From Mobula hypostoma (taxonomy: Eukaryota), in the NCBI RefSeq assembly GCF_963921235.1, contig NC_086097.1, forward strand, positions 99,512,001 to 99,576,000: a DNA stretch of 64,000 nucleotides. The letters are read 5' to 3'. Below are positions 1 through 64,000 of the stretch, piece by piece. The position numbers and the translations under genes are program-made. The notes under the pieces were generated by a model that was not told where the DNA came from, made no database searches, and saw only the letters and a program-made list of their open reading frames with translations. How positions within the stretch are numbered: the first letter of the stretch is position 1; each line of letters starts with the position of its first letter.

Positions 1-606
1 TACACAGCACACAGTACACAGTACACAGTACACAGCACACAGTACACAGCACACAGTACACAGTACACAGCACACAGCACACAGTACACCGCACACAGCA
101 CACAGTACACAGTACACAGCACAAAGTACACAGCACACAGTTCACAGTACACAGTACACCGCGCACAGCACACAGTACACAGTACACAGTACACAGCACA
201 CAGTACACCGCACACAGCACACAGTACACAGTACACAGCACACAGTACACAGCACACAGTACACAGTACACAGCACACAGTACACAGCACACAGCACACA
301 GCACACAGTACACAGCACACAGTACACAGTACACAGCACACAGCACAAAGTACACACCACACAGTACACAGTACACAGCACACTGTACACATCACACAAC
401 ACACAGTACACAGCACACAGTACACAGTACACAGCACACAGCACACAGTACACAGTACACAGTACACGGCACACAGCACAACGCACACATTACACAGTAC
501 ACAGTACACAGCACACTGTACACATCACACAACACACAGTACACAGCACACAGTACACAGTACACAACACACAGCACACCGTACACAGCACACAGTACAC
601 AGCACA
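1..606. repeat. 7-bp satellite (CACAGTA/CACAGCA)n, left part
   Basis: Tandem CACAGTA/CACAGCA heptamers with variants (CACCGCA, CACATTA) running to the window edge. Confidence 0.97.
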
Positions 607-2788
607 AGACCTACAAGATCAACAAGGACTACAAGATCTTCGCCCGGGCAATGGCCAACCGTCTGGGTTCGGTAATTGGACAGGTGGTCCATCCTGACCA
701 ATCTTACACAGTCCCGGGCCGCTCCATCCAGGACAATGTCCACCTAGTACGGGACCTGATCCACTTACTCCAGGAGACTGGGACCCCGGCAGCGTTTCTT
801 TCTCTTGACCAGGAGAAGGCGTTTGACCGGGTGGACCACAGTTTCCTGCTGGGCACCCTGCAGGCTTTTGGGCTCGGACCACACTTTGTGGCCCGAGTTC
901 GGCTCCTCTGTACTCTGCTGCAGAGTGCCTAGTTAAGATTAACGGATCATTGACAGGACCTATCCACTTCCGAAGAGGAGTGCGTCAAGGGTGCCCCATG
1001 TCCAGTCAACTGTATGCGATCTGTGTCGAGCCATTCCTCAGCCTTCTTCGGTGAAGGCTGACAGGTCTGGTTCTGCGCGAACCGGACATGGGGGTCGTCC
1101 TCTCGGCCTACGCCGATGATGTACTCCTCATGATGACAGACCCCTGTGACCTGTGGAGGATGCGCGAGTGCCAAGATGTTTTCTCGGCGGCATCCTCCGC
1201 CAGGATCAACTGGGCGAAATGTTCCGGACTCTTAGTAGGCCAGTGGCAGGTAGACTCCCTGCCGGAGGAGATGAGAGCTTTTGAGTGGAGCACCAGACGT
1301 CTTCTCTATCTGGGAGTCTGCCTGAATCCTTCTGGGGAGACCTGGCTGGCGAACTGGCAGAACCTGGAGACAAAGGTCATGGCCCGGCTAGGGCGCTGGT
1401 CAGGCCTTCTCAGGGTGCTTTCCTATCGAGGCAGGGTGGTGGTCATAAACCAGCTGGTGGCCTCCATGTTGTGGTACCGGATGGTCACCTTGGCACCCCC
1501 CCCCCCGCCCCTTTTGTTGCGAGAATGCAGAGGAAGCTAGTGGACTTCTTCTGGGGAAACAGGAAACACTGGGTCTCTGCAGCGGTTCTGAGTCTCCCAG
1601 TAGGAGAGGGCGGACAGTCGCTGGTGTGTGTACGCACACGACTGGCGGCTCTCCGCCTCAGGACTCTGCAGAGATTCCTGTATGCCGAGCACCCTCCCAG
1701 GTGGCACGTGTTGGCGACTTTCTTCCTCCGGAGGGGCTGCTGTCTTGCCGAAGATATTCAGCTACCGCCGGCGGGTGTCAGCCGTGCTGCTTTGCAGAGG
1801 CTGCCAGGCTTCTATCAGGACCTACTGAGAGTCTGGAACATGGTTGCCTCAGGCCGGGAATCCCCTCCTCTGGCAGAGGGCGGGGTCCTGGCCGACCCTT
1901 GCCCTGCCTCAGCGGATGTCGGTGCGGCTCAGGTGTGTGGATCGACTCAAGCTGAACTGCTCGTCGGGCCCAGGCCCCGCAGCCTTACCCGAGAGACGAA
2001 TCCACACAACTTGAGCCGTCTCTCATTCAGGGATGCAGGCAGGAGGTACCTTTATGGGCTATTGCTCCACACCCTCCACTTCCTAGCCCTTGTCCACCGT
2101 CCCGACACGCCATGGCGGTCGGTCTTCCCACCTGGAGGTGAGGGGGGTCCCCAATGGAAGTCCCTTTACAAGGGAGTCCTTCCCATGCACCTCGGGGATC
2201 TCGGCTGGAGGGTGCTGCATAAAGTGGTGCCCTGCAATAAGTTCTTTAGTCTGTACACGGATCTCCCAGCCGCGTGTCACTTCTGCGGGTTGGAGGAGAC
2301 TGTGTACCATATGTACGTGGAGTGTGTGAGGTTGCAGCCTCTTTTCGCGTATTTGCGTGGGCTGCTTCTCGCCTTCTGGTTGCATTTCAGTCCCACCCTA
2401 TTCATATATGGTCATCCAGTAAGGAGGGGGGCACAGAGGGATGAGGATGTCCTTGTCAACTTGCTCCTGGGGCTGGCGAAAATTGCCATCCGTGGCTCCT
2501 GGAAAAGGGTGGCAGGAGGTTCTCCCCGGGCGGACTGCCTGGCTATGTTTAGGGGGTATGTTCGTGCCCGGGTGAACATTGAAAAGGAATACGCACAGTC
2601 CACGGCGACCGTAGAGGTGTTCCGGGACCGTTGGGCTCCGCGGGGTGTAAATGCCATCATTGATGAGGATGGCAATATATTGGTTTAAGATGTATTGTCT
2701 GTTTGTAGTGTAGTAAATATGTTAGTCACTGGGTTTGTAAATATTGTATAGCACCGACATTTGTAATAAAGAATTTTGTAAAAAAAAA
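607..2788 (+). mobile_element. 5'-truncated Tx1-clade (L1 group) non-LTR retrotransposon, ORF2 RT to 3' UTR and poly(A)
   Basis: DYKIFARAMANRL, LDQEKAFDRVDH, GVRQGCP, AYADD and a C-terminal CCHC (CHFCGLEETVYHMYVEC) across ORFs 651-932, 1088-1540 and 1285-2688. Frameshifts near 910 and at the C-run near 1500. AATAAA at 2765-2770 and A9 tail at 2780-2788. Confidence 0.9.
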
Positions 2789-5700
2789 GTACACAGTACA
2801 AAGCACTCAGCACACAGTACACAGCACACCGCACACAGTACACCGCACACAGCACACAGTACACAGTATACAGTACACAGCACACAGTACGCAGTACACC
2901 GCACACAGCACACAGTACACAGTACACAGCACACAGCACACAGCACACAGCACACAGTACACAGCACACAGTACACAGCACACAGCACACAGTACACAGC
3001 ACACAGTACACAGTACACAGTACACCGCACACAGCACACAGTACACAGTACACAGTACACAGCACACAGTACACCGCACACAGCACACAGTACACAGTAC
3101 ACAGCACACAGTACACAGCACACAGTACACAGCACACAGCACACAGTACGCAGTACACAGCACACAGCACAAAGTACACACCACACAGTACACAGTACAC
3201 AGCACACAGTACGCAGTACACTGTACACAGCACACAGTACGCAGTACACTGTACACAGCACACTGTACACATCACACAGCACACAGTACACAGCACACAG
3301 TACACAGCACACAGCACACAGTACACAGTACACAGTACACGGCACACAGCACAACGCACACATTACACAGTACACAGTACACAGCACACAATACACAGCA
3401 CACAGTACACACCACACCACACAGCACACAGTACACAGTACACAGTACACAGCACGCAGCACACTACACAGCACACAGCACACCGCACACCGCACACAGT
3501 ACACAGCGCAATGCACACAGTACCCAGTACACAGCACACAGTACACAGTACACACCACACAGCACACAGTACACAGTGCACATTACACAGTACACAGCAC
3601 ACAGTACACAGTACACAGTACACAGCGCGCAGCACACCACACAGCACACAGCACACCGCACACCGCACACAGTACACAGTACACAGCGCAACGCACACAG
3701 TACACAGTACACACCACACAGCGCAACACACACAGCACACAGTACACAGTACACAGCACACAGCACACAGTACACAGTACACACCACACAGCGCAACACA
3801 CACAGCACACAGTACACAGCACACAGTACACACCACACCACACAGCACACAGTGCAACACACACAGCACACAGTACACAGTGCACATTACACAGTACACA
3901 GCACACAGTACACAGTACACAGCACACAGCACACAGTACACAGTACACAGCACACAGCACACAGTACAAAGCACTCAGCACACAGTACACAGCACACGGT
4001 ACACAGCACACCGCGCACAGTACACCGCACACAGCACACAGTACACAGTATACAGTACACAGCACACAGTACACAGCACACAGTACGCAGTACACCGCAC
4101 ACAGCACACAGTACACAGCACACAGCACACAGCACACAGTACACAGCACACAGTACACAGCACACAGCACACAGTACACAGCACACAGTACACAGCACAC
4201 AGTACACAGTACACAGCACACAGCACACAGTACACAGTACACAGCACACATTACACAGCACACCGCACACCACAGCACACAGTACACAGCACACCACACA
4301 CCACACAGCACACAGCACACCACACATAGTACACAGTACACAGCACACCACACACAGTACACAGTACACACCACACCACACAGCACACAGCGCAACACAC
4401 ACAGCACACAGTACACAGTGCACATTACACAGTACACAGCACACAGTACACAGTACACAGCACACAGTACACAGTACAAAGCACTCAGCACACAGTACAC
4501 AGCACACGGTACACAGCACACCGCACACAGTACACCGCACACAGCACACAGTACACAGTATACAGTAAACAGCACACAGTACACAGCACACAGTGCGCAG
4601 TACACCGCACACAGCACACAGTACACAGTACACAGCACACAGCACACAGCACACAGCACACAGTACACAGCACACAGTACACAGCACACAGCACACAGTA
4701 CACAGCACACAGTACACAGCACACAGCACACAGTACACAGTACACAGCACACATTACACAGCACACCGCACACCACACCACACAGTACACAGCACACAGT
4801 ACACAGCACACCACACACCACACAGCACACAGCACACCACACATAGTACACAGTACACAGCACACAACACACCACACAGCGCAACGCACACAGTACACAG
4901 CACACAGTACACAGCTCACAGCATAATGCACACAGTACACCGTACAGAGTAATACATAGCACCGACATTTGTAATAAAGAATTTTGTTACAAAAAGTACA
5001 CAGCACACAGCACACAGTACACAGCACACAGTACACAGTACACAGTACACAGCACACAGTACACAGCACACAGTACACAGCACACAGCACACAGTACACC
5101 GCACACAGCACACAGTACACAGTACACAGCACACAGTACACAGCACACAGTTCACAGTACACAGTACACCGCGCACAGCACACAGTACACAGTACACAGT
5201 ACACAGCACACAGTACACCGCACACAGCACACAGTACACAGCACACAGTACACAGCACACAGTACACAATACACAGTACACAGCACACAGCACACAGCAC
5301 ACCACACAGCACACAGCACACAGTACACAGCACACAGTACACAGCACACAGCACACAGTACACAGTACACAGTGCACAGCACACAGTTCACAGTACACAG
5401 TACACCGCACACAGCACACAGTTTACAGTACACAGTACACAGCACACAGTACACCGCACACAGCACACAGTACACATCACACAGCACACAGCACACAGTA
5501 CACAATACACAGCACACAGCACACCACACAGCACACAGTACACAGTACACAGCACACAGCGCAACGCACACAGTACACAGTACACAGCACACAGTACACA
5601 GTACACACCACACAGCGCAACGCACACAGCACATAGTACACAGTACACAGCACACAGCGCAACGCACACAGTACACAGTACACAGTACACAGCACACCAC

Positions 5701-7833
5701 ACAGCACACAGTACACAGTACACAGCACACAGCACCCAGTACACAGTACACCGCACACAGTACACAGTACACAGTACACAGCACACAGTACACAGTACAC
5801 AACACACAGCACACAGTACACAGTGCACATTACACAGCGCAATGCACACAGTACACAGTACACACCACACAGCGCACCACACACAGCACACAGTACACAG
5901 TGCACATTACACAGTACACAGCACACAGTACACAGTACACAGTACACAGCGCAACGCACACAGTACACAGTACACACCACACAGCGCAACACACACAGCA
6001 CACAGTACACAGCACACAGCACACAGCACACAGTACACAGTACACACCAAACAGCGCAACACACACAGCACACAGTACACACCACACCACACAGCACACA
6101 GCGCAACACACACAGCACACAGTACACAGTGCACATTACACAGTACACAGCACACAGTACACAGTACACAGCACACAGTACACAGCACACAGTACACAGT
6201 ACAAAGCACTCAGCACACAGTACACAGCACACCGCACACAGCACATAGTACACTGCACACAGCACACAGTACACAGTATACAGTACACAGCACACAGTAC
6301 ACAGTACACCACACACAGCACACAGTACACAGTACACAGTACACAGCACACAGCACACATCACACAGCACACAGCACACAGTACACAGCACACAGCACAC
6401 CGCACACAGCACACAGCACACAACACACCACACAGCGCAACGCACACAGTACACAGCACACAGTACACAGCTCACAGCATAATGCACATAGTACACCGTG
6501 CAGAGTACACAGTACACAGTGCACAGCACACAGCACACATCACCCACTACACAGTACACAGCACACAGCACACAGTACACAGTACACAGCACAACACACA
6601 CAATACACAGTAAACAGTACACAGCACACAGTACACCGCACACAGTACACAGCACACAGTACACAGTACACCGCACACAGCACGCAGTACACAGTACACA
6701 GTACACAGCACACAGTACACAGTACCCAGCACAGAGTACACAGTACACAGCACACAGCCCACAGCACACTGCACACAGCTCACAGGACACAGCACACAGT
6801 ACACAGTACACAGCACACACCACACAGCACACAGTACACAGCACACAGCCCACAGCACACAGTACACTGTACACAGCACACAGCACACAGCACACAGTAC
6901 ACAGCACACAGTACACAGCACACAGTACACAGTACACAGCACACACCACACAGCACACAGTACACAGCACACAGTACACATTACACAGCACACCGCACAC
7001 CACACCACACAGTACACAGTACACAGTACACAGCACACCGCACACCACACAGCACACAGCACACCACACACAGTACACAGTACACAGCACACAGTACACA
7101 GCACACAGCACACAGCACACAGTACACTGCACACCGCACACCACACACCGTACACAGCACACAGCACACAGAGCAACGCACACAGTACACAGTACACAGT
7201 ACACAGTACACCGTAAACAGTACACAGTACACAGCACACAGCGCACCGTACAGAGTACAGAGTACACAGTACACAGTACACAGCACACAGCACACAGCTC
7301 ACAGCACACAGCACACAACACACAGCACACAGTACACAGTACACAGCACACAGCACACAGTACACAGTACACAACACACAGCACACATTACACAGCACAC
7401 CGCACACCACACCACACAGTACACAGCAGACAGTGCACAGTACACAGCACACCGCACATCACACAGCACACAGCACACCACACATAGTACACAGTACACA
7501 GCACACCACACACAGTACACAGTACACAGCACACAGCACACCGCACACAGCACACAGCACACAACACACCACACAGCGCAACGCACACAGTACACAGCTC
7601 ACAGCATAATGCACACAGTACACCGTACAGAGTACACATTACACAGTACACAGCACACAGCACACCGTACAGAGTACAGCGTACACAGTACACAGCACAC
7701 AGCACACAGCTCACAGCACACAGCACACAGCACACAGCACACAGCACACCACACACAGCACACCGTACAGAGTACACAGCACACCGTACAGAGTACACAC
7801 TACACAGTAAACAGCACACAGTACACAGCACAC
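2789..7833. repeat. 7-bp satellite (CACAGTA/CACAGCA)n, main ~5-kb array with higher-order variants
   Basis: Continuous heptamer array. The variant TACAAAGCACTCAG recurs at 2797, 3965, 4475 and 6200. Confidence 0.97.
4953..4995 (+). mobile_element. Extremely 5'-truncated second copy (3' end only) of the Tx1 element
   Basis: 4956-4987 ATAGCACCGACATTTGTAATAAAGAATTTTGT is identical to 2748-2779 and is followed by TACAAAAA, then GTACACAG satellite. Confidence 0.9.
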
Positions 7834-8519
7834 TTTGTTACAATAGCAGAAATCTATGCAGTCACAAACAAAATAGCCCAAGCCCCTGAGTGTCATGGCC
7901 TGCAGTGTGAGGGTGCATGGGCTGTTATCCTGGGGCAAATACACTTCATCACACTCTAATGCAGCCACAGACAAACACAATCCAACTTGTGTTCAGCTGA
8001 GTGAATACTGGAGGGCAGTCCCCCAACTCAGCACAGACCTAAAGCTCTCTCCCACACCGGCTCCGGCATCTCCTTCCCCAGGCGGCTGCGGCAGGCGACC
8101 CCTGGCCCCACTTGCCATGAATTTCCAGCATTTTCTGTTTTGGTGCATTTTCTGAATGTGCTAACTCCAGCTACAGCAAATACATACGCAGAGGAAACTT
8201 ACAACTGCTCAGTTGTTCACCCATGAAGATTCTGTTAAAAGTACAGTATTGTGCTGTATTACAGGGGCATCAGAGTTCTGCAGAATTATTTAACGTCGGT
8301 GTTGCAGTGAATCAATGTTAAATAGATAGATAGATATACTTTATTGATCCCGAGGGAAATTGGGTAAGTTGAAATATTCAGATATCATGTGTGATACGAG
8401 CATCAGCTGAAGTAGTTGGGACAGTGAGTGCATTGTTTCTGGAAAATGGCATCTTACGAGATGGGTAATGCACTCTTTTACACCTTTACAGAGATGCATG
8501 CATATTTATATCTTTTTTT

Positions 8520-8730
8520 GTATTTTAGAGGCACAGTATGGCCCAATGACCCCACACCACCCAATTACACAATGTGACTAACCCATACATCTTAAAATCT
8601 CGCAAGAAACCAGAGCACACACAGAAAACCTGTGCTCTGACAGGGATAACATACAAACCCCAGTGGAATTAAACCTGAGTTTCTGGCACTAAAATAGCAT
8701 TATAACATCGACGAGGCTACTGTCGTGTCC
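8520..8730 (-). mobile_element. Degenerate tRNA-derived SINE (HE1/V-SINE-like)
   Basis: Similar to copies at 20236-20520, 23300-23590 and 61400-61690 (AAACCAGAGCAC...AAACC...ACATACAAAC motifs). Confidence 0.55.
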
Positions 8731-8774
8731 CCCAAACAGCTACACCTCCGTGTATTCCCCGAAATATACACCAC

Positions 8775-8912
8775 AGTCCTGTCCCCTAACCCGACACGAA
8801 TGTACTGTCCCCTAACCCTACACCACTATATTGTCCCCAACCCTACACCATTGTACTGTCCCCTAACTCTACACCACTGTCCTGTCCCCTAACCCTACGC
8901 CACTGTATTGTC
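8775..8912. repeat. 26-bp minisatellite containing CCCTAACCCTA, left half
   Basis: About 5 units of TCCCCTAACCCTACACCAYTGTACTG. Confidence 0.9.
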
Positions 8913-9827
8913 CATAGAAACCATAGAAAAACTACAGCACAGAAACAGGCCTTTTGGCCCTTCTTGGCTGTGCTGAACCTTTTTCTGCCTCGTCCCACTG
9001 ACCTGCACACGGACCATATCCCTCCATACACCTCCCATCCATGTATCTGTCCAATTTATTCTTAAATGTTAAAAAGAACCCGCATTTACCACCTCGTCTG
9101 GCGGCTCATTCCATACTCCCACCACGCTCTGTGTGACGAAGCCCCCCCAATGTTCCCTTTAAACTTCTCCCCCCTCACCCTTAACCCATGTCCTCTGGTT
9201 TTTTTCTCCCCTTGCCTCAGTGGAAAAAGCCTGCTTGCATTCACTCTATCTATACCCATCATAATTTTATATACCTCTATCAAATCACCCCTCATTCTTC
9301 TACGCTCCAGGGAATAAAGTCCTAACCTATTCAACCTTTCTCTGTAACTCAGTTTCTCAAGTCCCGGCAACATCCTTGTAAACCTTCTCTGCACTCTTTC
9401 AACCTTATTAATATCCTTCCTGTAATTTGGTGACCAAAACTGCACACAATACTCCAGATTCGGCCTCACCAATGCCTTATACAACCTCATCATAACATTC
9501 CAGCTCTTATACTCAATACTTTGATTAATAAAGGCCAATGTACCAAAAGCTCTCTTTACGACCCTATCTACCTGTGATGACACTTTTAGGGAATTTTGTA
9601 TCTGTATTCCCAGATACCTCTGTTCTACTGCACTGCTCAGTGCCTTACCATTTACCCTGTATGTTCTACCTTGGTGTGTCCTTCCAACGTGCAATACCTC
9701 ACACTTGTCTGTATTAAACTCCATCTGCCATTTTTCAGCCCATTTTTCCAGCTGGTCCAAGTCCCTCTGCAGACTCTGAAAACCTTCCTCACTGTCCACT
9801 ACACCTCCAATCTTTGTATCATCAGCA
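8913..9827 (-). mobile_element. 5'-truncated CR1 LINE inserted in the minisatellite
   Basis: Open 237-aa ORF 9086-9799 (LQRDLDQLEKWAEKWQMEFN, LVRPNLEYCVQFWSP, RRMRGDLIEVYK). Truncated at ADDTK, with a (TTTCTATGG)n tail at ~8913-8930. Confidence 0.95.
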
Positions 9828-9979
9828 TCCCCTAACCCTACACCATTGTACTGTCCCCTAACTCTACACCACTGTCCTGTCCCCTAATCCTACACCATTG
9901 TACTGTCCCCTAACCCTACACCATTGTACTGTCCCCTAACTCTACACCACTGTCCTGTCCCCTAATCCTACACCACTGT
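9828..9979. repeat. 26-bp minisatellite containing CCCTAACCCTA, right half
   Basis: About 6 units with period 26; variant order AACCCT/AACTCT/AATCCT occurs twice (78-bp higher order). Confidence 0.92.
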
Positions 9980-10028
9980 TTGCAGCTGTGCCAGCCCATA
10001 ATGTTTTCTTTTTGTTTTGTTACCGTAC

Positions 10029-10082
10029 TTTTTAACTGGGATTCTTCTCTCTTCATTGACAAATATTTTTATCCTTGTGTAC
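10029..10082 (-). CDS. PLCB2: Phospholipase C beta 2-like, coding exon 6 (54 bp)
   Basis: Acceptor CTCTGCAG, donor GTACGG. Entered in phase 2, it reads (M)YTRIKIFVNEERRIPVK, matching PLCB LVKLKMQLNSEGKIPVKN. Confidence 0.9.
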
Positions 10083-10539
10083 CTGCAGAGTAGATTGATA
10101 TAAGCAAATCATCCATTTATCTGGGACTGGATCGCATACAAATCACATCAGGCATTTCATTTGCATCTCACACCCTTTATGAAGGTCACAAACTGCAATG
10201 CATTTCCTACAAAAGCATTGGTGAAAGGGTTTGAAAGAGTAGTTTCAAAAGTTAGGAACTGTGGTGCACCCAAGTTGGTGTGATTGGTTTTATTGAGTAA
10301 AGTCCACCTTGACTGTAATGCGATTACACCCTTTCCCTGGTGCACGAAGGAAATGGACTGGAAGTTGATGACTGGACACAGAACGCAGAGTTGGAGCCTG
10401 GGTTGAGTTGGATGGTTGTGCTAGCTGGCCGCAAATGTTGATTGAGAGTTAGGAGCTTGCAATAGGTACCGTCACTGAACCTCACAAACGCTTATCATTC
10501 CACGTCAGACTCAACATTCTGGGTTGCCACTAACCTGAA

Positions 10540-12210
10540 GCTGAGCGGACCTGCCACGCAGGTGTTGGGGATGTGAGAGCACATCAGAGGCTGGCTCTCC
10601 TGTGGGAGTTTATCAGCTCCTGACATCCCAAGGCTCTTCCATCCTCAAGGCACAAGTTAGGAGTGTGACTGAACACTCTCCATTTCAAAGCTTAACAGTT
10701 AAAATTAAATTTATCACCAAAGTACATATATATATAACCACATTCTCCCATTGGCTGCCAGTAACAGGTGGTCTCCCACCGTGGTCGTTCTTTGCTCCTG
10801 CGCTTTTCACATGGAATGAAAATGATCCAGATATTGGAATTGTTGACTTTGTAGCCAAGTTTGCAGATAATACAGAGATGGAGGGGCAGGAAGTGCTGAG
10901 GAAACAGGGAGTCTGCAGAAGGACTTGGACAGCTTTGGAGAATGGGCAAAGAAAGGGCAGATGGAATACAGTGTAGGGAAGTGTGTGGTTGTGCACTTTG
11001 GCTGAAGGAATAAAGGAGCAAACTGTTTTCTAAATGGGGAGAAAATTCAGCGATCAGAGTTGCAAAGGGACTTGGGAGTCCAACTGCAGGATTCCCTAAA
11101 GGTTAACTTGCCCATTGAGACAGTAGTAAGAGAGGCAGATGCAATTTTAGCATTTATTTTGAGAGGACTAGAATATAAAAGCAAGAATGTAATGATGAGG
11201 CTTTGTAAAGCATTGGTCAGACCACATTGTGAGCAATTTTGGGTCCCTTGCCCAAGAAGGAATGTGCTAGCATTGGACAGGCTCCAAAGTAAGTTTATGA
11301 GAATGATTCTGAAAATAAAAGGGTTAACATATGAGGAGCATTTGATGGATCTGGGCCAGTACTTGCTGGAGTTTAGAAGAATGAAGAGAGATCTCATTGA
11401 AATGTACCGAATATTGGAAGGGCTGGACAAAGTCGATGCGCAGAGGATGCTCCCAGTGGTAGGAGTGCCTATTCTCGGGCGGGACAATCTCAGAATAGAA
11501 GGATGTCCCTTTAGAACAGAGGAATTTGCTTTAGCCAGAGGGTGGTGAATCTGTGAAATTCATTGCCACATACGGCTGTGGAGGTTAAGTCACTGGGTAT
11601 GTTTACAGTGGAGGTTGATAGGTAAGGGTGTCAAAGCTTATGGGATTGAGAGAAAATAAATCAGCCATGATGAAATGACAGAGCAGATTGAATGAGCCAG
11701 ATGGCTTAGTTCTGCTCCTGTGTCTCATGCTCTGATGGCTTGAAATACAACTTTGAGATTCATTTTCTTGTAGGCATTTACAGAAGAGGAAGACAACAGA
11801 ATTTCACAAAAATACACGTAAACAGACAAAGATTGACAAACAACAAATGTGCAAAAGAAGACAAACTGTCCAAATAAAAAATAATAATACTGAGAACAAG
11901 GATTGTAGAGTCCTTGAAAGTGAGTCTGTAGGTCTCAGGGTCCACTTGGAGTTGCAGTTCCAGCAACTCTCAACAAACGACACCATTCAGCACAAAGCAG
12001 GAGTTCAACTGGCACCCCGTCTACCGCTGGTGCACAATGTCTGCGGTGAGAACTGGCTACACTACAGCTACTCACCCAGGCTACACCAACAGACCCTCCC
12101 AAACCTCTGACCACCACCTCCGAGAAGGCAGGGCAATGCCACTACCCGCAGGCTCCCCTCCATGACCCACACCGTACTGACTAGGAACAGAAGGAATCCA
12201 ACCTCTGCAC
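10540..12210 (+). mobile_element. Three-layer LINE nest: old CR1/L2-type LINE remnant, containing a Rex-type 3' fragment, containing a CR1
   Basis: Old LINE halves at ~10540-10683 (KAQVRSV..EHSP) and ~11941-12210. Rex-like tail halves at 10684-10740 and 11740-11935 match 60393-60480. CR1 at ~10745-11738 (FVAKFADNT; ORF 11060-11548). Confidence 0.75.
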
Positions 12211-12231
12211 CAGCTCTGGAGTCACACTCAC

Positions 12232-12311
12232 ATTTTGTTGATTGTGGATAATCTCGAGGCATTGTGGGTCAGAGGATGGATAGCGATTTTCAGGATTTCC
12301 GCTGCCCAGTC
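12232..12311 (-). CDS. PLCB2: Phospholipase C beta 2-like, coding exon 5 (80 bp)
   Basis: Acceptor TCTTGTCCTGTTTAG, donor GTGAGT. Reads DWAAEILKIAIHPLTHNASRLSTINK versus PLCB2 [26 protein letters not shown]. Confidence 0.95.
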
Positions 12312-12499
12312 CTAAACAGGACAAGAAAGATCAGGTGGAGCTCTGGAGAGCCGGTAGCCAGTGCTACACCCCTCTACACACTAACCCCGGTCGTCCATAA
12401 TCAGACACAAGCCAGGAGATGTGAAGTAGCCATTGTGTTTGCTTCCCAGTTGTAGGCACAGTTTATCAAAATACCCTCCCCTTGGGGAGTGGGAACTGA

Positions 12500-12950
12500 A
12501 ATGGCAGCTCATCAATTCGACTCCATCAGCACACCCCTTCATTCACAATCCCCACCCCTCTCAGTCACCCTGCCTCCATCACTCCATCATCCCCACCCCC
12601 TCACTCTCACTACTCCACTGTCACCCCTTGTCCTACCGTCAGAGCCCCACCCCACTCACGGTCACACCCTTATCAACCTACCTCCTCCGTCACCCTCACT
12701 CACTCACAGCCCTCTCCCCCTCACCTGCCTCCATCACCCCTCATCCATCCATCCATCTCTCAGTCAAGCCCTCCCTCAGCCCCAGCCGCACTGTCACAAC
12801 CCCACCCACCAACACCCACACACCTTCCTGTCACTCTATTAACCCCAGCCTCTCCATCACCGTACCCTCACCTCCATTACCCCTCGCCCCCTCCATCGCT
12901 CCCCCGCCCCAACAAAGGCCGTTGCTCTGACCTTGGCTCCCACCGCCTTC
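12500..12950. repeat. C-rich low-complexity tract in intron 4
   Basis: Imperfect TCACCCC/CCATC-rich sequence; its ORFs are Pro/Ser/His-rich artefacts. Confidence 0.7.
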
Positions 12951-13037
12951 CCCAGTAGAGTGAGGGTGCAGGGTCGAGCAGGTGGCGGGCGATCTCTGCC
13001 CAACCAGCACCCACCCAGTGAATCTGCAGACACTTAC

Positions 13038-13178
13038 CTTCACCACGTTCGCCTTGAAAGCAACAAAATTTTCAAAAACCAAGCTCTGAAAATCCTGGCC
13101 AGACACCACGGTCAGGCACTTAGTGTAGAAGTTCGAGTTGGGATTATCCACGTCGAAAAGTTCACGGATTTTAGGATT
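13038..13178 (-). CDS. PLCB2: Phospholipase C beta 2-like, coding exon 4 (141 bp, PH domain)
   Basis: Acceptor CTCACAG, donor AAG|GTAAGT. Reads NPKIRELFDVDNPNSNFYTKCLTVVSGQDFQSLVFENFVAFKANVVK versus PLCB2 [47 protein letters not shown]. Confidence 0.96.
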
Positions 13179-14274
13179 CTGTGAGTGGTGGGGGGGCGGT
13201 GGAGAAGAAACAAAAATGGGATAAGGATGGGTCATTCAAACTAGAATGGGCCCTGGGGTTGTACGTCCTGAAGCAGGTGTGGGCTGGGCATTGGCTGGAT
13301 GAGGAACGTGCCAGTCTCTGCTCAGGTGGTAGCAGAGGCGAACTGGCAACAGGCAGGAAGAGATAACATACGTGCAGAGCAGGGACACAACATCCCCACC
13401 CAGGGCCAGCTAGCTGAGGAAACTTATTTTCCTGCAAGCTCCAGCTGTGTCCACACACTGGGAACATCCACTTACTTATGCAAATGCAAACCGTGTCAAT
13501 CATGCTCATTCAGGCATCACCTCGCCCTGCCTGCCCAGGGGCTACCCACCAGATTCTCCGTTCAGCTCCATCACAAGTGATTTGCGGCTCGATGTCGATG
13601 GACGCGAAGAATTAACCGGCCCATATACTGGGAAAGACTCACCATGGGGAGAGCAGCCTCCCCGTACACAGACACATCCCCCACCCTGCCCTCTCCCCGC
13701 ACACAGACAGAGGGAATGCCCACTGTGTGCAGAGTGCCACCCCACCCCAACCGCCCTGCGGATCATAACCAATCAAGTGTCCAGTCAGTTTCTCATTGAT
13801 TATTCACTAGTCATTACCCTCATGTCCACCCCTCCCTCGCCAGGATACTGGTCTCCCTCCAGTTCGGGTGTACAGTTCACCTCCACCACACAAGAGATCC
13901 CAATGACCCACAAAGGTGACTCTGTGCCCCCAGCACCAGCTGCCTGTCTGACTTTCCGTCTACTTCTGTCCCCACGCACACGGCATTGGGAGTAATCCAG
14001 AGATCGATACTTTTGACCTCCTGCTTTTAACTTCTCTCCTAGCTCTCTTTATTCACTCTGCAGGACCTCATCCCTTTTTATGCCAATATCCTGCAAGATC
14101 TCACCAGAAACCCTTTCTCTTGAATGGCTACTTCTCCCGATGCTCGAAATTGAACTTCTGAGTCAGATGGGTGGTGTAGAGGGTGTTAACTCCCCTATCC
14201 TCTCTCACTGTTGGCCAGGCCAGTGAGGCAATTTGAGGTACAGTAATTGCTTGTTGTTCTTACATAGAAAACAT

Positions 14275-14420
14275 ACTGCTAGACTGCTAGCAGTCTTAAG
14301 AGACTGCTAGACAGGTATATGGAGGAATTTAAGGTGGGGGGATATATAGGAGGTAGGGTTTAAGAGTTGGAACAACATTGTGGGCTGAAGGGCCTGTACT
14401 GTGCTGTACTATGTTCTATG
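14275..14420 (+). mobile_element. Short plus-strand CR1 3' end inserted in the tail of the minus-strand CR1
   Basis: TTAAGAGACTGCTAGACAGGTATATGGA...GGGCTGAAGGGCCTGTACTGTGCTGTACTATGTTCTATG is a CR1 3' terminus. Confidence 0.8.
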
Positions 14421-15149
14421 CAGCACAATACAGGCCTTTTGCCCACAAAGCTGTGCCAAACATGTCCTTGCCTTAGAACTACCTAGGCTTTACCCATAGC
14501 CCTCTATTTTTCCAAGCTCCATGTAGCCATCCAGGAGTCTCTTAAAAGACCCTGTCGTTTCCGCATCTACCATCACCTCCAGCAGCCCATTGCATACACA
14601 CACCACTCTCTGTGTAAAAAACTTACCCCTGACATCGCCTCTGTACCTACTTCCAAGCACCTTAAAACTATGCCCTCTCATGCAAGCCATTTCAACCTTG
14701 GGAAAAAGCCTCTGACTATCCACACAATCAATGCCTCTCATCATCTTATACACCCCTATCAGGTCACCTCTCATCCTCTGTCACTCCAAGGAGAAAAGGC
14801 CGAGTTCACTCAACCTATTCTTATAAGGCATGCTCCCCAATCCAGGCAACATCCTTGTAAATCTCCTCTGCACCCTTTCTGTGGTTTCCACGTCCTTCCT
14901 GTAGTGAGGCGACCAGAATTGAGAACAGTACTCCAAGTGGGGTCTGACCAGGGTCCTATATAGCTGTAACATTACCTCTCAGCTCTTAAACTCAATCCCA
15001 TGATTGATGAAGGCCAATGCACCGTATGCCTTCTTAACCACAGAGTCAACCTGCGCAGCAGCTTTGAGTGTCCCATGGACTCGGACCCCAAGATCCCTCT
15101 GATCCTCCACACTGCCAAGAGTCTTACTATTAATGCTATATTCTGCCAT

Positions 15150-18100
15150 TGTGGCGACCCATTTTCTAGCACCCACGAACCGGCTCATGAAACAGCGTGC
15201 GCAGGCAGAGGGCTGGCCCCAAAAAGGGCGCCAGGCCATCTTCACCAGCAGGGGGAAAATCCCGCTCGTGGAAAGGGTCTGGGAATATGCATTCCCCACA
15301 GCAGTCCCGCCCCAGGGAGGGCGGGAACGGAAAGGCTTTAAAGCAGGCCGCGAAGTTTGAATAAATCTCATTATCGCAACTCTAACTCACCGACTACGTG
15401 TGGTTATTTTAGCGCTGTGTGTAGCACACCGCTACAATTGTTGACCCCGACGACCCAAACGATATTTGGACCAGAGATGACCGACGCTGCATCTGTTCAC
15501 GCAGTTTCGTTAAAATTGCCAAGCTTCTGGACGCTGCGACCCCATTTCTGGTTCGAACAAGCAGAAGCTCAATTCCACATTCGGCAGATAACCTCGGAGT
15601 CCACTCGCTACTATTACGTGCTGAGCTCCCTCGACCAGGAGACAGCTGCACAAGTTGAGGAGTTTATTCAGTCGCCCCCGGAGGACGGCAAATACACAGC
15701 ATTCAAAGCCCTGCTCATAAGGACTTTCGGACTCTCACGGTGCGAACGAGCACGCCGCTTAATGCACCTGGATGGTTTGGGAGACAGGCCGCCGTCAGCA
15801 TTAATGAACGAGATGCTGGCCCTGGCTGAAGGACACAAACCCTGCCTCATGTTTGAGCAGGCGTTCCTAGAGCAACTGCCCGAGGACATATGCCTGCTGC
15901 TGTCCGACGCAGATTTCAGCAACCCCCGGGAGGTGGCGGCCCGAGCAGATGTGCTGTGGAATGCCAGGAAAGAGAGAGGGGCATCCGTTGCACAGATCAC
16001 CAAGCCGCGTGCCCAACGACAGACCAGACCAGGCCCGGCAGCAGAGCCTACAAAACCCGGCGACGGGAGTGAGGAGCCCAACGAACAATGGTGTTTCTAC
16101 CACCAGCGGTGGGGCACAGAGGCCCGCCACTGCAGACCACCCTGCAAATTTCCTGGGAAATGCCAGAGCCAGCTGCCGCTGATGGCTACGGCGGCTGGCC
16201 ATCAGGACAGCCTCCTGTACGTCTGGGACAAGCAGTCGGGACGCCGCTTTTTGGTCGATACCGGAGCGGAGATCAGCGTCTTACCTCCAACGAGTTACGA
16301 CACCCGCAACAGAGAACCGGGACCCATCCTGAGGGCCGCTAATGGCAACACAATACGAACCTACGGCACCCGCACGGTGCGGCTACAGTTCAGCTCCAGC
16401 CGGTTCACGTGGGACTTCACACTGGCCGCCGTGGCCCAACCACTCCTGGGGCCGGATTTTCTGTGAGCCCACAGCCTGCTGGTCGACTTGCAGGGAAGCG
16501 ATTAGTCCACACCAAGACTTTTCAAACGTTCTCCCTGGGTGAAGCACAGTTGCCAGCGCCACACCTGGACTCCATCACGCTGTCCGACGATGAATTCACC
16601 AGGGTCCTGGTGGATTTCCCATCAGTACTGACACCGCAGTTCACGGCAGCCATGCCCAGTCACGGAGTACAGCACCACATCCCGACCCAGGGACCACCCC
16701 TCCAGGCCCGTGCTCGAAGGCTTCCCCCGGACAAGCTCCGACTGGCGAAGGAGGAGTTCAAGAAGATGGAGGAATTGGGGATCATACGACGGTCCGACAG
16801 CCCATGGGCCTCCCCCCTTCACATGGTGCCCAAGGCAACGGGGGGCTGGAGACCATGCGGTGACTACCGCAGACTGAACGAGGCTACAACGCCACACCGC
16901 TACCCTGTGCCGCACATTCGAGACTTCACAGCAAACCTACACGGCGCAAGGATCTTTTCCAAGATAGACCTCGTCCGGGGATACCATCAAATCCCGGTAC
17001 ATCCGGAAGATTCCCCAAAACAGCACTCATCACCCTGTTTGGACTTTTTGAATTCCTCCGAATACCGTTTGGTCTAAAGAATGCCGCACAGACTTTCCAG
17101 CGGCTAATGGACGCGGTGGGACGCGACCTGGACTTTGCATTCATCTATTTGGATGACATCCTCATAGCCAGCAGTAGTCGGCAGGAGCATCTGTCCCACC
17201 TCCGCCAGCTCTACTCCCGCCTGGGTGAATTCGGCCTTACAATCAACCCAGCCAAATGCCAGTTCGGACTCGACACCATCGACTTCCTGGGCCACAGGAT
17301 TACTAAAGACGGGGCAACCCCGCTGCCCGCCAAGGTAGACGCGGTCCGCCACTTCCCCCGACCCAACACAATCAAAGGCCTGCAGGAATTCGTGGGTATG
17401 GTGAATTTCTACCTCCGTTTCCTCCCCTCAGCAGCCCGAACCATGCGCCCCTTGTTCACTCTAATGTCGGGTAAGGGCAAGGACATTACCTGGAACGAAG
17501 AGGCCGCAACCGCTTTCGTTAAAACCAAAGAAGCCTTGGCAAACGCCGCGATGCTAGTGCACCCCAGAGCGGGCGTTCCTACTGCCCTCACGGTGGACGC
17601 ATCCAACACAGCAGTCGGTGGAGTGCTGGAACAACTCATCAAGGGTCGCTGGCAACCCCTGGCGTTCTTCAGCAAACACCTACGACCACCCGAACTCAAA
17701 TACAGTGCTTTCGACCGGGAGCTATTGGCACTATACCTGGCAATCCGGCATTTCAGGTACTTCTTAGAAGGTAGGCCCTTCACCGCGTTCACAGACCACA
17801 AACCGCTTCCCTTTGCGTTCACTAAGGTGTCCGACCCCTGGTCGTCCCGCCAGCAGCGACATCTGTCCTACATCTCCGAGTACACGACGGACATCCGGCA
17901 TGTCTCTGGAAAGAACAATGTCATGGCAGACGCACTTTCCAGACCCACCATACAGGCCCTGTCCCAGGGGGTGGACTATGCAGCGCTGGCAGAGGCACAG
18001 CAGGCAGACGCGGAGATCCCCAGTTACAGGACTGCAGTCTCCGGTTTGCAGTTCCAAGACCTCCCCGTAGGCCCAGGTGAGAGGACCCTACTATGTGACG

Positions 18101-19524
18101 TAGCTACTGGCCAACCCCGCCCCATCGTCCCAGCAGCCTGGCGCCGGCGGGTGTTCGAATCCATTCACAACTTAGCGCACCCCTCCATCAGGACAACCGT
18201 CCGGCTGGTCTCCAACAGGTTCGTGTGGCATGGACTTCGTAAACAGGTCAGTGAATGGGCCAAAACGTGCATGCAGTGCCAAACGGCCAAGGTGCAGTGG
18301 CACACCAAGGCTCCACCGCAGCGGTTCGAACCCACCCGCCGGAGGTTCGACCACATCCATGTGGATATTGTGGGGCCCCTGCCAGTGTCGCGAGGAGCGC
18401 AGTACTTCCTAACTATGATAGACCGGTTCACCAGATGGCCAGAGGCAGTCCCGCTCACCGACACCACCTCCGATTCCTGCGCCCGAGCACTGATCGCAAC
18501 CTGGGTAGCACGCTTTGGGGTACCGGCCCACATTACCTCTGACAGGGGCGCCCAGTTCACCTCCAGCCTGTGGTCAGCTATGGCCAGCCTTTTAGGATCG
18601 CAGCTACACCACACAACTGCCTACCACCCACAGTCGAACAGACTAGTGGAGCGTTTCCACCATCACCTGAAGTCGGCTCTCATGGCCCGCCTGGAGGGGC
18701 CTAACTGGGTTGACGAGCTTCCCTGGGTCCTGCTCGGAATCCGCACGGCGCCCAAGGAAGATCTGCACACCTCGTCGGCCGAGTTGGTGTACAGCGCACC
18801 CCTGGTCGTCCCAGGAGAGTTCATACCAGCCCCAAGGGGGCAAGAGGAAGAACCCACAGCAGTCCTGGACAGACTACGGGAGAGGCTCGGTAACCTGGCC
18901 CCCATACCCATTTCACAGCACGGACAAAGCCCGTCCTGCGTACCCAAAGACCTGCAGAACTGTAAGTTTCTTTTTGTATGACGGGGCGGACACCGGGCAC
19001 CGCTACAGCGGCCCTACGAGGGGCCGTTTAAGGTGATCAGGAACAATGGGTCCACGTTCGTGCTGGACATTGGGGGGAGAGAGGAGGTTTTCACGGTGGA
19101 CCGACTCAAACCGGCCCATGTGTTTTGGCGCAGCCGGTCTGGGCTCAGGCACCGCGGCACAGGGGCAGACCCCCAAACAGAGGCCGATCCAGACTGTGGA
19201 CATTGGGGGAGGTATCGCCGGTTCTGAGGGAGGGGTTATGTGGCGACCCACTTTCTAGCACCCACAACCCGGCTCACGAAACAGCACGCGCAGGCAGAGG
19301 GCCGGCCCCAAAAAGGGCGCCAGGCCATCTTCACCAGCAGGGGAAAATCCCACGCGCGGAAAGGGTCTGGGAATATGCATTCCCCACAGCAGTCCCGCCC
19401 CAGGGAGGGCGGGAATGGGAAGGCTTTAAAGCAGGCCGCGAAGTTTGAATAAATCTGTTTATCGCAACTCCAACTCACCGACTCCATGTGGTTATTCTAG
19501 CGCTGTGTGTAGCACACCGCTACA
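15150..19524 (+). mobile_element. Full-length Ty3/Gypsy LTR retrotransposon, CsRn1/Kabuki-like lineage, mutated
   Basis: LTRs 15150-15436 and 19239-19524 (TG...CA), 4-bp TSD CCAT, tRNA-Trp-like PBS, and PPT GAGGGAGGGG at 19226-19235. Gag from ATG 15477 (KLPSFW, CFYH...CRPPC), protease LVDTGA, RT YLDD, RNase H DAS, integrase HHCC/DDE and GPF. Stops at 16464 and 18979; frameshifts near 16490 and 17020. Confidence 0.97.
15439..15452 (+). promoter_or_regulatory. Primer-binding site, tRNA-Trp-like
   Basis: TGTTGACCCCGACG lies 2 nt after the 5' LTR and has one mismatch to TGGTGACCCCGACG, the complement of the tRNA-Trp 3' end. Confidence 0.8.
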
Positions 19525-20235
19525 CCATCATATTTGACCTACCAAAATGAACCACTTCACACTTATCTGGGTTGAACTCCATCTGCCACTTCTCAGCCCA
19601 GTTTTGCATCCTATCAATGTCCTGTTGTAACCTCTGACAGCCCTCCACACTATCCACAACACCCCCAACCTTTGTGTCATCAGCAAATTTACTAACCCAT
19701 CCCTCCACTTCCTCATCCAGGTCATTTATAAAAATCACAGAGAGTAGGGGTCCCAGAACAGATCCCTGAGGCACACCACTGGTCACCAACCTCCATGCAG
19801 AATAAGACCTGTCTACAACCACTCTTTGCCTTCTGTGAGCAAGCCAGTTCTGGATCCACAAAGCAATGTCCCCCTGGATCCCATGCTTCCTTACTTTCTC
19901 AATAAGCCTTGCATGGGGTACCTTATCAAATGCCTTGCTGAAATCCATATACACTACATCTACTGCTCTACCTTCATTAATGTGTTTAGTCACATTCTCA
20001 AAAAATTCAATCAGGCTCGTAAAGCACGACCTGCCTTTCAGAAAGCCATGCTGACTATTCCTAATCATATTATACCTCTCCAAATGTTCGTAAATCCTGC
20101 CTCTCAGGATCTTCTCCATCCACTAGTGAAGCAGTTCACATCTTTAGGGTGATGCTGCCTTGCATTGTGTTCAAGCAAGATGGTGCTGACTGATGTGATG
20201 TTGAGTGTCAGAGAGAGGAAAGCTCACATTTCCTG

Positions 20236-20520
20236 TTTATTTGTGTATAGAAATACAGTGCAGAATAGGCCCTTCTGGGGCTTCAAGTCATGCCTCCCAG
20301 CCTCCCAGCCTCCCAGCCACCCAGCCTCCCAGCCACCCAGCATCCCCCAACTTAACCCTGTGGACAATTTACAATGAGCTGCCTTTGGACTGTGAGAGGA
20401 AACCAGAGTACCCGGAGGAAACCCATGCGGTCATGGGGAGAACGTGCAAACTCCTAGCAGGCAGCAGAGGGAGTTGAACCTGGGTTGCGGGTAGCTAACC
20501 ACTACACTACCGTGCCACCC
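20236..20520 (-). mobile_element. tRNA-derived SINE with CR1-type tail (HE1/V-SINE-like)
   Basis: Minus strand starts GGTGGCACGGTAGTGTAGTGGTTAGC (box A) and has GGTTCAACTCC (box B), a central TTTGCACGTTCTCCCC...GGGTTTCCTCCGGG, and a CR1-like tail. Confidence 0.8.
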
Positions 20521-21809
20521 TCTGTTATGGTATTGTGCTTAACATTGTGTTCCTGGGGAGCCTCAATGCTTTTACGAGGATGGCCAATTCTAATGAGCAC
20601 AAAATATAGAAATGTCTACAGGGCAACACACCCCCTGTTATGTGAAATAGTCCTCACTGAGGAAGGCAAATGATCGCACGTACATTAAGTATCTTACAGG
20701 TTGTTCTGTTGTAATGCATATAGTGGGTTTGATTAATTAAAGAATACCTGACCCTGACTGAATTAGTAATAATGTGATTTGGATCAAGAATTAGCCCCAC
20801 TGTAACAGACACCAGCTAACAATTTCACCACGAGAGTCTACTTAAGAACATTGCTTTGGAAACTGACAAGGCAATTGCTCCTATTGACAATTATTCAATG
20901 ATACAAATGTCATGCACAGCCCTAAGTATTATTAGCTTGTGGTAACAAAACAAAGCACCTTTATTGCTGAAATTTTTTGCAGGAGAAATAATTGCTATTG
21001 TAAGTTTAAAATGTCATAGCTCCTAACTCCCTTTTCCTCCCAGTGACAAAATTTTTTTCCATAATGTTTGCTATAACTCAATGTTTCTTAGAACATACAT
21101 CCAATTCAATCTCAAATGTCTGTCATAGTTAATATCTCAGTCGTTAACTTGTGTGGAGAAAGTTCACATGTTTCCCATTATAAATGCCTTCAATTCTTCC
21201 GCTGATCTGAAGATCCTATGGTTGAAGGCTCCAGCCATTTTGTGCACCTAATGGAACGAGAAGCGGGAGCAGGCCATTCACCCCCGACAACTCATGCCGC
21301 TAACAGTCACTCCACGGCTGACCTTTTACCCGAGCACCACTTCCCTTAGTGTTAATCCACCATTCTCTTGAATATATTCAATAACTAAGCCTCCAAAACC
21401 CTCAAAGATAATTTCATAGATTCAAACAAATATAGAGAGTTGAAAATAAATTAAAGACCTCAGATGCTGGAAATCGAGTTCACACTGATCATCAACACTA
21501 GTCACATTTTACTCTCCTCACATTGCCATCAATTCTCCTCAGACTCTACCAGTCACTGGCACACTCAGGATAACCTACAGCAACCCCCCGGTACTTGCTT
21601 GGGATGTCAGAGAAGACTAGAATCCCTGGGAGGAGTGAGACTGCCAGAGGGAGAACACACAAACTCTCAGAGACAGGACTGGAGGCCAGGAGCTCGGAGG
21701 CAGTGCAGAAACACTCAGGTGTCTGACATGAGCTAAATTTTACCTGAAGCCTGGTCACACACCAACATCTGAGTCTGCTCTCTCCCTGAGGAAGAAACTA
21801 CTCGCAGAC

Positions 21810-22490
21810 ATGAGGTCTCCCAGGCTGACACCTGGGTGGGGGGGTTTGTCGTGTGAGGAGAGGTTACGCAGACTGAGCCTAGAATGAGGGGTGACCTAGA
21901 TGAAATGTACAAAATTCTTCTCGGGTTAGGAGGGTAGATGCGGAATTAACATTTCCCGTGACTAGGGTATCTAGATCCATCGGTCACGGTCTCAAAAGGA
22001 GTTCAGAAATAAAATGTACTGGTGAGTTAGTGAGCTGGTGTCACCTTTGTCAAGTTCCCACATGGAAAAGTGGATCCAAAAGGTTGGAGACCAGGGCAAG
22101 CTGGAAAATTGGATACAGAGTTGGCTTGGTAATAGGGAGGCAGATTGCGCTAGTGAAGGGTTGTTTTTGTAACTGGTAGTTTGTGACCAGCAATTTACCA
22201 CAAGGATTGATGCCGGGGTCCTTACCATTTGTTATATACTGTAACGATTTGGATGTGCGGGGAGGAGGTTTATAGATGACACAAAAACTGGTAGCATTAC
22301 TGGTAGTGAGGAGAATAATTGTAGGCTATGGGATTATAGTGATCGACTGGTAAAATGGAGACACTGCTGGCAGATGGGGTTTCGTCCCGATAAGTGTGAG
22401 GGGGATACACTTTGGGAGAATGAATGAGGGCATGCAGTGTGAATAGTGAAGCCCCAGGAAACAGAGAGCCCTCAGTATACAAGTCCAAGA
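21810..22490 (+). mobile_element. Degenerate CR1 fragments
   Basis: Remnants of RMRGDL, F.KVPH and DDTK-like motifs with many indels. Confidence 0.6.
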
Positions 22491-22701
22491 GTGAACATTG
22501 GGCTGTTAGTGTGACACTATCACAGAGTTCGGAGTTTGGAGTTCAATCCCAGTGTCCTCCCCATGGAACGCGTGGGTTTTCTCCAGCTCCTCTGGTTTCC
22601 TCCCAAAGCCCAAAGCCTAAGGGATCATTTTAAACTGACTGGGTTAGGGTGAAATCAGGGTTGTGAGGAGGTGTGGCTCCAAGGGCCAGAGACCTCCAAA
22701 G

Positions 22702-22741
22702 ACAGTCCTGACGAAGGGTCTTGGCCCGAAACGTCGACTGT
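22702..22741 (+). ncRNA. Minimal type I hammerhead ribozyme motif in a Penelope-like-element repeat
   Basis: ACAGTC-CTGACGA-A-GGGT(CTTG)GCCC-GAA-ACGT-C-GACTGT. Stem I ACAGTC/GACTGT, both core motifs, 4-bp stem II, palindromic stem III and a GUC cleavage triplet. It is followed by the dispersed GATGCTGCCTGGCCTGCTG repeat (to ~22800). Confidence 0.8.
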
Positions 22742-23299
22742 ACCTCTTTCTATAGATGCTGCCTGGCCTGCTGCATTCACCAGCAACTTTTTATGTGTGT
22801 TGTTTTATGAGTAAGGTTTGTTTTTGCTGGAGTGGAACGGCCTGAGAGAGGTGTACAAAACATATGAGAAGTAAAGATAGAGCAGATAACAGGAAACTTT
22901 TCATCATAACAAAAGCATTGACAGCATTGGTTTAGGGTCAGTGATAAGAGGTTCAAAATAGATCTGAGAGAGGTTTTAATCTCATACACTCTATCTAAGA
23001 ACTGATCGAGGCAGGTACTCAATGTTTGAAACGCATCAAGATGAACACTTGAATCACCTAAACATCGAAGGCTACAGAGTGAGTGCTGGTAAGTGGAGTT
23101 GGTGTAGATGGTAAATTAACGGATTGCATAGACTTGGTGGGCCAAGGGCCTTGTTTCTGTGCTGAGTGACTCTAAGGGTAAGGCATTCTAGACAGAGATG
23201 AGAAGAAATGGCAAATCTTTAGAATTCCCTACTTAAGCAGATCATTGAGGTTCATTCACTGAGTGCAATCAAAGCACGCCCATCACTTTTTACATACTA

Positions 23300-23590
23300 A
23301 ATGCATTTATTTATTTCTTTATTTAGAGATTCTGCATGGAACTGGCCTTTCCAGCCAATGAGCTGCACCACCCAGCATCCTATCTATTTAACCCTGGCCT
23401 AATCACCAGACAACTTACAAAGACCGATTAACCCAATAACCGGTATGTCTTTGGACCGTGGGAGGAACTGGAGCTCCTAGTGAAGACCCACGTCCTCACA
23501 GGAAGAACATACAAACTTTCTTACAGAGAACGTTGGAATTGAAATCTGAATTGCAACGCCTGGGCTGTAATACCATCATGTTAACTTGTC
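23300..23590 (-). mobile_element. HE1/V-SINE-like SINE
   Basis: Same family as 20236-20520, with a (TTTA)n-like tail near 23305-23325. Confidence 0.65.
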
Positions 23591-23934
23591 TATAGGGTTA
23601 GTGCAAGAAAGTGCTGTTGGGATTAAAAATTAACATATGGAATGATGGAACAGATATAACAGTGTCTCCCTTTCTCTCTCTCTCTCCCCTACTCCTCCTC
23701 CCCCTCTACAGATTTCCACTATCAAACTGAGATAATGACATATACACATAACGTCACCCAAATCTGTCCAGGATGACCCATAACCTACATAAACTGCTCA
23801 ATTACTTTCCAACTTGCAAGCTGCTGTGTGAACTCCAAGAGTTGCTGTACACAGCACAGGAACAGGCCCTTCAGCCCAAGTCAAACAAGCTGACCAAGGT
23901 TCCTTCTTGAAATAGCCCTATTTACCTGCATTAT

Positions 23935-24690
23935 CTAAATGGGGAGAAGGTTCAAACATCAGAGTGCAGAGGGACTTAGGAGTCCTTGTGCAAGGCTCCT
24001 AGAAGGTTAATCCACCAGTTGAGTCTGTGGTAAAGAAGGCAAACGCAGTGCTGGCATTTGTTTCAAGGGGAATAGAATATAAGAGCAAGGAGATAATGCT
24101 GAGCCTTTCTAAGACACTAGTCAGGCCGCACTGGGAGTATTGTCAACAGTTCTGGGCCCCATTTCTCAAAAAGGATGTGTTATCATTGGAGAGAGTCCAG
24201 AGGAGGTTCACGAGGATGATTCCGAGAATGAAGGGGTTAACATATGAGGAGCATTTGGTAGCTTTGAGTCTGTATTCACTGGAATTTAGAATAATGTGGG
24301 GGGATCTCATTGAAACTTCCCAAATGTTGAAAGGACTAGATGTAGACTAGGTGGATGTGGAGAGGATGTTTCCTATGGTGGGGATATCCAGACCAAGAGA
24401 GCACAGCCTCAAATCTGAGGGGCAACCCTTTAGAACAGAGGTAAGGAGGGATTGTTTTCAGCCAGAGAGTAGCAAATCTGTGGAATGCTCTGCTACAGAC
24501 TGCGGTGGAGGCCAAGTGTATATTTAAAGTGGAAGTTGATCGTTTCCTGATCAGTCAGGGCATCAAAGGATATGGTGAGAAGGTAGGTGTATGGGGTTGA
24601 GTGGGATCCGGGATCAGCCATGATGGAATGGTGGAGCAGACTCAATGGGCTGAATGGCCTAATTCTGCTCATATGTCTAATGGTCTTATG
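23935..24690 (+). mobile_element. 5'-truncated CR1 LINE
   Basis: ORF 24027-24350 (KKANAVLAFVSRGIEYKSK...LVRPHWEYC) with a CR1 tail near 24680. Confidence 0.9.
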
Positions 24691-25787
24691 TCTTCAGCTC
24701 GGTCGAAAACAGCTCCAGCCTATCCTGTCCTTCCTCATTATTCAATGTCCTGGTAACATCCTTTTGAATCTTTGCTGCACTTTTCCTAGCTTAATCACAC
24801 CCAGAACTCTTTAATTACGTCTCATAAAACATGAAACCCTCCCTGATATCTGCTCTGAATATAAACTCCCCATAACCATCAAATACCTCCAAAGTACTAT
24901 AGCAATAGCATATCTCGACCTGAAACGTTGGCTGTCTACTTCCCAACATTGATACTGCCTGACCCGTTCAATACTTTCAGTGCTTTGCATGTTACTCCAG
25001 ATTCCAGCATCTGCAGTGTCGTATCACCAAACTATTGTTATACTTGGCTACCCATTACCAACTCAGAATTGGACAATTCAGTTGCAGGTTGGAACTCACT
25101 TCTGGATAAGTGCTACTAAATAAATATGTATGTCCCTAACCTCAAACATCTTAATCTGTCTCTTTCCACTCCTCCATGATTATATATAGAAACCTTTGAA
25201 ACCCTCAATAATTTTCATCTCAGCAATAGCTTGCATAGATCTGTTTGGTATTTAATAAGTCTCCAACCCAATTACTTAGTCTGCAGACTGCAACTCAACC
25301 AGTTACATTTCTCCTGTGGGTTTAGGCCACTCTATGTGAAGCACCCAAACCTATCAGCTGGATTCCAATCTGGAGAGAGTGCCGAACTTCACTTGAATGT
25401 CACCTGGGACGAAGTGTTTGACAGCAACGGTTCTGAATATAAACTCCCTCCCAAACACTTCCCCCCCACCACCCCAAAAAAAAACTTGTGATTAGACTGG
25501 AGCTTGTATTTCATTCCTGATTATCTTCATTTCCGTACATGGTCATTGTTGTTCGATATATAAATTATCTGATGCTCTTCATTAGATTCCAGGTTATAGC
25601 TGGAAGGCGTCAGGTCCTCAGAAGAAGACTACGATACCAAAGCCCTTCTAGTTTCCAGTCTGAAGTACCTTTCCTGCCATCTGTCCTCCATGTAAACCAC
25701 TCCGTGTAGATGCCATTTTGTTCATCAGTCTATCTAGCTGTGACTTTCTACATCTGTAGTGCCCTGGGTCAAAATCTCAGATCTTAC

Positions 25788-25856
25788 CTTGGGGGCTCTG
25801 GCATACTTGCCAACTCTTGTGTCACGGATATCTGTTAATGCCAGGCTCTCGATTTG
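25788..25856 (-). CDS. PLCB2: Phospholipase C beta 2-like, coding exon 3 (69 bp)
   Basis: Acceptor TTTCTTTCTGTAG, donor AAG|GTAAGA. Reads QIESLALTDIRDTRVGKYARAPK, which contains the PLCB IRDTRxGK motif. Confidence 0.96.
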
Positions 25857-26119
25857 CTACAGAAAGAAACAACATGAAGCACCGATCAATTTTGTAGAAG
25901 ACAAGGTACATTATTTCATTGTGTTTAACCATATACACAGAGAAGTTCAGTGTGGGAGGTGGAAGGCAGAGTTCCAGGCAATGACCCCAATCCTAAAGCA
26001 TAGCCATCTCTTATTAGCAGTACGTGAAGGACCAAGCAGATCTATTTCCAGTGACAAGCTGAGCCCCCTTATCGCCATGGTAGTTTGGATCAGGGAATTA
26101 AAGATGACGTGCCATTAGG

Positions 26120-27870
26120 GTAGGATCGGGATGGACTGTGATCATTGAGGAGGATGGAAAGAGCCTCAGATGTGATTTGGACAAGTTGGTTCAGTGGGAA
26201 ATTGTACACCAGAGCAGTTTGATCTATGTGATCAAACGCTGTAAACGCTGAAGATCATAGATTGCTTCAATGAAGAAAACAAATTATATAATGACCTTCC
26301 TTGTAAAGAGGAGTGATGATGGCATGCCACAGCTCTCCAAGGCCTTGTGAGAGCCCACACTGGAGGTTTTTCTATTATGGTGTCTATCTTTCAGAGTATG
26401 TTCGTAGCATAGAGAGAGTGCAAACAATGTTTGCTCACCTAATTCCTGGAGAGACATGACTGGTGCACAAGTCACAGATCTGGATAGGACAGAACCAGGC
26501 CCTTCAGCCCACTCTGTTAATGCTGACTATCATGCCAATCTACACCAATCCCACTGGCCTATCCCTGCATTCTCGTTCAAGTACCTGTCCAGATGTCATT
26601 ACTCTTCCTGCCTCTTTCAGGAAGATTGTTCCCGATGTTGGGGAAGTCCAGAACGAGGGGTCACAGTTTGAGGATAAAGGGGAAGACTTTTAGGACCGAG
26701 ATTAGGAAAAACTTCTTCACACAGAGAGTGGTGAATCTGTGGAATTCTCTGTCACAGGAAACAGTTGAGGCCAGTTCATTGGCTATATTTAAGAGGGAGT
26801 TAAATATGGCCTTTGTGACTAAAGGGATCAGGGGGTATGGAGGGAAGGCTGGGGCGGGGTTCTGAGTTGGATGATCGGCCATGATCATACTGAATAGCGG
26901 TGCAGGCTCGAAGGGCCGAATGGCCTACTCCTGCACCTACTTTCTATGTTTCTATGTTTCTATAACCTCATTCCAGATACTAGCTACTCTTTGTGTGAAA
27001 TATTAACCCCTCAGATCCCCTTTAAACCTCCTCCTTCTCATCTCAAAACTATGCACTCTAGTTTTAGACACGTCTACCTTGGGAAACAGACACAGGCTCC
27101 CATTTATGTCTCTTATTATGTATTTATACTTGTGTAATCTCTCAGCCTCCGGGGAACTCCAGGGAAAAGAGACCCAGCCAATCCAATTTCCCCGATAACT
27201 CGAGCATTCCAATCCAGGGAAAATCCTTGTGAATCCTTTCTGTACCATTTCTATCCTCGAATGTGGTAACCAGAAATGCACAAGTATGCTGTGTGCTCTG
27301 GACAATATTTTGTACAGATGAACCATGACCACCCAACTCTTACACTCAAAAGTTTTTGGCGAACATTTCAAACGCCTTCTCCAGTATCCTATCTGTGTTT
27401 CCACTTTCAGAGAATGAAACACATGTACTCCAAGGTGTCTACTCAACAACACTCCCCAGGCCCTGCTCTTCGCTGCGTATGTCTTTCCCTGCTTTCAGTC
27501 TGGCTTGTTTTGGCATATAGTTTAAAAGAATGAGAATGGATCTCACAGGAACCGAGAACATTCTTACAGGAACTAAATGAACAAGCTACAGAGAGGATGT
27601 TCCCATTGGCAGGAGATTCCAAAACCAAGAACTGCAGTTCAGTGTATATGATATAAACGAGACCTGGAGTGATTTCTTCACCAAAGATTGGTGAAACTGT
27701 GGTATTCTCTACAACAGGAAATAATGGAGGTCAAGTCATTCAATATATTCCTCAAGAGATAGTGGGAAAAGGAGGGAACAGGATGCTGAAGTGAATGATC
27801 AGCCAAGATCATATAGAATGGAGGAGAGATGTGAAGGGCCAAGTGGCTATCTCTACTCCTATTATTCATA
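26120..27870. mobile_element. Cluster of CR1 fragments
   Basis: Degenerate plus-strand pieces at ~26120-26450 and ~27510-27870. A minus-strand CR1 (~26480-27460; ORF 27003-27452) is interrupted by a younger plus-strand 3' end at ~26623-26962 with a (TTTCTATG)n tail. Confidence 0.8.
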
Positions 27871-29189
27871 CAATGTTGCCAAAGATCTCATACAATGAAA
27901 GATGTCATTATCATTGTAATTATTTTTTCTGCACTAACTCATCATGGCATGCCTTTTACCATTTGCTTTAATTGCCTCCTTCATTGTTAAAAAAGAAAAT
28001 GGTATAAACACTCAACAGGCCAGGCAGCATCTGTGGAGAACTGGGAAAGTAAGAAAACAAATTGGTTTTAAATTATAGTGTGGTTAGAGAAACGGGGCTG
28101 TTTGCAAGCTTAAAGGATTGGAGTTTATTTGAGGTGGAGGGTGAGGACAGCAGATCTGAAGAGCAAGTATAAGTGAAAGCAAGGCTCAGAGAGGGAGCAG
28201 GAGTTGGGTTTTGAAGGACAAGATGAGTTTGCAGAGAGCTGATGGGAGCAGCTGAATGGGAAGCGATGCTGAAAGGCAGCAGGTGGGACAACCACCATTT
28301 CAATGGCAAAGATGTTTATCAACTCGGGCATCACTGTTGATGGGCAGGGAGACCAAGGACCAGAAATAACAAGATCTGAGACAGGCAGAGCAGTTAGCAA
28401 CGATACTCAGAGAGATCCAACGAGATCAAGGATAAGTAAGCCCTACCTCTCCTGGGTTTTCTTCCTTACCAGATAGCTACACTGGATGGTTCACGGTGAA
28501 TATTAGAAACTCGGAGAAAGCAATTGTGTATGTGTGATGAGGAAAGAACAAGGCAGAGACTCTCAGCAGCGTACAGAATCCCTCGGATCACCCAGCTGTA
28601 TTCCTCAGATTCACTCGCCTACCATGTCCCTCAATTCCTCCTCATTAACGCTGCCCAATTTAATCAGATCACTGTATCTCTGCTCAATCAACTCACTGGT
28701 TAACACAGTCAAAAGTCAGCAGTTTTGAAACCCTTGACCCAAGGAGGCTCAGGAACTCCATGGCTTATAAGGGGATGGAGAGGTGATCAAATCAGATTGT
28801 TAGAAATGATGCAGTAGAAACTATTTGCTTCAGTGAGAAGCTGTGTAAATCACCATGCGATTAGAACAAAATTTGGAAACACAGCCACACAGATGTAGAT
28901 AGGTCCTGATGCAGACTTTCTACCCAAACTGCCATCAATTCCTTTCCTCCCACAGATGCTGCCTGACCTGCTGAGTTCCTCCAGCTGATTGCTATACCCT
29001 AAATTCCAGCATTTGAAGTCACTTGTGTCTCTAAGTTTGAGTTTTCAAGTGTAAGACTGAGTAAAGCATGCTGAGGTCAGGAAGATGGAGATAGAAGAGC
29101 ATAATCATTAACTTGTTCAAAGGTTTGAACAGTTTCCCTTTTATCCCCAGAATGGACAGACATGGAAGGGAAGTACAGAAACATCTTAC

Positions 29190-29267
29190 CTTATTTTGAT
29201 AGGTCCAGTATAGATAGTGCCCTTGCAAATCTAAGCGCATAACTACCGGTAATCCAGCTCCAGTTTC
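29190..29267 (-). CDS. PLCB2: Phospholipase C beta 2-like, coding exon 2 (78 bp)
   Basis: Acceptor CCCTCAG, donor AAG|GTAAGA. Reads ETGAGLPVVMRLDLQGHYLYWTYQNK versus PLCB2 [26 protein letters not shown]. Confidence 0.96.
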
Positions 29268-32200
29268 CTGAGGGTGGAAATGACACAACATTGGCTTCAG
29301 TGTTAACCATTTCAGTCTGAAGCTGAAGCCCCTTGATGCTATGGTTAAGGTTTTTCATTCTCTTTGGCTTTAGTTGAATCTATCAGTGAAGATGAGGGTT
29401 AGAGATGCAATAAGAAAAATTATAATGTAGATGTCTGACCAAATACTTGTATTCATAAAACTCCCTTAAACTTCCCAAAACATTACAAAGCACTTTACAA
29501 CCTGTGAGAACAGCTGTTGGAGGAATGCAATAGGTCAGGCCGTCTCTGCAGAAAAACAGTCAGCATTTTCATTTGAGACCCTTCATTTGGATTGAAAGGC
29601 TGTGAAGTGTTCTGCTGAAGAGGAGACAGTGTTGTAACAACATTGGAAACACACAACCAAAGGCCAAAATAGCTGCAGATGCCAGAATCCTGAATTAAAA
29701 ACATAAATTGCTGGAAATAGTCAGCAGATCAGGTAGTGTCTGTGGGGAGAGAAACCAAGTTAATGTGTCAGAGCGATTTCCTCCCATCAGAAACTCTCCA
29801 ATGCAATTTCATCTTATGTTAACTCTGTTGTGTCTGTGCACAACTACGTATCAATTAAATAAAGCAAGCATGCCGGAGATGGTTTTAACTGGTGTATTCA
29901 CATTGCAACGAGAGAGAGAGAACAATGCACATGCATAGATAACGGCACAAGCACAGACAACAGATCAATACGTAGTGCCAAAGGGTGGGGGGGGTCATTG
30001 ATCGAAAATAAATAGATCCATCCATAGACTTCCTCCCCCTTTACATTAATGCACCATAAAACTGTATATGTACAAAACATTCAATTTCCCTTTCATAAAC
30101 CCATATAAACCCATATATAAATCCAAATAAACATGCTTTCACAATAGCAGTCCATAACTAACTTCACATTTCTAAAGGTTCAGTCTTTTGGGTGAAGCTC
30201 TGTTTCTTTCAGGATAGCGCCTCTGGACCTGTGGAGTCGCATCAGATTTGGTAGGTGTCTTGTCTGAGACAACATTCTCAGTTTCCCATGTCACTTTGCT
30301 GAAAGTGACATCATTACTGAGAGATATGTTCGTGACTGTAATGTGTCCGTCTTGTTGGATGCAGTCAACTCAGGTGTGTTCCTTGGTTGAGCATCCAGTA
30401 TCTGGTCCCCATGACATCTCCATGTCTGATCTCCAATATCCACTGTGTACGTCAGTGGTCCATTTCTTGTAGCTATCCTACCCAGTGTCCACTTGTCTTC
30501 TCGGTAATCACGGGCTAGGAATTCCTGTCCAATTTCAAAGCTTTTTGCTGCTTCATGTGGCAACTGACTGAACTGTTTATCCTGCACTTCCCTCCAGAGG
30601 TCTGGATTCAGGAGGTCTATGCGAGATCTCAGACTTCTGCTCATGAGCAGCATTGCAGGTGTTTGATTTGTTGTCACATGGACAGAGTTCTGATACACAA
30701 ATAGGAAGTTGTCCACCTTGTGCTGTTGAGAAATGTCATCCTTGTCCACCACTTTAATGGACTTCTTGAAGGTTTGGATAAACCTTTCTGCAAACCCATT
30801 CATTGCTGGGTGGTGAGGAGCTGACTTGAAATGCTTGATGCCATTTTTCTGCATGAACAGTTGGAATTCTTCCGATGTGCATTGTGGTCTGTTGTCACTC
30901 ACAATTTGTTCTGGTAAGTCATTTCTGGCGAAGGTAGGTCTCAGAGCAGAAACAGTCTTTGCTGAGGTGGTTGACTTCATTGGTATGACCTCTGGCCACT
31001 TCAAAAGAGCATCCACAGCAATCAGGAACATGGAGTCCATGAATGAGCCAGCAAAGTCAATATGTACTCTTTGCCATGGGAACAGCCACTCCCATGGGTG
31101 TAACAGTACCAGTGGGGGTGCATTTTGAACTTTTTGGCATCCCAAAGAGGTTTTTGCCAAGTCTCCAATCTGTTTATCTATTCCTGGCCACCACACGTTG
31201 CTCTGGATGAGACTGCATCTTGACTGTACCCAGGTGTCCTTCATGCAGATTCTCTAACACTCCGGTGTACAGATTAGAGGGAACCACAACATGAGATCCA
31301 CATATCAGCATTCTTTGACATACTGACTGTTGGTCTGGTCTCACCGAGAACTCTGGAAACATAGGGTTACCATGACTGCATGGTGATGTCATAGACTTTT
31401 GACGATGTCAGATCATTCCTTGTTTCCTTTTGTATTTCACAATTTGTTACCGGCAACTGGTCCGTGAATGCAGTGTGGAACACTTCTGCTGGGTCACAGT
31501 ATGAAGACTTTTCTTCTTCAGTTGCCAACAGTGGAAGACATGACAAGTCATCAGTGTTGCTGTGTTGTTTGGTACCCTTGAACTCTATGTCTAAGAGAGG
31601 GCTCCTAGGAATAGTGCCCAATGTTGTAACTGGGTCGCAGTCATCACTGGAATTCCCTTCCTGGGATTGAAAATGGACACAAGGGGCTGGTGATCTGTCA
31701 CTAGCATAAACTTTTGTCCGTAGAGGTAGTGGTGGAATTTCTTTATTCCCCATAATAGACTAAGGGCCTCTCGGTTGATCTGTGCGTAGTTGTGTCTGGG
31801 CTCATCAGTGATCTTGAAGCAAACACAATCAGGCATTCAGATCCATCTTGCAAAATATGTGACAAAACAGTTCGAATGCCACAAGGGGACGTATCGCATG
31901 TGACTCTGATGAGCAGGAATGGGTCATAATGGGTGAGCAGTGCATCTCTTATTATTAGTCTCTTTGTTTCCTTGAATGCTCTTTCACATCTTTCTGACCA
32001 TTCCCACTTTGCTCCAGTCTGTAACAGTGTGTTCAATGGGTGCAGCATTGTAACAATGTTTGGGAGAAACCGGTGATAGTGGTTTACACTTGAGTTGTGA
32101 CACATTTTCTGGTTTGGGTGCCTGTAGCACTGCTTCAGTCTTCTCCTGTGACTTATGTAAGCCCTGCTTGTCAATGACATATCCACAATATGAGATTTGA

Positions 32201-32272
32201 GTGAATGCCAGTCTAATTAGATTTTTCTCAACCATTTATGTCCAAAAAATGCTGGTCCTCCACTTTTAAATA

Positions 32273-33490
32273 GTGTCTGGCAAAGTATCTATTGGAGGAG
32301 ACATCAGCGAAACCTTCACCATCAACCACGGGGTAAAACAGGGATGTGTTCTTGCTCCAACTTTGTTCACACTATCTCTTGCTGCAGTTTTGGGAATAAT
32401 GGACCATAATTTGGACAAAGGTGCGTACATTAGGACTCATTCAGATGGAAAATTGTTCAACCTGTCAAGACTCAAAGCCTCAACCAAATCAAGAGAGATA
32501 TGTGTCAGAGAGCTTCTGTATGCAGACGACTCAGCCCTGGTTGTTACTGATGTTAATATGATTCAAGAAATTGTAGACTGCTTCTCGTTTGCTGCCACTC
32601 TTTTAGGCCTAAGAATTTATGTCCCCAAAACCGAACTTCTGTACCAGCCTCCTCCTCTGTGTAGTCCCAGTGAGACCCAACCATCGGTCATATCAGTCAA
32701 TTGGGTAGCGCTGAAATGTCCTGACTCTTTCATATACTTAGGAAGCGCTGTGACCAACACCAACTCATCAGGAGGAGAATTCATTCAGTTACAAAAGTCT
32801 TTGGTGTTTTGCAGAAGCGACTTTGGTCTCGCCACGACATTAAAATGGCAACCAAGGTCAAAGTACATAACACAGCTGTTTTGCCATCTCTGCTTTATTC
32901 AACTGAAACGATGATGTTGTATCAGAAGCACATCAAGAAATTGACCAAGATACAACACAGGCATTTACACTGACTATTACACATCAAGTGGCAAGAGAGG
33001 GTAGCAGATGTGGAAAACGTGCTGGGACAGTCAGCGTAGAAACGCTCATTACAGCTTCTCAGCTGCATTGGACTGGTCATGTCACAAGAATGAGCGATGA
33101 TCGTTTACCCAAAGCTGTTTTCTATGACGAGCTACATGCAGGAAAGAGGAAGCACGGTGGTCAGAAGCTGCCCTACAAAGATGTGCTCAAGCGCCATATG
33201 AAGAACACTGACATGAATGTCAACACCCGGGAGAAAGATGCTTTGGACAGAAGAAGTTGGCACTGCATTGTCAAGAAGTCAATCCCAGCTATCGAGGAGA
33301 AAAGGCAGAAGAAATATGAAGCAGGTCATGAACGCAGACATTCGGTGCTAGACCAGTCAAATCACAAATGCAACCGATGTGGGATACAGTGCTGATCCAA
33401 TGCTGGTCTGTGGCCCATAAACGTGCCTGCAGGGACTAAACTCTCAGCACGGTCAACATCGAAATCGATGGACAGCCAAAGAAGAAGACA
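32273..33490 (+). mobile_element. 5'-truncated RTE-clade LINE (BovB-like) nested in the Mag-like element
   Basis: HGVKQGCVLAPTLF, LLYADD and QLHWTGHVTRMSDDRLPKAVFY; GAAGAAGA tail; 32-bp TSD at 32241-32272 and 33491-33522. Confidence 0.92.
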
Positions 33491-34580
33491 TCCAAAAAGG
33501 GCTGGCCTTCCACTTTTAAATACATGAAGTTTTAACTGTTGTGTTTGAAACTTCTCACTCAGTTGTGTTTTCCGTCTCTCTATATGACCCTGTCTGCGGA
33601 CTTTTTCTTTGAACCAACACTCATTTGGCTCAATGATAATTTTTTGGCCTTTTCCATCATTCAGGACATTTTGTGCTTTTCACATTCTAACCTCCTTTTC
33701 TGTAGTTCTGCTACATCCTTTGCTGCAGTCTCTAACGTTATTGCAAAGGTCAATGCCCATTCTAAGATTAGATCTCTTTCAGATAATAGCTACTTTTAAT
33801 TGCTTTGGCTATGCACGTCATATACAAGCCTGCCCCTTAACGCATCAGAAAGTCCATCTCCAAAGTCACAGTACTAGGAGTTTGTGCAGTTCTGCAATAT
33901 ATTCAGAAAGGTTTTCATCCTTTGACTGGTTCCTTTTGTAAAATCTACATCTCTCAGCTACTACCAGTGGTTCAGGGCTCAAGCAATTTTGTAAAATTGT
34001 AACAATTTCACCGAATGTCTTGCTTGGTGGCTTTTCAGGCGTTACTAAGTTGTATAAGAGACTGTATGTTCTAGAACCCATTAAGCTAAGAAGCATGGGG
34101 TTTTCTTTGTCTCATCCACATTGTTCACGTTACAATACAGTTCAAACCTCTCGATATACAACCTCCAGCCTTCATTAGCACTATCAAATTTGTCAACTTC
34201 CCCAACTTATGCCATCACCACAATATTTTCACTTTAAATTCGGCACGTTTTTCACTGCGTACAATACAGGCAGTTACACACGCATCCCTTCGTCAGTGTC
34301 TGTCATGGCCTTCTCCATACTGTTTAATTCTCGCCATTTCATCCTGTAATCGTGCCGTTAACTGTCTGTGCAGGTTGTGATAATTCTAACATTCAGGTTT
34401 GTACTCATCGCCGGTTTATTGTGTCGGTACATAACTACGTATCAATTAAATAACAGCACACACACGGGAGATGGCTTTAACTGGAGTATTCACATTGCAG
34501 CGAGAGAGACGGGAACAATGCACATGCGTAAACAACAAATCAATACGTAGTGCTGGGGGGGGGGCATCATTTTTCTAAAA

Positions 34581-34815
34581 GAAGCACAGTGGTTAGCACA
34601 ATGCTGAACAGTACCAGCAACCCGGGTTCAACTCCTACCATTATCTGTAAGGAGTGTAAGTTCATTCTGTGACCGTGAGGGTTTCCCCTGGGTGCTCTGC
34701 TTTCCTCCCACACTCCAAAGGCTGATAGGTTAAATGGTCACTGTAAATTGTCCATGATTAGGCTGGGTGATTGCTGTCTGGAAGGCCTACTCTGTGCTAT
34801 ATGTCAATTAAATTT
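34581..34815 (+). mobile_element. HE1/V-SINE-like SINE inserted in an LTR
   Basis: AGTGGTTAGCAC, GGTTCAACTCC and GGGTTTCCCCTGGGTGCTCTGC. LTR sequence resumes at ATAGATCCATACATTACA. Confidence 0.75.
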
Positions 34816-34890
34816 AAAGCAGATAGATCCATACATTACAAACGCTGTCTTCACAGATGCTGCCTGCCCTAAAGAGTGCTTCCAGAAGTG

Positions 34891-35360
34891 GCACCCAAAG
34901 GCGACTCCTTTGCTTCCATATTCGAAAACAGTTCTATTTCCACCTTTAATATCTCTATTTTTCCCTTTCAGGGTTCCTTTGAAGACCCTGACCTGGAGTT
35001 ACACGCTGACTACAGTTCTTTGCGGGAATGGGACCCACTCTCAAGTTTTCACAATCGGCCGTTATTCGGCATGCCAATGTCTTGGCCTAAAATTTTGGCA
35101 TGGTTTCAGAAGCCTAGGATCTCGAGCAACTGGAGACAGGCGGATCAAAGGTCGGTGTCACCACAGGAGACACCGTGTGTCGTTGGGTGAGTCGGAACAT
35201 CTACTGCATGCCTGGGGAACCAGGATCCTTGTGATCTCCAGGCACAGAGCTCGGAAAAAGTGACGTAACGGACTTTCAACATTGTAATCCAGCGATTTAT
35301 TTGTTATGTCTCCCCGCTTGCTGGAAAATAGAATGGAGTCACCTCTTTCTCCCTTAATTG
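34891..35360 (+). mobile_element. Unclassified dispersed retro-repeat, 5' part (3' part at 42093-42430)
   Basis: Colinear with the uninterrupted copy at ~55650-56426, which ends CTTTGAAACCTTTGAA; here it is split by the full-length CR1. Confidence 0.75.
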
Positions 35361-35364
35361 GAGA

Positions 35365-38300
35365 AAGAAGGCTGCAAGTGAACGGCTGATTTTTCGGATC
35401 GAAGGGAGTTTTTTACTACTCGGAGTAAAAGAGAGGTGAGACTGCGCAGGCGCGTGACGTCAGCCAGTAGAGCGCGAAAGGTTTAAAAAGAAGACCGCCA
35501 TATCCAGCGACCAGCTGAGTGAGAGGCAGCAGAGTGATAGGGCTTTGGCTCAACGAGCTTAGGCGGTAACGGGACGAGGCGAAGTAGGTTTACCAGTGTT
35601 ATTTGCGGAAAGGAGGAAGTATATGTGTGAGGCCAGTTTTCTGTGCTCGGTGTCAGATGTGGGAGGTCCTGGAGTCTCCCAGCCTCCCGGACGGCCATAT
35701 CTGCACCAGGTGTGTCGAGCTGCAGCTCCTGAGAGACTGAGTTAGGGAACTGGAGATGCAGCTCAATGATCAGGGAGAGCGAGGAGGTGATAGAAAGGAG
35801 TTATAGGCCGGTAATCACACCGGGGCCACGGGAGACAGACAAATGGGTCACAGTCAGGAGACGGAAGGGGAAGAGTCAGGTATGAGAGAGTACCCCAGTG
35901 GCTGTGCCCCTTGACAATAAGTACTCCTGTTTGAGTACTGTTGGGGGAGACAGCCTACCTGGGGGAAGCGACAGTGGCCGTGTCTCTGGCACAGAGTCTG
36001 GCCCTGTGGCTCAGAACAGTAGGGAAAGGAAGAGGATGGCAGCAGTGATAGGGGACTCTATATTAGGGGGTCAGACAGGCGATTCTGTGGATGCAGGAAA
36101 GAAACTCAGATGGTAGTTTGCCTCCCAGGTGCCAGGGTCCGGGATGTTTCAGATCACATCCAAGATATCCTGCAGTGGGAGGAAGAACAGCCAGAGGTTG
36201 TGGTACATATTGGTACCAATGACATGGGTAGGAAAAGGGAAGAAGTCCTGAAAAAAGACTACAGGCAGTTGGGAAGGAAGTTGAGAAGCAAGACCACAAA
36301 GGTAGTAATCTCAGGATTACTGCCTGTGCCATGCGACAGTGAGAATAGGAATAGAATGAGGTGGAGGATAAATGTGTGGCTGAGGGATTGGAGCAGGGGG
36401 CAGGGATTCAGATTTCTGGATCATTGGGACCTCTTTTGGGGCAGGTGTGACCTGTACAAAAAGAACAGGTTGCACTTGAATCCCAGGGGAAATAATATCC
36501 TGGCGGGGAGGTTTGCTAAGGCTACCGGAGAGAGTTTAAACTAGAATTGTTGGGGGGTGGGAACCGAACTGAAGAGACTGGGGAAGAGGTGGTTGGCTCA
36601 CAAATAGGGAAAGCTTGGAGACAGTGTGTGAGGGAGGATAGGCGGGTGATAGAGAAGGGACGCGCTCAGACAGACGGTTTGAGATGTTTCTATTTTAATG
36701 CAATGACTGTTGTGAACAAAGCAGATGAGCTTAGAGCGTGGATCAGTACTTGGAGATATAATGTGGTGGCCATTACAGAGACTTGGGTGGCTCAGGGACA
36801 GGAATGGTTACTTCAGGTGCCGGGTTTTATATGTTTCAGGAAGAACAGGGAGGGAGGCAGAAGAGGTGGGGGCGTGGCACTGTTGATCAGAGATAGTATC
36901 ACGGCTGCAGAAAAGGTGGACGCCATAGAGGGATTTTCTACGAAGTCTCTGTGGGTGGAGGTTAGGAACAGGAAGGGGGTCAATAACTTTACTGGGTGTT
37001 TTTTATAGGCCGCCCAATAGTAACAGGGATATTGAGGAGCAGATAGGGAAACAGATCCTGGAAAAGTGTAATAATAACAGAATTGTTGTGATGGGAGATT
37101 TTAATTTCCAAAATATCAATTGGCATCTCCCTAGAGCAAGGGGTTTAGATGGGGTGGAGTTTGTTAGGTGTATTCAGGAAGGTTTCTCGACACAATATGT
37201 AGATAAACCTCCAAGAGAAGAGGCTGTACTTGATCTGGTATTGGGAAATGAACCTGGTCAGGTGTCATTTCTCTCAGTGGGAGAGCATTTTGGAGATAGT
37301 GATCATAATTCTATCTCCTTTACAATAGCATTGGAGAGAGATAGGAACAGACAAGTTAGAAAAGCATTTAATTGGATTAAGGGGAATTATGAGGCTATCC
37401 GGCAGGAAATTGGAAGCTTAAATTGGAAACAGATGTTCTCAGGGAAAAGTACAAAAGAAATGTGCAAATATTCAGGGGATAACTACAAGTTGCAGCTGGA
37501 AATAGAAAAAGCGTGTCAGAAGGACAATGTCAAGATAATTATGGGGGATTTTAATATGAAAGTGGATTGGGAAAGTCGGGAAGGTAATGGATCTCAGGAG
37601 AGGGAGTTTGTAGAATGCCTATAGGATGGCTTTTTGGAGCAACTTGTCCAGAAGCCCACCAGGGGACCGGCTGTTTTGGATTGGGTGCTGTGTAATGAAC
37701 CTGAGGCGATTAGGGAGCTGGAGGTAAAGGAACCTCTTGGAAGTAGTGATCATAATATGATTGAGTTCAGTTTCAAATTTGAAAAGGAGAAGCTGGTATC
37801 AGGTGTATCGATATTTCAGTGGAACAGGGGAAATTACAGTGGTATGAGAGAGGAACTGGCCCAAGTCAATTGGAAAAGTAAACTAAATGGAGGGACGGCA
37901 GAGCAGAATTGGATGAAATTCCTACAAGAAATAAGGAAAATGCAGGAAAAATATATTCCAAGAAAAAAGAAAATCATGAATGGAAAAATGGCACAAATGT
38001 GGCTAACAAGAGAGGTTAAGGCAAAAATAAAAGCAAAAGAAACGGCGTACAAGGAAGCAAAAATTAGTGGGAAAAATGAGGACTGGAAGACCTTTAAAAA
38101 CTTACAGAAAGAAACTAAGAAAGTCATTAGGAAAGAAAAGATGAATTATGAAAGGAAGTTGGCGATTAACATAAAAAAGGATACTAAGAGTTTTTTAAAA
38201 TATATGAAGAGTAAAAGAGTGACAAGGGTAGATATGGGACCGATTGAAAATGATGCTGGAGTAATTATAATGGATAACAAAGAGATGGCGGAGGAACTGA

Positions 38301-41300
38301 ATGAGTATTTTGCATCAGTCTTCACAGTGGAAGACATGAGCAATATACCTGATAGCCAGAGGTATCAGGGAATAGAATTAGGTACAGTCAAGATAACTAG
38401 AGAGAAAGTGCTTGGGAAGCTAAGTGGACTAAGAATAGATAAGTCTCTCGGCCCGGATGAGGTGCACCCAAGGGTTCTGAAGGAAGTAGCTTTGGAGATT
38501 GTGGAAGCATTGGAAATGATCTTTCAGGAATCAATAGACTCTGGCATGGTTCCGGAGGACTGGAAGGTCGCAAATGTAGTTCCGCTATTTAAGAAAGGAA
38601 GGAGGCAGCAAAAAGAAAATTACAGACCTATTAGTCTGACATCGGTGGTTGGAAAGTTATTGGAGTCAATCCTCAAGGACGAAGTTATGAAATACCTCGA
38701 GGTGCATGACAAGATAGGCCGAAGCCAGCATGGTTTCATGAAGGGAAGATCCTGCCTTACCAACTTATTGGAATTTTTTGAGGTAATCTCAAATAAGATT
38801 GACAAGGGAGAGGCTATGGATGTTGTGTATTTGGATTTTCAAAAGGCCTTCGATAAGGTGCCGCATATGAGGCTGCTTAATAAGATGAGAGCCCATGGAA
38901 TTATAGGAAAGATATTGGAATGGGTGGAGCATTGGCTGATAGGCAGAAAGCAAAGGGTGGGAATAAAGGGCTCCTATTCTGATTGGTTGCCGGTTACTAG
39001 TGTTGTTCCGCAGGGGTCGGTGTTGGGGCCGCTTCTTTTTACGATGTATATCGATGATTTGGATTATGGATTAAATGGTTTTATGGCCAAGTTTGCGGAT
39101 GACACCAAGATAGGTGGAGGAGCAGGAAATATTGAAGAAACGGAAAGGTTGCAGAGAGACTTAGTCAGTTTAGGAGAGTGGGCAAAGAAATGGCAGATGA
39201 GATACAACATTGACAAATGTACGGTTGTACATTTCGGAAGAAGAAATAATCGGGTCGATTATTATTTAGATGGGGAGAAAATTCAAAAATCGGAAGTGCA
39301 AAGGGATTTGGGGGTCCTCGTGCAAGATACCCTAAAGGTTAACCACCAAGTTAGATTGGCAGTAAGGAAAGCGAATGCTATGTTGGCATTCATTTCAAGA
39401 GGAATAGTGTATAAGAGTAAGGAGGTGTTGATGAGGCTCTATGGGGCATTAGTGAGACCTCATTTGGAATACTGTGTGCAGTTTTGGGCCCCCTATCTTA
39501 GAAAGGATATACTGATGTTGGAGAGAGTTCAGAGAAGATTACGAGGATGATTCCTGGAATGCAGGGGCGAACATATGAGGAGCGTCTGTCGGCTCTTGGA
39601 TTGTATTCATTAGAGTATAGAAGAATGAGAGGGGATCTCATAGAAACGTTTCGAATGTTGAAAGGGTTGGACAGAGTAGATGTGGAAAGGTTGTTTCCTT
39701 TGGTGGGTGAGTCCAGGACAAGAGGCCATAGTCTTAGAATTAGAGGGTACCCAGTTAAAACAGAGATGAGGAGAAATTTTTTTAGCCAGAGGATCGTGGA
39801 TTTGTGGAATTCGTTGCTACATATGGCTGTGGAGGCCCGATCATTGAGGGTGTTTAAGGAGGAGATTGACAGGTATCTAATTAGTCAGGGTATCAAGGGA
39901 TATGGGGGAAAAGCCGGAAATTGGAACTAGATGGGTGAATAGTTTAGCTCATGTGGGAGCTGCGAAGCAGACTCGATGGGCCGAATGGCCTACTTCTGCT
40001 CCTTTGTCTTGTGATCTTGTGATCTTGTGATATTTGTGTGGAGTTCTGCATAGGTACATTCCAATGAGATAGGGAATTTATGGTAAGGTACAGGACCCAT
40101 GGTGTACAAAGGCTGTAATAAGTCTAGTCAAGAAGAAAATAAAAGCTTACAAAAGGTTCAGAGAGCTAGATAATCTGAGAGATCTAGAAGATTATAAAGC
40201 TAATAGGAAGGAGCTTAAAGAGGAAATTAGGAGAGCCAGAAGGGGCCATGAGAAGGTCTTGATGGGCAGGATTAAGGAAAACTCCAAGGCATTCTACAAG
40301 TATCTGAAGAGCAAGAGGATAAGACGTGAAAGAATAGGACCTATCAAGTGTGACAGTGGGAAAGTATGTATGGAACTGGAGGAAATAGCAGAGGTACTTA
40401 ATGAATACTTTACTTCAGTATTCACTATGGAAAAGGATCTTGGTGATTATAGTACTGACTGACAGCGGACTGAAAAGTTTGAGCATGTAGATATTAAGAA
40501 AGAGGATATGCTGGAGCTTTTGGAAAGCATCAAGTTGGATAAGTCGCCGGGACCAGATGAGATGTACCCCAGGCTACTGTGGGAGGCAAGGGAGGAGATT
40601 GCTGAGCCTCTGGCGATGATCTTTGCATCATCAATGGGGACGGGAGAGGTTCCAGAGGATTGCAGGGTTACAGATGTTGTTCCCTTATTCAAGAAAGGGA
40701 GTAGAGATAACCCAGGAAATTATAGACCAGTGAGTCTTACCTCATTGGTTAGTAAGTTGATGGAAAAGATCCTGAGTGGCAGTATTTATGAACATTTGGA
40801 TAGGCATAATATGATTAGAAGTAGTCAGCATGGCTTTGTCAAGTGTAGGTCATGCCTTACGAGCCTGATTGAATTTTTTGAGGATGTGACTAAACACATT
40901 GATGAAGGTAGAGCCATAGATGTAGTGTATATGGATTTCAGCAAGGCGTTTGATAAGGTACCCCATGCAAGGCTTATTGAGAAAGTAAGGAGGCTTGGCA
41001 TTCAAGGGGACCTTGCTTTGTGGATCCAGAACTGGCTTGCCCACAGAAAGCAAAGAGTGGTTGTAAACGGGTCATATTCTGCATGGATGTCAGTGACCAG
41101 TGGTGTGCCTCGGGGATCTGTTCTGGGACCCCTGCTCTTTGTGATTTTTATAAATGACCTGGATGAGGAAGTGGAGGGATGGGTTAGTAAGTTTGCTGAT
41201 GACACAAATGTTGGGTGTGTTGTGGATAGTGTGGAGGGCTGTCAGAGGTAACAGCGGGACATAGATAGGATACAAAACTGGGCTGAGAAGTGGCAGATGG

Positions 41301-42090
41301 AGTTCAAACCAGATAAGAGTGAAATGGTTCATTTTGGTAGGTCAAATATGATGGCAGAATATCGTATTAATGGTAAGACTCTTGGCAGTGTGGAGGATCA
41401 GAGGGATCTTGGGGTCCGAGTCCATAGGACGCTCAAAGCAGCTGTGCAAGTTGACTCTGTGGTTAAGAAGGCATATGGTGTTTTGGCCTTCATCAATCGT
41501 GGAATTGAATTTAGGAGCCGAGAGGTAATGTTGCAGCTAAATAGGACCCTAGTCAGACCACACTTGGAGTACTGTGTTCAGTTCTGGTCACCTCACTACA
41601 GGAAGGATGTGGAAACCATAGAAAGGGTGTAGAGGAGATTTACAAGGATGTTGCCTGGATTGGGGAGCATGCCTTATGAGAATAGGTTGAGTGAACTCGG
41701 CCTTTTCTCCTTGGAGCGACGGAGGATGAGAGGTGACCTGATAGAGGTGTACAAGATGATGAGAGGCATTGATCATGTGGATAGTCAGAGGCTTTTTCCC
41801 AGGGTTGAAATGGTTGCCACAAGAGGACACAGGTTTAAGGTGCTGGGGAGTAGGTACAGAGGAGACGTTAAGTTTTTCACTCAGAGAGTGGTGAGTGCGT
41901 GGAATGGGTTGCCGGCAACGGTGGTGGAGGTGGATACGATAGGGTCTTTTAAGAGACTTTTGGATAGGTACATGGAGCTTAGAAAAGTAGAGGGCTATAG
42001 GTAAGCCTAGTAATTTCTCAGGTAGGGACATGTTCGGCACAGCATTGTGGGCCAAAGGGCCTGTATTGTGCTGTAGGTTTTCTATGTTTC
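35365..42090 (+). mobile_element. Full-length degenerate CR1 LINE (ORF1 zinc finger/zipper plus SGNH esterase; ORF2 APE plus RT)
   Basis: ORF1 from ~35623 (CARC...ICTRC, IGDS, VVVHIGTND, LHLN; stop 36544). ORF2 endonuclease 36547-37480 (ITETW, MGDFN, DSDH) and RT 40031-42004. Tail TTTCTATGTTTC at ~42090. Confidence 0.95.
37482..40030 (+). mobile_element. Younger 5'-truncated CR1 of another subfamily, nested in the full-length CR1
   Basis: 638-aa ORF 37634-39550 plus 39547-39930, with a (TCTTGTGA)n tail. The host sequence rejoins at TTCAGGGGATA|TTTGTGTGG. Confidence 0.95.
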
Positions 42091-42092
42091 AA

Positions 42093-42430
42093 TGAGAGAG
42101 AGAGCCTGCAGCATGTTGAATTATCGGGTGAACAATGTAGTCTTTGGGGTACCTGCAAGTCTGTGTCTTTGCTATTGCTTAGCTCACACTTGAGTGCTGG
42201 CAGTGGGTGCACGTTATTTTTTGGCGGTGGGGGGAGGTGGGGTTGTTGCTTGCTGCCGCTTACACGTGGGAGGGAGGGAGCTGGGAGGGACTTTGGGGTT
42301 CTAACATTTAACTGTCATTCATTCTTTGGGGCACTCCTCTGTTTTCATGGATGGTTGAGAAGAAAAAGCATTTCAGGATGTATATTTTATACATCTCTCT
42401 GACATTAAATTGTACCTTTGAACCTTTGAA
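42093..42430 (+). mobile_element. Unclassified dispersed retro-repeat, 3' part
   Basis: Matches ~56090-56426 and ~59470-59785. Confidence 0.75.
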
Positions 42431-44094
42431 GTTTCTGCTTTGATGAACAAAGCTGTGTATACAGGCAAGATGCCAAAAAGTGCAAGGTGAGACCAAGAGA
42501 GAAAATTCAGTTCAAGTGATGTTGATTGAGGGGTTATGATACCAGCAATAGTTCTCCTGTTCATCATGGGATTTTTAAATCCACTCTAGAGAGCATATAA
42601 GATCCAAGTAAAATACCTCCTCATTGAACTGAGGCCGAGAGACAGCCTGTCCAAGAGAAGGATTGAGTGGCAGAAAAAAAAACGTGACTAAGTTACCCAT
42701 TCTTCACAGCAGCCTGTTTTGCTTCATCCAAAATCATTATCCAGGACTGTTTATCACCATTACGTTACCACACCATACCTCGCTGCATATCCCACCATGT
42801 CTTGCATCTTACCGCACACCAGTAAGCACGCCCATCCCAATGCATCTTCCCTCATATCACTGGTCTTCTCTATATCCCACCTGCGTCATGGCATTTTCCC
42901 AGACCTCCCTGCATTTTACAATCCATCACCTGATTGAATTTGACCATGCTCCTCCCCATCCCGTTTCATTGTACCTCAATGTAACATTACACTGTGTAGA
43001 TTACATCAGTATAGGTTCATTCACCACATCATAATCACCGTATTGTAACACTGGATCCTCCCTTAATTCAAATTCACCATGCAGCAACTTGTCTTATTGT
43101 AACTTTACAAATAACATCCACTGATATTTTTCCTTACCGTACCTTAGCATGCAGCATAACCAACTGAATTGCTTCATCTCCTATAGTTCACCGCCTCGAC
43201 TTGAAAATGCATCACTGTTCCTTTGTTGGTGCTGGGTCTAAAACCCAGAACTCACTACCAACACCACTGTGAGAGTATCTCCAACACCCGAAACACTGGA
43301 GAATCAGAAAGGTCACTCACTACCACCGTCTCAAGGAGCATTTAGAGACATGCAAATGGTCCCATCAAAAGCCACACTATCTCTATCGCAGTGCACATCA
43401 AAGCATCTTAACATTCATGTTATCTTTCACCACATCAATGCATTTTACCATATGTGGCTACACCATTTTGTGCATCAGTACGTTTAATGAAGGTCTCATC
43501 ATGCACCGTATCCTACCATGCCTGATTGGATATCAACGATATCCTTCTTCACCCATCCTTATTATCTCAGCAACAGCTGACAGCACTGTTCCTTCCTCTA
43601 CCTCACCATTTCTTCATCGTCCACACCCTTAACCATGAGACTCACCCTTCTTTACTTACAGTGTATCTGAATGTATTGTACCTTCTTTATCTGCTCCTTA
43701 TTCTGGCCATTCTTCACCCTATCTAACTATCCTGCACTTCATCTCCTGACACAATACTGCAGAGTGTACCCAGCTTATAAACTCAAGATCCCCTTCCGAG
43801 CTAGACCCGTTTGCCCGCATATCACTCATACCTTTCCCATTCAGGTACCTGCACAAGTGCCTCTTAAATGTCATTAATGTACCTGCCCCAACCATTTGTT
43901 CAGATAGCTCATTCCATCATCTGGGGAAGAAAGTTGTCCCTTGGGTCCCTATTAGATATTATCACACATACGTCGAAACATACAACACAACCTAAGACTG
44001 TGCTGGACGCAGTCCACAGGTGTCGTCACTCATTCGAGCACCAGCATCGCATGCCCACCATGTTCAGCAAAACAACACAAGCAATAAATATATT

Positions 44095-44212
44095 CAATCA
44101 CAAACAAGAGAAACTCTGCAGATGCAGGTTTTGGCACGAAATGTCAACTGTGCTCTTCTCCATAGATGCTGCCTGGCCTGCTGAGTTCCTCCAGCATTCT
44201 GTGTGTATTGCA
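44095..44212. repeat. Penelope-derived repeat
   Basis: ...CGAAATGTCAACTGT...GATGCTGCCTGGCCTGCTGAGTTCCTCCAGCA; same family as 22700, 24910, 28950, 29660, 45450 and 45840. Confidence 0.7.
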
Positions 44213-45149
44213 GTAAATATATATAGTTTGATTAAGCATTCTTGTTCATTTAAATAACCAATCGCAGATTATATGTGAAAGTCAGTGAATTATGTACATC
44301 ATAAAACTACCACGATATATATGCACGCCTCGCTTGAAGTACACACAAGTTAAGACTCTCATCTCTCAGCTCTCTTGTTTTCTGTTGAGTTATTTTAATG
44401 TCTAAACAACAACACAACAAGCCCCTTTCCTCCCACTCACAACAGGGCAGGGTGCCTCTGCACCTCCAGCCTCTAGTGAACTTGTGGATTCGCAGTCATC
44501 GGATTTGCGACTCTCCCAGCAGACTCGTAGACTTACGGCTTCAGCCAAGGAGCCGAGAACTCCTGACTCTGCCTTTTGTCAACTCCAGGACCCACTGATG
44601 ATGAGAGCCCAAACTCCAGACTTGCCAGATCACCGACCCTTATGCCTCCTGCCTGCACTGACCTCCAATCCCGGTACCAACTGACCTGGGGAGGAGGAGG
44701 GCAGTTTACCAGACCTCATCCTCACTGGTCTTTGTCCACGGCACTTGCAGACCCGAATTCCGTCTATGGTAATTATTGGCCTTTGACCCCAGAGTGCTCC
44801 AACCAGAACACCAGCCTAACCTGAGCTCTAACTGCCCTCTGTGTCCCAAAGCCATCCCTACAAACCTAAAAAACAACTACATCTTTCCTTCCGCACATGT
44901 CCTCTATTCTTAGTTCTCCAATCCCAGGGAAAAGACTGTGTATAATTACCCTGCCAATTCCGTACACCTCTATAATCTCACCCCTCATTCCCCTATGCGC
45001 CAATAAACAAAGTTCCAACCTGCTCAGTCTCATTCCATAGCTCAGTCCTTCAAGTCCTGACAGTAACCTCATAAATCTTACTCTGTTTAACATTAACCGA
45101 GACCACAACAACAATAGAAGACAACATTAACCATCTGTCAATCACTTAC

Positions 45150-45227
45150 ATCATCCCATTTAATGAACTTCTCTCCATGGACCAGAAAGGATTTCACCTC
45201 AATCTCAGGGATTACAGCTCTTGCCAT
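45150..45227 (-). CDS. PLCB2: Phospholipase C beta 2-like, first coding exon (78 bp)
   Basis: GGGA-ATG-G Kozak context. Reads MARAVIPEIEVKSFLVHGEKFIKWDD followed by GTAAGT; matches the PLCB2 exon-1 end GERFIKWDD. Confidence 0.95.
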
Positions 45228-45973
45228 TCCCAGCAAGCAAAGTGGATTGAGTTTCCCCTCACAGTGTGTTGGAAAGGGATGAGAGGCTCTCTCAGCCAAT
45301 CACACCAGAAAAATAATTTACAAAAACAGATGTAAGTTACACCTCCGAGTCAAATGAAAGTTGGCAACATGTAAAGTGGGATGCAAATGAAAGCAAACAG
45401 AAACTGAAGGACAAAAGACATACAGACAAACATGAATTCAAACATCACAGAAGGGTGCTGGAGGACCAGCAGGTCAGGCAGCATCCATGGAGGGAAGTGG
45501 ACAGTCCACATTCTGGTTGACCAAACTTTCCTCCATAGTTGCTGCCTGACCTGATGAGTTCCTCCTGTGTTTTGAGTGTTCCTCCTCAGTTTATGGTCCA
45601 CTGTTACGTTGTTTTGCACTTTAGTCGGTCTGTTGGATGTGATACCTCAGTAACAGAAAACATCTTACACTCTTGTGCATGTCTTTGACTGCCTTTTCTT
45701 TCTTGCTCAGGTCTCATTCTCTACATCATTTCTCTCTCTTCACTGTCTTGTATAACTCATGCCTAACACCTAATGTATCATCCCTTATGTATAATCCCAA
45801 ATGTGTAACCCCTTATGTATAATCCCAAATGGTTAACCTCTTCCTAGAGATGCTGCCTGGCCTGCTGCGTTCACCAGCAACTTTTATGTGTGTTGCTTGA
45901 ATTTCCAGCATCTGCAGAATTCCTGTTGTTTGTGTAACCCCTTATGTGTAACTGCACATGTATAATCCCTCAG

Positions 45974-46283
45974 TGTTGGCGCGTGGCCAAGTGGTCAAGG
46001 CATTCATCTAGTGATGTAAATGTCGCAAATTCGAGCCTTGGCTGAGGCAGTGTGTGTCCTTGAGCAAGGTACTTAATCACACATTGCTCTGCGACGACAC
46101 CAGTGCCAAGCTGTGTGGGTCCTAATGCCCTTCCCTTGGACAACATCAGTGGCGTGGAGAGGGGAGACTTGCAGCATGGGCAACTGCTGGTCTTCCATAC
46201 AATCTTGCCCAGGCCTGCTCCCTGGAAATTTACCAAGGCACAAATCCATGGTCTCATGAGACTAACAGATGCCTACATAAAAA
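45974..46283 (+). mobile_element. tRNA-derived CORE-like SINE with 10-bp TSD
   Basis: Box A TGGCCAAGTGG, box B-like TTCGAGCC, CORE-like TGTGTCCTTGAGCAAGGTACTTAA, and an A-tail. TSD AATCCCTCAG at 45964-45973 and 46284-46293. Confidence 0.85.
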
Positions 46284-46608
46284 AATCCCTCAGCTATAAT
46301 CCCTCATGTATAACGTGTCGTGTATAACCCCTATTGTATAACCGCACATGTAGAACCCTTCGTGTATAATCCCTCAGTTATAATCCCTCAAGTATAATCC
46401 CTCATGTAGAATGCATCATCTATAATCCCTCATGTATATTATCTCATAGATGATGCCTCGTGTATAACCCCTCATGTAATATTCTTCATGTATAACCCTT
46501 CATGTTACACCCCTGATGTATAATGCCTCATGCACACATATACCTGTACATTATATTCCCTTATGTAAAATCCCTCATATATATTCCCTCATCTGCAATA
46601 AAAACAGA

Positions 46609-47835
46609 AGAACATAAGGAATAGGAGCAGGAGTAGACCATCTGTCCCATTGAGCCTGCTCCACCATTCAATAAGATCATGGTTGATTAGACTATGGACT
46701 CATCTCCATCTACCTGTCTTTTCCCCATAATCCTTAATTCCCCTACTATGCAAAAATCTATCCAACCTTGTCTTAAATACAAACGTTTGTATATTTACTG
46801 AGGTAGCCTCCACTGCTTCACTAGGCACAGAATTCCACAGATTCACCACTCTTTGGGAAAAGCAGTTCCTCCTCATCTCCATCCTAAATTTACTGCCTCA
46901 AATCTTGAGACTATGTCCCCTAGTTCTAGTCTCACCTATCAGTGAAAAAACTTTCCAGCCTCTAACTTATCTATCCCTTTCATAATGTTATATGTTTCTA
47001 TAAGATCTCCTCTCATCCTTCTGAATTCCAGCACGTATAGTCCCAGGTTACTCAATCTCTCCTCATAGTCTAACCTCCTCATCTCTGGAATCAACCTGGT
47101 GAACCTCCTCTGCACCACCTCCAAAACCAGTATATCCTTCCTCAAGTAAGGAAAACAGACCTGCACACAGTACTCCAGGTGTGGCCTCACCTGTACAGTT
47201 GCAGCAATACCTCCCTGCTTTTAATTTTAATCTCTTTAGCAATGAAGGCTAACCTTCCATTTGCCTTCTCGATAGCCTGCTGCACCTGCAAACTAACCTT
47301 TTGTGATTCATGCACAAGCACTCCCAAGTCCCTCCGCACAGCAGCATGCTGCAATCTTTTACCATTTAAATAATAATCTGCTCTTCCATTTTTCCTTCCA
47401 AAGTGGATGACCTCGCATTTACCAACATTGTAATCCATCTGCCAGACATTTGCTCACTCACTTAACCTATCTATATCTCTCTGCAGACTCTCCGTATTCT
47501 CTGCATAATTTGCTATTCCGGTCAATTTAGTGTCATCAGGAAATTTAGATACAGGACACTCGGTCGCACTTCCAGATCGCTAATGTATATTGTGAACAGC
47601 ACTGACCCCTGCAGCACACCACTCACTACTGATCGCCAACCAGAGAAACACCCATGTATCCCAACTCTCTGCTATCTATTGGTTAACCAATCCTCTATCA
47701 GTGCTAACACATCACCCACAACTCTATACATCCTTATCTTATGGAAAAGTCTTTTCTGTGACACCTTGTTGAAAGACTTCTGGAAATCTAAATAGATACA
47801 GTCCATCTGTTCCCCTCTATCCACTGTACTCGTTA
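46609..47835 (-). mobile_element. 5'-truncated CR1 LINE
   Basis: ORFs 46700-46882, 46939-47190 and 47187-47438. Confidence 0.92.
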
Positions 47836-50337
47836 TACCCCTCATGTATAATCCGTCATGTATAATCCCTCATGTACAATCTCTCATGTATAATCTGTCA
47901 TGTATAATCCCTCATGAATAATCCCTTATGCATTATCCCTCATGTATAATCACTCATGTATAATAACATGTACAATCCCTCATGTACAATCCATGTATAA
48001 TCCCTCATGTATAATCCCTCATGAATAATCCATTATGCATAATTCCTCATGTATAATCACTCATGTATAACAACTCATGTACAAACCCTCATGTAGAGTC
48101 ACTCATGTATAATCCCTCATGTATAATCTCCCATGTATAATCTCCCAAATATAATCCCCCAAATATAATCCCTCATGTATAATCCCCGAAATATAACACC
48201 CCATGTATAATCCCTCACATATAATCCTCTATAATACCCCAAATATAATCTCACATGTATAATCCTCCATGTATAATCCCCCATGTATAATCCCCAAGTA
48301 AATCCCTCATATATAATCCCTCTTGTATAATCCCGCTTGCATAATCCTACACATATAATCCACATATAATCCCGCATGTATAATCCACCGTATAACTGCC
48401 CATGTATAACCCTCATGTATAATCCTATACGATCCCTCATGTATAATCCCCCAAATATAATCCCTCATGTATAATTCCTCATGTATAATCCTCCATGTAT
48501 AATCCCCCAATATAATCCCTCATGTATAATTCCTCATTTATAATACCTCATGTATAATCCCTCACATATAATCCCTCATAATCCCTCACATATAATCCCT
48601 CATTTATAATCCCTCATGTAAAATCCCTCATGTATAATCCCTCACATATAAACCCTCATGTATAATCCCTCATGTAAAATCTCTCATGCATAATCCTGCA
48701 CATATGATCCCTCATGTATACTGCCCAAATATAATCCCTCATGTATAATCCCCATGCATAATTCCCAAGTATAATCCCTTACATATCATCCCTCATATAT
48801 AATCCCCCAAACATAATCCCTCCCATATAATCCCCCAAGTATAGTCCCTCATGTATAATACCCCATGTATAATACCTCACATATAATTCCCCATGTATAA
48901 TCCCCATGTATAACCCCCCACGTATAATCTCCCAAATATAATCCCCCAAGTATAATCCCTCATGTATAATCCCACCCATACAGTCCCTCATATACAATCC
49001 CCATGTATAATCCCTCATGTATAATCACCCAAATATAATTCCCCATGTATAATCCATCATGTATAATCTCCCATGCATTATCCCCCAAATATAATCTGCC
49101 ATGTATAATCCCCCAAGTATAATCCCTCACATATAATCCCTCATGTATAATCTACCAAATATAACCCCTCCCATATAATCCCCCATGTATAATTGCCATG
49201 TCTAATCCCCCAAGTATAATCCTTCACATATAATCCCTCATGTATAATCTACCAAATATAACCCCTCCCATATAATCCCCCAGGTATAATCCCTCACGTA
49301 TAATTCCCCATGTATAATCCACCAAATATAACCCCTCACATATAATCCCCCATGTATAATCCCTCCCATCTAATCCCCCATGTTTAATCCCTCACATATA
49401 ATCCCCCATCTATAATCCCCCAAGTATAATCTCTCATGTATAATCCCTTATGTATAATTCCCCAAGTATTATCCCCCATATTAAATCCCCAAAGTATAAT
49501 CCCTCACATATAATCCCCATGTATAATCCCCCATGTATAATCCCTCATGTATAATCCCTCATCTATCATCCCTCATGTATCATTCCCCATGTATGAATCC
49601 CCATGTATAATCCCTCATGTATAATCCTTCATGTATAACTCTCCAAGTATAAACCCCCATGTATAATTCCCCCTGTATAATCCCCCATGTTAACCCCTCA
49701 TGCATAATGGCTGATATATAACACTCATGTATTAACCCTCATATCTAGTGCCTCGTGTGTAATCGCTCAGGTATATTCATTCAAGTGTAGGTCTCGTTTG
49801 TAACCCCTCAAATATATTCCCTCATGTATAATCACTCATATAGAATCTATCATGTAAAATGCCTTGTACAATACCTCATGAATTACCATTCATGTACACT
49901 CAGCCATGTATAATCGCTCACGTCTAACCCCTCGTCTACAACGCTCATGAATAATCCCTCACATATAACACTTCATGTATAATTCTTCATGTGTATTCTC
50001 AAATGTCCAATCTCTCATGTATAACTGGCATGCACAATTCCTCATGCATAATCCATTATGTATAATCCCTCATTGATAGCCCCTCATGTTTAATTCCTCA
50101 TTTGTCCTTCATGTACACCACTTCATGTATAATTCCTCATGTGTAACCCCTCATGTGTAATCTCTCATATATATCCTTTATCTATAATCACTCTAGCATA
50201 ATCCCTCTTGTATAACATCTCATGTAAAGTTCTTCATGTATAATCCCTCATATATATCCCCTCATGTATAATCCCTAGTGTACAATTCCTCATGGATTAT
50301 CCCTCGTGTGTAATACCTCATAAATAACACCTCATCC

Positions 50338-53300
50338 ATGCCAAGTTTGTAGATGATACAAAGATTGGTGGAGGGCAGGTAGTGTTGAGGAAATAGGTAG
50401 GTTGCAGAAGGAACTAGATAGATTAGGATAATAGACAAGAAAGTGGCAAGTGAAATAAGATGTTGGAAAATGCATGGTCACGCACTTTGGTAGTAGAAAT
50501 AAATGTGCAGACTATCTTCTAAACGGGGAAAAATCCCAAAATCTGAGAAGCAAAGGGACTTGGAGTCCTTGTGCAGAACACCTTAAAGGTTAACTTGCAG
50601 GTTGAGTCCGTGGTGAAGAAGGCAATTGCCATGTTAGCATCCATTTTTTTTGGTAATTTATTTTTTATTGAAGTTCATCATCAAACAAACATTTCCATAA
50701 GATGTATTTCAGATATTGTACATATATATCATATAATCATATTTGCCACAAATCTCCACATAATATTTATCTGATGTATACACTTATAGAAAGGAGAGGA
50801 AAGAAAGAACAAGCAAAAGGAGAAAACTATGTACAAGTAGGGAGTGATTTTTTTTTACAACATATTCATTAATTTGTGAGAATAAAATCAGGCCTATGAG
50901 GTGTTATGTAGTTGAACCATTCTTCCCAGTATGAATCAAATTGTTCCAATTTATGATTAACAGATGCTGTTATCTTCTCCATTTTGTAAATGTCCATTGT
51001 GATTTCCATCCATACATTTAAAGTTGGGCTCTCCTGTGATAACCATTTCCTAGTAAGGGTCTTTTTACCAGCCACCAGCAGTATATTCATTAAATATTTA
51101 TCTCTTTTCAACCATTCTTGAGGTATATACCCAAAATATCTGGGCTTACTTTCTAAGGGTATTTCACATTTAAAAATGTCTTGTAGGGCATTGTGTATCC
51201 CACTCCAACAGTCCTTGATAATGGGACAATCCCAGAAAATATGATAATAGTTTGCATTTTGATTTCCACAATTTCTCCAGTAAACAGGGAGGTTACTATC
51301 ATAACGGGATTTCTGAGAGGGTGTAATAAAACATCTTATCAAGTTTTTCCACCCGACTCCCTCCATTTCTGTGAACTGGTACAGTTCCATTGATACCTCC
51401 ATATTATTGTCCAGTCTTCCTCAGATATTATTATCCCTCCTTCCTTCTCCCTTTTTGTTTTAATGTATGAAGTCGAATGTGTCTTAAGATTTGACAAACC
51501 CTTATACATGCTTGAATGATTCTACTACTGTTATCTGAATTATATGCTTTTCTAAATAGCTCTATCAGACATATACTTGCCTTGATTACATTTTTAACTG
51601 TCCTATTAACATACTGTCACATCTGTAAATACCGGTAAAAGTCCTGTTTTTCTAATAAGTGTTTCTCTTTAAGCATTTCAAAACTGAACAGTGTTCCTTC
51701 TTTCATTTAGGAAGAGACTGTCAGCTCTCCGAAGACAGCCCTCTCCTCCTCCAGAAGAGCCATAAGATATGGCTAACTTTAAAAGTGCTGATAAACTAAA
51801 CGGAAGCAAAAATAGATGGTGATATACCTATCTCGAGAAATATGTGTTATAATGTGGATTTTATATTACTCAACTTTTTAAAATTCATTTATTCATTCCT
51901 TTTTCCCCACCTAAATGAGAATATATACATGGGAGGAATACACAGGGAAATCATTTCTGTGTAATGGACATAGTTTTTCTTTACTTACTTCTTTAGGTCC
52001 TGCAGCAGGGCCCTCAACCCACAGGTAGGAGGGGCTATCCCCCACAGCTAGATGTTTCTTCTAGCTCAACCCTTGGTCATCTAGAGACCCCAGCCTTGGA
52101 ACCACACCTTCCTTACCTTTCTTTTTAATTCACTTTTCTTGGTTCTTATTTGTTCAGGGAGTAGATCGATTAAGTTATATTCTGCAAATTTCAATGATAT
52201 ACTAACAGATAAATACACTTAGAGAGTAAGACCATATATTTTTGGTATATACCTCAAGAATGGTTGAAAAGAGATAAATATAAATATTTAATGAATGTAC
52301 TGCTGGTGGCTGGTAAAAAGACCATCTTCATAAAACACCCGCAGTTTAGCAGGGTACAGAGTTTGGAATCTAATCTTTTCTTCCTTTAATATTCACTTTA
52401 CTGCAGAGTGATCTTTAATATCTGTTCCATGTTTTGCACACGATCTTCCACCTTCTCAATTCGAGTCTTTGCCACATCTATTTTCTGATTGATGTTGGCG
52501 AGCTCTGACTTTATATCATTGAGTTGCTGTTTTATATCTTTTTGGACTTCCCTTATCTCTTCCAGAATTTTTATCATATTTGCCGCTTCGCCTGAACGAG
52601 GCCCATCGTCAGCCTCGCTAGCACACGCACGCGTAGGAGAGCCTCGCGCTGCACCTCTCTCGTCCATAGGCTCCGCAGTGATGCTTTTTTATCTCCATTA
52701 TTTTTCCCCATTCTTGCCCCCCTTATCAATTCAGTTATTTTCAAAAGATCTTATATTTGATGGATTAATGGGGCAATGTATGCATTTTTCCAGAGGAGCT
52801 ATTGATTTAAGCTGCCATTCTGGATGATGATGTCACCGGAACCCCCGTTAGCATCTGCTTCAAGAGGCCTTGAATTCAAGAGCAGGGCTGTGATGCTGAA
52901 GCTTTACAGGGCCCCGGTGAGGCCTCACCTTGAGTATTGTGGACAGTTTGGGGCTCCCCATCTAAGAAAAGATGTGTGGCATTGGAGAGGGTTCAGAGGA
53001 GGTTCACAAGGATGATTCTAGGAGTGAAAGGGTTATACAAAGAATGTTTGATGACTTTGGGTCTGTACACCCTAGAATTTAGAAGGATGAGGGGAGATCT
53101 TATTGAAACCTTTCAAAAGTTCAAAGACCCAGACAAAGTAGATCTGGGAAGCATATTTCCAATGGTGGGGGAGTCTAGGACAAGGGGCCATAGCCTCAGG
53201 ATAGAGGGGCATTCATTTAAAACAAAGATACAGGGAAATGTTATTAGCCAGAGGGTGGTGAATTTGTGGAATTTGTTAGCACAGGAAGCTGTGGAGGCCA

Positions 53301-53487
53301 GGCTATCGGCTGCCAGGCAGAAATTGATAAGTTCTTGACTGGACATGGCAAAAAAGGTTACTGGGAGAAGGCCGAAGAGTGGGTTGAGGAGGGGAAAAAA
53401 GGATCAACCATGATTGAATGGCGGTGCAAACCTGATGGCCAGATGGCCTAATTCTGCTCCTATGTCTTATGGTTTAATGGTCTTATA
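50338..53487 (+). mobile_element. CR1 LINE (50338-50643 plus 52847-53487) split by an L1
   Basis: KFVDDTKIG...ESVVKKA continues as RGLEFKSR...RPHLEYC after the insertion. Confidence 0.9.
50644..52846 (-). mobile_element. Internally deleted and rearranged L1-clade LINE with both termini
   Basis: 5' end GGGGGTTCCGG; ORF1 coiled coil 52398-52667; ORF2 C-terminus 50869-51402 (HIFWDCP); poly(A) at 50644. TSD GTTAGCATC at 50633-50641 and 52847-52855. Oppositely oriented segment at ~51709-52323. Confidence 0.88.
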
Positions 53488-53632
53488 ATGCCTCTGTATA
53501 ATCGTTCATGTATAATCCCTCATATATAATCACTCATCCATAAACCACGCAAATTCACCCATGTGTAACCCCTCATGTATAACACATCATACATAACCCC
53601 TCATATGTAATCCCTCATATGTAATCCCTCAT

Positions 53633-55216
53633 AGAAACAGAGAAACATAGAAAAACTACAGCATAATACAGGCCCTTTCAGTCCACAATGCTGTGCCGAA
53701 CATGTATTTACTTTAGAAATTACCTAGGGTTACCCATAGCCCTCTATTTTTCTGAGCTCCATATGATTCTGCCATCATATTTGACCTACCAAAATGTACC
53801 ACCTCAAACTTATCTGGGTTGAACTCTGCCACTTCTCAGCCCAGTTTTGCATCCCATCAATGTCCCGCTGTAACCTCTGACAGCCCTCCACACTATCCAC
53901 AACACCCCCAACCTTTGTGTCATCAGCAAATTTACTAACCCATTCCTCCACATCCTCATCCAGGTCATTTATAAAAATCACAAAGAGAAGGGGTCCCAGA
54001 ACAGATCCCTGAGGCACACCACTGGTCACCGGCCTCCATGCAGAATATGACCCATCTACAACCACTCTTTGCCTTCTGTGAGCAAGCTAATTCTGGATCC
54101 ACAAAGCAATGTCCCCTTGGATCCCATGCCTCCTTACTTTCTCAATAAACCTTGCATGGGGTACCTTATCAAATGCCTTGCTGAAATCCATATACACTAC
54201 ATCTATGGCTCTACCATCATCATTGTGTTTAATCACACCGTCAAAATATTCAATCAGGCTCGTAAGGCATGACCTGCCTTTGACAAAGCCATGCTGACTA
54301 TTCCTAATCATATTATGCCTCTCCAAATGTTCATAAATCCTGTCTCTCAGGATCTTCTCCATCAACTTACCGACCACTGAAGTAAGACTCACTGGTCTAT
54401 AAGTTCCTGGGCTATCTCTACTCCCTTTCTTAAACAACTCCTGCAACCCTCCAATCCTCCGGAACCTCCCCTGACCCCATTGATGATGCAAAGTTCATCT
54501 CCAGAGGCTCAGCAATCTTCTCCCTTGCCTCCCACAGTAGCCTGGGGTACTTCCCGTCTGGTTCTGGTGACTTATCAAATTTGATGCTTTCCAAAAGCTC
54601 CAGCACATCCTCTTTCTTAATGTCTACATGCTCAAGCTTTTCAGTCCCCTGCAAGTCATCCCAACAATCACCAAGATCCTTTTCCACAGTGAATATTGAA
54701 GCAGAGTATTCATTCAGTACCTCTGCCATCTCCTCCGGTTCCATACACACTTTTCCACTGTCACATTTGATTGGTCCTATTCTCTCACATCTTATCCACT
54801 TGCTCTTCACACACTTGTAGAATGCCTTGGGATTTTCTTTAATCCTGCTCGCCAAGGCCTTCTCATGGCCCCTTCTGGCTCTCTTAATTTCATTCTTAAA
54901 CTCCTTCCTGCTAGACTTATAATCTTCTAGATCTCTGTCATTACCTAGTTTTTGAACCTTTCATAAGCTTTTCTTTTCTTCTTGACTAGGTTTTCAACAG
55001 CCTTTGTACACCACGGTTCCTGTCCCCTACCATCCTTTCCCTGTCTCATTTGAACGTACCTATGCAGAACAGCACATAAATATCCCCTGAACATTTGCCA
55101 CATTTCTGCTGTACATTTTCCTGAGAACATCTGTTCCCAATTTATGCTTCCAAGTTCCTGCCTGATAGTTTCATATTTCCCCTTACTCCAATTAAACGCT
55201 TTCCTAACTTTCTGTT
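53633..55216 (-). mobile_element. CR1 LINE with internal deletions
   Basis: ORFs 53775-54065, 54087-54491, 54430-54855 and 54945-55223. The 3' tail is joined directly to the RT region near 53760. Confidence 0.92.
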
Positions 55217-55649
55217 CCCTCATGTGTAACCCCTCATGTATAATCCCTCATGTATTCCTCGTGTATAATCCCTCATGTGCAAACCCTCATTTAGGAATAC
55301 TCATCTAAAACCCCTCATGTATCCCTCATGTATAACCCATCATGTGTAAACCCTCATATAGGAATATTCATCTAAAACTCCTCATGTATAACTCCTCATG
55401 TAAAATCTTCCATATTATACCCCTCATACATAATCCCTCATATGTAATCCCAGATGTATAATTCCTCATCTATAATTCCTCATTTATCATTGCTCATCTA
55501 AAATCCCTCACGTATAACCCCTTGTGTATAATCTCTGATGTATAAACAGTCTTCACGAGAACAGGTGGAGGTGAGGTAAGTAGGTAAGTTTATTTCTTGT
55601 TTCTTTTTCATATTTAACTCTTGAAAGGAGGTAGAGGAAAGCCAGAGTT

Positions 55650-56426
55650 TAGGAGGGTTAATGGCACCTAACAGCAACTCCTTTGCATGCATCTTCGGAA
55701 ACAGCTCTATTTCCATCTTTAATATCTCTATTTTCCCCTTTCAGGATTCTTCTGAAGACCCTGACCTGGAGTTATATGCTGACTTTGGTTCTTTGCGGGA
55801 ATGGGACCGGTTCTCAGGGTTTCACAACTGGCTTGTCCTAAGGGTTCCGCTGACCTTCGGAGGCCTGGGAACTCGTGGCTCTGGAGACAGGGAATTGGAA
55901 GTCGGTGCCTCTGCAGGAGATCGGTGTGTCGTTAGAAACGGAAGATCCCTAGCTGTGTGCCCAGAGACCCGAGATTTTTGGGCACAGAGTTCGGAAAAGG
56001 CGACGCAACATCATAAACCAGCAAGTTGTTTGTTATGTCTCCCCTCTCGCTGTGAAACGGAGACATCTCCTTCTCCCTTATTAGGGATAGAGAGAGACTG
56101 TGGTATGTCGAATGCCGGGTGAACAATGTAGTCTTTGGGGTAACTGCAAGTCTGTGTCTTTACTGTTGCCTTGCCCACACTTGAGTGCTCGGTGGCAGGT
56201 GACGATGCCTTTTTTGCCGGTGAGGGGAGGGGGGATTGTTGCTCGCTGCCGCTTACGTGCAGGAGGGAGAGGCTGGGAGGGACTTCGGGGTTCTAACATT
56301 CAACTGTCGTTCATTCTTTGGGGCACTGCTCTATTTTGGCGAATGGTTGCGAAGAAAAAGCATTTCAGGATGTATAGTATACTGTATACATTTCTCTGAC
56401 ATTAAATGTACCTTTGAAACCTTTGA
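55650..56426 (+). mobile_element. Unclassified ~780-bp dispersed retro-repeat, most complete copy
   Basis: Homologous to 34891-35360 plus 42093-42430; ends in short (CTTTGAA) repeats; inserted in a CR1 5' UTR. Confidence 0.75.
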
Positions 56427-56775
56427 AAAGAGGGGGTATGTCTGCAGGGCCAGTGTTCTGTTCTGGTTTTCAGGTGTGGGATTTCCAGGAGACTTCCAGC
56501 CTCCCCAGTGGCCACATCTACTCCAGGGGCATCCAGAAGCAGCTCCTTAGAGACCATGTTAGGGAATTGGAGCTCCAGCTCGATGACCTTTGGTTTGTTA
56601 GGGAAAGTGAGGAGGTGATAGATGAGATACAGGGAGGTAGTCACCCCAAGGCTACAGGAGACAGATAAATTGTCAAGGGAAGGGGAAACATAAGATAGTG
56701 GAAAGCACCCCTGTGGCCATCCCCCTCAATAATAAGTACTCCATTTTGAGTACTGCTGGGGGGAAGCAACAGCGG
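56427..56775 (+). mobile_element. CR1 ORF1 5' remnant
   Basis: MSAGPVFCSGFQVW...QLLRDHVRELELQLDDL and ESTPVAIPLNNKYS, homologous to 35623-35950. Confidence 0.85.
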
Positions 56776-57175
56776 CCAGGCTATCCGATGGGATTTACCA
56801 GGCTATTCGATGGTATCCGATGGAATTTACCGGGCTATCCAATGAGATTTATCAGACTATCCGATGGGATTTACCAGGCTATCCGATGAGATTTACCAGA
56901 CTATCTGATGGAATTTACCGGGATATCCAATGGGATTTACCAGGCTATCCATTGGGATTTACCAGGCTATCCAATGGGATTTTCCAGACTATCCGATGGG
57001 ATTTAACAGGCTACCTGATGGGATTTACCAGGCTACCTGATGGGATTTACTAGGCTATCCATTGGGATTTACCAGGCTATCCAATGGGATTTTCCAGACT
57101 ATCCGATGGGATTTAACAGGCTACCTGATGGGATTTACCAGGCTACCTGATGGGATTTACTAGGCTATCCAATGG
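56776..57175. repeat. 22-bp minisatellite (CCAGGCTATCCGATGGGATTTA)n
   Basis: About 18 tandem units; a 110-bp five-unit block is duplicated (starts near 56944 and 57054). Confidence 0.93.
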
Positions 57176-57689
57176 GCACATGAAGGTGCACAGAATGGAG
57201 GCATATGGACATTATGTAGGTAGAAAGGATTAGTTTAGTTAGGCATTTAATTACTGGTTTAATTAGTTCAGTGAGCTGAAGGACCTGTTCCCATGCTGCA
57301 CTCAGAATTCGATGCTCTAAATACATTCAGGGGTGGGAAGGAATGAACATCACACAGAGGAGGGCTGGCAAAGAGATGGTGAGGGAAACCTGAAACTGCA
57401 TTTGCTGAACTGCTCTTCCATAGTGGGAAAAGGTGATGATGAATGTTTCTCTGGAAGGGCAGTCAGAGCGTGGTTCCCAGTGCCAGTGGTTATCCAGGTC
57501 ACGTGGTGGGAGGGTGGGGGGGGGCAAGAATCTAAGGGACGGGAGACTCAGCAGAGAGAAAATGGACAAACACTTCTGCGGACAAAGACACGATTCCAGG
57601 ATGGGGTGTCAGGGTCAAGAATGTCACAAGTGTCTAAGGTGCAAGGGTATACACCCAGAGGTTGTAGTTCACACTGGTACTAAACTGTC

Positions 57690-58245
57690 ATGAAATTTGT
57701 AGACACAGACGTAAAACTTACAAGTCACAAATTAAATAAATAGTACAAATACAAGTAATGGGGTGGTGTTCACGAGTTAATGGACTATTCAGAAATCCAG
57801 GGAAGAAGCTGTTCCTAAATTGTTGAGCGTGGGTCTTTAGTCTTCCTGATGGCAGTAACATGAAGAGGGCATGTCCCAGATGGTGAGCATCTTTAATGAT
57901 GGATGTCACCTTCTCGAGGCACCATTTCTTGAAGATGCCCTCTATGGCAGGAGGATTGTGTCAGTGATGGGGCTGGCTGACTCCACAACCCTCTGCAGCC
58001 TCTTGTGACCCTGGGCACTGAAGTCTCCATACCAGGCTGTGGTGCAGCCAATCAGAATATTCTCCATTGAACATCAGTAGAAATTTGCAAGAGTCTTTGG
58101 TGACAAATACTAAAATTCCTCAAACGCTGGTGGGCCTTCTTCATCACTAATGTGTTGGCCTGGGACAGATCCTCTGAGATGTTGATGCCCAGGAACTTGA
58201 AGCTGCTCATCCTTTCAACAGCTGATCCCTCAGAGGGATGGTGTG
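57690..58245 (-). mobile_element. Degenerate Rex1/Babar-type LINE 3' fragment
   Basis: SFKFLGINISEDLS...KKAHQRL and SIIKDAHHLGHALF..LPSGR..FRNSFFP. Confidence 0.8.
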
Positions 58246-59340
58246 TGCTCTCCAGATATAGCACATTTACTCGTTTGCACTTCCAGAACCCTGACACCAG
58301 GTGCATGAGATTATGTACAGTATATAAAAAAAATAAAATTCAGCATAATCTTTGGGGATCACAAATATTCAGAAAATCTCAGCTTCCTCTCAGATCCCGA
58401 GGCTCTCTTGGCCATACCTTGGCCAAAATCAGCACGTCAACTCTTGCAGTATCAAGAATCAGCATGTCAGCCTATGATTTTAGAATTGAGTACAGATGCT
58501 TTTATTACAATGCAGATGCCAGTGTACTAACTCATCTTCCCTGTGCAGGAATCTCACAGGAAGTGAAGGTGATGTAGCAGTTTTTCTCATTTCCGTGTAT
58601 GGGGGACTCAACTGTGTCATCAAGTGACAATGAGAGACACAAAGACGGCTCATGGCTTTTCAAGTATCTTTAACTTATTCCTGATCCAACTTTGTGTGAC
58701 ATGTGACAGAGTCCTTTCTTTGATAAGAGTGACCAGATTCCCAGAAACCAAGGCCATATACTGTGGAGATCAAGGTCATAATTCCACATGCCACCCAAAG
58801 TTCAGAAAAAAGTTACTGGATGATCTACCAGTGACAACCTGGCACTGCATCCCTGAAAGCTGTAGACCGAGTGACAGGCACAAGACCACAGAGAACTCTG
58901 AGGGTCTGTTTGATATCAGCATATCTGTACGCCCAATGTCCTGAGACTACAGCTTTCGATCACACATATGTCAAGCACGGTTTTGTGAACTTCAGGTGAC
59001 ATGGAACACCTCATGTAGATATATGGAACATACACTCATAGAAGGCGCTTGCATGGAAGACACTGGTGTTGAATTTTCTGTGCACATTTTCATGGAATAG
59101 ACATCCACTGAAAATGCTGGAAGCACCTCCCTCACAAGTGACAACCACTGACAAGACTGTGAAATCTTTAAAGCATTGTATAGGATCTTACAACCTACCC
59201 AGAGAGCTTGCTTCATTCTGAAGCAAAGTGGAGTTGACTATATCTTCTATATTCCTCAATATCCTGCAAAAAATATATCAAGACAGCTGGCAGGCGGTGT
59301 ACACTGCTGTCGAAAGGAAGGCCCCTGCACTCAAGCGATT

Positions 59341-59342
<2 letters not shown>

Positions 59343-59375
<33 letters not shown>
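59343..59375. repeat. (GA)n microsatellite
   Basis: About 16 GA units. Confidence 0.95.
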
Positions 59376-59378
<3 letters not shown>

Positions 59379-60392
59379 GTGAGTCTATTGGTCCCAGAGT
59401 CTGGGGAGCTCAGAGAGCGACACATAAGATTGTAACAGAAACAGTGAGCTGTTGCCCTTCCCTCTCAGTGTGGCAGGAGTGATATCTCTCTCTCTCCCTT
59501 GCTAGTGAGAGAGAGAGCCTGTCCGAGATGTCAAAGTGTTGGGATGGATAGTGGTTTCTAATGGACTCTAGATCGTGGTCTCTGGGCGCTTTGCTACTGC
59601 TTGCATGGTGGGGTTGAGGCTTTTGCTGGAGCAAGTGGGGAGAGGGGAGAGGGGTTTGGGGTTTTAATGTTTTCTGTCATTCATTCTTTGGGTTTTTTCT
59701 TTCTGTTTCGTGGATGTCTGTGAAGAGTAAGAATTTCAGGTTGTATACTGTATACATTCTCTGATATTAAGTTGAACCATTGAAGTGTGATGACAATAAT
59801 TAATATGCACTTGCAAATACAACCTATGCCAATTATAAAATTTGGCACATTTTTATATTTTAAAGAAAATAAACTCTGATTTATATTAAAGTATGTTTTT
59901 GAAACACCCTTGCAAATTCACTTCACTGTATGAAATCATCAAAATGAGAACTGTATTAAACTAGGTCATCTTAAACAGGAGCATAGTTGTAACCTATCTC
60001 AGTGCTGCACTAACATTATGGGTGACCAGTCAGTGAGTGTACACGAGTTACACCAGCAACTGCCTTAGTATCTACTCTATAAGCATGAAGACATGAAGGG
60101 AAGAATGAAGGCATTATATCCTCAAACAGCATCTACTTAACAATTCAATCATTTTGATTCTGTCTCTAGCTTACCTGGCAGCATGGGATGTCTCGGATTA
60201 ATCCTTCTGTCTGTGTAACCCTGGGTAGGAGAAACTAGCCAAGCTCCAGGGTTTCAACACAAGGATGCCCTTAACAATGGTGTTCACAATTTAAGATCAA
60301 CCCAACAGAATGGAAGATGACTCCAACCAACCCCAGTGGGTGTGCTTGGTTCACCTGATCCCTATCTCTGGGAACACGTACGACAAAACCCA

Positions 60393-61030
60393 GTTCAAAG
60401 TTCAAAGTAAATTTATTATCTAAGTACATATATGTCACCATGTACAACCCTGAGATTCATTTTCTTGTTGGCATGCTCAATAAATCCATAATAGAACAAT
60501 AACCACAATCATCATTACATGTCGTGTTGTATGATGTGGGTGACTATGGTCTTCCACCTGTCTTTGATCTGCTTATTCTTTTCTCTATCCATGACCATGA
60601 TTGTTCTTGGCAAATGTTTCTGCTGAAGTGGTTTGTCATTGCCTTCTTCTGGTCAGTGTCTTTGCAAGACCATTATCAATATTCTTCAGGGATTGTCTGC
60701 CTGTCGTCGGTGGTCACATAACCAGGACTTGTGATATGCACCAGCTGCTCATACCATCATCCACCACCCGCTCCCACGGCTTCACATGACCCTGCTACAC
60801 CTTGCCCAAGGGTGACCTGCAGGCTAGCGGAGGGAAGAAGCACCTCACACCTCCTTTGGTAGAGACGCATCTCCATTCCGCCAACCCATAATAACCATAA
60901 TCGAATCAATTAAAGACCACACCAACTTGGGCATTCAGTGTGCAAAAGACAACAAACTGTGCAAATATGAAAAGAAAGAAATAATAATAATTAATAAATA
61001 AGTAATAAATATCAAAAATATGAGGAACAT
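60393..61030 (-). mobile_element. Rex-type 3' UTR fragment interrupted by an RTE-related short element (~60511-60889)
   Basis: TTCAAAGTTCAAAGTAAATTTATTATC tail shared with 62512. The insert is flanked by AATAACCA(C/T)AATC duplications and carries a BovA/RTE-like GAAGGCAATGACAAACCACTTC motif on the minus strand. Confidence 0.7.
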
Positions 61031-61399
61031 TTCAATGATGATTAACATGGAATTGTTTCTCCTTACAGGATGTGTCCTCACAGTGCAGAATAAGGAATAT
61101 TGACCATAAAAGAGGCCCTTGAAAAGCAGCTCAGAAGGGCTGATCTCACTGGAATATTGATAAATGAATTTCAGCATTGATCTTGTTTATAAGGTGGTTA
61201 TAGCATTGACTTCAATGAACTGATTGATCTGTTAACTGCCTAACTGGATAAGGTGTTGATATCGTGATGTTGATAAGTCAGCAAACTGGAGGTTACGCCA
61301 TCCAATCTCTCCCAAAGGTTACCCAAGTTGTTGAGGATTGATTGATCATTTAGAACCAATAGTAACAATGATAAAAGTAGCCTTTCTCTTTAATGTTGG

Positions 61400-61690
61400 T
61401 TTAAGAACATCTCACGGGAGTCTATTCAGCCAACTGAGTCTGTGCCAGCTCTCAGTACAGCTCTACCAGTGCCAGTCCCTCACGTATTCCCACATTACCC
61501 GTTTCCTCACACATGCCCACCAGCCCAGCATTAGGGCCCATATACAGGAGATAATCAGCATATTTTTGGGATGTGGGAGGAAACCAGAGCACCTGGGGAA
61601 ACCAAACCATCACAGGGAGGATGTGCAAACTCCACAGAGGCATCAACCAAGACCAGGATTGAACCTGAGCTGCTGGAGCTGTGATAAGAA
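61400..61690 (-). mobile_element. HE1/V-SINE-like SINE
   Basis: TGTGGGAGGAAACCAGAGCACCTGGGGAAACC...TGTGCAAACTCCACA. Confidence 0.7.
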
Positions 61691-61829
61691 ATGGCAGGAA
61701 TGGGTAGTTCAGCCCCTCAGAATCAGAATCAGGTTTAATAGCACTGGCATATGTCGTGAAATTTGTTGTTATGCGGCAGCAGCACAATGCAATACATAAA
61801 ATTAATTATCATTAGGTATTGCGAAGTAC

Positions 61830-62175
61830 TGCTGCCTGAGCACTCTCTACCATTGAATAAGTCCATTGCAGATCCTACATCACCTTGTAATCCACCTGGC
61901 TGGACTACAACCCAACAGCATGAACACTGAATTCTCCATCTTGTGGTAACCTGCTCCCCCTCCTTCCCTCACTCCTCCTGATTTACTCAACTCCTCCGAC
62001 AGAAACCCAGTTTCGTTCCCCTCTCCCCCACTCATTCTGGTCACCCTCAACACACACTTCCTACTGTTCCCATCAGCATTCCCCTATCCCTTACTTGGTT
62101 CCATGTTCCACCTTCCTCTCCTAACAGATTCCAGTCCTGATAAAGGGTCTCAGCCTGACACATTGACTGCTTGAA
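61830..62175 (+). mobile_element. Penelope-like element 3' remnant with degenerate hammerhead
   Basis: HLAGLQPNSMNTEFS resembles a Penelope ORF C-terminus, followed by a pyrimidine tract and CAGTCCTGATAAAGGGTCTCAGCCTGACACATTGACTG. Confidence 0.65.
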
Positions 62176-62199
62176 GATCTTAAAGATCAGCTTTATTTA

Positions 62200-62510
62200 G
62201 ACTACAAGACCATAGGATATAGGAGCAGAATTAAGCTATTTGACTAATCGAATCTGCTCTGCCATTTCACCTTGACTGATGTATTTTCCCTCTCAGCCCC
62301 AATCTCCTGCCTTCTCCCTGTACTCCTTAATGCCCTGACTAATCAAGAAACTATCGACCTCTGTCTTGAATATAGCTAAGGACTTGGCCTCCACTGCCAT
62401 CTGTAGCAATGAATTCCACAGGGCACCATTCTCTGACTCAAGAAATTCCTCCTCATTTGTATTCTAAAAGGATGTCCCTCTATTAAAAGGCTCTGTCCTG
62501 TGGTCTTAAA
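62200..62510 (-). mobile_element. CR1 3' fragment
   Basis: GAAATTCCTCCTCAT...GGACTTGGCCTCCAC CR1 terminal motifs. Confidence 0.8.
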
Positions 62511-62511
62511 G

Positions 62512-63292
62512 CTCAAAGTTCAAAGTAAAATTTATTATCAGAGTACATACATGTAACCTTGAGATTCTTTTTCTGCAGGCATACTTAGCAAATCACAGAA
62601 CAGAAACTCTAAACAGGATCAATGGACAGAAATACTATGCAAATGTAAATATAAATAAATAGCAATAAATAACAAGTATGAAACAACAAGCTAAAAGGGT
62701 CCTTAAATGAGTGTAGTTATCCCCTTTTGTTCAAGAGCCTGATGGTTGAGGGGTAATAACTGTTCTTGAACCTGGTGGTGTGAGTCCGGAGGCTCTTGTA
62801 CCTTCTTCCTTATGACAGCGGTGAGAAAGGGGCATGGCCTGGGTGGTAAGGACCTTGGATGATGGATGCTGCTTTTCTACGGCAATGTTTCATGTAGGTG
62901 TGCTCAGTGATTGGGAGGGTTTTACCCGTGATGTACTGGGTCAACTCCACTATCTTTTGTCGGATTTTACATTCAAAGGCATTGGTGTTCCCATACCAGG
63001 CCGTAATGCAGCCAGTCACCACACTTTCCACGACGCATCTATATAAGTTTGCCAAGGTTTTCGATGACATGCCAAACCTCCGCAGACTCCTGAGGAAGTA
63101 AAGGCGCTGTCGTGCTTTCTTCGCAACAATATTTATACGATGGGGCCAGGACACACAGGAATTTAAAGTTATTGACCCTCTCCACCTCTGGTCCTCCGAT
63201 GATTACTGGTTCATGAACCTCTGGTTTCCCTCTCCTTACATCTACAATCAATTCCTTGGTCACTGAGTGAGAGGTTATTGTTATTACACCAG
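62512..63292 (-). mobile_element. Rex1/Babar-type LINE 3' fragment
   Basis: ORF 62810-63154 (KKARQRLYFLRSLRRFG...YRCVVESVVTGCITAWYGN) and 63039-63296 (TKELIVD...VERVNNFKFL). Confidence 0.88.
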
Positions 63293-64000
63293 TCAATAGA
63301 CAATAGATGGAGGAGTAGGCTATTCAGCCCTTCGAGCCAGCACCGCCATTCACTATGATCACGGCTGATCATCCACAATCAGTACCCTTTTCCTGCCTTC
63401 TCCCCATATCCCTTCACTCCGCTATCTTTAAGAGCTCTATCCAACTCTTTCTTGAAAGAATCCAGAGAATTGGCCTCCACTGCCTTCTGAGGCAGAGCAT
63501 TCCACAGAACCACAACTCTCTGTGTGAAAAAGTTTTTCCTCAACTCCATTCTAAATTGTCTACCCCTTATTATTAAACTGTGGCCTCTGGTTCTGGACTC
63601 CCCCAACATCAGGAACATGTTTCCTGCCTCTAGTGTGTCCAATCCCTTAATAATCTTATATGTTTCAATCAGATCCCCTCTCATCCTTCTAAATTCCAGT
63701 GTATACAACCCCAGTCGCTCCAAACTTTCAACATATGACAGTTCTGCCATCCCAGGAATTGACCTTGTGAACCTATGCTGCACTCCCTCAGTAGTTAGAA
63801 TGTCCTTCCTCAAATCTGGAGACCAAAGCTGTACACAATACTCCAAGTGTGGTCTCACCAGGGCCCTGTACAACTGCAGAAGGACCTCTTTGCTCCTATA
63901 CTCAACTCCCTTTGTTATGAAGGCCAACATGACATTAGCTTTCTTCACTGCCTGCTGTACTTGCATGCTTATTTTCAGTGACTGATGAACAAGGACACCT
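63293..64000 (-). mobile_element. CR1 LINE 3' part, running off the window
   Basis: Open 195-aa ORF 63379-63966 with CR1 C-terminal motifs. Confidence 0.93.

What the first reader, a model, noticed from the sequence alone, without database searches (positions are those of the whole stretch)
600..5000. Candidate satellite-targeting Tx1 retrotransposon: two insertions at the same phase of the (CACAGYA)n array
Seen: a 2.2-kb Tx1-type LINE (607-2788) and a ~40-bp copy of its 3' end (32 nt identical; 4956-4987 vs 2748-2779) both lie in the heptamer satellite. They share orientation, and both A-tails run into GTACACAG. Their 5' junctions and tails differ (A9 vs TACAAAAA), which favours separate events. 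I saw no other transposon family in the ~5.6 kb of this satellite, although the rest of the window is saturated with them. Known: several Tx1-clade families are sequence-specific (Kibi and Koshi in microsatellites, Keno in U2 snRNA, Dewa in tRNA spacers, Mutsu in 5S rDNA). Inference: this family may target CACA^GTACACAG; I do not recall a described family with that target.
Basis: partly seen in the sequence, partly recalled or inferred. Interest (0 to 1): 0.75.

Follow-up and report, generated by a model that had tools for sequence, protein, structure and literature searches.

The report
Tx1 LINE at look-alike satellite site
A dead, shortened jumping gene of the Tx1 type really sits in this seven-base satellite, but its family seems to aim mainly at a different repeat, and the tiny second copy may be a repair by-product and not a second jump.

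Summary
A decayed, 5'-truncated LINE spans 626-2788; 608-625 is junction filler. It has a 14-nt target-site duplication with one mismatch, so it is a true retrotransposition event. Its RT groups with Xenopus Tx1L (100/99; 60.6% identity over 289 aa). The 32-nt copy at 4956-4987 is real.

The proposed target, CACA^GTACACAG, is not supported as the family's main site. In four public runs, 0 of 4067 laid contigs ran past the 22-nt satellite flank. Of four displayed 3' loose-end rows, none showed the heptamer, and two (two organisms) showed GGG(G)TCAGACACAGA. That fits three unchecked earlier notes from this genome on a Tx1 family hitting a 52-bp repeat. Only 12 of 627 loose-end rows were visible, so a minor second target stays open.

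The phase used is the satellite phase most like that flank (9-10 of 15). The short copy is weak evidence of a second jump: no duplication over 4 nt, a satellite-like 5' junction, and a 'tail' matching the array's right boundary. Same phase and strand arise by chance at 0.02-0.12. Satellite-targeting Tx1 families are already known. New member of a known kind.

The parts
1..606 (+). (CACAGYA)n heptamer satellite, left part; runs off the window start
   Evidence: TRF; unit map
594..607 (+). 5' copy of a 14-nt target-site duplication (one C/T mismatch to the 3' copy)
   Evidence: its last A is a rare array variant (4 of 217 comparable sites)
608..625 (+). 18-nt junction filler, largely a copy of the element's first bases (627-638)
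   Evidence: sequence; family contigs diverge from the window at 626 in 4 of 4 runs
626..2688 (+). 5'-truncated Tx1-clade ORF2 (RT remainder, C-terminal region, zinc-knuckle-like motif); broken by a frameshift near 906, a stop at 1052-1054 and a frameshift in the C run near 1494-1506
   Evidence: ORFs; Pfam RVT_1 and weak zf-RVT; tree with Tx1L; breaks against family contigs
2689..2788 (+). 3' UTR with AATAAA at 2765 and A9 tail (2780-2788)
2788..2801 (+). 3' copy of the target-site duplication
2789..7833 (+). heptamer satellite, main part, with higher-order variant blocks (offsets about 520, 1180, 1710, 2260)
4952..4995 (+). short insert: a few junction bases, 32 nt identical to the LINE 3' end (4956-4987) and an A-rich stretch; duplication at most 4 nt
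7834..7843 (+). first 10 bases after the array, identical to 4983-4992 (end and 'tail' of the short copy); the only two copies in the window

Best explanation
The long copy is a dead member of a multi-copy Tx1L-lineage LINE family whose main target is another repeat (the flank after the tail reads GGG(G)TCAGACACAGA). Mechanism: the ORF2 endonuclease nicked the bottom strand of the heptamer array at the phase that most resembles that main site. The nick primed reverse transcription on the poly(A) tail, which stopped at 626. A short template jump made the 18-nt filler, and staggered second-strand cleavage left a 13-14 nt duplication. Shown: clade, truncation point, filler, TSD, the other flank in two organisms. 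Inferred: the endonuclease step and the look-alike reading. The short copy lacks the long copy's marks. More likely than not (about 55:45) it was copied in during break repair, from the nearby long copy or the element RNA through short homologies, which would by itself give the same strand and phase. The heptamer is thus at most a minor, look-alike site.
For:: 0 of 1943, 2018, 5 and 101 laid contigs reach past the stretch ends (22 nt of satellite were included at the 3' end). Of 4 displayed loose-end rows at 2787-2788, none is the heptamer; X1 (5 contigs, agreement 0.62) and X13 (1 contig) read GGG(G)TCAGACACAGA. Depth in the last bin is accounted for by the element part alone (my arithmetic on tables 2 and 4); starred clade with Tx1L; 14-nt TSD for the long copy, at most 4 nt for the short; the + strand GYAC phase scores 9.7-9.9 of 15 against that flank, the best of the 20 strand/4-mer classes printed (others 5.0-8.7); background at 9 or more is 4.2%, at 10 or more 1.1%; the short copy's 5' junction is one mismatch from an array variant; its 'tail' equals the array's right boundary.
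Against: Only 12 of 627 loose-end rows were shown; most laid contigs never reach the 3' end; the tool filters some records and contigs drop rare variants, so heptamer junctions could be hidden. The organisms are coded: I did not show that any is the window's species or carries the heptamer satellite, and at 5 of the 40 listed sites run X1 holds no contig with the window's letter. Two of the 4 rows show neither repeat clearly (X5: mostly poly(A), consensus ends in CACAG, agreement 0.67; X13 at 2787: another flank). The look-alike score is post hoc. The two tails differ at three places in 9 nt while 32 nt are identical, and the two 3' flanks carry different variant blocks; both fit two separate jumps. 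That this is the same family as in the earlier notes rests on the flank only; three sequence look-ups found nothing.
Confidence: 0.6

Rival explanations
1. The heptamer satellite is a regular second target of the family, or the target of an older subfamily; both copies are separate endonuclease-guided insertions at CACA^GTACACAG.
For: Two copies in 5.6 kb at the same strand and phase; different tails, 5' junctions and 3' variant blocks. The long copy has a TSD. The phase used resembles the other flank. Tx1-Mar families use two preferred sites (PMC4494074 section 16).
Against: No contig of 4067 runs through the satellite flank and 0 of 4 displayed 3' rows show it. Phase coincidence is only 0.02-0.12. 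The short copy has no TSD over 4 nt and may be templated.
Confidence: 0.2
2. No preference for the heptamer at all: the long copy is one of the family's off-target insertions, and the short copy is a DNA-level copy of its 3' end made by strand invasion from the satellite side during array turnover.
For: Such copying gives the same strand, phase and full identity by construction. The array shows many internal duplications. Microhomology at the 5' junction; the 10-mer shared with the array boundary (3.7e-5 expected in 20 positions, post hoc).
Against: The long copy sits in the best look-alike phase (that class is 12% of positions). The short copy's tail and 3' flank differ from the long copy's. 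Other 10-mer and 9-mer matches to the tail exist elsewhere in the window.
Confidence: 0.17
3. The short copy is an assembly or consensus artefact inside a low-complexity array.
For: It lies in a 5-kb simple repeat and is 100% identical to a stretch 2.2 kb away.
Against: Its junctions and tail carry their own bases, and the array around it keeps an ordered variant structure.
Confidence: 0.03

Closest known systems
Tx1L of Xenopus laevis (ORF2 = P14381; P0212 here)
   Same: Best named relative: 60.6% identity over 289 aa of RT region, 54.9% over 426 aa; in one starred clade (100/99, 8 rows) with the window's RT, turtle and sturgeon elements. Tx1L's endonuclease is sequence-specific (PMC1950540, passages).
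   Different: Tx1L inserts in the DNA transposon Tx1D; here the flanks are tandem repeats. The endonuclease is missing from this copy.
Kibi, Koshi and crocodilian Tx1 families of (TC)n, (TTC)n, (TTCC)n, (TTTC)n microsatellites; Tx1 families marked 'Sat' in Kojima 2015 Fig. 3
   Same: Tx1 elements inserted in tandem repeats, satellites included (PMC4494074 section 15 and legend; PMC3812793 passage).
   Different: Other repeat units. I could not label Kibi/Koshi proteins in my tree; the teleost rows, among them a Tetraodon 'pol-like protein' (BAC82605), fall outside the clade that holds this element. The figure itself and the supplements were not readable.
Tx1-Mar of crocodilians
   Same: Preference, not strict specificity, with two preferred sites in some families (PMC4494074 sections 15, 16).
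   Different: Target is a Mariner element; the lineage clusters with Keno per that paper.
52-bp-repeat-targeting Tx1 family of this scan's earlier notes (e1-7813771, e1-7808877, e1-7813884; unchecked AI notes)
   Same: Same genome, Tx1L named as closest, site given as CCCC^GGG, which fits the GGG(G) start of the flank I saw; TSD noted as 16 bp against 13-14 here.
   Different: Those copies are called young and on target; this one is decayed and in another repeat. Family identity was not shown by sequence.

Membership tests
Tx1 clade non-LTR retrotransposon | RT groups with Tx1L | tested here: met
   IQ-TREE, 34 rows, 290 columns: 100/99 clade with P14381. Three of my chosen rows were dropped for short alignments; the outgroup is a long branch.
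Tx1 clade non-LTR retrotransposon | APE endonuclease N-terminal to RT in ORF2 | not testable with these tools
   Copy is truncated at 626; the two full-length relatives scanned (P0001, P0212) carry Exo_endo_phos.
Tx1 clade non-LTR retrotransposon | C-terminal zinc knuckle after RT | tested here: inconclusive
   zf-RVT E 0.0019, 19.2 bits, below the 27.5 cut-off; Tx1L itself scores 21.9.
Tx1 clade non-LTR retrotransposon | Poly(A) 3' end, 5' truncation and target-site duplication or truncation | tested here: met
   AATAAA at 2765, A9, truncation at 626, 14-nt TSD with 1 mismatch.
Target-specific Tx1 family for (CACAGYA)n | More than 20% of family flanks are the target (criterion of PMC4494074, section 6 passage) | tested here: inconclusive
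   0 of 4 displayed 3' rows and 0 of 4067 contigs running through; leans against, but 615 rows were hidden and the source genome was not available.
Target-specific Tx1 family for (CACAGYA)n | Several independent insertions at one phase | tested here: inconclusive
   One clear insertion; the second lacks a TSD over 4 nt.
52-bp-repeat-targeting Tx1 family (earlier notes) | 3' end followed by the GGG... half of the target repeat | tested here: met
   Contigs at 85% or more alike to this element continue into GGG(G)TCAGACACAGA in X1 and X13; not in this copy, and the motif is absent from the window at up to 2 mismatches.
52-bp-repeat-targeting Tx1 family (earlier notes) | Sequence identity to the copies described there | tested here: inconclusive
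   Three look-ups by sequence returned nothing; the notes give no sequence.
Keno / Dewa / Mutsu | Flanks are U2 snRNA, tRNA spacer or 5S rDNA (Keno; Dewa and Mutsu recalled) | tested here: not met
   Both flanks in the window are heptamer satellite.

The most novel reading that the evidence does not exclude
One Tx1L-lineage endonuclease reads a short shared pattern (G, four bases, CAG, then ACACAG) and so uses two different satellites, a 52-bp repeat and this heptamer, as regular targets. The decayed copy here would record a second target, or an older target before a switch between satellites.
Probability: 0.2. Interest if true: 0.5.

Novelty: new member of a known kind. Interest (0 to 1): 0.27.

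Why it matters
As it stands this is one more copy of a target-preferring Tx1 family in a cartilaginous fish, a habit known for the clade. If the heptamer proved a regular second target, the two repeats would give a natural pair of substrates to define what a Tx1 endonuclease reads, and a case of target drift between satellites. The short copy is a caution: a 3'-end scrap in a satellite can mimic a second targeted insertion.

Tried and rejected
Source genome: none held, so no genome-wide flank table. The 3' end as a DNA pattern found 0 matches in metagenome, viral and prokaryote contigs. Protein-based locus searches confirmed 0 of 377, 0 of 2 and 0 of 68 candidate stretches.

A hidden third short copy just upstream of the window: suggested by the offset-5010 similarity, rejected because 7 of 11 differences in 1-250 lie in the first 57 bases. 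Short copy as a plain duplication-deletion of the long copy with its flank: rejected, the rare units after the long copy are missing. A longer TSD for the short copy: none over 4 nt.

'Satellites here exclude other TEs': not general, since CR1-type pieces lie between blocks of the 14-mer satellite (46883-47836, 53761-55220). Solved structures gave only weak hits to L1 ORF2p (E 0.008). Contig depths were not used as copy numbers. Run X5 shows many GATC joints, so I gave its loose ends little weight. Earlier-finding look-ups by sequence, by words and near this place were empty.

Papers: searches listed no description of a Tx1 family with either target; Repbase and Dfam could not be searched, so this is no proof of absence.

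Full report
Setting. The window opens in a heptamer satellite, (CACAGYA)n, at 1-606 and 2791-7833. The rest is rich in CR1-type, gypsy-type and other retroelement remains: 23 merged coding fragments cover 19.9 of 56.2 kb, and 29.8 kb with dispersed self-repeats. Unchecked earlier notes call this genome a devil ray.

The long copy. ORF pieces at 612-932, 1055-1498 and 1525-2685 hit RVT_1, RVT_1 and weakly zf-RVT. Contigs of four public runs laid on 587-2810 leave the window sequence at 626 in 4 of 4 runs and go on into upstream RT sequence, so the element starts at 626 (table 7). 608-625 is filler that largely repeats 627-638. The copy is dead: a frameshift near 906, a stop at 1052-1054 and a frameshift near 1494-1506. 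It ends in a 3' UTR with AATAAA at 2765 and A9. A 14-nt duplication with one C/T mismatch flanks it, 594-607 and 2788-2801. Its last A is a rare array variant (4 of 217 sites), though it could also be the first filler base, at one in four. I read this as a true target-primed insertion.

Clade. With X at the breaks, the RT region is 60.6% identical over 289 aa to Tx1L ORF2 (P14381). A 34-row tree places it in a starred clade (100/99) with Tx1L, turtle and sturgeon elements, apart from most teleost rows. Three chosen rows were dropped for short alignments, and I could not label Kibi, Koshi, Keno, Dewa or Mutsu proteins.

The short copy. 4956-4987 equals 2748-2779, and no other part of the window shares 14-mers with the 3' end. 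It is the only non-satellite stretch in 5607 nt of array. Its 3' flank lacks the rare units that follow the long copy, so it is not a plain duplicate with an internal deletion. But it has no duplication over 4 nt, and its 5' junction is one mismatch from an array variant. The 10 bases 4983-4992, which make up its odd tail, recur only at 7834-7843, the first bases after the array. The expected count is 0.21 over the window but 3.7e-5 in 20 positions after the array end; this is post hoc, and other 9-10-mer matches exist elsewhere. Copying from the long copy or from element RNA during break repair would give the same strand and phase by construction. Against this, the tails differ at three places in 9 nt. 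I put non-independent origin at about 55%.

Chance. With poly(A) absorbing target A's, two random insertions share strand and next 8 bases at 0.022; a second matches the first at 0.044; the phase class is shared at 0.12. No other TE in 5.6 kb has P of about 0.1 from the flank density (my arithmetic). The window's 14-mer satellite is interrupted by CR1-type pieces.

Family flanks. The element's words are held by 18 of 24 listed runs from 6 studies and 5 coded organisms, at shares up to 0.59. I laid 4 of the 24. Of 1943, 2018, 5 and 101 laid contigs, none reaches past the stretch ends, which included 22 nt of satellite at the 3' side. Twelve loose-end rows were shown and 615 were not. Four of the twelve lie at 2787-2788. 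X1 (5 contigs, agreement 0.62) and X13 (1 contig) read GGG(G)TCAGACACAGA after the tail. X13 has a second contig with a different flank. X5 (7 contigs, 0.67) is mostly poly(A). None shows the heptamer. That flank is absent from the window. Limits: contigs drop rare variants, a filter removes records, most contigs do not reach the 3' end, and I did not show that these organisms carry the heptamer or include the window's species.

Earlier notes. After, a look-up returned three unchecked notes from this genome on a Tx1 family inserting, in about half of its copies by two of them, at CCCC^GGG of a 52-bp repeat. The flank I saw fits this. Family identity is not shown by sequence (empty).

Why this phase. 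Anchored at the junction with one gap allowed, the satellite flanks match the other flank at 9 and 10 of 15; background reaches 9 in 4.2% and 10 in 1.1% of positions. The + strand GYAC phase is the best of the 20 strand/4-mer classes printed. This supports a look-alike site, but the test was devised after seeing the data.

Mechanism. Most likely (0.6): endonuclease nick at a look-alike of the main target, poly(A)-primed reverse transcription, early stop with a short template jump, staggered second cut. A regular second target gets 0.2; no preference plus a DNA-level copy 0.17; artefact 0.03.

What is known. From PMC4494074 (passages, and sections 15 and 16 in full; figure and supplements not seen): many Tx1 families prefer targets; microsatellites, satellites, RNA genes and transposons are listed; specificity is called above 20% of flanks; Tx1-Mar uses two sites. 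Its supplements may name satellite targets that bear on novelty. PMC1950540 (passages): Tx1L-EN is sequence-specific. PMC3812793 (passages): Kibi, Koshi and Waldo targets. PMC4640811 (passages): Tx1 is one of three groups holding most target-specific families. A 2026 mobulid genome preprint (passages) has no occurrence of 'Tx1' in its main text; its supplements are closed. Kojima and Fujiwara 2004 I know only through these citations. Nine searches listed no description of either target; Repbase and Dfam were not searchable.

Verdict. The feature is real; the proposed target is probably not the family's main one; new member of a known kind; interest 0.27.

Noticed in passing
window 7834-7843 and 4983-4992: The first 10 bases after the satellite equal the end and tail of the short copy; either a repair template or the last remnant of a third element end.
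   Followed up: partly
window 46284-50321 and 53484-55545: A 14-mer satellite in several blocks, the longest 180 copies, with CR1-type pieces between blocks (46883-47836, 53761-55220).
   Followed up: partly
window 15342-19513: Fairly intact gypsy-type LTR retrotransposon: gag-like ORF, RT, RNase H and integrase domains, with frameshifts.
   Followed up: no
window 36023-41869: Long CR1-type LINE region with a GDSL-esterase ORF1, APE and RT; probably more than one copy.
   Followed up: no
window 8767-8913 and 9828-9979: Two short arrays of the same 26-mer lie on either side of a CR1-type fragment (8835-9935), as if one array were split.
   Followed up: no
window 58-231 and 5068-5241: Near-exact duplication of a satellite variant block at offset 5010, across both inserts; the array has further offsets near 520, 1180, 1710, 2260 and 2870.
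   Followed up: partly
window 50872-51420 and 52213-52326: C-terminal fragments of another LINE with an L1-like look (my reading of the ORF; not tested against a library), on opposite strands.
   Followed up: no
window 56814-57176: 22-mer tandem repeat, 16.5 copies.
   Followed up: no
run X13, place 2787: One family copy has a (TAAA)n-like tail and a different flank, so tails and flanks vary within the family.
   Followed up: no
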